Source: Schmidtea polychroa (Eukaryota). From it: a stretch of 64,000 nucleotides of DNA. Under the pieces are notes generated by a model that was not told the DNA's origin, did not search any database, and worked only from the letters and a program-made list of their open reading frames with translations. Position 1 is the stretch's first letter, and each line of letters begins with the position of its first letter. Positions 1 through 64,000 of this stretch are shown here, piece by piece. The stretch is from positions 59,520,001 through 59,584,000 of the forward strand of contig CM097886.1 in assembly GCA_044892525.1 (NCBI GenBank), written 5' to 3'. The position numbers and the translations under genes were made by a program.

Positions 1-525
1 TGAAGAATTGGAAAAAGTCTTAAGAAGGGGAGAGTTACATATCTTTTTGTTTTAATAATTGGAATTGGCGGTTTTTGTGAAAAATTAAAACTTTTTATTT
101 AGAAATCCTTTGATTAAATATATATTGTTGGTTTACAGATTTTTGCTGAGAAATTTAAAGATAGATTTAAAATTGGATTTAACTGTTGTTTAATGATTAA
201 TTTTATGCAATAAATTTTAATTTCCTTTGGAATTTTATTTATCTCCAATTGAATTTCGACTAAATAGCAATGCTAAATAGAAAAAATTGGTTTTGCAATT
301 GAAAACTAAATTAATATAAATGAAATCATGAAGGAAAATAAATTAAAAAGTGAAAAGATAAACGATATTACTAACATTTTTCAATTAAAATTTCTCTTAT
401 ATTTTTGATTAAAATAAAAGTTAAGATCAAAATTATTTTAAATTTATGCAGTTTCAATCCAACATTGTAAATTTGTTTATATTTATCAATTAATTTTTTG
501 TCATATCTACAATAAAAATCACATT

Positions 526-1482
526 ATGTCCAGATTATTTAATATCGATGCAAGTACTAATCTTTCTTTAAAAGAAAAGTTGAAACAAGTCATGATGAGT
601 ATAAAAAGACTAATTACGCCTCAAATGTTAAATGTATTCGGTATTTTGTGTTCATTTTATTTTATGTCAGTTTGGCCAATTATTAATTTATACGTTTTAT
701 TTGATTACTATTCATCTTCTGATTTATGGCGTAGGTTATTTACAATAGTATTCATTTTATTGGAAATTGTGTTGAACTATGTAAAATGTTTAAAAGTTCA
801 TAAAGACATTGTTTTTTGTTCTCGTTGTTTTGCCAATGGTATTTCTCAGAATCCGCCTGAACCACCGAAAAGATTTATGGGTTACGAAATATGTAATAAA
901 TGGAAATTTTGCATTTCTTGCACTGCGTTAGCACCTCCGAGAAGTTCTCATTGCAAAGTTTGTCAAGTGTGTATTCTCAGAGGCAATCATCATTGTTATC
1001 TAACCGGAAGATGTGTCGGATATACAACGAAACGAAGATTCATTGTTTTGTGTTTTTATTCGATCTTCGGTTGTTTATATACTACTTGGAACATCGCCGG
1101 TTTTCTCAGTAAACATTATTTTCCTTTGGATTTTCAATCCGTTAATACTTTAAATTACGTTCTTCCGACACCATTCATCACATTTTTTTTCTCTTCACGA
1201 ATTACGATTTTGTTTCTTTTCTTTTTGACTAATGCCTATGTTTCTTTCTTTCTAACTTTGTTTGCCATATTTCATTTCGTTCTTCATTCGATTCTCACAT
1301 TTACCGGCCAGACATTTCATGAAGGATTCAATTTAATAAGATGTTACCAAAGAGATCTAAACTTTCATATTAAATCGGTTTTTGGGAAGTATTTCCTCAT
1401 TCACTTTCTGTGGCCATTTGAAACGGAGATTACCGGAGATGGCTACCATTGGCCGTTAAGTCAAAAGAGTTCAGTACAATGA
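526..1482 (+). CDS. zDHHC-family palmitoyltransferase (ZDHHC22/24-like), intronless, catalytic motif reads NHHC
   Basis: 318-aa ORF with hydrophobic TM segments, the Cys-rich domain CISC...PPRSSHCKVCQVCILRGNHHCYLTGRCVG, a QTFHE (TTxE-like) motif and a C-terminal SVFG...FLWP (PaCCT-like) motif. Confidence 0.9.
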   Translation: MSRLFNIDASTNLSLKEKLKQVMMSIKRLITPQMLNVFGILCSFYFMSVWPIINLYVLFDYYSSSDLWRRLFTIVFILLEIVLNYVKCLKVHKDIVFCSRCFANGISQNPPEPPKRFMGYEICNKWKFCISCTALAPPRSSHCKVCQVCILRGNHHCYLTGRCVGYTTKRRFIVLCFYSIFGCLYTTWNIAGFLSKHYFPLDFQSVNTLNYVLPTPFITFFFSSRITILFLFFLTNAYVSFFLTLFAIFHFVLHSILTFTGQTFHEGFNLIRCYQRDLNFHIKSVFGKYFLIHFLWPFETEITGDGYHWPLSQKSSVQ

Positions 1483-2664
1483 TAGAAATTCCACAGCTCA
1501 ATTGTGATATAATATCTGCTTTTTCTCGATAAAAATATTAAAAATTATTATTATTAATTTTTCAAATCTATTGCTTTTTGAACAATGGTGTCGGTAAATT
1601 TAGGTTCCCACCAAAGCGCATATTCAAATGGACTCGGTTTATAAAACAGTTTATTATTTTTTCGTGACTTAATAGATTTTGATGTATTTTATGAATATAT
1701 TAGAATTTATTTTCATTTACACTTTTATATACTTTATATAATATACTTTTATTACGTAACAACCTTGTAATATTTCAAGATGCCAGTAAAAAGTTTAGTT
1801 ATTAATTTGAGAGATGCTCCACTCTATAAAAACAAATGTATACTTACATTTGGTTCAGATTAACGGTATTCAGCCTAAGTACCGTGAACTCTATAAAAAA
1901 TAACTTAATTCTTTTATTTCAAATTATCTTCCGACCTTGAAATGATTTTTTTCAACTTCAAAATTATGTTTTACAATTCATATTATCAAAAAAGTGGGTT
2001 TTATTTTAGAGGTATTAATTAAAATTTAACGATTTTGATTTAGAAATATTTTACACCATTAGAAACAACAATTAATCATTAACATCAGTGCCAATACGAG
2101 CTCTAGGCGAATATTGCTCCTACTTAGAGTGCCGAAACAATGATCATTTTTAAAATACAAATTTTCGAATTTTGACTATTTATTAGATATTTTCCTATAA
2201 TTTATTTTAATTTTTAGTAATGATAATTAATTTGTAATAACTATAAGGGTAGCTGGAAATATTTGTTGTTCTTTTCAATAAAAATATTGTTACAAAATTT
2301 ATTATATCGCTGTAAAAAACTGATTGGTTTCTTAATGTATACAATTTTTTTGTTCTTCTCTAGGACGCAAGTTTTGATCATCCCTCCTTTGATTAGCATA
2401 TCGACTTTACCAGATCTATGCGTCTGCGTGTGATCAGGCCAAGATCCATAAGTGCGCACATTAAAAGGTTAATTAAATTTTTTTTCAATACTTGTGGCAA
2501 TAGCATTTAGAACATTGAATTTATAATCTAAAGATCTTATAACCAATACTTCACAGAAAATTCTTTTCCAACAGTTACTAAAATTTTAAAAACAAATTGT
2601 TTGTGAAGTTATTTTTTAGTTATTTTTGTAGTTTTAGTTTTTATTATTTATTGTTTTTATTTAA

Positions 2665-2918
2665 CCCCCCAGAGGGCGCGTTGGGTCTCACAGACCCAGC
2701 CGATCTTTTTTTGCGTAAGAATTCTTATTCTATTTCCGAATATGCCACCGTTGATGAAATGTTAGCTGGTTTTCGAGGAAGATGCAGTTTTCGAGGAAGA
2801 TGCAGTTTTCGACAATATGTTCCATCTAAACCTGATAAATATGGGATCAAGCTTTTTGCTTTAGTGGATGCACAAATTTTCTTCACAAGTAAGATTTTTT
2901 AGCGCGCGCTTTGCAGGG
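2665..2918 (+). mobile_element. 254-bp internally deleted piggyBac element
   Basis: TTAA at 2661-2664 and 2919-2922; CCC...GGG ends with imperfect 18-bp TIRs (13/18). Internal transposase fragment [36 protein letters not shown] with an 18-bp tandem duplication at 2771-2806. Confidence 0.85.
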
Positions 2919-3122
2919 TTAACACAAACATAATTAACACTGTCAACGCTATTTTTATACCTTTGATATTAAAATTAATTTTTGGCAATTTTAATATGCT
3001 CAAATAGAAGCTGGTTTTGCTTGATAAATTTAATTTTTGAAAAAAATTATATTTTTATCCACAATATTTTGGAAAAAGTGGAAATTTGTGAAATCGGTAA
3101 TAATACAATGTTTTATCCTTAA

Positions 3123-3240
3123 ACCGCAATAGGTTTATTATCTTATGTAGTGTATAAGTTATCAAGTTATGGGTGCAATGCCACATACACGGAAGCGACT
3201 TTCCATCATCTAAGCACACGGCTTCAAAAACAACCGATTG
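3123..3240 (+). mobile_element. Degenerate Penelope-like GIY-YIG endonuclease remnant
   Basis: Manual translation TAIGLLSYVVYKLSSYGCNATYTEATFHHLSTRLQKQ aligns with TPVGLRSDLVYQFTCNGCNATYIGEASRHLCTQVQE of the PLE fragment at 45738-46178. Confidence 0.75.
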
Positions 3241-3389
3241 AAAGGTGTGACTCATATTTTAGGTCATAGAAAAATGTGCAAAGGCGCAACTGACTTAAAA
3301 GATTTTAAAATTTTATATAAAAGAATTATAGAAGTCATAACTATGAAGTCATTATTGTTTCCGTATAGATTTTGATGTAGATTATGATG

Positions 3390-3430
3390 CCAGACTGATG
3401 ATGAAGATAATTTCCTTGAAATATATTTTA
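3390..3430 (+). ncRNA. Minimal hammerhead ribozyme-like motif (family C, C3-G8 core)
   Basis: CTGATGA at 3395-3401, weak stem II, GAAA-TA-TA at 3418-3425; lies downstream of the GIY-YIG remnant. Confidence 0.5.
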
Positions 3431-3574
3431 TTTGCTTAGCATTTTAATGTATTTAACTTTATGTTATTTATCACGTAGCATATGATTAGCAAAAGCAATT
3501 AGTAAATGATATAATATGTTATTTTTTATTATCCGCAAATGTTTATTATAAAAATACAACTTTCATTAAATGCA

Positions 3575-3622
3575 TAGTAACTTGAAGATGACATATATTC
3601 TGTCGAAATATATTTGTTGCAG
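3575..3622 (+). ncRNA. Minimal hammerhead ribozyme-like motif (family C, U3.G8 core)
   Basis: TTGAAGA (3582-3588), T, stem II GAC/GTC, GAAA (3605-3608), palindromic ATAT stem III, A17; GTAAC/GTTGC flanks could form stem I. Confidence 0.6.
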
Positions 3623-4579
3623 CAATGAATTATCATATCATTCATTAATTAATTTTGCGAATAGATGGCGCTACCAGGAAATCATCGTTTTATATCATAT
3701 GAACATCAATAAAATAAAAAGAGGTTACCTTTGAGTAAATTAATTCACCTATTCATTTAAGAACATCTACTTTTCTTAAATACTGGTAGAAGAGTGTGTT
3801 GTTGAGGATAAAAGTCTAATTAATTCACCCAAGTTCAGTATCAATTCCATCTCATTATATATTCAGTATTACATCTTTTTTGGCTTTTTTACATAGGGTT
3901 TGAATTATTATGAAACAACATGACTTCACCGATCTATTAAATATTTCTGGATTATTATTATGAAGTCATTTTTCATTTCTAGTAATAATCATTAAAGAAA
4001 GCATTTTGTCTATGTCGTCAAAAGTTACAAGCTCCAATTCAGCTGTTCAGTATAGTTCTTGTTCAAAGTCTACTTGACATCCATTTCGAACATGTCGAAT
4101 TTTATTCATAGCGTTAAAAATCCCTTTCAACGTTTTCAGTGAGATTTTGTGAGGCCTTCATAATGTAAGGGATGAAGTTATACATTTTGGACTAATTTAG
4201 GTTTTTTGTTCTTTGCATATTTTCTATCTCAAACTCACATTTTTAACTGAGTAAGACAAGTACTAACATTAGATATACTAAAAGCTACTTTCTTAAAACT
4301 TTGTGGATTTTAGGTTCCATATTTCAACAGAGAAATAAAGACCAATAGCTTTCACTCCATTTGGACCACAATCAAGATAATTTGAATTTATAAATTTTCA
4401 AAATTTTCTTATTTCACTTAATTCATCGCAAAAGGTAGCTTCATATTTTTCTATATAAAAATAAAACCAGTAGATATAAAAATAAAATAATTCACAATTA
4501 TATTCAAAAACATTTAACCGAAACCCTTATTAAAAACATAAATATAAAACCCTGAAACCATAAAAAATAATACAATCAT

Positions 4580-7500
4580 CTAAAAACAGCTGTCTAAATA
4601 AAATCGCTCTTTAGAAATGGAATGGCAAGGTTTGGAGGAAAATTCTGATTTTGGAGATAAAGATTTCTCTAGTAACGAAATTTGATTGTTATTCAGTCGA
4701 ACTGGATTTGGTTCCACCAGTGGCTGACCGGCTAGCTTCAATAAATTATTACTTATATCTTCAGCCCTTCGGTCATTATTGTCCATTATTATCCATTCTT
4801 CTTCACTCAATTCGGTTATGTTTATTTCCTTATCGTTTGGAAAAATAGTTTCATCGATTAAATTTCCATTTTCGGAATCAGCATTTTCGTCTAGAAGTTT
4901 TGAGGAATCTTCAAAGCTTGCTTTAGCGGCTTGAATGGACTTGAATTTAGACCTGTTGATTCGAACCCCGTGAACTCGCGTCATGTGTCGTTCTCTATTG
5001 GACTTTGTTGAAAAACATTTGGTACATCTCGTGCATTTGAAAGGTTTGTGGGCTAAAATAAACTAATATTTAATGTTAGTAATTTACCAGCCACAAATCT
5101 CTTTATAAAAAATATCGCAAATGGTAAATTTTGTCGGGTCATTAATGTCAATGATAAAATTTAATATATATAAGAAATAAAAAAGTGAGGGTCGCCCCAT
5201 TTACATGAGTTCTAAAACATCGACTTTTAAAACATAGATTGCTATAAAATCGAATTAATTTGTAAGTAATGAATAATTAAGGTAATTTTTATTTAACTAA
5301 TAATACTTAACTATTTTTATTTTTTTTAAAAATGTTAGATTAAATATTTCCTAAAACCATCTAGCATCAACACTAAAAAATTACCAATAAGTTTAATTGT
5401 TTTAGACACCAAATTTTACCTAAATAAAATCATTAAAACTCAAGACCAGTACTCTTACGACCAGTACCCATAAGGGGACAAAAAATCAGATATATATAAT
5501 ATACGCGACTACGGGAATAGTTTTTTGAAGCAGATTTTAGGAGAGCTGAAATTTTTTACAGTCGATGTATAAGGATATATCAGTATTCGATGTCTTTGAC
5601 AGTCGATGTTTTAGAAATCGATGTTTTAGGGGTTCGCCAAAAAATTGATATCCTAAATTTATACATTTACTGCAATCAAAAACAAACCATAATAGAAAAA
5701 ATTAGGACTTTGTTGAAAAACATTTGGTACATCTCGTGCATTTGAAAGGTTTGTGGGCTAAAATAAACTAATATTTAATGTTAGTAATTTACCAGCCACA
5801 AATCTCTTTATATAAAATATCGCAAATGGTAAATTGTGTCGGGTCTTTAATGTCAATGATAAAATTTAATATATATAAGAAATAAAAAAGTGAAGGTCGC
5901 CCCATTTACATGAGTTCTAAAACATCGACTTTTAAAACATAGATTGCTATAAAATCGAATTAATTTGTAAGTAATGAATAATTAAGGTTAGGAGAGCTGA
6001 AATTTTTTACAGTCGATGTATAAGGATATATCAGTATTCGATGTCTTTGACAGTCGATGTTTTAGAAATCGATGTTTTAGGGGTTCGCCAAAAAATTGAT
6101 ATCCTAAATTTATACATTTACTGCAATCAAAAACGAACCATAATAGAAAAAATTAATTTATATAAAATATAAAATCTCACGATTTCAAATTTATTTTCAA
6201 ATTCACGTAACATTTTTTTCAAAATTCAAAAAGCCAATAAGATTTCAAGTTTTAGTACACACAACTTTAAATGTGTGATTTATTAAAAACATCTTTCGTG
6301 GTCGTTCGAGTATTAATAAAATTCATGAATTACTAATTTTATTACGTTCCAAAAATATATCTATAAAAACAATCCTTTTTTAAACAAATACTAATAATAA
6401 ATAATAAGTATTTTTAATTACATTCATAAACTTAACAAAATTAATTTTCTATTCATTCAATCAAACCAATTACCCAATCATACTGTATTTAATTATTTAT
6501 TAAAAATTATGAAATATTATAAAAATTTTAGTGTTCTAAAATTTACGAAAATTTTTATAAAATTTTTTTTTATTTTGAGTTTTAGCTCATGCACCAAAAC
6601 TCAATAAAAAGCATTTTCATCGACAATGAGTATATTCGCCAAGTTTCAGCTCAATCAGATGACTGGGAGTTAGTTAATTAGTCTCGCAAGATTTGCGTGC
6701 CACATTTAATCAATTTCTGCGAAGTTAATATAAAAAATTAAAAAATACACTTATTTTTAGACATAATTACTGATGGAAAATAAAATAAATTTATACACAC
6801 AATCGAACATGCAAAATAAACCCATGATAAAACTACACACATATAGACAATTATTAAGTCCCAGGAATTATTATGAAGATAATTTTTAGAAAAGTTAAAG
6901 GGAAAAATCATACAAAAATTATACAAATTTGTTAGATTAAAAAACCGAATTTTTATTTACTATTTCGTTAATTTTCTTTCTTTAGACACGTTACTTTATA
7001 TTTAACACAAAGTTTTGACAATGAATTTTTTAAATGTTGTTTTAATTTATAATTCTTACCTGTATGAGTCAGAATATGCCTCATTAAAGAACTATTCCAT
7101 GGAAATTTCTGAGCACATCCTTCCATTGGACAAGTTATCAATTTTGGAGCATCTTTATATGAATTTTTCTTTTTATTGGCTATATTGTATTTTAACTTCA
7201 TATCTTCCAATAATGGATTTGAATTAACAAAATCAGATGTAATAGATTTAGATGATAAATTCTCAATAGCATTCTTAGCTATGGCGTCAATTGTAGCACT
7301 TACGCAGGTTTTTGTTGAAAGGTTAGTAATTTGCGGGTGACTAATATCTGATTTTGGTGAACGGGAATCTAAATGGATCATGTTATTATCGTTGAAGTCA
7401 AGTTTATTCAGTCCATTCCAATCGGGTTTGAAAGAACTTGACAAGGATATCGGTGAAGCAGTGAGCAGAGGAGAAGAAGATATGAATTGGTTAGTAGACT

Positions 7501-10500
7501 GGAATGATTGGATCGCAGCTGTAATAGGTGATATTTTTGACAAGAAGGATTTCCCAAAATTCCATTGTGAGGCGCGATTTGTAGAGAAATCGAGAATATT
7601 GTCTGAAATCTTTTGCTCAAAGTTTTGATTGATATAATTGAGTTCGAATTTATCTACTTGAATTCCCTTCATTTCTGATTGAGTAACGAGACCTTCTGAA
7701 GGTGACACAAGTGAATAAGGGGTATTAGTAGATTTGATACAAAGATTTAAAGGCTCAATAATTGGGGAAGACTGAGAACTGATGTTGTAAATATGTTTCA
7801 TATGGGACTTTTTGATATGACGAATAAATTTAATTTTTGATCGAAATTTACAGTTGCAAAATTTAAAAATGCAATACTTTAGTTCTTTCTTGTTGACCTC
7901 ATTGCAATTTCTAAAAAGAAGAGAATAATTAAGTCATCATTCACTTAAAGATACATTTCAACATGAATTTTAACTTAGGCATAAGTTGCGGAAATGAAAA
8001 TTTGAAGAAAGCATATTATCTTTATATGAAAAGGCGCATTTTACGGTAGCAAAATGATTATTTTTGTAAAAAATAGTCAACTAATATATTTTATCTTTAT
8101 TTCATTTTCGCCTATTTAGTCTATTTAGTCTATTTAGTGAACTTAAGCAGTGTGAAACTTCCATATGTGGAACAGTCCATATGTTTAAAGATTTTAAAAC
8201 AATTATCAGTTGATAAGAACTTTGATCAAATTAAATAAAAATGATTATTGAAGGTAAAATAGAATATGCGATAATCAAAAAATCAACAAAATTGTCTAAA
8301 ATTAGTGATTAAAAATTAAAAAATATATATTTAGAATCATTTTTTCTATTAAAGCGCTAGGCATTTGTTGCACCGTTTCAATATTTCAAGTTTCATTAGA
8401 ATAGAGTTAATATTTAATAGTTAGTTCCAGACTAACATTATCCTGTTTGAAGCCATGGAAAAAAACCCCATATCCATTTATTATTATTTAATAACAAAAA
8501 AATTTCATATTCTATATAAATTTATAGATTACGATTTTTAAATTAAAGCAAAATTTTTGTTCTGTGCAAGTCAACGACCACAAAGTAACATGTTTGATTG
8601 ACAAGGACTATCGTATAGTCGAAAATTCTTTCATTAAATACATTATTTGCAGCAAAAGGCTTAAATTATCATTTTATTGTTTTAAATAATAAATGCTGCT
8701 ANNNNNNNNNNNNNNNNNNNNNNNNNNNNNNNNNNNNNNNNNNNNNNNNNNNNNNNNNNNNNNNNNNNNNNNNNNNNNNNNNNNNNNNNNNNNNNNNNNN
8801 NNNNNNNNNNNNNNNNNNNNNNNNNNNNNNNNNNNNNNNNNNNNNNNNNNNNNNNNNNAAAAGTTGATCGATGAATCTGAAGTGCATTGAAGAATGCACA
8901 ATTTCTGCACAATTAATTTGAATTAAAATGGATTTTATCTGAATAATGGAGTGATTTTATTTGTTGGTTTCCCAATGAGAAAATTAAATTTCTGTTTGTT
9001 TGAAATTTTCTATCGTTTGAAAATGTTCCCAGTTGAAGGAATCAATTACGTGATTAATGCATACAAATGTTGGTTAGTGTGAGAAATGGGAAATTTCAAT
9101 ATTAATTTCCCCAAAAAATAATCGATCGATACCGATGATTGATTGAGTTGATTTATTTTTAGATATCACTATGAAGGAATCGCTTCTTTTTCTGAATGCC
9201 TAATTTACTTTCAAATTATGCGCATTATTTCATTAACATAAATTGTGTTGGTACACTTAAAAAATTTGGATTCTAATTCTATAATTAATGGCATTTGTAG
9301 AATTTTGGAATGCCTGAAAGCTTCCATCATTTGGGGAGCAGCAATTGTGGGATTTTCCTGTTAAGTGCGCTTTATTAATATAAAATAAAAAATTATCATT
9401 TTTTCATTCAATAATATTTTCTATTTTATAAATTCTTGATAAAATTTTATTAATAATTTAACAAATAAAAACCTTTTTGATTTTATACCAAAAAATTCGA
9501 TTTTCAATCTTCAAATATATTCTAATTTGTTTGCTTTAATTTTACTTTTAAAAACGTATTTTTCTATTTGTGTAAATAAATTTTTTGAAAAATTGGATAA
9601 TGTTGTCATTTTTTGTGATTTTATTTTTTTGGTAAGTTTTTTCGATTTTGTACAGAAAGGTAATATGAAATTGACAAAATGTAATATTTAATGAATATTA
9701 TTATTATAATTTATTTCCGTCTTCTTCGCCTTTGATTCGCTTATATTTACAATTTAATTCACCTTTATTCCGTTTTTGAATAAAGATAAGGAGTTGGCAA
9801 ATTTATGAGATGAAGGAGCCAAACTTATCTCTCACAACAATTAAAAAATAAATATGTTTTTGCAATAAATAAAAATATAGAGTAAATTTATAGCAAATTA
9901 TAATATTAAATTTTATTTTTTTATTAAGTGAAGAAATAATTCAACAAAGAGGTACATGTGGCTTTCAAGTCGTTGTTTGCTGATATCCCTGCTATAATTT
10001 TAACTGACAAATTGACCTATATTTACAAATATTTAATCTATTTTTTTTATTTAAAATAATTTAAAATAAATTTATTGTTTTATGAATAATTTTAGAGAAC
10101 TTTGCTTTTCTTAAAACAAATTTATTTTGGTCTTTATGAAAAATATTGAAAAGGATAATGCACTCATCAGCTTTTAAAATTCATGATAGCGTATATGTTA
10201 ATAATATTCAAAGCAATAAAGTTTTGGTGAAGACATCGGTATTATGGTTTAATTTCAATTATATTAAATTAGTAAACACCATGCTGTAAAGTCACAGTCA
10301 AAAACTGAGTCTATTGAAGTCCATAATTTAATGTCATGTAACAGGATATAAAGGAACAAGTTCCGAAGACAAACAACTATATAGGAAGCAGATTGACTCA
10401 GAAAGTAGCATTAAATACATAAATATTAATTTATGCTACGATATGTGGCATATACATCAATTAAGAAAGATGTTGGTAATATTTAGGTTGAATTCATGTT

Positions 10501-13500
10501 TGAAAATACTACAAGAACTTCTAATGATCCTCGTGGAGTGCTGATGAAAACCGGAAAATCACTGCACGAGAATGATTATAAATATGTAAAATATTCTAAT
10601 AATTTTAAAGATAACATTAATAATGAATTTTGTAATTATAATTTTAATATAAAATGATTACTTGGTAGCAGCATTAATTAAATTTTAAAACAATTAAATG
10701 ATAAAAATGACAATAAATAAGACCTATTGTATCCAACACAAATGGACCAACAACTAAAACAAGTTGGCTCCTTTCAAAGATCTTAAAACCATTATCGGAC
10801 ACTGTACCACATCATCTGCCGAGCAACGACTGCCTCATGGCAAGATTAAATAAAAACAGAACTACTCACAGAGAATTCAAATATCAGATATCAAGGTAAG
10901 GGCCTTGAAAGAATGAATTCTACCCTTAAAAAGATCTAGGGAAATAGCACAAAAAAAGATGAAATATTTTTATCTTAACATCCCATTCATCAGCGAAATA
11001 CTCAACTTCAAGATCCTGAAAGAACTTAAACGCACCGGTCTTCCGATTCGTATAGCACATAAATCTTTGACATTGAGAAAAGTTCTTGCAAACAACGCAA
11101 AAAAAGAAAAAAATTGCACAATGGGAAACTGCCAGACACCGAAAGATATGTGCCTTCGAAAAAACATTGTCTTTTGCATCACATGTAATGTATGCAAAGA
11201 AATATACATTAGACGCACGCTCAGGACCTTGTTCAAATGAGTTAATTTTTAAAAATTTTATTTAAAATTAAAATAAATCTCATTTAAAATTCAAAAAGAC
11301 ACCAACTAAAATTTTTAAATTTTTATAGCTTCTATAATTAGCCCTAGAAGCCTACTCCAAAAAATATTTCAAAATATTTTAAAATATTTATAAAATAAAG
11401 CCTCCAATAACTATTTATATAAGCGATTTAAATATTTCAATAAATGTGTCAATTTTGATTTTTAAATCCTATCTTTTGAAAGAATATTTTCTAAAATTTC
11501 TATATTATATTAATTATTTCTCTTTTTAATTTATTATATTTCTTATATATTATCAGTTATTCTCAAGGTCAATGACAACAGATCAAATTGATGATTTCAT
11601 TGATTTCTTATTTAGTGTTGATTTTTGGCCGTCTGTTTATAATGAGAATTGCTTCTTTGAATCTGACATTTTTTTTGAATGTTTCCATTGGCTATGATTT
11701 CGATTGAAATATTTTTTCTCCCCCTTGTTGATTCACACTGCCGGAGATGTCTGCCCAACGAGGATGTTCCACCAGGATCTAGATGTTCTTTAACTCTTTG
11801 GTGCAAGGTCCTGAGTGTACCTCTAATGTTAATTTTCTTGCATACATTGCACGTGATGCAATAGACAATGTTTTTTTCTAAAGCACATATCTTTCGGTGT
11901 CTGGTAGTTTTTCATTGTGCAATTGTTTTCTAAATTTCCAAGATTTATGTGCTATCCGAATTGGAAGACCGGTGCGTTTAAGTTCTTTCAGGATCTTGAA
12001 GTCGAGTATGTCACTGATGAATGGGATGTTAAAATAGAAATATTTCTTCTTCTTTTGTGTTAATTCCCTAGATCTTTTGGGGGTAGAATTCATTCTTTCA
12101 ATGCCCTCACCTGGGTATCCCTTTCTGTGTAGGATTTTATTTAAATTTGATTACTGTTTAAAGTTGATTGTTTAAATTTGATTGCTGTTTTAAATCGAGA
12201 AATCGAATGATGTCAGAGGCAAATAAATGCCTACTGACACCTAACATATATTTAAATGGTTTGATAACTCGCCAATATCAAATAATTACCGTATTTTAGC
12301 GATTATAGTGCGCACTTTTTTTTGTGTATTTTTTTCTAAAATACCGATGCGCATTATATAAGACAGGTCAAAATTCGCTAAAATACGGTATTTTTCAAAC
12401 TTTTTTTCCGAATCGAGCTCGAAATTTAGGTGCGCACTATCCAGGGGAGCGCACTATATTCGCTAAAATACGATAAGCGCGTATATCTAAGATATATCCG
12501 TGAAGCACTGTATAATAGTGCTGAAAACTAAGACCCAAATGGATTGTGATGTCTGATGATCCCTCAGTGGAACACAGAAAGAATTGAAGAAGCCGAAATG
12601 CTACGACTGCTTAGAGGTTGAAGCTCATCCGTAAGGATCTGACCTTCTCTTCGGAGTGGTTGGTAAAACCAAGCTTTGATAACATTAAAACAGCGATTAT
12701 TGGCAACCTATAGCATATATAGGTACCACATCCTAAACACTATAATTAATATATATTAAAATGCTTATCTATATCGATGAAATCTTAACTATCTCTATAT
12801 ATTATGCCTTGTATTGACATATTTTTGGTTTTTAGTGTTATTTTCCGTTTTTTGTGCCTTGCGATGGCTCCTTTTTGTATAATGTGTCTTGTGATGATTT
12901 TTTATTCATTGCGATGGTTTAATTTTAATTTTTAAGTTAAATAGTTATTAAAATATACTTATGATAAGTAAAAAAGAAAACTAAAGAAACACTACCAATG
13001 CCCACGCCTATCAAAAGACAAGCTTATCAAACCTACCACGCTCCAAATTCAAAAATAATAAAAGAAATCATTATCAAACACTATCTAGAACATTATCAAC
13101 AACAAACTTCAAAACAACACTCAAAATATCACCACACAAAAAATTCAAAACAACACACCAAAATCCAACAACTGCACAAATAAAATAAAAAAAAATAGAA
13201 TACAATATTCAAAACAAAAACTATCAATAAGATAGAATCGACATCAATAGAATTTATTATAATCAAAAGTCCTGATCCGTCAAACAGTACGGGACTGAGT
13301 AAAGCGGAGAATACCAAGTGAATATTGTTCAGTTTCGGCTACCAGCCGAGGTTCGCCCCCTTAAAAGGACCCACCTGTCTCCTCGAAGCAGGATTTTATT
13401 GAAATAAAATGTATTTAAGAAGAAACAAGTTAGGGATATTGCCAAAGTACAAGGCCTTCAGCTAAGTTACAAAGTATTCTCTATCAGCAAGTATTCTCTA

Positions 13501-16500
13501 TCAACTATCCGATGTCTGTAACATTTAAATTAGTGAAGGCGCTGTTCAGATACTCATTTAATCACAAATTTGAACCTGAAAAATAATAATCCAAGATTTC
13601 AAAAATAAACAGCGTTCATGGTCGTGATAGTGGTTTTTAATGAAAGAAGATGTTGGATATGGAATATCAAGTTATTTGCCGGAAAAGTTCTTTTAGAAGT
13701 TTGGAATCTTTACCAACTGATAACTACACATTGACACTAATATTTATCATAAACCAATATGCAAATAATAGAAAGTATAACAGGAGTGGCCAGACTTTAT
13801 CCCGGCGGGAGCTGAAAATCAAAAACTCAGACTTTCGAGAGCCGCAATTAGGCAAATGTTTTAATTCTATATAATTTAAATTTCATAGTTTAAAAAAATA
13901 TTTATTTTCACTTATTTTATTATTCATTTTAAAACATATGCTTATAGAAAAAAAATATTCTTTAAGAGTAGATTCTGTTCTTGTATGAGTTTGTATATTG
14001 GCCGCCAATCTCTTGAAATCTGGTCCATATCTTGTTAGCGCCGTACGAATAAGTTCAGTTAAATGTTCGTTCGATTTAATAAATTGCATTGTTGAATACA
14101 AAGATTCACAGCTGTAAGTTGTACCAAATTTACACGCAGTTTTTTTAAATAGGATACTTCGATTCCAGGTCAAATTTCCAAAATTCTATTGGAGATGCCG
14201 ATGATTTATGCTGGATTTTTAGTGTCAGATCCTCTTGAATTTTTATTAACTCCATTTCTTCAGCAGTTTTTATTAGCTAACAAATACTTCGGAAATGTTA
14301 AGTTTGCGCTAATTATATCAATTTTAAATGAGTTCATAAGAAAATGGATATAAAATTTACAAATTTTTAAATCTTCAAACCTTAGCTTGAAATTGTCTAT
14401 CAATTTCTGAAACCTGTCTAAACCTTAGCTTTGCGTCTTCGACTTCTGGGGTTTCTCTTTCAGCCGAGGAAAGTGGTTAAAGTTTTTTGTCATCAAATCA
14501 TGTTAAAATAGCAGCATTTTTTAGAAAACTGAAAATTGTTTGAGTAAGATTAGCAACAGTTTTCTGTTTACCCTGTAATTCTAGGTTTAGTGATTGCAAA
14601 TGTTCTATTATGTCAGTCAAAAATATTAAATCCTGTAACCAAAAATCGTCTTCCAATTGTGCGTAATACAGGCCCGTACCGTCGGGGGGGCCAGGAGGGC
14701 CCGGCCCCCCCAAACGCAAGTCTGCCCCCCCCCAAATAAAAAAACGGACATGAATAAAAAATGATGGTTTTACTTCAAGGTGAAAATGAAATAAACAATT
14801 ACATTTATTCATGTACCATAAATGATCTAATAAGCACTATATAATGGGCCGAATCCTAAAGAAACCTTTTAATTAAAGTCGGAGCATCGTTTTAAATTTC
14901 ACTAAATAAAAACTTTCTCGTATCCTAATTAACTGAGACTTAATCATTTTCTTAAGTTAAAAAAGATTCTCTAACAAACTTTCAATGGGTGGTGAGGTCT
15001 TTTAAATTAGTAAAGCAATGTTACATGTCGCGAAATTTCTCAGATGTGTACGGAATTCGAACCCCGGAGTGTGTCTATAAATTTCCCCAAATCGTTAAAG
15101 GGTAGTGCTGGACAATTAAAATATTAGCCTCACAGGATTGCTTAACACCAAATGTTAACAGCGCAACAATTGTCGATACCAAACGTTGTCGACAACAGTT
15201 GCTCTAATGTGAATCACTGCATTACATTCAATATGTTTGATAAAAGAAAAATTGCTATCGTGCACACATGCATTGACATGTGTGTGCATGAGTTGCACAT
15301 GTAGAGGTTTATGTAGTATGGACGGGGGTAGGATGTTCCATCTATCTGCCTCACTGGAAGAGACTGGCATGTGAAGTCGATGGCGTGGGTAGGGTGCGTG
15401 CTGTCTGTCTTTCCTGCCTCACAGGTAGTAACAACGCATGGAGGCATGATTGAGTGTCAGAGCACGGAGTGGGTGCATTGTGGTCTTTATACGATGGTAG
15501 AGAGATAGGCCAATGAGAGCACATCACATGTCATTATACTCAACTCACTCCTATGGCAGAGTGACATGTTAATTGATCATATTTTGTAACATTATTTTCA
15601 TCGTATTAGAACATGTCGACACAAAAGAGTATCATGAATTTCTTCCAAGTCATTCCAAAGAATTCTGTGACTTCAGTCACTTCATCCAGTGATAGTATCT
15701 CTGCTACTATGTCCTCAACTTGTGCTAGTCCTTCATCTGTACCTGCTATTTCATGTATCCGTGACAGTGCAGTGATGTCCTCATCTTCTTGTGCACCTGC
15801 TAAGACTCTGTCATCTACTAAATGTGATCTGGGTGAAGAAATGCCACGCCAGCCAACTGATGTAAATTTCCCAAAGACTTCGTTTGGTTCAAGGGAACGC
15901 TCATTTTCGTCTGTGTGGTATAATGGAAGACCATATTTGGAGTACTCTATTGAGAAAGATGCAGTCTTCTGCTTTTGCTGTAGAAACTTTTCATTGCCCG
16001 GCTCTGCTGGCGAAAGTGCTTTCAGAACAGGAGGATTCCGAAATTGGAAATCGGCTTTAGAAAAAGGAAAAGGTTTTCAAAAGCATGAATCTTCTGCTGG
16101 CCACATCCATGCCATGGAACGCTGGAAAGAGAAACAGCTGAGATGTGAAAATGTGAGGAAGTTTGCACTTTGATTAATGAAACACAGCTGAAGAACAACC
16201 GTTATTATGTCAACGAAATCGTTGACGTTGTAAAGTTTCTTGTGACAAATGAATTAACCTTTCGTGGTGACAGTTTCAGTAGAGATGATATTGATGAGGA
16301 TGATAAGCTTCCGTGTGGTCTATTTTTACGTCTCTTCGAATACACTGTTAAGAAAAATCCTGAGCTGGCTCGAATCATTAAAACGATTCCCAAAATTGCC
16401 ACGTACACATCACCTCGAATTCAAAATGAAATTATCGCGTTAATGGCATTAATAGTGCAAGAGTCAATTGTTAAGAAGTGCAAGTCTGCGGATGTTGAAT

Positions 16501-19500
16501 ATTTTACTCTGAAGGTGGATGGTACCAAAGATCGAACAGGGACTGAGAATGTATCGATTGCCATAAGGTTTGTCTCAGCAGGACAACCTCAGGAGCACTT
16601 AATCTGCATTTCCCGAACAATTGCTCTCAATGCAGAGGCCTTCACAGATGTAATTTTGACAACCTTGAAAGAGGCTCAGTTGGATCCTAAAAATATAATT
16701 TCCCAATGCTATGATGGAGCCGCTGTTATGTCTGGACAGCATGGTGGGGTGCAGGCCTTGCTTCAGGAGCGTCTACAAATAGAAATTCCGTATGTCCATT
16801 GCTTCAACCACAAGTTGCATTTGGTTGTTGTGTGTGCCGTTTCTGAGTGCCAAAAACTGCGGGACTTCTTCGACATATGCAGAAACTTATACACATTTTT
16901 GTCATATCCTAAGGTTGCGGCCATATATCAAGGCGATAAATTGACACGGCTCATGGAACATCGTTGGACAGGACACTTGCAGACGACTCAGGCAATAACA
17001 ACTAATTATGATACAATTGTGAATTTGCTTGAGATGTGTTCTAGTAGACATTCTCACTTTTCAATTGATATTCAATTGGAAGCTACTGGACTCTTGCATC
17101 GAGTCAATGAAGTGGAGTTTCAGTTCATTGCACACATGGTGCTCTCATTGCTGACTATCCTTGAAACAGCCAACAATAGCTTGCAGGGTCAAGCAATGGA
17201 CCTTTCTTCAGCATTTGATGTTATGGATGCCGTCATAGAGCGCATTCGCAGCCTACGCAATGAAGAGGAATTCCAAGTTCTTTTTGGGAAATTCGAAGGT
17301 CAAATGGATATGGAACAGACACCAAAAAGAAGAAGAACTCAGATGAACTCAAAATTAGACAACTTCATTGTGTTCGGATCTGTGGGACACCAGAACACCA
17401 GGCCTTGCCTATCAGATGCGCATATCGCCAGATGTATTACGAAGTCGTTGATAGGACTCTGCAGGAACTAACAAAACGCTTCGGTGTCACCAACAGAAAA
17501 CTTTATAAGTCTCTTGCATGTTTGAAAACTGATCACGCAAACGTTTTGAATATTGAGGAGCTAAAGACTTTAGCGACACTGTGTGGCGTGGACCTAAGCG
17601 AAACCCAACATGAATTTGAAACTGCAAAGGTTTTCCTATTGAAGAGAGCCAGTACTGTGACAAACGTTCATCAGTTAGTGCAAGAACTGTACTCATACCG
17701 AGATGCTTTTCCATCTGTCTATCGTCTTGTAGCTTCTGCACTGACAATCGGTGCTTCAACTGCCACATGTGAGGCGACTTTCAGTACTTTATCTCGTGTC
17801 TTAACTCCCTTTCGTACGTCGATGAGCCATTCTCGTAAAGCCAACCTTGTATTGCTCTCATTTGAAAGTGACATCAGTAATAACATCAAATCTGATTAGT
17901 TTCTTCGGCGGTTTCATGAAATGAAAAATCGTCGACTGCAGCTATTTTGAGTCATGTCGATATCTCACACACGTAATTTCTTTTTTCTGGATCTAGTTCC
18001 TGTGTAATTTCTATTGCACTCACCTTTAGTTTTCAAATCTGTGTGACTGTGTGTTCTGTCTTTGTATGTCCAATTGTCCGTCGTGCAAATACATGCAGCT
18101 ATTTGTTTTTTGTGTTTGTTCCTAAAAAATGTGCGAAAATCATTTCCTATATACTAGAATATGCAATAATGTAGCAAAATAATGCTCAGACAAAATGTCG
18201 ATTTTGCTTTCCTTTTTTTTAAATTGAACATTTCGGAGAGCAAAGTGTGAGTAGTGACTAGTCTGTTTTCATAAAATACTTAGTTTACACGAGAATTACT
18301 GGCCCCTTTAATGAGAGTCTGGGCCCCCCGTCAAAAGGTGTCACGGTACGGGGCTGGCTTAATACTTTTCTTTTTCTTTATGAAAATTAACGATAGGGCC
18401 AATTAAATTGACAAAACGGCTTAAGACATTGTAGATGGATAACCATCTTAAGAGACAATAAAAAGGAAACATTTCTATCAATGAAAGCATAATCTTCTTC
18501 CCATTCAGATTTATAGCTTCGATTTTCACTGAGATCCATATAATATAATTTATTTTTTGAAATTAAAAATTAACGATATTTCATTAACATTGGCTAGAGC
18601 CGCATTGAAAAAGTAAAGAGCCACAGTTTGGTCATGTATGATATATGATATTAGAAAAATGAAGATAAAGAAAAGAGAAAATAGTTAGTCGATGGTGAAA
18701 AAGATAAAAGGTTTCATTGGTAAATTTAATATTAATATTTATTCATTCAAATAAGTTTTTTTTATTTTTCGATAAGTGGTATAATTTTTATTTAGTCTGT
18801 ACTATTGAATCTATTGAAGAACAAAGTAAAAACTGTAAAGCGTCAATTAGTAATTAACCAGGACTCCTAAAAAGGGAAATATTTGCGATAAATTACTTCC
18901 AAAGTTATGAATTACAATTTAAAAGTTAATATCAGTAAGAATTATATGTCCTTGCTGTCAGTTTGATTAAGAAATAATCCTCTTCAATCTTATCTGAGGT
19001 TTATCTACTGTTATAATTTTAACACTTGAAACATCTTTTTCCATTTACTGAATTTGGTGACTGTTCTTGAAAAAATATCATTATTCAAATTATTTGAGTT
19101 TGGAAAGTTGTTTGTTTTAATAATATTAGATTTAGCGTGTTTTTGGAAAATATATTTTTATTGCATTTACTATTGATTTATTGATTTTATGAATTTAGAA
19201 GTTGAAGACATCATAACTGGCGACCACGCCAAGGAAATCAATGCGATAGGAAAAAAGAAAGGAACTAAAAATATGTTAGATTCCTTGTCAAAACAAGCAC
19301 GTGAGATGCTAAATTTTAATGTAAGAAAGTTTGACGGAAAAGTCGGATCTGAAGCCGAACTTTGGCTAAAGGATATTATGGAATGGCTGAGAATAGAAGA
19401 TCAAAGTCTAGTAGACGCATTGGATCTTTTATTGACAGATGCGGCATCGATGTTATGGGAAGCGGCGAAAATAGCGAAGATGACCGATGAAATGGCAAAA

Positions 19501-22500
19501 GAGTGGTTTATAGAAACTTTTACAGTAAGGAAAACCATTACTAACAAGATTGTGGAACTAGCTCAAATTCAGCAAGAGAGAGATGAAAGATTCCAAGTCT
19601 TCGAAATACGAGTAAGAAGTTTAGTTAAAAGTGTATTTAGCTCTGGAATGTCTGATGAACAGATTGTTCGAGACATTATTTCAAACAGACCGAAAGACGA
19701 TAGAGTAAAAGAAATATTCTTATCAGGGAAAGTGACAAGTTTTGAAGATGCCAGGGATATGGCAAAAATTCAGGAGAAGATCGAGATGACGAATGACAAT
19801 AAATTCAATATTGATGCCATAAGAAGAGATTCTTACGCATCAGTGATGAAAAATGGTAAATTCGAGGGTAGACGAGACCAAAGAACAATTGTGAAGACAA
19901 CTGCACATCAACGCGACGATCACCGGGAGATTAATCATGAGAGGAATAAACCTGGTAATGGTCGGTTTGTACTAATTGTAAATGAAGACAAGAATGAAAA
20001 TGAGCGGTATAGAGGACGATATGAGACAGGAGAACCAGAGAGAAGAATACCTACAGTATCGCTTAAAGATATTGCAAGAAGGTTATTTAATGACAGCAAA
20101 GGAAGAGATTCGCCTCATCCAGTGAAACTGACACCAGGTCAGTGTTTTTGTTGTGGAGAAAAAGGGCACCGGCGTTTTGAATGTCCTATGAAAGACAAAT
20201 GTCTAATCTGTGGAAAAGAAGGTCATGGATTCAGAGATTGTTTTTTGCTTAAAAATAGAAATGGATATCAGAAGAGAGTGGCATGTATTTACGAAGAAGA
20301 TCACGAAAGAAATAATGGTGATTTCACAGAAGATTTATACAGTAATTACGAAGAAACGATAAAAAAATCAATGGATAAACCAAAAAACAAGGACGATCCC
20401 ATTGCTTTCATTTCGTCAGTGGGGTCGACACAATAATCAGTAGAAAGAAGCGAAATGAAGACATGATGCAGAAGATGTATGAAACGACAGACAGAAGAAA
20501 GTGGAGTAAGATTGTATAAAACATGACGGTGATTGACATGCTTTGGGACTCTGGAGCGTCAGTATCAGTTATGAGTGAAAAAAGTTGGACAAAGATTGGG
20601 AAACCGAGGTTGAAGCAGAGCACAATTTCTCTTTGTGGAGTATTTTCGACGGGAATTGAAAGACCGTTAGGAGCAATGACGATAGAAGCTGATTGGAATG
20701 GGAAAAAAAGAATTATTAATGTTATAGTTGTCAGAGATATACGTCCAGATTTCATTGGGGGTGTAGATACAATGGAGAGATTTGGTATTCGACTGGTAGA
20801 GGTAGATAATATTGAAGCGTCACAAGTAGGGAGGACATATGTGAACTCACAACGAGAAGAGAAAGCATTATTAATGCTTGGAGACAGGAAGAATGAACAG
20901 TTAGACATATTGCTACGGAAGTTCAAAGGTATTTTTATGGCTTCAACTTTTGATCTCGCGTTTACGAAAGTTGTTCAACATGAAATGAATATAGTAAGTG
21001 GGCCTGTAATGTTACAGCCAAGAAGACAACCAATGCATTTAGAACAAAAGCTTGACGAACTTGTCACAAACTTATTAGAAGCGATAGTTTTTAGAAAATG
21101 CAAAAGTGCATGGAACGCGCCACTAGTGATTGTGGCTAAGAAAGATGGATCAATAAGGATGTGTGTCGATAATAGAGGGTTGATTGCGATCACTGAAAAG
21201 ATATCTTTTCCAATGCCAGATACACGATTTCTACTGGATTGTCTGGCAGATTCAAAATATTTCACATCCATCGATCTAGGTCAAGTATATTATCAAGTTG
21301 GAATGGCGAAAGAAATTCAAGAGGTTACGGCTTTCAGTACAAGGCAAGGACAGTTTTGTTTTAACCGACTTCCTTTTGGACTAGCAACCGCCCCTGTGAC
21401 GTTTCAAAGAATGATGCACTCAATGTTGGATGGAATATTATTTAAGGGTGTTGTTGTCTACCTCGACGACATTCTTGTCTATGGAAAAGACAAAGAGGAA
21501 CACAATAACCGATTAGAGGAAGTATTCAGAAGAATTCAACTAGCGGGGTTGAGAATTAACCCAGAAAAATGTAATCTGTATAAAGAAGTATTGACATTCC
21601 TAGGGCACACTGTAAGTGCAAGTGGGATAAAAACGAACGACAAGAAGATTAAAGAGATTCAAGATGCAGAAATACCAGTATGCGCCAAACAATTAAGATC
21701 CTTTTGAGGCATGACCAATTACTATAGGAAGTTTATAAAAGACTATGCGAAAATTGCGGAACCTCTACATGCAGCTACATCCGGCTGTGAGAAAAAGATT
21801 AATTGGTCAGAAGATTGCAACAATAGTTTTGAATTACTTAAAACAAAGTTGTGTGAAGCTCCAATTCTAGATTACCCAAGAATGGATAGAAACTTTATTC
21901 TGGATACAGACGCTAGTTTTGGGGCCATCGGAGCAGTTTTTTGTCAAGCTAAATATATCAAGGATATCAAGGATTAAAGGGATGTTATGTGCACAATGCC
22001 AGACTAGATATAGTTTAATTTTCTGGTGTAATATCTCTCTATGTTCGATCAGTTTGATTGGACTAGTTAAATCAGCGTGAACTGGAAAGGGCATAATAAT
22101 AAATTCTTATAATTTCTTGGTAACATCATGTTGTAAATGATATAAAATGAGTAAGAATTGTAAGTCTTTGCTACGAGAATTTGATACAAATATTATTTTT
22201 ATCTAATTTAATTTTCTTAATATTTGAGATTTAAATAGTTTGAATATTAATATTTTGAAAGTGCATACATCAAGAACATCAAAATTTAGATATTTAATTG
22301 GAAATATTTCAGCTTATATTGAAGAGGATTATTTTATAATCGGTCAATCTCATTTATAAAATTTAAAATATACTGGTACCAATAAAACTATGACTTTTAA
22401 TTTTTAAAAAAATGTTTACATGTGGCACTATGAACAAGTTGTAATTATATTCAAATCTTCGTCCATAACAATTATAACAATTTCTTTAATTACAAATTCA

Positions 22501-25500
22501 AATTCACTCAATTTGTTTTATAATATTCAAATAGCTGAGACATTTGTAATTTTGACATTAGTGCAGATATTGGCTACAAATAATTTTTCGTGATTTTAAT
22601 ATTATATGTATAAAAATTAAATAACTATTTTAATGATTTTTAATTTATTTTAAACTCTTTATTATTAGAAATTTTTACTATAATATTAGTTTAATATTAA
22701 TATTACTATAATATTAGTTTATAATTTACTATATTATTAGTTTACTATATTATTAGCAATTTATAGAAAATTTTAAATTTAATTTTTAAAGAAATCTTTT
22801 TTTTCCTTCTTACGAAATCTTGGTAGGTCTCGGTTATAAACTAATATTAAAGAATGAAATATAAAATATAATTACCTAACATGAAGAATCAGATTCCTAT
22901 TGATTCTCCAAAACACTCTCATACATTTTCTGCATCTGACACTATAATTCCATGAGCGCTCTAAAAATTTCAACACATTTTCATTTTTTGAACGTGTATA
23001 AACATACTTTCAGGCTTTCTACGACTATTTAAACAAAATGCCCGTTTTTCCAAATACTTTTGAGTTTTTCTGTGATTTTTTAATGAAAAGAATTTAAAGT
23101 AGTCAAACTTCTAATTAATTAATTAATTAATTCAATAGTAAATAATTATATAACCAAATTTTTTGTGAATATTTTTTTGGGACTAGAATTTGAAGGTAAA
23201 AACGGAACACTTGGTATAATTTGAATGGGTTTCGATGGAAACAAATTCAAACTGTCTGAACCTGATTGATGTAAAAATGAGAAATCACCGATGTTTAACG
23301 ATAAAAGGGGAGATAGAAAGTTCATATTGGCTGGGAGGATAGTTTTAAACAGTGGTTCTGTGATTCTCCGATCAACTAAGCCCGAATTTGACAACATGAA
23401 ACTGGAATCTGACTTTTTGTTGTCAAGCCTCAACGGGTCACTGGTTGTATCTTTTCTGATTGGCTTAGTGGATTTTTTGATTTTACTGGTTTTAGAATCA
23501 TTGGAACCATTTTGTGATGACTTGGCATTTTCTGTTTGATGCTTTTTAAGGACTTCATCAATGCTTGATTCAATTGTCTCGTTGTTGTTATGAGATGTTT
23601 TTATATGTCTACTCAAGTTCCCATTTGTTGTAAACTTTTTGTCACACATAAAACAACTAAATGGCCGATGATCTAAACACATTAAGTTAAATTTTCAATT
23701 AATTTTTTTCAATATATGAACTTGAATGAGTCAACAAATGTCTTTCCAGAGAGCTATTGGAACTCAATTCCTTTGAACACAAGCAACATAAATGTTTTCC
23801 ATCATCGCGTTTCGTTTTGTTTTGATGTTCTTGTAAATGAATAGTTAAACTTTCTCGGCCACAAATATACGATTGATCACACATGGGGCATTTGAAAAAG
23901 TCGACTCCTCCACTCGTTTGAAATGGAAGTATCTATAATATTAAATGAAACTTTGAGATAATAGAAGTACTTTGTTGAGGTTAAAAACTATTTAATTAAG
24001 ATATTTTAATTGAATTTGAAACGAAAAAATTCAATATATTTCGGGAGGAAGATGTTAAAGAAGGGATTCATTATTAAAATAAGTGCCTATATGTTAAGTT
24101 TTACGTAACAGACAATGTTCATATAAAAAATTCATTAATTAATTAATTAATTAAAAAATTGTTTACCTCATCAATTATTGTTATAGAATAAAGAAACTCA
24201 CTATTTAGCAGCGAAGAGATTCAATTAAAAAAATGTTTAATTTAATTTATTTATTTTTAGAAAACGCAAAAATTAGATAGAATTAAAAGGGATAAAACGA
24301 CTTGATTGGGAAAATTAAAAATAAAATAGGAAAATTGTTTTATGAAAAGGCATTCGAAATTTCCTTTTAATGCACCACGGTCGAAGAAAAATTGACCATA
24401 ATGTTGTGTGGCAGTTCAAGATTTATAAGCTTGAGAATAATCTACCATTAAAATGTTCAAAAAATTCTGACCTGAAATTCTGTAAAATCTTTGGAATACG
24501 TCACCAATTTTATTGGCGAGATTTTAGATAAGAGGATTACAAAAACATCGTTAATAAAAAGTAATATGCCATGTTTTCCATTTAATATTCTCTTAAAACA
24601 CATGAAAGTATGCTTCGTAAGATAAAAAAAGTAAGCACAGAATCAAAGAGAAAATGTCCTTGTAAACTGACGTCAATGAGAGTTATACAAAGCATTTTCA
24701 TGTAATGCAATTATCTTTTTAATGCATTTATCAATCTCTGTAAGACCCTAGCAAAAGGAAAAATAAAGAGCTCAAAAATTTTATTTTTCACAAGACTGGA
24801 CAAAATTTCATCCATATTACTAGTATTCTAGAGATACATATTAACCATCAATATTTGATATTTAACTAATTTTTTTAACCAAAGTCTATCAGAATCACAA
24901 ATTTTGAGCACTATATCCATGTATGTGACTGTTAAGTTATGTCGTTTATTTCTTTAGGTACATTTGATTTATAAGGGCAGAAACCATATACTAATATTTA
25001 TTTGAGATGAAAGCATGAATACAATTTGTAGTGTCTGAAAATACAGAATTTATCCGCGGAAGTGCTAAAATATAAATGTATATGTATTTTTTTCAAACTT
25101 TACCGCTGATTTCTTTTCCACTGTATTTATTAAAAAACCTTGACTATGAATCAGTAAATATATCGATGTTTTTGATATCCACCAACTATCGGCACTGCCT
25201 TTTTCACTTTTTCAAGCTTTTTTAATATATATCAATTCAATTGTATTAATTTTATATTAATTCTTAAAATTTTTTGCAGGCCAAAATATTTGTTTACTTG
25301 GTTCTTACTTTCCCCCACCTTGATCATACTAACGTGGTTAATATTGCACAGAACCCCCTGAAACTTATAGCTTTTTAGGAATTTATATAAATTTGTGATA
25401 TAGAACATATAATAAAGAAAGAAAATTCTCATAAAAAATATGCAAGAAATTTATTATTAATTTATAAAAATGATTAAAATCCGTTTTATATGGTGTTTAG

Positions 25501-26680
25501 TTAAAAAAAAATTATTTTAAGTGGCATAAATGCAATGAATCTCTGCAATTTAAATTAATATTTCTGATATTGTATGTCAAATAAAATCTAACTGGCCGAT
25601 ACTTAAAAATCTTCTTCTGGGGTCGAAGCTGTAAGTGGATTAAAGTCTTCCTGTGATATTTCAGTATTCATTGCCAAAAAAAGGAAATATCCTAACTGTA
25701 AAAGAAGCTATTTAAAAAAATAATCTAACAATACTCTAATACACAGTAGATTTTCTTTAAATATAAAACTGTCATATTGACTTCTAATATCAATATTTTT
25801 TTATAATGAAATTTATTATTATTCAAAAATCTTTTGTAAAATACATTAAAAAAATATCTCATACCAAAAACATTACTGGGATCTTTTGAATTCCTATGGC
25901 ATCATCAAAAGAATGGTGAAGATAAAAAATTTGGCACCTTCTGAATTTATGGACACTACTTCGTATTTTAAAGAAGAATGGCCTATGTATATTGTACATT
26001 TAGAGCTAGCATTTAAGAGATTTTAATTGAATGTGCTACTATATTGAAAATGTTTATATTGAATACAAAAATAAAATTAAATAACATTTTTATCAANNNN
26101 NNNNNNNNNNNNNNNNNNNNNNNNNNNNNNNNNNNNNNNNNNNNNNNNNNNNNNNNNNNNNNNNNNNNNNNNNNNNNNNNNNNNNNNNNNNNNNNNNNNN
26201 NNNNNNNNNNNNNNNNNNNNNNNNNNNNNNNNNNNNNNTTTCACCTTTGCTTCATCTTTGTTAATTTTTTTAGAAATATCATCCACATTGTCCTCTGCAA
26301 TTGGGATGATTTTAGATTTTTCAGAATTTTCTTCAATCGTTATATGACTGTCAGAAATCGCTTGACTCTCCTGGTTATTGAATTCCGTTTCAGTGTCTTC
26401 CTAAACATCAATAAAAGAATTTCATAAAATCCGATTTTACTCTTTTCTCTTCTCTGATTGTTGGTTGATCGGTTTGAAAATTTAAAGTTTTCGTGATCTG
26501 TGAAAATTCCACGATTGGAAAATTGACTTCAAGTTTCACCGGGCAAACCGTTGACTTTACCGGACATTCGTATTTATCCAACGATTGAAATGGTGCTATT
26601 GGATTATTGGAAGAAATCTGTCGAGAAAGTATATCGAAATTACCTTTGATAGGTTTGTTTTGTTTTCGTCTTGATGTCAT
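4580..26680 (-). CDS. RREB1: RREB1/hindsight(pebbled)-like multi-zinc-finger transcription factor. Exons: 26680-26441, 26400-(gap at 26238), 23932-23722, 23672-23155, 23110-23008, 22960-22876, 7910-7060, 5052-4580
   Basis: Diagnostic finger pairs CCLCSKELSSNSSLERHLLTH-SNHRPF-SCFMCDKKFTTNGNLSRHIKTSH and CPMEGCAQKFPWNSSLMRHILTH-TAHKPF-KCTRCTKCFSTKSNRERHMTRVH. GT-AG junctions are phase-compatible at every junction I could check (the exon 2 donor lies in a gap). Introns are 40, 49, 44, 47, 14965 and 2007 bp. Confidence 0.85.
5000..6155. repeat. Local tandem duplication A-X-B-A'-B' that copies the last splice acceptor of the RREB1-like gene
   Basis: 5000-5283 recurs at 5705-5988 and 5538-5704 recurs at 5989-6155, with a few substitutions. 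5284-5537 is absent from the second unit. Confidence 0.9.
8594..8701 (+). ncRNA. Hammerhead ribozyme family A (U3-A8 core) plus Penelope 3' terminal motif
   Basis: TTGACAA (8598-8604), G, perfect 6-bp stem II GACTAT-cgt-ATAGTC, GAAA (8621-8624), AT-TC (predicted cut after 8628). Core identical to the copy at 30186-30216. Confidence 0.75.
8702..8858. other. Assembly gap (others: 26097-26238, 30338-30491, 41269-41454, 42596-42755, 51629-51759, 52796-53118, 53551-53722)
   Basis: Runs of N. Confidence 0.99.
10530..10570 (+). ncRNA. Degenerate hammerhead-like motif
   Basis: CTCGTG-G-AGTG / CACT-G-CACGAG stem encloses CTGATGA (10541-10547) and GGAAAA. Stems II and III look eroded. Confidence 0.35.
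10650..11240 (+). mobile_element. Internally deleted Penelope-like element (RT N-part joined to C-terminal/GIY-YIG part), preceded by an inverted 3' end
   Basis: 10719-10855 translates RPIVSNTNGPTTKTSWLLSKILKP. ORF 10959-11240 closely matches the C-terminal part of the 28681-29778 ORF. 10650-10705 matches the inverted 3' terminus at 27955-28005. Confidence 0.85.
11240..12140 (-). mobile_element. Penelope-like 3' fragment (GIY-YIG + 3' UTR), convergent with the + strand copy
   Basis: ORFs 11878-12093 and 11612-11806 match the 28681-29778 protein with frameshifts. 11240-11610 matches the 3' UTR copy at 28200-28550. Confidence 0.9.
12289..12473. mobile_element. Tc1/pogo-type MITE
   Basis: TA-flanked ~25-bp TIRs CCGTATTTTAGCGATTATAGTGCGC / GCGCACTATATTCGCTAAAATACGA, with an extra internal TIR copy near 12373-12390. 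Confidence 0.75.
14669..18356 (+). mobile_element. Full-length 3.7-kb hAT DNA transposon (ZMYM1-like transposase family)
   Basis: 14-bp TIRs CAGGCCCGTACCGT / ACGGTACGGGGCTG (13/14) and an 8-bp TSD GCGTAATA / GCTTAATA (7/8). GC content is visibly higher than in the flanks. Confidence 0.93.
15613..17950 (+). pseudogene. hAT transposase with two frameshifts (~16160, ~17410) and one nonsense codon (17897-17899)
   Basis: TTF-type zinc finger (RPYLEYSIEKDAVFCFCCRNF), DUF4371-like region, DGTKD, QCYDGAAVMSG, HCFNHKLHL, RW motif and C-terminal dimerisation motif TATCEATFSTL. The frame continues FLRRFHEMKNRRLQLF after the stop. Confidence 0.9.
19189..20436 (+). CDS. Gag with two CCHC zinc knuckles (true start probably ATG 19273, downstream of the PBS)
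   Basis: Open frame with CFCCGEKGHRRFEC and CLICGKEGHGFRDC. Confidence 0.85.
   Translation: MNLEVEDIITGDHAKEINAIGKKKGTKNMLDSLSKQAREMLNFNVRKFDGKVGSEAELWLKDIMEWLRIEDQSLVDALDLLLTDAASMLWEAAKIAKMTDEMAKEWFIETFTVRKTITNKIVELAQIQQERDERFQVFEIRVRSLVKSVFSSGMSDEQIVRDIISNRPKDDRVKEIFLSGKVTSFEDARDMAKIQEKIEMTNDNKFNIDAIRRDSYASVMKNGKFEGRRDQRTIVKTTAHQRDDHREINHERNKPGNGRFVLIVNEDKNENERYRGRYETGEPERRIPTVSLKDIARRLFNDSKGRDSPHPVKLTPGQCFCCGEKGHRRFECPMKDKCLICGKEGHGFRDCFLLKNRNGYQKRVACIYEEDHERNNGDFTEDLYSNYEETIKKSMDKPKNKDDPIAFISSVGSTQ
20389..21977 (+). pseudogene. Pol (protease-RT-RNase H start) with nonsense codons at 20517-20519 and 21705-21707
   Basis: LWDSGAS protease motif, RLPFGL and YLDD RT motifs, FILDTDAS RNase H motif. 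Confidence 0.9.
25060..25216 (-). repeat. Copy of family B Penelope terminal repeat with eroded hammerhead
   Basis: Matches 57365-57515 and 58345-58480. GGCAGTGCC stem II is retained but GAAA is changed to GATA. Confidence 0.75.
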
Positions 26681-27880
26681 TGGAAATAATGAACAGAATA
26701 TTACGAAATAGTGAATCGCTTTTCCTTTTTTTTCTCTTTATCGATTGAGCACAGTGAAAATGGGATAATTATTGAAAAAGTCGATAGGTTTAGAATTCTA
26801 TCCCGGGTTTTCTTTTTGCTTTAATTGAGCACAATTGTTGTGAGCAGTAGTAAATAAGGATATCAACAATCAGCAATTTTGTTCATGAAGTAGACTCTCC
26901 TGCTCACGATAATATACAGTCAGGTAGAATTATTTGTAGAAGTCACACACAATAATATTACATTGTATCTTACTCGCACAGATACTGCCAGATCAGCACA
27001 CACATGCACCCAAACACTTTTGGAAATATTGTTATCGTGTTGACTCAGGTAAGTCCTTTGGTATTGGTGTACGTACAAACCTATAGATGAGGTATCCTAA
27101 AGCAAGTGGCTGATGCGGGTGGTTGTGTGCGTGTGCATGCGTGCGTGCGGGGAGGGGTGTGTGTCTGTGTTACATGTTGGAAATCTCAAGAGAGCAGACT
27201 GAAATTTTCATTGAGGCACTATTTGTATTGTACTTTGGTATTTGTGTTGTAATGTTCGCATTGCATTATATCGGGGTTTTTTTCAGCAGACTGTTTTGGA
27301 GATAGAATCAATCTGGTGACTGAGGAGTGAATTTATTCCCTCAAATTTCCCTGCACACATAATCATCATTAATCAATTAGATTATCGATTTTCCCAATGA
27401 ATAATTTTTTGAAATGAAATTTTATTTTTACTCACATCTATAGTGGGAATTTTTCCTAATTTGATCACATACTGTTCAATGGAATTGTTGTTTTAGTTTT
27501 TATTATATTCGATTTATTACTCATAATTTTATTCATTTTATTAGCAATATCTTTATTTTAATTATTTATTTTCTAACCAACGTGCATTTAGTTTCTCCGT
27601 CACGCATCAATTTATTAGAATTACAAAGATTTTTATTAGCATTGGATGGAAAATTCAATTACAATTGTTGTTTTCCCATTGTAAAATTTTTATCGTGTCA
27701 AAACTTCTGGTAGGGTTTGATTTTTTGATAACAAGTGGTCCCAGATTAAGTTCTCTTCAGTGACCCTTTATCAGGAAGATTATATGAAAATTCAAAAAAC
27801 AAAATATGTTGTAATTCTAGAACTTATGAATTAAATTAATATTTGCTTTTGAAAAGTTATGGTTTATTTAATTTTCTTCC

Positions 27881-27881
<1 letters not shown>

Positions 27882-27953
<72 letters not shown>
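27882..27953. repeat. (TTA)n microsatellite, ~24 units, abutting the inverted Penelope 3' end
   Basis: Directly visible. Confidence 0.97.
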
Positions 27954-27955
<2 letters not shown>

Positions 27956-28041
27956 AAATGATGATTGCTTGGTAGCAGCATTTATTATTTAAAACAATAA
28001 AATGATAATTTAAGCCTTTTGCTGCAAATAATGTATTTAAT

Positions 28042-28080
28042 GAAAGAATTTTCAACTATAAGATAGTCCTTGTCAATCTC
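28042..28080 (-). ncRNA. Hammerhead ribozyme family A, inverted-arm copy
   Basis: Minus strand reads GAGA-TTGACAA-G-GACTAT-ctt-ATAGTT-GAAA-AT-TC-TTTC, with a G.U closing pair in stem II. Confidence 0.7.
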
Positions 28081-28680
28081 CTGGAATTTAGCAATGTTCT
28101 TCCCCAAAATATTTTTCAATCTTTCTTTTATTTCCTTTCTCTTAATTCTCATTGGTTGAAAATATAATGAATTGTTTTACTAAAAACTTTTAAAATTTTT
28201 ACATTTAAAATTTCAAAATGACACAAATTAAAAAATTTTTAAATTTTTTACAGCTTCTATAATTAGCTTCTAGAAGCCTAATAAAATATTTGAAAATATT
28301 TTAAATAAAGCCTCCAATAACTACTTATATATGCTATTTAAATATTTCAATAAATGTGTCAATTTTGATTTTCAAACCCTATTTTTTAAAATTTTTTTTC
28401 TATATTATTCTAATTATTACTTTTTAATTTATTCTATTTTTTTAATTTTTTTAATTTTTTTAATTTCTTTATATATTGTCAGTTATTCTCAAAGTCAAAG
28501 TCAATGACAACAGATCAAATTCATGATTTCATTGATTTCTTCTTTAGTGTTGATCTTTGGCTGTCTGTTTATGATGAGAATTGCTTCTTTGATTCTGACA
28601 TTTTTCTTTTGGATGTTTCCATTAGCTATGATTTCTATTGAAATATTTTTTCTTTCCTCTGTTGGCTGACACTGCCGGAG

Positions 28681-29778
28681 ATGTCTGCCCAACGAGGATG
28701 TTCCACCTTTGAACAAAATATCAATAAACAAGTGAAAGGTCTGCCTATGGGTTCTAGCATATCAGGACTGCTAGCAATCATCTTTATGGATAACCTCGAA
28801 CGACAGACACTGAGGACCATACAACCCATCGGTTTCTATGCAAGATATGTAGATGATATCTTCATCACGACCAAAAACAGAAAAGAAGCGGAGGAAATAT
28901 TTCATACATTCAATGCGGCTCATCAAGATATTAAGTTCGAAATCGAATATCCGGAAGAAGATGGATCCCTCAATTTATTGGATTTGAGAATCAAAATAGA
29001 AGAAAATACTCCAACATACGGGTTCTACAGAAAACCAGCTCGCAAAGAAATATTTATGCACCAAAGATCAGCACTTCCATACTTACAGAAAGTACATGTC
29101 ATAAGAAACGAGAAACGAAGAATAGCCAATCGATGCACGGAGAAAAACGAAAACTTTAAAGAGCAATCAAATTTCAATAAAATCCTACACCGAAACGGAT
29201 ACCAAGGTGAGGACATTGAAAGAATGAATTCTACCCCAAGAAGATCTAGGGAATTATCACAAAAGAATCAGAAATATTTCTATCTGAATATCCCATTCAT
29301 CAGTGACATACTCGACTTCAAGATCCTGAAAGAACTTAAACGTACCGGTCTTCCAATTCGGATAGCACATAAATCTTGGACATTGAGAAGGGCTCTGGCA
29401 GGCAACATAAATAGAGAAAACAATTGCACAATGAAAAACTGCCAGACACCGAAAGATATGTGCTTTAGAAAAAACATCGTCTATTGCATCACGTGCAATG
29501 TATGCAATGAAATCTACATTGGAAGTACCCTCAGGACATTGCACCAAAGAGTTAAAGAACATCTAGATCCTGGTGGAACATCCTCGTTGGGCAGACATCT
29601 CCGGCAGTGTCAGCCAACAGAGGAAAGAAAAAATATTTCAATAGAAATCATAGCTAATGGAAACATCCAAAAGAAAAATGTCAGAATCAAAGAAGCAATT
29701 CTCATCATAAACAGACAGCCAAAGATCAACACTAAAGAAGAAATCAATGAAATCATGAATTTGATCTGTTGTCATTGA
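28681..29778 (+). CDS. Penelope-like RT C-terminal half + GIY-YIG endonuclease (the first 9 codons come from the inverted arm)
   Basis: GLPMGS, RYVDD, LNLLDL, YRKP; VYCITCNVCNEIYIGSTLRTLHQRVKEH; RIKEAILI...PKIN. Confidence 0.9.
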   Translation: MSAQRGCSTFEQNINKQVKGLPMGSSISGLLAIIFMDNLERQTLRTIQPIGFYARYVDDIFITTKNRKEAEEIFHTFNAAHQDIKFEIEYPEEDGSLNLLDLRIKIEENTPTYGFYRKPARKEIFMHQRSALPYLQKVHVIRNEKRRIANRCTEKNENFKEQSNFNKILHRNGYQGEDIERMNSTPRRSRELSQKNQKYFYLNIPFISDILDFKILKELKRTGLPIRIAHKSWTLRRALAGNINRENNCTMKNCQTPKDMCFRKNIVYCITCNVCNEIYIGSTLRTLHQRVKEHLDPGGTSSLGRHLRQCQPTEERKNISIEIIANGNIQKKNVRIKEAILIINRQPKINTKEEINEIMNLICCH

Positions 29779-30180
29779 CTTTGACTTTGAGAATAACTGA
29801 CAATATATAAAGAAATTAAAAAAATTAAAAAAATTAAAAAAATAGAATAAATTAAAAAGTAATAATTAGAATAATATAGAAAAAAAATTTTAAAAAATAG
29901 GGTTTGAAAATCAAAATTGACACATTTATTGAAATATTTAAATAGCATATATAAGTAGTTATTGGAGGCTTTATTTAAAATATTTTCAAATATTTTATTA
30001 GGCTTCTAGAAGCTAATTATAGAAGCTGTAAAAAATTTAAAAATTTTGAAATTTTAAATGTAAAAATTTTAAAAGTTTTTAGTAAAACAATTCATTATAT
30101 TTACAACCAATGAGAATTAAGAGAAAGGAAATAAAAGAAAGATTGAAAGGTATTTTGGGGAAGAACATTGCTAAATTCCA

Positions 30181-30221
30181 GGAGATTGACAAGGACTATC
30201 GTATAGTCGAAAATTCTTTCA
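30181..30221 (+). ncRNA. Hammerhead ribozyme family A (U3-A8 core), Penelope 3' UTR
   Basis: Stem I GAGA/TTTC, TTGACAA (30186-30192), 6-bp stem II (30194-30208), GAAA (30209-30212), palindromic AATT stem III, UUC cut site after 30216. Confidence 0.8.
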
Positions 30222-31478
30222 TTAAATACATTATTTGCAGCAAAAGGCTTAAATTATCATTTTATTATTATTATTATTATTATTTAAAACAATAAAATAA
30301 TAATTTAAGCCTTTTGTTGTTTTAAATAATAAATGCTNNNNNNNNNNNNNNNNNNNNNNNNNNNNNNNNNNNNNNNNNNNNNNNNNNNNNNNNNNNNNNN
30401 NNNNNNNNNNNNNNNNNNNNNNNNNNNNNNNNNNNNNNNNNNNNNNNNNNNNNNNNNNNNNNNNNNNNNNNNNNNNNNNNNNNNNNNNNNNGATAAACAG
30501 AAAAAGATTTTCATTATAATCAAAAGTTAACTTGTTAATAGGACTACATTTCGTGCCTGTGACATTTCTCAAGTTCGGCTTCCGTCCTGAGGCCGAGTAC
30601 TTGAAGAAATTTGATTTCTTTTTCGTCAAGCCTGTGTTTAAAATTCTGGTATTTATTGATTTTTTTGAAGGCTTTTGAAATATAATATTTTTTCTTTAGA
30701 ATTTTTATCTTCGATTTTATTTCTTTTGGATAAATGAATTATTAATTACATGTTTATTAATATTTTATATTTCAATTTAATCTTTTTTCGGTAGAAATAG
30801 ATGTCTATCAACCCAGACGAATACGTTCTAATGACTTACATATATACTTGCAGCCAGTATTACCGGTTAATAGAAATAAGTTGAAAGCGAGGTATTTTGT
30901 CTGCCAAACATCTACCAACAGTCAATGAACGTGATAAATTCTATTAACTTTTACGCAATAAATATGTTATCAGAACGACAATTTGCAGATTATGAACTTC
31001 ACCAGTTATAAAGAACCTTTTTAGTAAAAGGCCCAAATTCAAAAAAAAATTACTCAGCCGGACTCAGAAATTTTAATTGCACTTTGATACATAATAATAT
31101 AAAGCAAATCATGTAATGTAATAATAGTGAAAAGTTGGTTTTAGAAATTATGTGTTTTTCTGGAATTTAAATTTTAATTTACAAAATTACATAAAATATT
31201 TTCCGAGGGTCGCATGCAAAACATCGTTTTTAGATTCACTAATTTTTTTTCAATCATCTCTATCTTTTCCTTTCTAGTTAAATCTTTCTTGTCTTACTTG
31301 TTTCTATGTTTTCTAAGAAATAGAACGATTTAGAAAATTTAAAATATTTTTTTTTAAATCAATTCACAAAATTAGATTTTCATTATTTTAAATTTAAATG
31401 AATTTTCAATTTTTTAAAAATTTTCTCTTCAATTTTGTTAAATTTTTGTTATTCAACATTAAGTCTGACTCTGACAAG

Positions 31479-32050
31479 TAGGGATCGCTATCCCGGAGCC
31501 TTTTTTCAATCCCGGGATTTCGGGATTGATTTTTGTTGATCCCGGGATTCCGGGATACCGCCGAGATTAACCTAGTAGAATTTTGTTATTATTTATTTGG
31601 AAAAACTAACATTATTGTACAAAATTTAATTATAAGTTTTTTTTATTTAGAAATAAAGAAAAAGAAAACATTACAAATTAAATTCACAAAATTCATTATT
31701 AATTATATGGTAAATAATTATATGGTAAATAGATATAGAAAATATGGTATTATATGGTAAATAATTATATGGTAAATAGATATAGAAAATATGGTAAGAA
31801 AAAATATATTTTTTACTGACTTATAAAATGTTTATTTTAAATTAGTTTCTTTTTGACAGTTGGTGAATATATCCTTGAAGGAAACACAATGAATCGACAG
31901 TATCGTCATTTAAACGTGAACGAAACTTAGTGCATAAAACTCCGGCAGCTAGAATAGCTCGCTCCGAATCTACACTTGTAGGTGGAATGGTTAACATATT
32001 TCGGTCCGGGCTATTCGGACGCTGACAAGCGCTTGTAGTCGGCAAATTTT
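31479..32050 (-). mobile_element. hAT element end with transposase dimerisation-domain remnant
   Basis: Terminal TAGGGATCGCTATCCCGG followed by ATCCCGGGAT subterminal repeats. ORF 31842-32045 contains TIPPTSVDSERAILAAGVLCTKFRSRLNDDTVDSLCFL. Confidence 0.8.
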
Positions 32051-32974
32051 AAGGGTTTGGAATATAATCTAACCTTTTAGGGGTTAGGCATAACTTTTAC
32101 AATAGTGAATAGATTTTAATAAAATTTTAAATAATTACTACCAAACAAATAACAAATACTTCTATATAATAAACTTTCGAAAAATTAAAACAATTAAAAT
32201 TAAAATAAATACTTCTTTATAAACTTTTTAAAAATATTTTATTATAAAATGTTTTAGAATATTCAAAATATTTTATTTTAAAATAGTATGTCATAAGGTG
32301 ATCTGAGATAACATTAGTAAATTTACAATAAAAACAAAAGTAATTTTTATGTCAAATATCCCATTAGTTAGTTATAAACAAACCTGGGATGCAAAAGCAT
32401 TTTTTTTGTTAGGAAGGTAAATAGTAAACAAATGACGCAACGTAGCGCAAACAATTTATAGCTTTCGTAAGAGAAAACAAACAATATTTCATATAAGGTT
32501 TAAAAGGTATGGTTTTTCAATAAAATTTAATAAAAATTATTTAGTTACAAATGTATAGTAAATTAGAAAAACTAAGATTAGTTGAAAATACGAGGACTGT
32601 TCGTAAAATAAGGATCCCAATGATTTTTCACTATAAAAATCATGTTCATTTGCGATAAATAATACACTTTTGGAAACCTGGTACCCATTTCTAAAATTTG
32701 ACTTATTTGCCCTTGAAATCGATGCATTTTTCATTTTTTCATACCTGAATCGCGAAAGACAACTTAAAACCTCTTTTCCTATTTAGTTTTCGGTTCTGAA
32801 ATGTGTTATTATTACTACTCATGTCAAATTTCCTAGAAATATATTCGTGGACTTTATTTACCCAAGCATGACACAAAATTATATGGGTGTACAAAACAAA
32901 TTCTTCTTTTCCTTCGTCTGGAATCCAAATCGTACATTTACCTGAATGAATAATGTCAGTGCTTTCTAAAAACT

Positions 32975-33135
32975 TTGTTTCATTCCGATATTTCGTGTCA
33001 ACGGCTAATTTTAGCGAATTCACAGACAGGTCATCCACAGGTGAAGAATAAAAAATACGATATATTAGCCAATAAAGTTGCTGCAGTTGTACAGAACTAT
33101 GCTGAAGAGGACGAAAAACTAAAGTATATGCCGAA
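32975..33135 (+). mobile_element. Possible MULE-type transposase C-terminal remnant
   Basis: GHPQVKNKKYDILANKVAAVVQNYAEEDEKLKYM resembles, from memory only, the C-termini of MULE-derived proteins. Confidence 0.35.
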
Positions 33136-33168
33136 TGGCCAATTTACAATAATTGTTTTCTTTTATTG

Positions 33169-33625
33169 TATATGTTACAGTGAATTTGTATTACCAGTGA
33201 GAATGTATTTTCACTAACGTTTCAGTGAATTCATATCCGAATACGTTTTCACCAGTGGAAACCTTGAGAGAATGAAAATGTATAGTATTAGACGAAGACA
33301 GATCGTCGGAAATCCGTGGACGAAAGCAGCAAGGTCATTGTTATTCAAAATAGAGAGGTTAGCGTCGATGATGGAGAAGTTTAGTCGTGATGAGAAGCGA
33401 ATTCAAGTCTGGACGCGCGAGGGAGGCGACGAAGCGAATAAAATTGACAGTTGGTAGGGCGACACATCGACACTTACGGCCAAATATTTCCACGCAGCTT
33501 GTCAATGAATACAAACTCACTAAATGTAACCAGTGAATTTGTATCTTCATTGTTAGATATACATTCACTGACCGGCGTAGCGAAAATATATTCTCACTGG
33601 TAATATAAATTCACTGTAACATATA
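33169..33625. mobile_element. 457-bp non-autonomous element (MITE) with 47-bp TIRs
   Basis: 33169-33215 is the reverse complement of 33579-33625 with 3 mismatches; internal CAGTGAATT repeats; TA-rich flanks. Confidence 0.8.
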
Positions 33626-34021
33626 TATTGTGTAAATATTTTTGTAGAATAATAATGCCATAGTATATATCAGGAGAGTCACAACAGATCTCAATGGGAG
33701 CCACACCGCTCATCAAAGAGTCGCACTTATCCAACCCTGGTATATATTAATAAATATTTTTTTAACTGAATTTCTGTCTGGTTCTGATTCGTCATAGTTT
33801 TGTTTTATACCTGTTCTGTTTGTCACTGTTCTGATTTTTCGTGTTTTTTCATGTTCTGTTTGATCCGGTTACCATTTCAAACAGGTATTATTTACAGTTA
33901 TCCTACAGTGTATAATTTTAAAAGAAATGAACTTCAAAGAAATCGATTGAATTAATTTCGACAGAAAAAAAGCTAATTGAAAATAAATTTATTTCAACAA
34001 ACTAATAGTCACAATATATCA

Positions 34022-37000
34022 TTATAAAAATAAGTCATTCTTGTTGCGAATAACATTTCGACAAATGTGACAAGTCTTCAGTCGAATTGAGCAATTCCGG
34101 CATGAGGTATGTCCGCAATCGAAGGAAATGTTGACAATATTGTCCAGGCAAACACTGCAAAGCTGAAATAATGGAATGATATAATTTGACATTAATTTAA
34201 TAAAGAAAAAACTATTAAAAACACATTTTTGTTTTCTTCGCTTTTAGATTTTCTTTCCAATTCCATTTTGTACAATTTTGACAGTTTTGACTTCAAATCT
34301 TGATGTCGACAATTCTCAATTGATTTCGTTAGTGACAAATTTTCCTGGCTCGATAACAAACTTTTAGATATGATCAGTTTCGATAATCTTTCAATCTAAA
34401 TGAGTAAGGCAATTTTATAAACTTTTATCTTTTGGAACTTGTGAAAAAATACAATTTAAATAAACCAGTTCCAGTGTTTATTAATTGAATATTTTCTATC
34501 TAAATTATCTACTTTTAACTCCAATCCGAAATTTAACCTATCTTTGCAATTTTATCTTTCTTTTACCCTCTATTCTCATGTTTTCTTTATAGGCATTGTA
34601 ATGTATTATTATATTTTATTTTTTTTATTTGTCCTAATTCAATGTGAGTTACAATTTTGCTCGTTGCACGTGGAGAAGAATTTTTTCTTTTTTTAAAAAA
34701 AAACTATATAACGAATGTTAGAAGCTATAACATTTAATTCTTCTGTCATCAAAATAAATTACTAAGACTATTAAATCCAAAATTATATTTCATTAAATCT
34801 GATTAAATAAACAAATATTCTTGGGACATTTTCTAAATTTTAATTTCAACCAAATATCAACATACCATCGCATTCATACTTGAATTTCAATTTTATTAAA
34901 AATTATTTTATTTTAAAATTTCAATTATCATTTCAATTTTAATATCTTAAAATAATTTAAGTTTCAATTAAAATTTTACAAATTTTAATCATGAACTAAT
35001 TTAATTTAGTATTTTAATTTTAACTCCTCACATCCCCCTTTTTTAAAATGTTTGATCTTCTCAACATTTCTGACTACCATCTTCCCATTTTGATCTTTAA
35101 GTAAGTAGCTCCGTTCATGTATTTTCTTTATCACTTTGTACGGCCCTTCCCACCTTGCATCGTCTTTATTTCGAATTTCTTGTTTGATCAAAACCACATC
35201 TTCCATTTCAAAATCTCTCACTGTTTTGCTTATTTTTGGTTTTAGTGTTTTATCCTCTATTCTCTTTTCCATATCTTCTCTATTTATTTCTTTATTCGAG
35301 TACCATTTCATTCTGTCGATTTTCCTCCCAAATATAATCTCTGCTGGGCTTACTCCCGTTGTTTTTTGAACTGTTGCATTTAAAGTATATTCTATTTCTG
35401 GCACTATATCAGCCCAGTTTTTCCTTCCTCCTTCATTCAATGACGCGTTAATATACTCTCTGATTGTTCTGAATTGTCTTTCGTGTTATGGTGATATGGG
35501 CTTGAGAAAATTAATTCAATGCCAGCTGCCTTTGCTAGTTCTTTTATACTTCTTGCTTCAAAGTTCTTCCCACAATCTACATGAAGTTCTTTTGGAGCTC
35601 CAAACTTTAATATCCATTTATTTAATAACGTCTCACTAATTGTTTTTTCGTCTTGCTTGTTTATGGCCGTTAATGAGATGTATTTACTATAGTGGTCAAT
35701 GATTCCGCAAATATATTTCTTTTTGTTGAACGTTTCTTTCAATGGCCCACATATATCCATATATATCTTCTCGAATGGTTCTGTACTCTTTATTGTTTGA
35801 GTTTCCTCCTTTGTCTTGGTTGTTATCGTTTTCATTTTCTGACATCTTTCGCAGTTCTCAATTACCTTTTTTACTTCCGTTGCTAAATTTTCCATGTCGC
35901 AGTTATTCTGGATATATTTCGTTACTTTCTGTGCACCTGCATGGCAAAGTAATACGTGTACTTCTTTTATCATCCTCTGTCTATTATCTGACGGTATCCA
36001 TATTTTACCTTGCTTAGTTAGTACCGTGTTGTTTTCCATTATGAACTTACAATCTTTATTTTCTAACTTATTCTTTATTTCTTGGACCTCCATATTGTCA
36101 TTTTGCCACTTGTTATATCCGCCTTCTGCTGTTACTGTTAATATTCTGGTTTTAATTTTGCCGGTTTTTGGGTCTTCGTGTTCCATCATACACTGTACAC
36201 ATGTTCCGCATGTTTTCCTGGATAGCATATCCGCGTTTGTATGGCTTGTTCCTTTCCTGTATTCCATTTTAATATCCAGGCTGCTTAAATAGTTGATCCA
36301 TGTCTGGAATTGAGCAGTTATTGGTTTCTTCGTTGTTACCATAAACGTAATAGCTTTATGGTCCGTTCTCAGTACGAATCTCTTACCATATAAGTAATGG
36401 TTGAAATGTTTACAAAAATAGTATATTGCCAATAATTCTTTTCTGGTAATGCAGTATCCTTTTTCGTGGCTGCTCATCGCATGTGAACCATATGCAATGA
36501 CATGTTCATGTCCTTTTTCATCCTTTTGCGAAAGAACTGCTCCAATAGTATCGAAGCTCGCGTCTGTGTCTAATATAAATTCTTTTCTGAAATCTGGAAA
36601 TACCAATACTGGGGCGGTTATCAATGCTTCTTTCATTTCCCCGAAAGCCTTTTCACACATCTCTGTCCATCTTATTTTCTCATTGTTTTTTCCGCATATG
36701 CTTTCTAGTGCTCTTGCCTTCTTTGCATAGTCTTTTATGAACCGTCGATAATAGTTACAGATACCCAGAAAGCTCCTCAGATTCTTTACACATTTTGGCT
36801 TTTGAAATGATTGTATTGCTTCTATCTTAGTATTATCTGTTTGTATGCCGTCTTTATTTATTATGTGTCCCAGAAACTTCACTTCTTTTCTAAATATTTG
36901 ACATTTTTCGGGGTTCAATCTTAGTCCTGCTGTTGCGATCTTCCCTAGGACTTTTTCAAATATGTTATAATGGTCTTCTTCTGTCTTTGTGAATATTAGG

Positions 37001-40000
37001 ATGTCGTCTAAATATACCATCACTCCATCTTTCCACAAATCTTTCAATACTTTCGTCATTAATTCTTGAAATGTTCCTGGTGCCGCTGCAATACCGAACG
37101 GCATCCTGTTAAAACAGAACTGTCCTTCTTTTGTTGAGAATGCTGTTTTCTCTTGAGATTCTTTATCTAACTTCACTTGGTAATAAGCATTTCCCAAGTC
37201 GATTGAGCTAAAATATCTGGATCTGTGTAGGATGTCTAAAATTTCATCTACATTTGGCATTGGAAATGCTTGTCTTTCTGTTATCTTGTTTAATTGTCTG
37301 AAGTCTAGACAAAGCCTGATGTCTTTTTTCTCTTTCTTCCATACACAAACTAAAGGTGTGTTCCGCGGTGAATTACACTTCCTAATTATTCCGTTGTTTT
37401 CTAGATTTTTTATTTCTTCCTCAATCTTGTCTTCCAAATTTATTGGCTGACGTCTCGGTTTAATCATTATTGGCTCTCCTTTCGTGATGATCTTATGTTT
37501 TATCAGATTGGTACACCCAATGTCCCATTTATCTGCCATAAAAACATTCTTGTTTGCCTGAAATATTTCTAACAGTCTCTTATTTCCGGTAACCTTTAAA
37601 ACGTCGATGGCATGACGTAATCTTTCTTCATCTGTTATAATCCGCCAAATTTCGCAAATGAAATCACTACGTTTTTCATGTTCTTCTATTATACATTTCA
37701 ATTCTATACCAAATAACCTTTGTAGTTCTACTCCTCCAATAATTTCTGGTATTAAATTCTTTACTATAATGAATGTTACATTTCTTTCAATACTGCCCAT
37801 TTTAACATTGATGCTTATTTTACCCATAGTTTCTAATCTACTGTTGTTTGCACATCTTAGCGATTCCCTTGTTTCTAATATTTCGATATTTTCTAATCGA
37901 TCAATTACAGATTTAGCCATCACATTAATTCGCGCTCCTGTATCCAATAAACAATCTACTTTCCGCCCTTGGATATCCAGTGTTGTACTCGGTCTACCTT
38001 GCATTATATTATATGTTATTACTGGACTTTTTTGTTCTTCTACTGACAAAATATTCTGCTCTCTAGTATCTTCTACAATTTCATTAATACACACGTCTCC
38101 ATTTTTCTTGAGGAATTTGTAAATTTTCTCTATAGTTCTTTCCTCGTGTTTTACTAATTCATTTACTTTACACTCCTCTTTAAATTTTTTCTGAATTTCC
38201 TTATCATTCGACTTTTTGATTTCTACACTACTATTATTATTAATATCACGTTCAAAAACACTACAATCTTTATCAATCATACAATCATCATACATACTTA
38301 AATTACACATACCGTTAGCATTCATTCTTTGGTTGAAATCAATATTACTTAGTAAATTGCTCCGATCAATGTCCCGTTTGACGGAGCGTGCTCGTTTGGG
38401 TCATTCTCCCTGTTATACTCGTCTGGCTGGCTTGACTGTTTTGTATTCATCATCTCATCATCAGACTCGATAGCTGCAATATCTTTTCTGTTATATTGTT
38501 GGTTTCCCCATTGTCTTTGATGTACGTTCCTTGATTGATACATATCTTCCCTTTGTTGATAGGTATTTCTTTGAATTCTTCCTCCTGACATCTTCCTTTG
38601 GTCTCGATCTCTTCCTTGATTTCGTCTTTCCATATTTGTGTAGCACTCTCTTTCTTTGTGTCCTCGTGCATTGCATCTATGACATTTGATTGTTGGGCAT
38701 TCTCTTCGTATGTGACCTTCAACACCACATGCATAACATTGAAATCTTCTTTTTATATTACATTCTCTGCTACTGTGTCCCGGTTTTTGACACGTCCAGC
38801 ATTCTATCACTTTAATTCTTGTCTCTGGTTTCCATTCGTTGATTTTTCTCTTCGTGGCTCCAACTTGTACTACATCTCTATAAGTTCTTCCCCCAGTTGT
38901 AGGTCGTATTGATCTCACCGTGTTTACTTGTTCAATAACCTTGTTTTTTTCTATCTTCTTTATAGTTTCTTTAATTTGTTCCGCCGTTTTGAGATCTTTC
39001 ATTTCGATTTCTTTCCTGACTTCTTTATCTTTTACACAATGTGTCAATAAACATTTCTGAATTTCTTCCTCATTCCAAGTGTGTGAGGCCAATTTTTTAG
39101 TCATTTTTGATATTTTCTCTATAAATATTTCCGCTGATTCGTTACCTTGCTCGTAGTTCAAGGCTTCTCTTAAGTCATCAATCAATGACGTTGGTCGATG
39201 AAAAGCTGCTCTTAATTTCTGTTCAACGGTTTTACCTTCTGCGGTTTCATATTCTTCAATCAAAGTCCTGTCCAGAAGTGTAATAACTAGTACCATTTGG
39301 GTCTTCACTGGTGTCTTCGTTATTTCAAAGAACCTCTGACATTCTTTGATAAATAATTCGAGGTCATCTCCTCTGTGGAATTTTTCTGGAAGTAATCTTC
39401 CAATAAGCAGATCCGTTGGAATGGTCGCCATGTTAGAAGCTATAACATTTAATTCTTCTGTCATCAAAATAAATTACTAAGACTATTAAATCCAAAATTA
39501 TATTTCATTAAATCTGATTATATAAACAAATATTCTTGGGACATTTTCTAAATTTTAATTTCAACCAAATATCAACATACCATCGCATTCATACTTGAAT
39601 TTCAATTTTATTAAAAATTATTTTATTTTAAAATTTCAATTATCATTTCAATTTTAATATCTTAAAATAATTTAAGTTTCAATTAAAATTTTACAAATTT
39701 TAATCATGAACTAATTTAATTTAGTATTTTAATTTTAACTCCTCACAACGATAATTTACCATAGTAAATTATCGCTATAGAAAATTGAAGAAAATAAAAA
39801 AAATCAATTGAAAATTCAAAACTAAAGGAAATTGAAAAGATTATTTAAAGATATACCTGAAAAGAACATTTTTATTAACAATTATATATTCCTGAAAAGA
39901 TCCTTTGAATTAAAAGGAAGACGATCAAACATCCTAGAAAGATTATTGATATATATTTGTATCCAAGGAAAACTAGAATATCATTGAAGACATTATTTGT

Positions 40001-43000
40001 ATCCAAAGGAAAACAAGGTTGATTAATTAATTTTATTTCAATAAAAGTTGAGGTTAATGTTTCTGTTTATTTACCTTATATAATATATTTGTTAACTGTC
40101 AGTATATACAATATATATATAACATACACGCACGCCAACTGTCCCAAACAATTATTTTTGCGGAGACTCTGTTGGCCTCTACAATTCTCCTCTAGACAAT
40201 ATAACCATATCACCTTTTTACTGAATAAGTCACTTAACAGGCATAACAAAATATAAATATAAATTATAAGAACTTTTTTTCAAATTTCACCACTGATTAT
40301 TTTTTCCATTGAATTTATTAAAAATAGAATTTGAAGACTATAAATCAGTAATATATTGATGTTTTCTTAAACAATAAGACATGTAATATAATCAGAGCTT
40401 ACATTCGCAATATGGAGTTGCCAGTTCATATTCGCGCAATTTTTACAACTGCTGCACCTTTTAAAATCACAGCTTCGTAAGTCTCAAAAATCTCTAACAT
40501 CGAGATTGTATATGCCAATCCTCCACCAAATGTTTCTGCTTCTCAAAAAACATTGTATACCAAATCACTTGCACAAGATGTGACGCATCGTAAATAGGCG
40601 AAACACTTAGAACGTTCCAAAAAAGACCCAACAAACACATCAAAAACAAAACCAGCAATTATCACGACAACTGGAAAAAAGTGCACAAATCAGCACCACT
40701 CTTACACGAAACAAAATGCAAAATATTACAAGATGCGTTCAAAAATACATTACAAAGATTAGCCGCAGAAACTCTGTTTATCAAAAAACTTAAACCCTCC
40801 ATCAACATTCAACTAAATTTAAAAAAATCCCTGGAGCGTTTATTTGAATTTGAATTAAATATTAAAAATATATAAAATTTAAAAAAAGCCGTTTTTTAAA
40901 AAATAAATTTGTTTTTCCACAGCAATAAGGGGTAAATGCAATAATGATCAAATTCACTTGAAAAGGCAGTGCCGAAAATTCGAGAGTATCAAAAATATTG
41001 ATATATTACTGATTTATAGTCTTCAAGCTCTCATTTTAATAAATATAAATATTTTAAAACAATATTTCGACACCAGGCATTAAATATATTCTATATAAAC
41101 GATTATATTTATAGTATTATAAGAACTTTTTTCGATTTTTACCGCTGATTTCTTTTCAATTGACACTGTAATGATTCATAGTAAATTTGACAAAGGCTAT
41201 TTTTTCATTTGTTATAAATATATTTTTCGCAGCAAAAGGCTTAAATTATCATTTAATTGTATAATATTNNNNNNNNNNNNNNNNNNNNNNNNNNNNNNNN
41301 NNNNNNNNNNNNNNNNNNNNNNNNNNNNNNNNNNNNNNNNNNNNNNNNNNNNNNNNNNNNNNNNNNNNNNNNNNNNNNNNNNNNNNNNNNNNNNNNNNNN
41401 NNNNNNNNNNNNNNNNNNNNNNNNNNNNNNNNNNNNNNNNNNNNNNNNNNNNNNTTAATAACAAAATATAATATATCAAAATCATCAATTGCAAACCTCT
41501 TCAGATATGCTGATGCTGTTGATCAATATGGAAAATGCCGTGTTTCCCTGAATGTCTTCCTTATTGATATCATCAGCAATATACAACATATTCTCTAATA
41601 AACCATAAAACTCGTTCCTTGCTGCAATGTGCAAACCGGTTTCTTTGGCCGAGTTCATTTGGTTAACTAACACACATGCTAAATTCGATTCTATTAGTAA
41701 TGAACAAAAGTCTTGTTTATGCATTTTCAAGAGAGACGTGAGAAGAGTTTCCCCATTTTCGAGCAACGTCAATTCGCATTTCTCCTCTTCACAGAGCAAC
41801 GTAAATATTTCCTTGTTATTATTCAAAGCACATTGATACAAAAGGCAAGCGGTGCATTTAAATTTCATATCGGGATCTGATAGAAACCACAACGAATTAA
41901 AAGACTCTGTCGTTCGATTTTTCAAGAAAAAAATCAACATTTCCCTATCTATAAACTCGTTTGCTTTCAAACAATTCGGCAGAACGATTTCTAGAATATC
42001 GATCCAATTGTTATCCATGATTATCTTCAAATCCTTCCTCGACAATTCGATATTTTGTCGATCGTGTGCAATTAAATGGATGAAACTAAGATTTATATGA
42101 TGTCACCTGTGATTGGTTAAATAAATATTTTACTCAACATTTCTAAACTCAAGGCAATCTTGGAAAATCGAACGCCCATCATTATTTGTAATGTTGATAT
42201 CGGTCTGATGATCGAGTAGCAACTTGGTAATGGAACAAATGTCGTTTTCCATCTAAATTTCATCGTTAGAAACGAGACAATGAAAATTATTTCACACCTG
42301 AGGCATGCGGTACCAATTAAATAGCACCATTTCATGTAATGGAGTATTACCGTTACAGTTAATGATATTTAGGTCGGCATTTAGTTCTATCAATGTACTG
42401 CAAAGTTTGTGCGAGAGAAATTTGGCTGCCAAGTGAAGCAAAGTATTTCCCTCCTGGGATCAAATAAATGATTACACTAATAAATAGCTAGATTTAACTT
42501 CATCCATTTCATTTATATCAGATACATTCTGTATCATATCGATACAGTATTTACTCATTCCGTTCTTGATAGCACTGTGAAAACTGTTCTTTTCTNNNNN
42601 NNNNNNNNNNNNNNNNNNNNNNNNNNNNNNNNNNNNNNNNNNNNNNNNNNNNNNNNNNNNNNNNNNNNNNNNNNNNNNNNNNNNNNNNNNNNNNNNNNNN
42701 NNNNNNNNNNNNNNNNNNNNNNNNNNNNNNNNNNNNNNNNNNNNNNNNNNNNNNNATTTTCTTAATAAAATCTTGAAGCATTCGATTCTTCCAGTGACTG
42801 CAGCTAAATTCAATGGTGAACCAACTGCCTAATGATGTGAATATATTGAAAACAAGGAAAAAGGCAAATAGGTACGTACTGATATCGCATCTGTCACAGA
42901 GTCTTGATTAGTTTTCATTAAGTGTTTAACCATTTCTAAGTCGTTATCATTAACAGCTATATGCATTCGAGTCCAAATAGCCTATTTATAGTAATATATT

Positions 43001-43124
43001 ACGAAATATAATCTTAACGAACCTCATATCTGGTTTCTAAATACTTTTCTCTTTCAACAATTAGTTTATATATTTCATAATTTAAGTTGTCTTGGGCCAT
43101 TTTTTTAACTTTATTCCACAACAC
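34022..43124 (-). CDS. Ankyrin-repeat protein, probably ending in coiled coil + C3HC4 RING (Mind bomb-like C-terminus). Exons: 43124-43023, 42981-42880, 42828-42499 (gap inside), 42453-42298, 42252-42134, 42085-41497, ..., 34395-34225, 34162-34022
   Basis: Ankyrin motifs WTRMHIAV, GSPLNLAAVTG, GNTLLHLAAK, GNTPLHEMV, KETGLHIAARN joined by 41-51 bp GT-AG introns in frame. The terminal exon reads LCSVCLDNIVNISFDCGHTSCRNCSIRLKTCHICRNVIRNKNDLFL*. Linkage of the ankyrin and RING parts across the gap and gypsy insertion is inferred. Confidence 0.7.
35006..38394 (-). pseudogene. Pol (protease-RT-RNase H-integrase) with a frameshifting deletion near 35485 in the integrase core
   Basis: LLDTGA, RMPFG, YLDD, LDTDAS, HHCC zinc finger, D...D. 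After HHNT the frame shifts and ERQFRTIREYINASLNEGG continues in the 35006-35440 frame. Confidence 0.9.
38349..39467 (-). CDS. Gag with three CCHC knuckles
   Basis: CWTCQKPGHSSREC, CYACGVEGHIRREC, CHRCNARGHKEREC. Confidence 0.9.
   Translation of the reverse strand: MMTEELNVIASNMATIPTDLLIGRLLPEKFHRGDDLELFIKECQRFFEITKTPVKTQMVLVITLLDRTLIEEYETAEGKTVEQKLRAAFHRPTSLIDDLREALNYEQGNESAEIFIEKISKMTKKLASHTWNEEEIQKCLLTHCVKDKEVRKEIEMKDLKTAEQIKETIKKIEKNKVIEQVNTVRSIRPTTGGRTYRDVVQVGATKRKINEWKPETRIKVIECWTCQKPGHSSRECNIKRRFQCYACGVEGHIRRECPTIKCHRCNARGHKERECYTNMERRNQGRDRDQRKMSGGRIQRNTYQQREDMYQSRNVHQRQWGNQQYNRKDIAAIESDDEMMNTKQSSQPDEYNRENDPNEHAPSNGTLIGAIY
40258..41268 (+). mobile_element. Penelope-like remnant of another subfamily: inverted terminal repeat, GIY-YIG fragment, hammerhead-bearing 3' repeat
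   Basis: 40552-40625 translates IVYQITCTRCDAS*IGETLRTFQKR and the ORF has RLAAETLFIKKLKPSINIQ. 40258-40372 is an inverted copy of the family B repeat, which recurs in sense from 40951. Confidence 0.8.
40951..40988 (+). ncRNA. Hammerhead ribozyme family B (U3-A8 core)
   Basis: ATTCAC-TTGAAAA (40958-40964)-GGC-agt-GCC-GAAA (40974-40977)-AT-TC (40981)-GAGAGT; stem I pairs at 5 of 6 positions. Confidence 0.75.
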
Positions 43125-44054
43125 CTGGAATTTATAAAAATAAATATCAATATGAAAAACACAAGTAATATATTTGTGTCAATATAAATCTGAGCTCATA
43201 GCCAACTACTGTAAGAAAGAGGAAATTTCAATGTTTATAATGCACTGCAAAGATTGTTTCAGTCACATTTAACAATCACATTAGAGCGTATCACTTCCCC
43301 AAATATAGACGGTAAATGGATGGTGCAGATAAAGCTCTATAGAGGCTGGAACCCGAAATATTTGATAATAAATGTAAGGATGTTGAGGATAGATATGACG
43401 ATTTTATGGTCTTGTATCTAGTATCGTTAACGAGGTATTGGAGAATGAAGATATTGAAGATTTCACAAGTAGAAAGATTCAATAATCAAAGAACTCATTC
43501 TTCATAAACTAGAACCAATAGCTTTCATATCTTTACACTGAATAATCAATATGGATATCAATTTTCAATAAATGTCAACATTAAACAAACCAAAGCAATA
43601 TGAGACAAGAATTGATGACTTTTTAATTATTTTACCTGTATAAATTTCTAAATTTGAAAAAATGTTTATCCCTTCGTATAAAATCAACTTTTAGGACTTT
43701 CAATGGATTAATTTAAAATTAAATTCTCTAAAACAGCTTTATAAAGAGAAATTTTCAAAATTCCTATCTCATACTTTTTATCAAAAATCATTAATTTTTT
43801 GTTTTAAAGTCTATTTTAATTAATTCTTCTGATTATTTAATTTTTATTTTATTTTATCATTGCTGTTTAATTTTTAAAATTGTCGACATTATATTGTATG
43901 AAGAACTCCAAAATTCCATATTTTTGACAAAAGGGTGGGAGTTACTGAGATGAAACTAAATAGAGCCAGAACATCAATTTGTGAGATGCATTGGAAATTG
44001 TTTTCAACAAACAGAGAATGCGCAAACTAGTGCTTGTCCAGGTTAAGCAGTTAA

Positions 44055-44057
<3 letters not shown>

Positions 44058-44136
<79 letters not shown>
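44058..44136. repeat. (TAA)n microsatellite, ~26 units
   Basis: Directly visible. Confidence 0.97.
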
Positions 44137-45689
44137 TAAATTTTCGATAATAGTTTGTTTCTTTGCAAAATTCATCTCCGATTCCATTACAGAATTCAAC
44201 AAACTTGATAATTTAATTTAAGCAAATATTTTCAGATATATAATTAGAAACATCACCATATGATGGACAACCCTCAGTTACATTTTCTAAATTTTCATCC
44301 TCGGCATTATCATTTTCATTAACTTTAACTTCTAATGTAACTTATCACCATTATCTTAATTTCGGTTGTACGTACACAAATAACATCTTTATTCGTTACT
44401 TATTATTATAAATAGTATGTAACTAATTATATATTATTGTAGTTATTCCTTAAATTGGGATTAACAATGTGCAAAAATATAAAGGATAAATCATATTAAT
44501 AAATTCTGTATTCTGAATTATTATTCGATTTTTTTGTATCGAAGCCTTAACTTTTATTATTTATTTTTATTGTATGTACACGAGCTGTATTGATTTAAAA
44601 ACATCTAAAATATGACTATTAAATTTGTATAAAAAATTATCAAAAATTACTGAATAATAAAAATATTGTAAATTATAAATTCCTATTGGTTGTTTAAATA
44701 TTACTGTAAAAAATGGAGTTATTTTAAATAAACGTTTTGGAATTTTTACCTTTGTTAAACAGAAATTGTATTTAATATTTTTAAAATCTTTTATATTTTT
44801 GTTCACATTTGATCTATTTTTATTTTCATTTACTTTCATTACGACAACAGATAATTTTTACGTTTTTCATATCTTTCTGAAAAAAAGTTAGCTAGAATCA
44901 TAAAGAAAATAATTGAAATTTTTTAAATAAGTGTTTTGGAAGTATATTGGCTATTTATTAAGGCGCGTATTTAGTTAGCATTTGTATATATTTTGATTTC
45001 TAAAGAACTTATCATGTTGTTAAATTTTATTCATTCCAAGAATAATAAATGGATATGATATGGAAATACTAAAAGGCAAAAATGTGTGATTTTGCAAAAC
45101 ATAGCGAGAAATTAAAAGAAAGCTTTCAAAAAAAAGTTATGTATTATTTAAATCACCTTTGTAGTTAGTGGATATAATCAATCATAGAAATCTTTTAATA
45201 ATGAGGTTGGGAAATGTTTATGAGGCCAGTCTTTTTCTAATTGACCGTACGCAATATTTGGAATTAATATGCTTCTATGAATATTTATCAAAGTAAAATA
45301 TATTTTTTTCTAAAAACTTAGTTATTTCTTTGAGAAAATAATCAAATCCTGCTTGTGACATCATGTTATAAAAAGAATAAAAGTAAATATTTTACAATAT
45401 ATTATTTCCATTCGTACATCTTTTTCACTATATATTTCGATAGCATCACTATTATCATCAGGTTACCTACATTCACGACGGATGAATATATATATAAACA
45501 AATTATAAAATATATAAATTTTTAATTATAAATAAAATTTTTTAATAATCATTCCTTTTAAAAACAATTTTCATTAATAAATTATATTTAAACTTAAAAT
45601 TATTAAAAATATTTTTTTAATTATTTAACATAACTATTATTAATATACATCAACATACAAAATCTTAATTAAAAACATTCAACACACAC

Positions 45690-46200
45690 GTTCTGCACGT
45701 TTTTGATTAAATGTTCTTATCAATAATGCTTCGCATATCACACGTTCAAAACAATTATCAAATTTTTTGATAAGATTTTAAAATCAGACATTCCTAATTC
45801 TCTCATACAGACTTTATTGTGATCCTTAATATTAAACACTCCCTTCGGTCGACTGTGTTCTTGAACTTGAGTACATAGATGACGGGAAGCCTCTCCAATG
45901 TATGTGGCATTACACCCATTACATGTGAATTGATAAACGAGATCCGAACGCAATCCAACCGGCGTTTGAGATTTACTAACAAACATACTACGTACTTTGC
46001 ATGATTTTGAAACAATTCTATAATTCAATGTACCCAACTGTTTACCAATCTTTCTTTTGAAATCTTTATATCCTTCAGAATACGGCAATACCATCGTATA
46101 TTTTGGCTCATCTTGTTTGTTAGTATCAATATTCATATTCAGACATATTCGATTATCAGTCAATTTACATTCATTCATACTACGATCCTTAGCATTACTA
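45690..46200 (-). mobile_element. Penelope-like GIY-YIG fragment
   Basis: VLPYSEG...LVYQFTCNGCNATYIGEASRHLCTQVQEH...DFKIL; a shifted frame continues ICEALLIRTFNQ. Confidence 0.85.
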
Positions 46201-47033
46201 TACTACCCCAGAGAGTTTTTGTGAATTTAAATATAAAAGAAACATGGTGAAAGGATTGGTTTATCGATCATAGTGCTTGTCTTCCACTTTTTAAAAATTC
46301 AGTAAAAAGTGTAGATAAATTAGTTGAATTACTGGTGAAGAATGGCTACTCAAAACGGTTTTTATTGTTAACGTTGAAAGAGACTGTTGATAAATGTATT
46401 ATATTTTATTATTATATTATATAAATGTATTATTTTTGTATTAGAATTCATCTAATCTATAATAATAAAATTATATATTAAATAAAATGGAAAAAACCAA
46501 TAATTGAAAAATTGATATTATTAAATGAAATATTAACACTGTTGAATTCAAAGATTATATTAATATATGAGAAACTATATAAAAAACGAACATATCAATT
46601 AAATTAATAACAGAAAATTATTTATAAAAAAATTAATATATAGTAATAACCTCATTTTTCTGTACCAATTTCACCAAAATCAAACTAGTATACTCAAAAG
46701 AGCTATATTTTACGGCCAATTCCAAAAACGAAGTGCCGGTCTAATAATAAAGATAAGTTTTGACTGTTTTAATTTTTTTAAATTACCAGAATACAATTCT
46801 GATTAATGACAGAGATCGAATTTAAATCTGTTTTCAAATTGAATCTGATAGCTCGATAAATCGTGTACTAATCAATAAAGAGATAGAATTAATGAATATA
46901 GAAACAGTGAAATCAGAGGAACATATTTTACTTGCATCGATATATGGTATAAAATGAATGAATATTCTGTATTTTGAATCAGGATGCAAATTAAAAAAAT
47001 AACATTACCCTCTAACATAACTTTTACACCAGG

Positions 47034-47480
47034 GATTTCCAAAGTTTGTGCTACGAGAACTTATCAAGTATACCACGAAAAAATCCAACATTTTAATAAT
47101 ATTTTACACCAAAAAATTAAATAATAAAATAATCTATTCATTAATCTATTCATTAATCTATTTATTAATCTACTTTACTCATGAAACATATTTTAAAAAT
47201 GAATGAAATTAGAAGAATATTCCAGTTCTTTCAAGGACATGTGATCTGGAAATTTGATATTAGTGTGGATCAAAGAAAAAACTTTATTCGTAAAGTAAAA
47301 ATATTTTTTTTAATTGAACAAACTTTTTTTAAGCAATGATCAAAAACTAGAAGTTGTACTATCTGCGCTTCATCTTCCAGATTACACTGACATGAGAGCA
47401 ATGTAATTGAATTCTAAGCAGATATATGTTGAATTTAAATGAGAGCGAACATATGCTTTCGTATCTGCTTGCATTGTCTG
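47034..47480 (-). mobile_element. Possible degenerate Charlie-type hAT 3' end
   Basis: CAGGGATTTCCAAAGTTTGTG terminus at ~47038 and weak TYIC/LEDE-like transposase remnants on the minus strand. Confidence 0.35.
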
Positions 47481-47499
47481 CAAAAGACATGTTCCAATT

Positions 47500-47830
47500 A
47501 ATCCAATTATTTCAGCGCATCCTTGGAAATTAGTACAGATGGATTGTGTTGATCTGAGAAATATCTCATCATCTAATGATGGATATTGAACATACTAGAT
47601 TCATATTCCAAGTGTCTTTTTCTGAAACAATAAACTTCCCAAAATGTCAAGGATACGCTTGAGTCAATTTGCTTCTTAGAAGGATATCCTAATATTATTC
47701 AAACCGATAACGAAAAAGAATTAGTAAACACCATTCTTACACAGTTTTTGAGTGAACGTAAGATTAAGTTTGTGTAATGGAGGCCAAGACATCCTCAGAA
47801 CCAAAGCCAAGTTTGAAGAGTCAACCAAAC
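47500..47830 (+). mobile_element. Degenerate DDE integrase (KRBA2/Ginger-like) fragment
   Basis: Manual translation HPWKLVQMDCVDLR...DSYSKC...LEGYPNIIQTDNEKELVN...IKFV*WRPRHPQNQSQV, with stops and frameshifts. Confidence 0.7.
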
Positions 47831-48869
47831 TAATCACTATATGGTACAAATTCAGAAAGTCGGCTTGATGCGCATCGTGAAGTTATCTTCAAATACAATA
47901 CGTAGCATAGAGCAATTAGGAAGTCACCGGTGGAACCTTTTAGAAGACGATCTAGTTTGAAGACACCAACTGAAAACAATGAGCTGGCTTTAATAGATGA
48001 TCATGAAGAATTGAGAGCAGATTTTGGTAATTCGATCCAGTTTGGTGATCATTCTTGGCTTTCCTATGCAATCAAAACTATCGGAGACAAGTTTGACAGT
48101 ATCGATAATACAGGACATCTATCAAAAATACAGGACAAACTATATCAATGAAATGGTAAATGATGTAGATGTTTACTATCATGCAATTGAATTTAACCCG
48201 GTGATCCTGTTTTTGTTGCTAAATCGTTTGATACTAATTTCAAGACGAAAAAATCAAAATTGAGAGGGTTTTGTGAAGATGGACATTTGTTGAAAGACGT
48301 GATTCAAACACACTTTCGATTATAAATAATTATCTTATAAAAGTTGTATCGAAAAACAGGTTGAAAAAATGTTTAGAGTAATTATTAAAATAAATTATTA
48401 ATTGTTTATATAAAATGTGGACAGTGTAGAATATGAATTTGAAAATAATTTATAATGATAATTAGATAAAAATAAATTGGTAAGTACTTTTAAGTGCGAT
48501 GTAAGTCAAAAAAAATTGGGAATCACTGATTTACATTCATAATAGCAATGCAATTATAAAATCTAACAGTATTTTTGATTACATACAAATAAAACATTTT
48601 GTTTTTGATGTTTTCACTGATTTAGTACTGTTCATTACCGATTGTTTTAAAATCATAGGATTTTAATTGAAATTCCCAATGTAACATATTGATTAACAAT
48701 AGTACAATGTTCTTGTAGCAACAATTATTTAACCTATAGTTTCTTCAGCATTAATATATTGATTTTTTTTAAGAGAAATAGAAGTTAATCATACTCTGTG
48801 TCCTGTGAAAACACGGATATTATTTAGCAATTTCAGTACACTGGGAGTAAAATTAAATTTCCAACAGTC

Positions 48870-49017
48870 GGTAGTATTAAACAATTAAATGATAATTTAA
48901 GCCATTTGCTGCAAAGTATATATTCAATAAAATTCTTTCATTTTATTAAATATATATTTCGCAGCAAAAGGCTTAAATTATCATTTAATTGTTTAACATT
49001 TAATTAATGCTGCTACC
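48870..49017. repeat. Palindromic mini-element made of the Penelope 3' terminal motif
   Basis: Arms ~48877-48932 and 48941-48996 with about 4 mismatches; 8-nt loop TTCTTTCA. Confidence 0.85.
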
Positions 49018-49482
49018 AAAAAATGATCACTTTATACTAGTCGGTAGAGTAGCAAGGCCGATTGGCGGAAATTTAAAATTTTGGCAAGGATTTTGACTAG
49101 TCCCAACAACGAACATACGAAACAGTATCAAAAGTCGCATTTCCCCAACAGCTGTTTTATAATAAAATAAAATAAAATCACTTCAACAAGAATACGATCG
49201 AATATATCGGCATTTTTCTCTTTGAAATGAATTAAATATTTTTCAAATTTCTGGCGAAAATTCATGAATTAATAATAATCATTTAAAAAAATAACTTTAT
49301 TATTCAGATTATTAGCCAGAATTATTTCGACAAATTCGTATGCCTTTCCTGAAATTGCAAACTCCATCAAAGTCAGTTCACTCTAAAAATTAATCCATAT
49401 AAATTTACGGTACCTTTAAAAGTGAAGTAAATCAAAGATAAAAATTAAATCACCGGTTTGGGTAGTAAAGGATAAATATGTA

Positions 49483-50449
49483 CCGTATATACTCGTTCTT
49501 AAGGCGACCTTTTATGGAAAAATTTGGGGGGAGTGAAGGGGTCGGCTTCCGAGCGGCTCATAGTAGATTTATATAATTTTCGGCATGTAAATTGAATATT
49601 GGTATTTTAATTTTAGATCGCCGAGGTCCTACATAGCATAAAACCTACAAGATTCTAATGCGCCATCGTAAGTTATACAAAATTATAAATATCTACATTT
49701 TCCTTTATATTTATTTATTAATTTAATTTATTTTTGTATATTTATTTGTTTTATTACATTGTTGTATTTGAGGCTTGGGATTCCATTCTCTCAGATATGA
49801 TTGAAAAATCATTTAAGAAATGCTGCATCAGCAACGCACTTGATGAAATGGAAAATGATGCTATACTAGACGATGAATCAGATTGAGAAAAATACAAGGC
49901 TGACGAATAAAACAACGTGTACGAGGACTATGAATCCATCACAAAAGAGGAGTTTCACCAATTGTTCGGAGAATCAGATGAGTCGGACTTTGAAGGATTT
50001 TAAATTTTATACTATGTATTAATTTAGAAGTTATGACAATATCAATAATATTTAATGACTTTGATTTTTTTTATTAAATTTTTTTTATTTTTATTTTTTA
50101 TTATATTGATGAAACAATGTTATAATTTTACATTTTTAAAATAAATATTAAAACAAGGACTTTTTATTATTTTATCACAATAATAATAAAGCCCAATGGC
50201 GAATACTATCCAATAATGACTTAGACTTTCTCTGTTATTTAATTCTCTTTGGTCTTCAACCTGACGTAAACAAAAATTAACATGTTTTAAAAACTTAAGT
50301 AAAAAATGTGTAATATTTTGTTTATACCGTCAAATTATTTTTTGGGTCGGCTTACGAAAGGGTCATACACTTTTTATACTTTTCCTCTTCAAAATAAGGG
50401 GGGGGGGGTCGGCTTATGAATGAACGGGCTATAAAACGAGTATATACGG
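49483..50449 (+). mobile_element. 967-bp deleted pogo/Tigger-type DNA transposon
   Basis: TA TSDs at 49481-49482 and 50450-50451; TIR CCGTATATACTCGT / ACGAGTATATACGG; transposase C-terminal remnant EAWDSILSDMIEKSFKKCCISNALD...ESDFEGF* (49770-50003). Confidence 0.9.
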
Positions 50450-52344
50450 TAACATATAGCATTAAATTAATATATAATCTATATAAATAATTTTAATAAT
50501 ATCGGTAAAATTATTTACTTTTTTTATCACCTTTGAGCTGGTTTTTAACGATTTTTCATTTTGACAAAAAAAATCACAATGTTCTTTCCCAATTATTATT
50601 ATTATTATTATCATTACATAAAATTTTTATAATAACATAATTATTGTTGTACGAGTGTCTGTACCTTTTATTGACATTGGCGATACTAATACAGGCACAT
50701 ACGGGTATAGCTAAGTTGTAAAACAACATTCTCATTACAACTGATATTATAAATTCTGTCAGTAGATCACATGCTTTTTCATAAGTTAAAGCTAATTATA
50801 AATAATAATTGTAAATATTTTTCTATTTTATTAATAGCAATCACTGATAAAATGAATTATAATAATTGAAGTTACATCTTTAAAATTATTCAACCAGCTT
50901 TTATAACCTGATTATTTTATTTAAAAATATTGACATAATTTATTATATCCCATGAAGAAAACTTACTTCAATCCGGTTCAATCTGATAAACTAAAATGTC
51001 TAATATCGTTGGAAAACGGAAAATAGTGATTGATTTGAAGTTTTTAGAGAAAAATTCAATTAAATCAAAACATTCATTTTTAAAAATAATCTCGATAACC
51101 CTATATAGAAGGAAATTTCAATTTTCAAGTCTGCTTTTAGACAAAACTTTGTAAATTCTAGTCGATTAAGATATTATTTTCATAAATATTTAAGATTTTA
51201 AGTTGTAAAATTTAACTGATATTTTCAAAAGCTTTGTAAAATGCCCATAATCAAAAAACACAACATAGCCTAAGATTCAATTCAAGATTAGAAGGAAATT
51301 TTGAAAAAAATCAATTCACACAAAACTTTATTGAAATATTACTTTATTTTGTTCTTTGTATTAAAAAAAGAATTAAAAAAAAAGAATAACGAAATAAGAA
51401 TTTAGAATTTTAGGGTAATTTTGTTGATTGTAAAATTGCAGTAAATCTTTTGTTTACAAGTCAATTCCTATTATAAAGTTACGAACAATCAATTAAAATA
51501 TAATTACATGTATTATTTATTAATTTATTACCTCAACATCGTTCAAAATTGGTTTCTGGGAATCAAAAATATTCATAAATAAACCGACATTGTTTTCTCT
51601 TATGCAATTGAATAGCTAACAAACACAANNNNNNNNNNNNNNNNNNNNNNNNNNNNNNNNNNNNNNNNNNNNNNNNNNNNNNNNNNNNNNNNNNNNNNNN
51701 NNNNNNNNNNNNNNNNNNNNNNNNNNNNNNNNNNNNNNNNNNNNNNNNNNNNNNNNNNNCTTTGAGTGATTTTGTTCAGATTTTTGTAACTTGTTTTGTT
51801 TTTGGAATTATATTTGATCATTTGATTTCTTGAATCTCCAAAATTATTTTGTGGGAATTTTAGCATTTGAAAAGTACAGTTAATTGTAGGATGCAGAATT
51901 ATGGATAAAGCAAAATCTGTGAATATTTCTGATTTGAATCCAGATTTTCTTCCGAATTCTAATATTGTTTCAAAAATGTCTACGAAAAGAATGCACATGT
52001 CAAATATCCCCTTTTGTTATAGAAAAAGTACAACCGTTGTTGAAGATTTTGAACTTCAAAAAAGATGAACCAATTTGATATTAATGCAAACAGAAGAAAC
52101 TTTATTGAATAGAGAGAAGATAAAATCGATAAAGTGTTATATGAAGCATTCTTTTAGTGATTCAATCATTGACTCGTTGAACGGGGATAATATCAATCGG
52201 AATTAATTGAGAAAGAGAGTAAGAATCGGACGACCAATGGGTTCAAATATCAATGGACAAGTTCAATCTAATGAACACGAATCTAAGAATTTTCACATTA
52301 TCAGTTATTATTATCAGCACCCAACAATTCGTTCGAAAAAATTT

Positions 52345-52795
52345 CCCCCTTTTTGATCCCTTCTAATGGGTCAACTACATTGTTTAACTCCAATTGGACA
52401 AACTCTAGTTATTGGCTTTAGTAATTCTCTCCACTTATATTTATTAGAAATTGTTTTTGACTATGAATCATTAAAGATATCGATGTTTTTCGGCAGAGCC
52501 TTACAGGTTCGAATTTTTATCTTTATTACCCTCACATGTCCATCTTTTCCAGCAATAGCTTCTACTACTCTACCAAGTTTCCTCAGTTTCTTTCCCAATT
52601 CGTCTTCATATACCCATACCAAATCTCCCACTTTCAAATATTATTCCTTTTTAAACCACTTTTTCCTATTTCTCCAACCGAGAACAATTTCTTTTCTTCA
52701 TTGCTGCCAAAATTTTTCGCTTATATCTTTAATCATTATACATCGTATTCTTATCATCGTGGCTTTCAACGTAACTTCTTCGTCGATAATTCTCT
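52345..52795 (-). mobile_element. Bel/Pao retrotransposon integrase C-terminal (DUF5641-like) remnant with PPT
   Basis: FWQQ*RKEIVLGWRNRKKW...LKVGDLVWVYED...LGRVVEAIAGKDGHVRVIKIK, followed by AAAAAGGGGGAA. Confidence 0.8.
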
Positions 52796-53263
52796 NNNNN
52801 NNNNNNNNNNNNNNNNNNNNNNNNNNNNNNNNNNNNNNNNNNNNNNNNNNNNNNNNNNNNNNNNNNNNNNNNNNNNNNNNNNNNNNNNNNNNNNNNNNNN
52901 NNNNNNNNNNNNNNNNNNNNNNNNNNNNNNNNNNNNNNNNNNNNNNNNNNNNNNNNNNNNNNNNNNNNNNNNNNNNNNNNNNNNNNNNNNNNNNNNNNNN
53001 NNNNNNNNNNNNNNNNNNNNNNNNNNNNNNNNNNNNNNNNNNNNNNNNNNNNNNNNNNNNNNNNNNNNNNNNNNNNNNNNNNNNNNNNNNNNNNNNNNNN
53101 NNNNNNNNNNNNNNNNNNTTCAACGGTTTCCATTTATAAACTGTTACAGTCTGCAAATATTGTCGATGAAGAAATTAAATAATTTAAACCTGACTTAAAA
53201 TGTGATTAAATTTTAATATTTGATTTAACATTCCGAAATTATTAGAATTCATTAAAAACAAAC

Positions 53264-56200
53264 CTGAAATCCATAATTGTCCAAATTCTCCACATCAACA
53301 TCAATAATAACAGAATTAGTCTGTATATAAAAATATAAATCCTCCAAGTAAAAATAATAAATTATTACAGTTTCTTTTAAATCAAACATGCAATTCTCGC
53401 TTGATAATAAGGCAACTATCTCTCTGTGATTCTTCGCCAAGTCAATAGGTCTGAGCCCATTCTGTTAATTTTATGTAAAAGTGTTTTATTATATAGTTAT
53501 TAGTAATAAAAATTTTTAAAAAAATGATTGAATCAAAATTCAAAATTTGTNNNNNNNNNNNNNNNNNNNNNNNNNNNNNNNNNNNNNNNNNNNNNNNNNN
53601 NNNNNNNNNNNNNNNNNNNNNNNNNNNNNNNNNNNNNNNNNNNNNNNNNNNNNNNNNNNNNNNNNNNNNNNNNNNNNNNNNNNNNNNNNNNNNNNNNNNN
53701 NNNNNNNNNNNNNNNNNNNNNNCTATTTTTAATAAAAACTATATATAATTATGTTAACAGTTATATAAGGAAATAATAATGTAATAGTTATGATTTAATG
53801 AGTTTATTAAATAATTTCAATAAATTCGTAATTAAATGTTAATTTTGGGGATTGTGATTTAATCAAAATGTCTCACATGAAATTCTTTCCCACTTATTAT
53901 TAAAGTTTTATATAGAATTTTAAAATTAACCTAGTTGTCCCTTTATACGATTGTTTTATCCTCAAAAGTATTACTCATGCCTTTTAATAGGCTATATTTC
54001 TGAATCCGTGTGTAAAGGTGACAGGAAATTGATATATATTTGATATATATTCGAAGTGCCTAATGATTTCATGACAAAAATTTCCATTGTTATATCAAAA
54101 ATCGATCAATGGTGTCCTTAGTTAATCCTTCTAAAAAACCCTCTGAATAGCCATTTTTATTCAAAAGAGAAACGAGCTTATGTATACTTTTGGTAGATGT
54201 TCCAAACCTAGAAGATAATGACCAAAATCTAAAATTCAAGCTCTTACTTATATTTTTATTATATTTAAAGTCACAAAAGCTTATTACAAGTAGTGTATCA
54301 GTTGGCTTTCTATATATTTATGTTTCGAAATCATTAACCGTTCTTTCCACTAACAAATCTAAAAATGTAATAAAAGAGTTAACTTTTCCCACTGTAAACT
54401 TAATATTGAAATGAAGCCCATACGAATAATTTAAAAAAGGAACATCAGAATTAGAAAATTCTAAAGCATCATAAACATAACCGGTATACTTTCTAGATTT
54501 AATAAGAGGTGCTAAAGATCCTTTACCTACGTTATAAAATTATTGATACCAATTATTATTAAAAAGAAACGCAACATTAGAAATGGTTAAAATCAACAAT
54601 TCACGAAATGAAATGGTTATCCATAATTTTATAATCACTATTCGTAATGAAAAGGTTCAAAAAGCTTTTGAATTGAAATAAGACTTGATTTTAAAATTTG
54701 ATTTTCATATGAATTTTTTAAGGAGTGAAAATATTAATAGCATTATTTTATGACGGTATTCTACAGTTTTATGATATTTTGTGTAGCAATTTATTTGCTA
54801 ATTATGTTGATTAACCGGATTTTTATTACACATATGAGAAAGAAATATTCCAGTAAAATTTTTCACCAATTCTCTTTTTTCAATTTCTTTTATTTTCAAT
54901 TCCTTCTTTGATAGTTATCTATCAATATAGATCTTATCCTCAAAATCAATAATCGGGACTGCTTTTTCAATATTTCTGTGAAGAAAGCAGTGCTGAAATT
55001 TCGTATTAAATATAAAATAAAATATTGATTGATAGTCTATAAAAAGAAATGAAGATGAAATGTTTTACGAAATACTCTAATCAATAATTAGTACAGGTAA
55101 TTATTCTATAACAAAAACGCAATATATTGTCTCAATTATGGTTGATAAATTATATTGCCCTCGGGTGACTCACGCCTTAACTGGGAGTGTATGTGTCTTG
55201 GAGTGATTGAAAAACAAAAAAAAACGAAATTTATAAAAATTGAAATCCAAGTACGTTTAAAATGAATAATTTATATTTTGAGACTCGTTTAAAAAGATTT
55301 AATGATTTTAACAGTTTTCAGATTATTTCTTTTAATAAGCATACCAAATTTCACATTTTAAATTTAATTTAAGTTTAATTAAAAATTATTTTAAATTCAT
55401 TAAAACCATTATTATTACTTTAGTAACAGTGTCAATAGGACAATTATATGTCAACAGTATTTTCACGATATCTACCATTCCAGCTTCACAGGCTAGATGC
55501 AATGGAGAGTAGCCGAACTAAAACAAATTTCAAATAATAAAGACATTTGTAAACTAAAATTAATATTAATTTATAAGTGTTTTAATAAATAGAATATCAA
55601 TGAATTATAACAAAAAAAACAATAAAATGCAATAAATTTAAAGATATTTTATTGTTACAAAATCTATTTTATTTTGAATGAAATTTCAACTATTATTATC
55701 AGGCACTAAACAAAATTTCAATAGAATTTTATAATTCAATCCATAATTTTTTAAGAATATGTGTGTATTCCAATAAAAATAAATTTTATTGATATTAATA
55801 AGATCAATTAAAAATCAAAATACAAGGAGATATTGTATTCAACGAAATGTTCCCAATAGTTTTCGAAGTCCTTAGATAAAACTTTATAATGAAAAATGCC
55901 TATATTCATCTTGTAAGTTTAGCTGCGCTCAATAATGATTAGCAATGATCTCGAACTCGTTAACAAATATGACAGACAGTCTTTCCAATCGATGTGGCAC
56001 GAGTATATTGCAATTAAAAACTATGTGAGATTAGAACACAGACAAAATGGTATTTCAGAATTTTTACTGAATATATACCATGACCTTTCAAGGATATTTT
56101 AATTATTGATTTTCTCATCAACTTGTTGAAAATAAAATCGATTATAAAGTCATAGTTTCTTGGTTGCATCATAAATTAAATGTTAAACAAGTAGATGACA

Positions 56201-59200
56201 AGATAAGCCTTTGCTGCAAAATATGTATTAAATTTTCTCATTTAATTTAATATATATTTTGCAGCTAAGACAAATTCTTATCATTTACTTTTTAAACATA
56301 TAATTTAATAAGTTAGTAAGTCAACGCTTATAAATCTAATCAACAAATTACCGATCATAAGATTCAAAAGCTATTAGTAACCCCTACAGAGTTAACATAT
56401 AATATTGCCTGTATAACGTTCTAGATCTAATTGTTCATCATTGTTTTTATAACTACACCTTATTTCTTACAACTTTAAGTGAAATCAAGCAGGTATAATA
56501 AATACTACGGAATTCCGCAACACAATTTTGTGTTAAAAGTCGGATCTCGTGTCATGTTGTTGAGAAATTTAGATCTACAAAAATTATGCAATGGATCAAT
56601 ATTGACAGTCAAAGCTCTGAATAACTATGTCATTGAGGCGACAAATTTAAACGGACCTTATGAAGGCGAGCACGTTTTTATACCAAGAATTCAATTAATT
56701 CCAAGAGACTTGCCGTTTTCATTTCTACGTATACATTTTCCTATTGGGCTTGCATTCGGGGTGACTATTAATAATATATCCCAAGGAAGTTACTGGTTTA
56801 GACTTGACTGATCAATGTTTCTCATTATATGTTGGTATGTCAAGTCCAAAGGACCCAACAAAATTAGACATTGTCGTCGATAAAAATATGGAAACCCAAA
56901 ATGTTGTATATGGCCTAAAAATTTTTTAAAAAATCTCTTTAGTTTGCAGCTTTAACATCAAAGGTATTGTAAATTTTGAACTATCTAGCTACAATGAAAG
57001 GTGGCAAACAAACACACCCACAAACATATTTAGAGTTTTATATATAAGATGTTAGTTATTGTATTAGTTATTATTATTTAGTTACTGCTCAATATAACAT
57101 GCTCTTTGTTAATCGGGTATGTGAGAATTATTTTAAATGATTCAGATAATCCTCGATATATTTACTAAATCGCAATAATGGGTATCATTCATAATAACAG
57201 CAATATATTTGGATCAGCGCCTCTCATAAAGTGGACCACAACACATCTAATGTCATGAAATCCTAAAAATAAAAAAAATTATTTGCTTTTCAAGTTTATA
57301 TCTGTACAAATTTTAGTATGATTAAAGTTTTTTTAAGGTTCACGTGAGACTAAAGAATTGAGAAACTATATATTATTATAAGAACTTTTTTTCAAATTTC
57401 ACCACTGATTTCCTTTCCATTGACATTGTATTTATTAAAAAGCTTGACTATGAATCAGTAAATTTATCGATGTTTTCGATATTCACGAATTTTGAGCACT
57501 GCCTTTTTCAAGTAAATTTATATATACATTTATATATTTATATATTGTTTCAATGAATAAGTTAATATCAAATATATCAAAAATATGTTTCCCTTCGTCA
57601 TTATGCATTCTGTATTTATTTCACGAAATTGAAAATTATAACAATTTTCTACATTTTGATTACTAGATTCAGATAAATCTTTATTATTAACAATCATAAT
57701 TAATTGCAGTTTCTTTATTTACACCTCAATAGGACATAGTTCAAATTATTTTATACTACTAAATATGAATTATGTGAATATGAATGATAACAAATAACAA
57801 AATCTATATTTTAATAAATGACTTTTAAAATGATAATTTTCTGAGAATTTTTATCAATAGGAATTTTTCATTTATATTATATTCTCGATCACTCTAAATT
57901 GAAGTATAACTGAATTTGTGATTGTTTAGATTTATTTTTTCTATGAAAATTTCTTTTTGTTTTGATTTATTCATATCAAAAATCATAAAATTTTAAACGT
58001 ATATTTAATTATTTCATGTTTCTTTAACCCTATGTCCATTTTAACTCTATGTACATTAATTTATCATTCTATAGAAACTTAATTAATTAATTAGACATAA
58101 TATTGCAATGAATAAAAATGCATTTGGAAGAAATTATTTATAAAATTTTACCATTACTAATATAGGCAAAAATTAAAATTACTATATTTAAAATATCACT
58201 CCAGTTTTAAAAGACTTATTTGGTAAAATTGGGCAAATTATGAATCATTCGATATATATTTATTAAAAAACTTGACGATGATATCGATGGTTTTTTTTTA
58301 TATTCACAAATTTTCGGCACTGCCTTTTTCAAGTATCAAAATCACTTTAAAAAGGTGGAAAGGCAGTGCGAAAATTCGTGAATGTCAAAAAAACATCGAT
58401 ATTTTTACTGATTAATAAATACAATGTCAATTGAAGAGAAATCAGTGATGAAAATTGAAAAAAAATCTTATAATATATATACACCAAATACTGTGTTTAC
58501 ACGTTAAATACATTCCACAGACCACCGTGTAAAAAAGACACATTAGTATGAAAACATGAGATAGGTTCTACAAATAAAAACTCCTATAAAAATTAATAAT
58601 TAAAGAATCGAAATCATGTTTTGTAGTTTCGTACATATATCCATAAATATTTTATTAATCTAATATACATTAATCTAACATAAATTTTTAATACAGATCT
58701 AAAAAAAATTCAGTCTTAGAAAAATTTTTTTTTAAAAATTACATTTGTATTCACGAACATAAAAATGGTATTTAATGTTAATTATTTTTATTCGGAGTCG
58801 GTTTCAGATAGTAACCGTTGGCTTAAAATTTGTTAGTACTAATAGGTTATCAAAAAGAGTTTCACGCACAGGGTTACTTATTTTAATAGCAAATTCGGTA
58901 ATTTTTGGTTGTGCCCCTAGCCTGGACAGTTCTTTGTATAGCTCCTTCTAGCGAGCCATACAAGATTTCAGATCAGATTGAAATTTCGCAGCTCCTTCGG
59001 TTATATGATCATTATTTAGAAAATGATCTGTCATTTTATTTTCCATTTGAAGGCCTTCAAGAATTGAATTAACCGTTAATGAGGATTGTTCGTCCTCATC
59101 AATGCTGTTTTGTGGATAAATGTCTTCGTTCTCCAATGCAATATCTAGTAACTCGTCTTCGTTAAGGATTCTATCAACAGCCATTTTGTTTATATCATTA

Positions 59201-62200
59201 ATGGTAAAATTATCGAAACCCTCAACTGCCAAAACCCTCGTGCCAAAGTGATTATTTCGTTACAAACTTCGTCTGTCGTATTTGATGCGACGGTAGAATT
59301 TTCGCTTCTAAAACATTGTGGTCAAATAGCTTGCCAACAGGCATTCAAGGTCGATGGTCGTATTTCTGATAAGGCTACACCTGCATATTTCACACAATCC
59401 AAAATTGAAAATTTTTCCAAGTGTGTATAACAGTAAGGTTTACATCATTATCCATTTTATTCAAAATGCATTGAAAAGAATTCTTTATGTAATACTGTTT
59501 AAACGTCGCAATTATACCTTGGAAAAATGGTTGAATGAACTCAGTAGTATTAGGAGGCAAAAAAATAATTTTTACATTAGGATGCTCCAAAACTGGGTGG
59601 TCACGAGTGTTGTCTATAACCAAAAGAATGGCATGTCCTTATCTTTCATATAACCTTTTACTTCTGGAACAAAACAAGTATTGAACCACTCACTGAAAAC
59701 TGCTGAAGAAACCCACGTCTTTTAATTAGGCTTGCGATGTACTGGTAGTGTATTCATATGTACTCCTTTCATTGCTCGTGGCTTAAGTGATTTATTTATC
59801 AGCAGAGGTTTTAGTATACGATCTCCTGCTGCATTGCTGCAAAATAAGAACGTAATTCGATCTTTCGCCGCCTTAAAACCACTAGCGCTTCTTTCGTGTT
59901 TTGCTATGTATGTTTTACTAGGCTAGGTAAGACCAGAGAGCGCGGCTTCAGGCTTATAGAGAAACACGTATTCCCGAAAGTCAGAAATGATCAATTGTTT
60001 CAATATAAATAAACAAATATCGTCTACATTATAGTAGTTAAAAATTGTTAATTTTAACTAATAGGCGACAAATAGAGAGGGATCTAAAAGAAAGTTTGAC
60101 ATCAGCTTTCTAACAGCAGTTCGTGAACCAGCTGGAGTGCTTGCCGATTATAATGTACAAAGGTATGGTCACTTTTCTGAAGTACCCACTCACTCGATAC
60201 AGTTCCAACGTCGATTTCTCAACAGGTATCGAGCGGGGAAACATACCTGTATTCTGGGTTACGTTGGAAACAGCACGAAAGGGTAAGATATGGATTACCT
60301 GTAACCCACCATTACATATGTCATTTCACACAAATTAGGCTAGGGTGAAGTTCTCATTTGTTATAATGTTAATTGAAATATTCGACCAAAACGATAGTCA
60401 GCATTAAAACTTCTCCAACTGTAGCTATATGTGTCAAGTCTAAAAGTCATTTTCAATTTCTGATTCAAACTCGAACGAAAACGAAAGACGTAAAAAAGCC
60501 TTACCGAGGATAAAAGTGAAACATCTATTTAAATAAAAATTTAAAAATTAGAGATTTAACGTCGCCCAAGCCGTTGTGCCAGAATCGTTAAAATGGCACA
60601 CATGAAGATATATCACCCCACACAGTAACTTTGCTTCTGTATTTTCTCCTCACATATAAATAATAATTTGAGCATTTTCTTTAATAAATATTTGACCTTC
60701 GTCTGTTACTTCATCGCTTTCTGATTCTGAATTGTCATCAACTGTATCAATGTTTCCAACAATCTTAGCCTTTCTAAATCCGTTATGAATGCGGTCTGAT
60801 GTAATTGATTGTCATGCCTTGTTTATTCACTCACAAATAGTAGAATATGATGACTTGTGTATTTCTTTCTTCCATAATAGTGATATATTTACAATTATAA
60901 TATAAATATTAAATATTTAAATAATAATCAAATAAGCGGTCGGCGTAACAATACAAATGGCGAATTTTAATATGGAAATTTTAGGCTAAATTCAAATTTT
61001 GCTTGATGTGATAATTTTTGGCGTGCGCTATAGGTCGGAACTTCCGAAACTGCTGCGTGTACACGCACGTGCGAATCTTGTAGGGAACGTTGCTTACAGT
61101 GTTGATCAAAATCACATTGCACAATTTTGCAAGCAAAACAAATAAAATCTTTTAATTGCCATAATTTGTGTTATTTGGGTTATAGTTTCGTAAAAATATT
61201 AACTTGAACCGGTTTTCAGCGGCAGTTCCAGCGAAAATGTTGATTCAAGCCCGTTTTAATGCATACTTTATATATTAATATATAAATTTAAGGCATTTCC
61301 TATATTAATAATTCATAAAAGTTTATATTATAATTAGGAAATTGTTTTTTTATGTCACAAGTAATATCTTTGATGTGATTCTCCATAAATCGAATATAAA
61401 ATTTCTAAAATAATTTCAAATTTATTAATTTTGTCTTCCTCTCAACATCCGTAACATTATCATAAATCTAGAGCTGAGAATCAGATTTATCCAATCAGAA
61501 TGCAGAAAAAATCATTATTGATAACAAATAGAAAGATTTAATTTTATTTACTAATACAATAGGGGTAAAATAGTCCAACTATTTTGTCTTAAAATTTAGC
61601 ATCCTACAAATGGAATTTATTCAATAGGAGCTTTTGTTAAAAGTTATCAATAAAATATTTTATCCTTTAAAAATCAAATGTTTAATAGTTAATAATAGTT
61701 AATAAATTACAAATGAAAATATTAATATAAAAAATATAAATTAATATTATTATAATATCAAAGAAATCTTACAATTGTTAGACATGTGATATTACATTTG
61801 TTATTAATTAACAGTAATAACACATCAGACTGTCCATATTTACAAGCAAAATGAACTGGACGGTATTTATCTTTAGTTTCCACTTCTAATTGGTTTTTCT
61901 TTTTTAAAAATAAATCTACTACACCAATACATCCAAATTGAGATGCTATGTGAATAGGTAATAAATTATCCTAAATTTATTTTGTAATTAAATATTTGGT
62001 TATTATTATTTCACATTTGTTCTTTGTTCAAAATCACATCCTCTGTCGATTAAAAATTTAACGATTTCAACATTATCATTTTCACAAGCTGCATGAATAG
62101 GTCTTATACCGTTCGGCTATAAAAAAGTATACATTATCCGTGTAAACCGTTATATTAGAATTGATTACTTCATCTAAAATCCTCTTGTTAATAAATTCAG

Positions 62201-62348
62201 GTTTGAATGATGACTTAACTTTTTCAATGTCACCACTTCTTATAAAACTGACAAATTCTTTAAAAGAATTCTTTTTAAATGAACGGACTATACTATAATT
62301 ATTTAATTAAAATTTTAATATTTCCAAAATTATAAAAAATTACTTCAT
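53264..62348 (-). CDS. Second ankyrin-repeat protein. Exons: 62348-62344, 62292-62169, 62116-62015, 61970-61773, 55517-55419, 53461-53369, 53320-53264; 3' end unresolved
   Basis: In-frame GT-AG joins give NGIRPIHAACENDNVEIVKFLIDRG, LLPIHIASQFG, YRPVHFACKYG, GYSPLHLACEAGMVDIVKILL and NGLRPIDLAKN. Confidence 0.75.
54270..54520 (-). mobile_element. Penelope-like RT C-terminal remnant in an intron
   Basis: GYVYD...FLNYSYGLHFNIKFTVGKVNSFITFLDLLVER...FET*IYRKPTDT. Confidence 0.75.
56205..56285. repeat. Palindromic mini-element of the Penelope 3' motif (older copy)
   Basis: Arms 56213-56234 and 56244-56265 (21/22 match); loop TTCTCATTT. Confidence 0.75.
56479..56905 (+). mobile_element. Helitron PIF1-like helicase C-terminal remnant
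   Basis: LKVGSRVMLLRNLD...LCNGS...VFIPRI...FPIGLAFGVTIN, then LYVGMS and TQNVVY in shifted frames. Confidence 0.85.
57365..57519 (-). repeat. Family B Penelope terminal repeat with inactivated hammerhead (G12 to C)
   Basis: Minus strand reads ATTTAC-TTGAAAAA-GGCAGTGCT-CAAA-ATTC-GTGAAT. Confidence 0.8.
58245..58480. repeat. Two head-to-head family B repeats, each with a hammerhead-like core
   Basis: Minus copy 58302-58338 TTGAAAAA-GGCAGTGCC-GAAA-AT-TT-GTGAAT (core intact, UUU site); plus copy 58351-58385 is degenerate. Confidence 0.8.
58900..59930 (-). pseudogene. Tigger/pogo-family transposase remnant
   Basis: PSKTYIAKHERSASGFKAAKDRITFLFCSNAAGDRILKPLLI..., WFNTCFVPEVK, DNTRDHP...VKIIFLPPNTTEFIQPFFQGIIATFKQYY; multiple frameshifts. 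Confidence 0.88.
60690..60880 (-). mobile_element. pogo-type transposase C-terminal remnant
   Basis: Minus strand reads ICE*INKA*QSITSDRIHNGFRKAKI followed by an acidic tail DDNSESESDE. Confidence 0.6.
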
Positions 62349-63675
62349 TTAAATTACACAAAAAAAATAGAAATTAAAATTATACAGTTAAACAAATCAG
62401 AAAAATGAAATTCGTAGTTAACCTTAATTAAAGATTTTTGAATTGCATTTTAAGCAATGATCGAAGATAATAGTTTTCCTTAATAAATAACATTCGATCA
62501 ATAACATTTCTTTTAATTGAGCTATTGTTATATATCAGCAAACAACGTCAGCACTACTGATAAACTTAGTCTCTGTTGAGTTCACAGGATCGATTGTTTA
62601 TGTAAGTAGGGGTAAGGTTAATGTAAGCAAATTTAGCTAAATGTAATTAGATCACTATAACTAAGTTTGTTGTGTGGGATTCGAAAAGTAAGAAAAGACA
62701 GCGTGCATTATATATTTCGCAATTCGGACACCTTGTCGAATACGTATCCATCTTTACGTCAGAGCTTCAGGACAAACAAATTTTCATTTAGGCACCGCGA
62801 TTTACAATCCATTTGATGAAAACTATAGGGCTCAGTGGAAAAAGCTCCTGTTACATGTATAACATAGAAAGAGAAGCAACATCCGCCTTTTGTTGCTTTT
62901 TAAAACTGTCACGAACAATAACTGTAGTTTTCAGAGAATGTTTTTTCAACTCCAGTTCCTTGATTTTCAAGAGTTTAGCCATATATTTCAAAATAATTCT
63001 TGTTCATTGATACCTCTTACATTTAGCTAAAAGCTTTTCGGTCTACTTTCATTGAAAATTGAATAGAAAATAGCCTAGCAACAAAAAAATACTGATGTGA
63101 TAATTTTTACAATACAAGGAGATGTGTCAGCCCAAACTAACATCAATCAAACTAAATCAGACGTTAAGTAAATATTTATGAATTTAGTTTTAATAAAAAG
63201 CTTTGTAAGTTAAAGCTTTGAAAAGTCAAGTGATTGTTTAACAAGAACAGTATTTAACTTTCTCAATGGGGTCATTTTGTAATTCTTTGTCATTTAGTGG
63301 TTAGTGACATCCGATCTTCATTTAAATCTGATTTTGCGAGAACTTTCGTGGCATATTGCAATCATTCTAGTAGTAATAAAAAACAACTTAATTTAAGATG
63401 ACATGTCAGAAATCACAAATTGTTTGTAATTTAAAAATATATGAATGATTTTACTGATAAAAATGAATCAATCAAAATCAGCATACAAATATATTTGAAC
63501 TTAATCCCACATTCCAAATCCAATTAAAACATTTCCTCACTACAATAAATTGTTGTGAAAACAATTGAAAATAAAATAAAAAAATAAAACATTACACATA
63601 ATCCCTAAATATTTATTAAAGAAAATGTCACATTGAATCTGGATTCTTATAGAAATGCATGAAAAATGGAACAGC

Positions 63676-63900
63676 TCATAATTCGGATCTCAATTTTTCA
63701 ATTTTACGCGGCAAAAGAACTGTCATATCACGACAGGAATCGAATTCTGAACTCATTTGTCTAGCAGCATTTTCATGTTTATCACAATAATTGACAATAA
63801 ATTGATAATGCTCCAAGCTTTTCACCAAGTTCTTTAAACGGGCATTTGCATCTGGTTCAAGAACTTTGGAATACATTCGAGCCATATAGAAATGGGCAAT
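63676..63900 (-). CDS. KIFBP: Last exon of a KIF-binding protein homologue (gene continues beyond the window)
   Basis: IAHFYMARMYSKVLEPDANARLKNLVKSLEHYQFIVNYCDKH...CRDMTVLLPRKIEKLR matches my recollection of the KIFBP C-terminus (ENLATSLEHYKFIVDYCEKH...EMVSLLPTKMERFR); acceptor TTCCAG at 63901-63906. Confidence 0.85.
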   Translation of the reverse strand: MAHFYMARMYSKVLEPDANARLKNLVKSLEHYQFIVNYCDKHENAARQMSSEFDSCRDMTVLLPRKIEKLRSEL

Positions 63901-64000
63901 CTGGAAATGCAAATGCAATTAACATCATAAAAATTAGAACTCCAAAAAGTTAAATTTTAACGATTGCATTGCCAAGCAAACTGGAACCAACAAATTGTAA

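Follow-up and report, generated by a model that had tools for sequence, protein, structure and literature searches.

A minimal type I hammerhead motif with a U3-A8 core pair at both ends of a young Penelope-like element family in Schmidtea polychroa

The motif at 30186-30216 raises two questions: whether a hammerhead that carries U3-A8 in place of C3-G8 in its core is still a self-cleaving ribozyme, and what part it plays in the element around it. We approached both from the window, by which we mean the whole stretch of 64,000 nucleotides that was analysed, and from the genome (781 Mb) to which it belongs.

The 31-mer motif was matched three times in the 64-kb window, compared with no match in any of 100 shuffles, and a separate descriptor scan of both strands recovered the same three copies and none other. 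The parts of the 30186 copy are as follows.

30182..30220, + strand: minimal type I hammerhead motif, with core U3-U-G-A-C-A8-A9, an extra G, a 6-bp stem II and GAAA
30182-30185 (GAGA) with 30217-30220 (TTTC), + strand: stem I, 4 bp including one G-U
30186, 30191, 30192 and 30193, + strand: U3, A8, A9 and the extra G
30194-30199 with 30203-30208, + strand: stem II, 6 bp
30209, 30212, 30215 and 30216, + strand: G12, A15.1, U16.1 and C17
30212-30215, + strand: the palindrome AATT (stem III); predicted cut after C17 (30216)

All core boxes (N3-UGA-N-N8-A9, GAAA and U-H) are present in the window copies, and two further marks of the type, a stem I of only 4-5 bp and a minimal stem III that is palindromic, are found here as GAGA/TTTC and AATT. 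An unpaired base between positions 9 and 10.1, together with a G10.1-C11.1 pair, occurs at 30186 and 8598, with G-U at 28046. The original prediction had named a minimal type I architecture, a U3-A8 swap, an AATT palindrome and a UUC cut site, all of which were borne out. Its statement that the three copies share one sequence holds for 8598-8628 (+) and 30186-30216 (+), which are exact, but not for 28046-28076 (-), which differs at two bases: the loop reads CTT, and C11.1 is changed to U, giving a G10.1-U11.1 wobble. The 4-bp stem I that it assigned to the 28046 and 30186 copies was confirmed by the descriptor scan, while stem I is 2 bp in the 8598 copy, where homology starts at 8596. The three copies are members of one young repeat family and are thus not independent.

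The motif by itself is inconspicuous. An Rfam scan returned no hammerhead family match up to E 5 and the monomer folding energy was not above that of shuffles (z -0.37), so that the case for a hammerhead rests on position and comparison. Both results would also suit a chance look-alike in an AT-rich repeat, and one look-alike lacking a stem II, located within PLE coding sequence, is common among loose U3-A8 matches. Against this, the motif agrees feature by feature with the published min-HHR consensus, for which the available text of PMC4209133 (Cervera and De la Pena 2014) gives an unpaired base between 9 and 10.1, G10.1-C11.1 and a palindromic 15.2-16.2, and its place at either end of the unit is the one that PLE hammerheads occupy. 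Position and the comparison with sister families described below already contradict chance, which we regard as scarcely credible.

The surroundings of the motif were identified as those of a Penelope-like element (PLE). The 30186 hammerhead lies 407 nt 3' of the stop codon of a 5'-truncated copy encoding reverse transcriptase (RT) and a GIY-YIG endonuclease (EN), and the following features belong to the same family.

28705..29778, + strand: 5'-truncated PLE ORF with the RT end, a Cys-rich linker and the GIY-YIG endonuclease, corresponding to the 3' part of an 856-aa ORF
29779..30181, + strand: non-coding pLTR, from the stop codon to the hammerhead; 30180 is the upstream edge of short-copy 5' ends
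30217..30269, + strand: tail after the cut site, running into the (ATT)n target; in full-length copies it is the 5' UTR of the next unit
27952..28707, - strand: partner copy in inverted orientation, truncated at its 5' end; it carries the hammerhead 28046-28076 and is flanked by (ATT)n at 27882-27954
8596..8701, + strand: short stub that starts 2 nt before U3 and consists of the hammerhead (8598-8628) and then the tail

Pfam detected RVT_1 (E 2.8e-10) and GIY-YIG (E 6.2e-6) in the ORF, and unnamed homologues showed ~40% identity. Between 28705 and 30284 the window matches the full-length copy L265 at 95.6%, and the stub 8596..8701 is 100% identical to positions 641-746 of L265 and belongs to the class of copies whose 5' end lies shortly upstream of the cut. 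The 30186 element and its inverted partner have (ATT)n on both outer sides. An acceptor-like AG (30180-30181) marks the border between pLTR and hammerhead. This layout of pLTRs and an inverted partner matches the description of endonuclease-bearing PLEs in the available text of 10.1101/2021.04.23.441226, and the marks of an EN+ PLE (partial-tandem pLTRs, an inverted 5'-truncated partner and a tail) are present, as are the domain matches and full-length copies with an intact ORF on which we base this assignment. The RT-EN linker has C-x4-C-x6-C, which is only similar to the CX2-5CxxC quoted in the same text. A non-LTR retrozyme, consisting of non-coding head-to-tail tandem units with a hammerhead in each, does not describe these copies, which occur as scattered stubs, as pairs placed head-to-head or as coding units of 3 kb.

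The window holds further traces of the family and several other repeats. An older rearranged copy with ~85% identity and inverted pieces lies at 10645-12165, where no hammerhead motif was detected, and the short palindromes or stubs at 48877-49039, 56141-56307 and 41199-41268 consist of diverged PLE tail only, with apices near the cut site. A Gypsy-type LTR retrotransposon occupies 34715-39747 (-), with long frames for gag and pol and with 318-bp LTRs that are 99.7% identical; another gag-pol, in degraded form, is found at 19177-21707, and a frameshifted hAT-like transposase, judged by translation alone, at 15610-17899. A dispersed short repeat family forms inverted pairs (25068-25227, 40255-40366, 40950-41185, 57367-57514 and 58257-58481).

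The genome-wide pattern search that the original prediction had called for gave 2,346 U3-A8 matches, compared with 8 in the reversed control. The downstream tail anchor was found in 5,010 copies (3,055 + 1,955), and the upstream pLTR, with one mismatch allowed, in 1,666, a genome-wide contrast in agreement with the mapped 5' ends described below. For full-length loci, we searched with the 5' end of the ORF, viewed the upstream sequence in 30 loci and took whole six of those that had an upstream hammerhead (L265-L270). The identical motif stood at both ends in 6/6 of these loci, the 856-aa RT-GIY-YIG ORF was intact in 5/6, and the motif-to-motif spacing was ~3,075 nt in 5/6; the unit measures 3.1 kb. 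In full-length copies the ATG follows the cut site by 64 nt and the 3' motif follows the stop codon by 407 nt. The predicted association with a PLE is thus upheld by the RVT_1 and GIY-YIG ORF upstream and by the motif at both ends of full-length copies. Since the motif flanks the ORF on either side in these copies, and the ORF is intact in five of the six, U3-A8 is the state of an active PLE family, not decay. An upstream ATG frame (30111-30269; L179:1100-1275) passes through the hammerhead and, in frame with the main ATG, ends with TAA TAA immediately ahead of it; an RNA starting at 30180 would not include this upstream frame. In data presumed to be RNA, one of four runs covered 29/29 bins from pLTR to ORF, with no joints, these being contigs that cannot show ends, strand or cleavage.

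Copies of the U3-A8 family (family A) among the matches listed are near-identical and vary mostly in the stem II loop; family A stems with G8 are rare there (~5/100 among the matches listed, over 90 Mb). The same genome holds C3-G8 relatives. The C3-G8 pattern gave 3,792 matches, compared with 60 in the control, and its main families likewise have an additional base following A9, a G10.1-C11.1 pair and, as stem III, a palindrome (ATATAT). Several of these hammerheads sit downstream of PLE endonuclease remnants, including one in the window.

45431..45461, - strand: minimal hammerhead with the canonical C3-G8 and with A in place of G10.1, from a second PLE family, ~280 nt after an endonuclease remnant
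45738-46202, - strand: the endonuclease remnant of this second family

Positions 3 and 8 form a Watson-Crick pair in both cases, U3-A8 at both ends of 6/6 full-length loci and C3-G8 in the sister families. We then compared families in an alignment (A1) of 26 rows picked by hand from the hammerhead matches and representing few related families. In it, 86.8% of cells pair, compared with 22-51% in slid structures, and both-sided changes occur at three of the six stem II positions (CG 14/UA 9; AU 13/UA 10; AU 12/GC 8); the covariation at 3-8 was built in by the search patterns. Given the related rows and this pattern-set contrast, the alignment supports the structure without being an independent measure of it. 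The stem II covariation that the original prediction had asked for was thus seen between families, at 3/6 pairs, but not within family A, where none was seen among near-identical copies; a within-family test cannot work precisely because these copies are almost identical. Generic counts of mismatched cores were not clean (U3-G8 2,799, control 122; C3-A8 688, control 174), and four-way counts of the 3/8 pair were rejected as a test, being swamped by other repeats. The first 100 of the 2,799 U3-G8 matches span 90 Mb of contig C1, so most of them must be clustered elsewhere, perhaps in a tandem array.

To see where copies begin and end, we turned to the first 21.7 Mb of C1, which hold 164 tail-anchor matches. 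Of these, 14 belonging to one segmental duplication were dropped, and the 5' ends of the remaining 150 were mapped. Relative to the cut, 85/150 of these ends lay at -40 to -14 and only 9/150 at -3 to +3; a further 3/150 lay at -120 to -41, 45/150 further upstream and 8/150 elsewhere. Among the 45 far-upstream ends, 15 reach the 700-nt limit, and some at -200 to -121 reflect alignments that failed where the sequence is A-rich or diverged. The cluster persisted when neighbours were collapsed (68/126 events) and among the 107 copies with an exact tail, 67 of which begin in it and 2 at the cut; seven of the nine cut-site ends belong to diverged copies. At the other side, 3' ends cluster at +56 (24), +64 (30) and +92 to +98 (54) in the 150 copies, 113 of which end at (AAT)/(ATT) repeats. 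In the C3-G8 families, 6/14 loci of one and 0/8 of another ended 16-56 nt before C3, too few loci to establish the same edge there.

These ends bear on the proposal made in 2014 that efficient cleavage produces the RNA templates of rolling retrotranscription, either at unit length or as circles. The flanking motifs at ~3,075-nt spacing and the existence of partial tandems speak for it. However, copies made from cleaved templates should begin at the cut site, where the ends within 3 nt are far outnumbered by those in the upstream cluster, and we consider this proposal very improbable for the family studied here. The one clean candidate for a cleaved template is the junction at L145:780-1160, where the first 75 nt of the ORF are fused directly to the first base after the predicted cut; a segmental duplication has copied this junction.

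The upstream edge of the cluster, at -37 (30180), recurs in longer copies. The full-length copy L266 begins at -37, and its 3' copy (L266:3320-3500) jumps from ~70 nt after the stop codon, ~20 nt past an AATAAA, straight to -37. In at least 4 of 37 copies, among the matches listed, -37 abuts sequence from inside the element, in sense orientation. On the simplest reading, the RNA would have its 5' end close to 30180 and would serve as template without being cleaved. A G precedes the -37 base in 29/87 5'-truncated rows, by a hand count among the matches listed that leaves out 13 intact-type rows, and genome-wide in 102 copies, compared with 433 non-C matches to a narrower pattern; a cap-derived G is a hint only.

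The -37 edge need not be a transcription start, since it coincides with the acceptor-like AG. Splicing was tried as its cause: the exon upstream of the nearest donor was found in 0/37 copies with AAAGGAGA, and no constant upstream exon was seen by eye in 100 rows among the matches listed. A splicing-related cause may nevertheless apply, with the AG spaced as in Drosophila virilis Penelope. As for transcription, it is possible, though we would stop somewhat short of calling it probable, that the element RNA starts at 30180, six bases before U3, and that RT copies the uncleaved RNA from an internal tail site to that end and then integrates, folds back or jumps to another RNA position, like LTR strong-stop DNA. 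If true, such an RNA start would explain pseudo-LTR regeneration, and the hammerhead would act as an off switch, by cutting away a capped leader of 37 nt, rather than as a template maker. In the literature searched, which covered few subscription journals, we found no published pile-up of PLE 5' ends at the hammerhead.

The scarcity of cut-site ends would also be expected of a hammerhead descendant that is now catalytically dead or nearly so and is kept as a structural, promoter or protein-binding 5' UTR element, with U3-A8 arising by two transitions under A+T mutation pressure. The window has 29.5% G+C, and catalytic mutants do not affect insertion in vitro according to the available text of PMC11167929 (Frangieh et al. 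2024). Modelling points the same way: the productive dimer is predicted at -7.6 kcal/mol, compared with -13.0 for two monomers and -20.3 for a non-productive stem II dimer, in a nearest-neighbour model without tertiary contacts, so that productive pairing would be energetically disfavoured. Yet in the active family every other core position is conserved, and so are the extra base, the G10.1-C11.1 pair, the palindromic stem III and the UH site; U3-A8 hammerheads are stated to be active in vitro in the available text of PMC3088659 (Perreault et al. 2011), which cites other work; and one junction, the segmentally duplicated event at L145, falls exactly at the cut site. We therefore judge a dead ribozyme unlikely.

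With good confidence, we regard the motif instead as the minimal type I hammerhead of a young PLE family, present at both ends of a 3.1-kb unit with U3-A8 for C3-G8, that probably cuts itself after C17, though only slowly, as a dimer or with help from protein, and is probably bypassed in most events of retrotransposition. Two motifs could pair through their AATT palindromes to form stem III, with U3-A8 leaving positions 3 and 8 paired as in the active fold, and cleavage would trim the RNA 5' end or resolve read-through tandem transcripts. The RNA would start ~37 nt before the cut site, and RT would start internally, 56-98 nt after it, and copy the uncleaved RNA back to the 5' end. Internal starts of this kind, followed by copying to the 5' end, would give rise to many stubs of 90-135 bp and to head-to-head palindromes.

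As a ribozyme variant the motif adds little, because U3-A8 in PLE hammerheads is in print. The novelty that the original prediction implied for it does not stand: in 2014, PMC4209133 had already described Schistosoma PLEs with U3-A8, with an additional base following A9 and with a stem III that is palindromic, and natural U3-A8 hammerheads, with in vitro activity cited, appear in PMC3088659. With the swap already published for PLEs, the motif is one more case of something already known. What makes it valuable is its use for testing: the family is young, has intact ORFs and thousands of copies, and shares its genome with C3-G8 families. The in vivo role of PLE hammerheads is called unclear in the available text of 10.1101/2021.04.23.441226, and the insertion ends bear on this role, since they suggest templates left mostly uncleaved and starting shortly ahead of the ribozyme. 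It is the pattern of these ends that deserves an experiment.

The closest published relatives, as far as the available text of PMC4209133 describes them, are the Cercyon PLEs of Schistosoma mansoni, whose min-hammerheads carry U3-A8 (~1,300 matches with a dedicated descriptor). Common to both are a type I minimal motif in the pLTR, U3-A8, the extra base, G10.1-C11.1, a long stem II, a 4-bp stem I, a palindromic 15.2-16.2 and copies that are mostly truncated singles or opposite-strand pairs, both of which that text notes. The family studied here differs in PLE family and sequence and in its palindrome, which is AATT, whereas G/C or C/G occupies 15.2/16.2 in both of the S. mansoni U3-A8 examples listed; being young and homogeneous, it is more like the D. 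virilis case in PMC4209133 than Cercyon. One S. mansoni min-HHR is described there as cleaving weakly, only as a dimer or with an extended stem III, and the single planarian example has C3-G8. The U3-A8 hammerheads of PMC3088659 share the compensatory core pair and, in its available text, are not tied to the minimal PLE type.

Poseidon PAc of Anolis carolinensis offers a second comparison. In the available text of PMC11167929, the PLE hammerhead is helped by protein and is not required for insertion in vitro, RT initiates internally and ATT is the preferred target. The family studied here resembles PAc in having the hammerhead near the ORF start, a tail that ends a short way into the ORF, a preference for ATT targets and uncleaved RNA as the apparent template. 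It differs from PAc, which has C3-G8 and an ORF start inside stem II, in placing its ATG 64 nt after the cut and in its Cys-rich RT-EN linker. Finally, an internal pLTR promoter is a feature of Drosophila virilis Penelope (PMC2377424, Schostak et al. 2008), in which, according to Table S1 of PMC4209133, the intron ends at 491 and C3 lies at 496, the same 4-nt spacing as AG|GAGA|U3 here. In that element transcription starts 125 nt before C3 with the intron between (available text of PMC2377424), whereas the stub ends of the present family suggest an RNA end 6 nt before U3.
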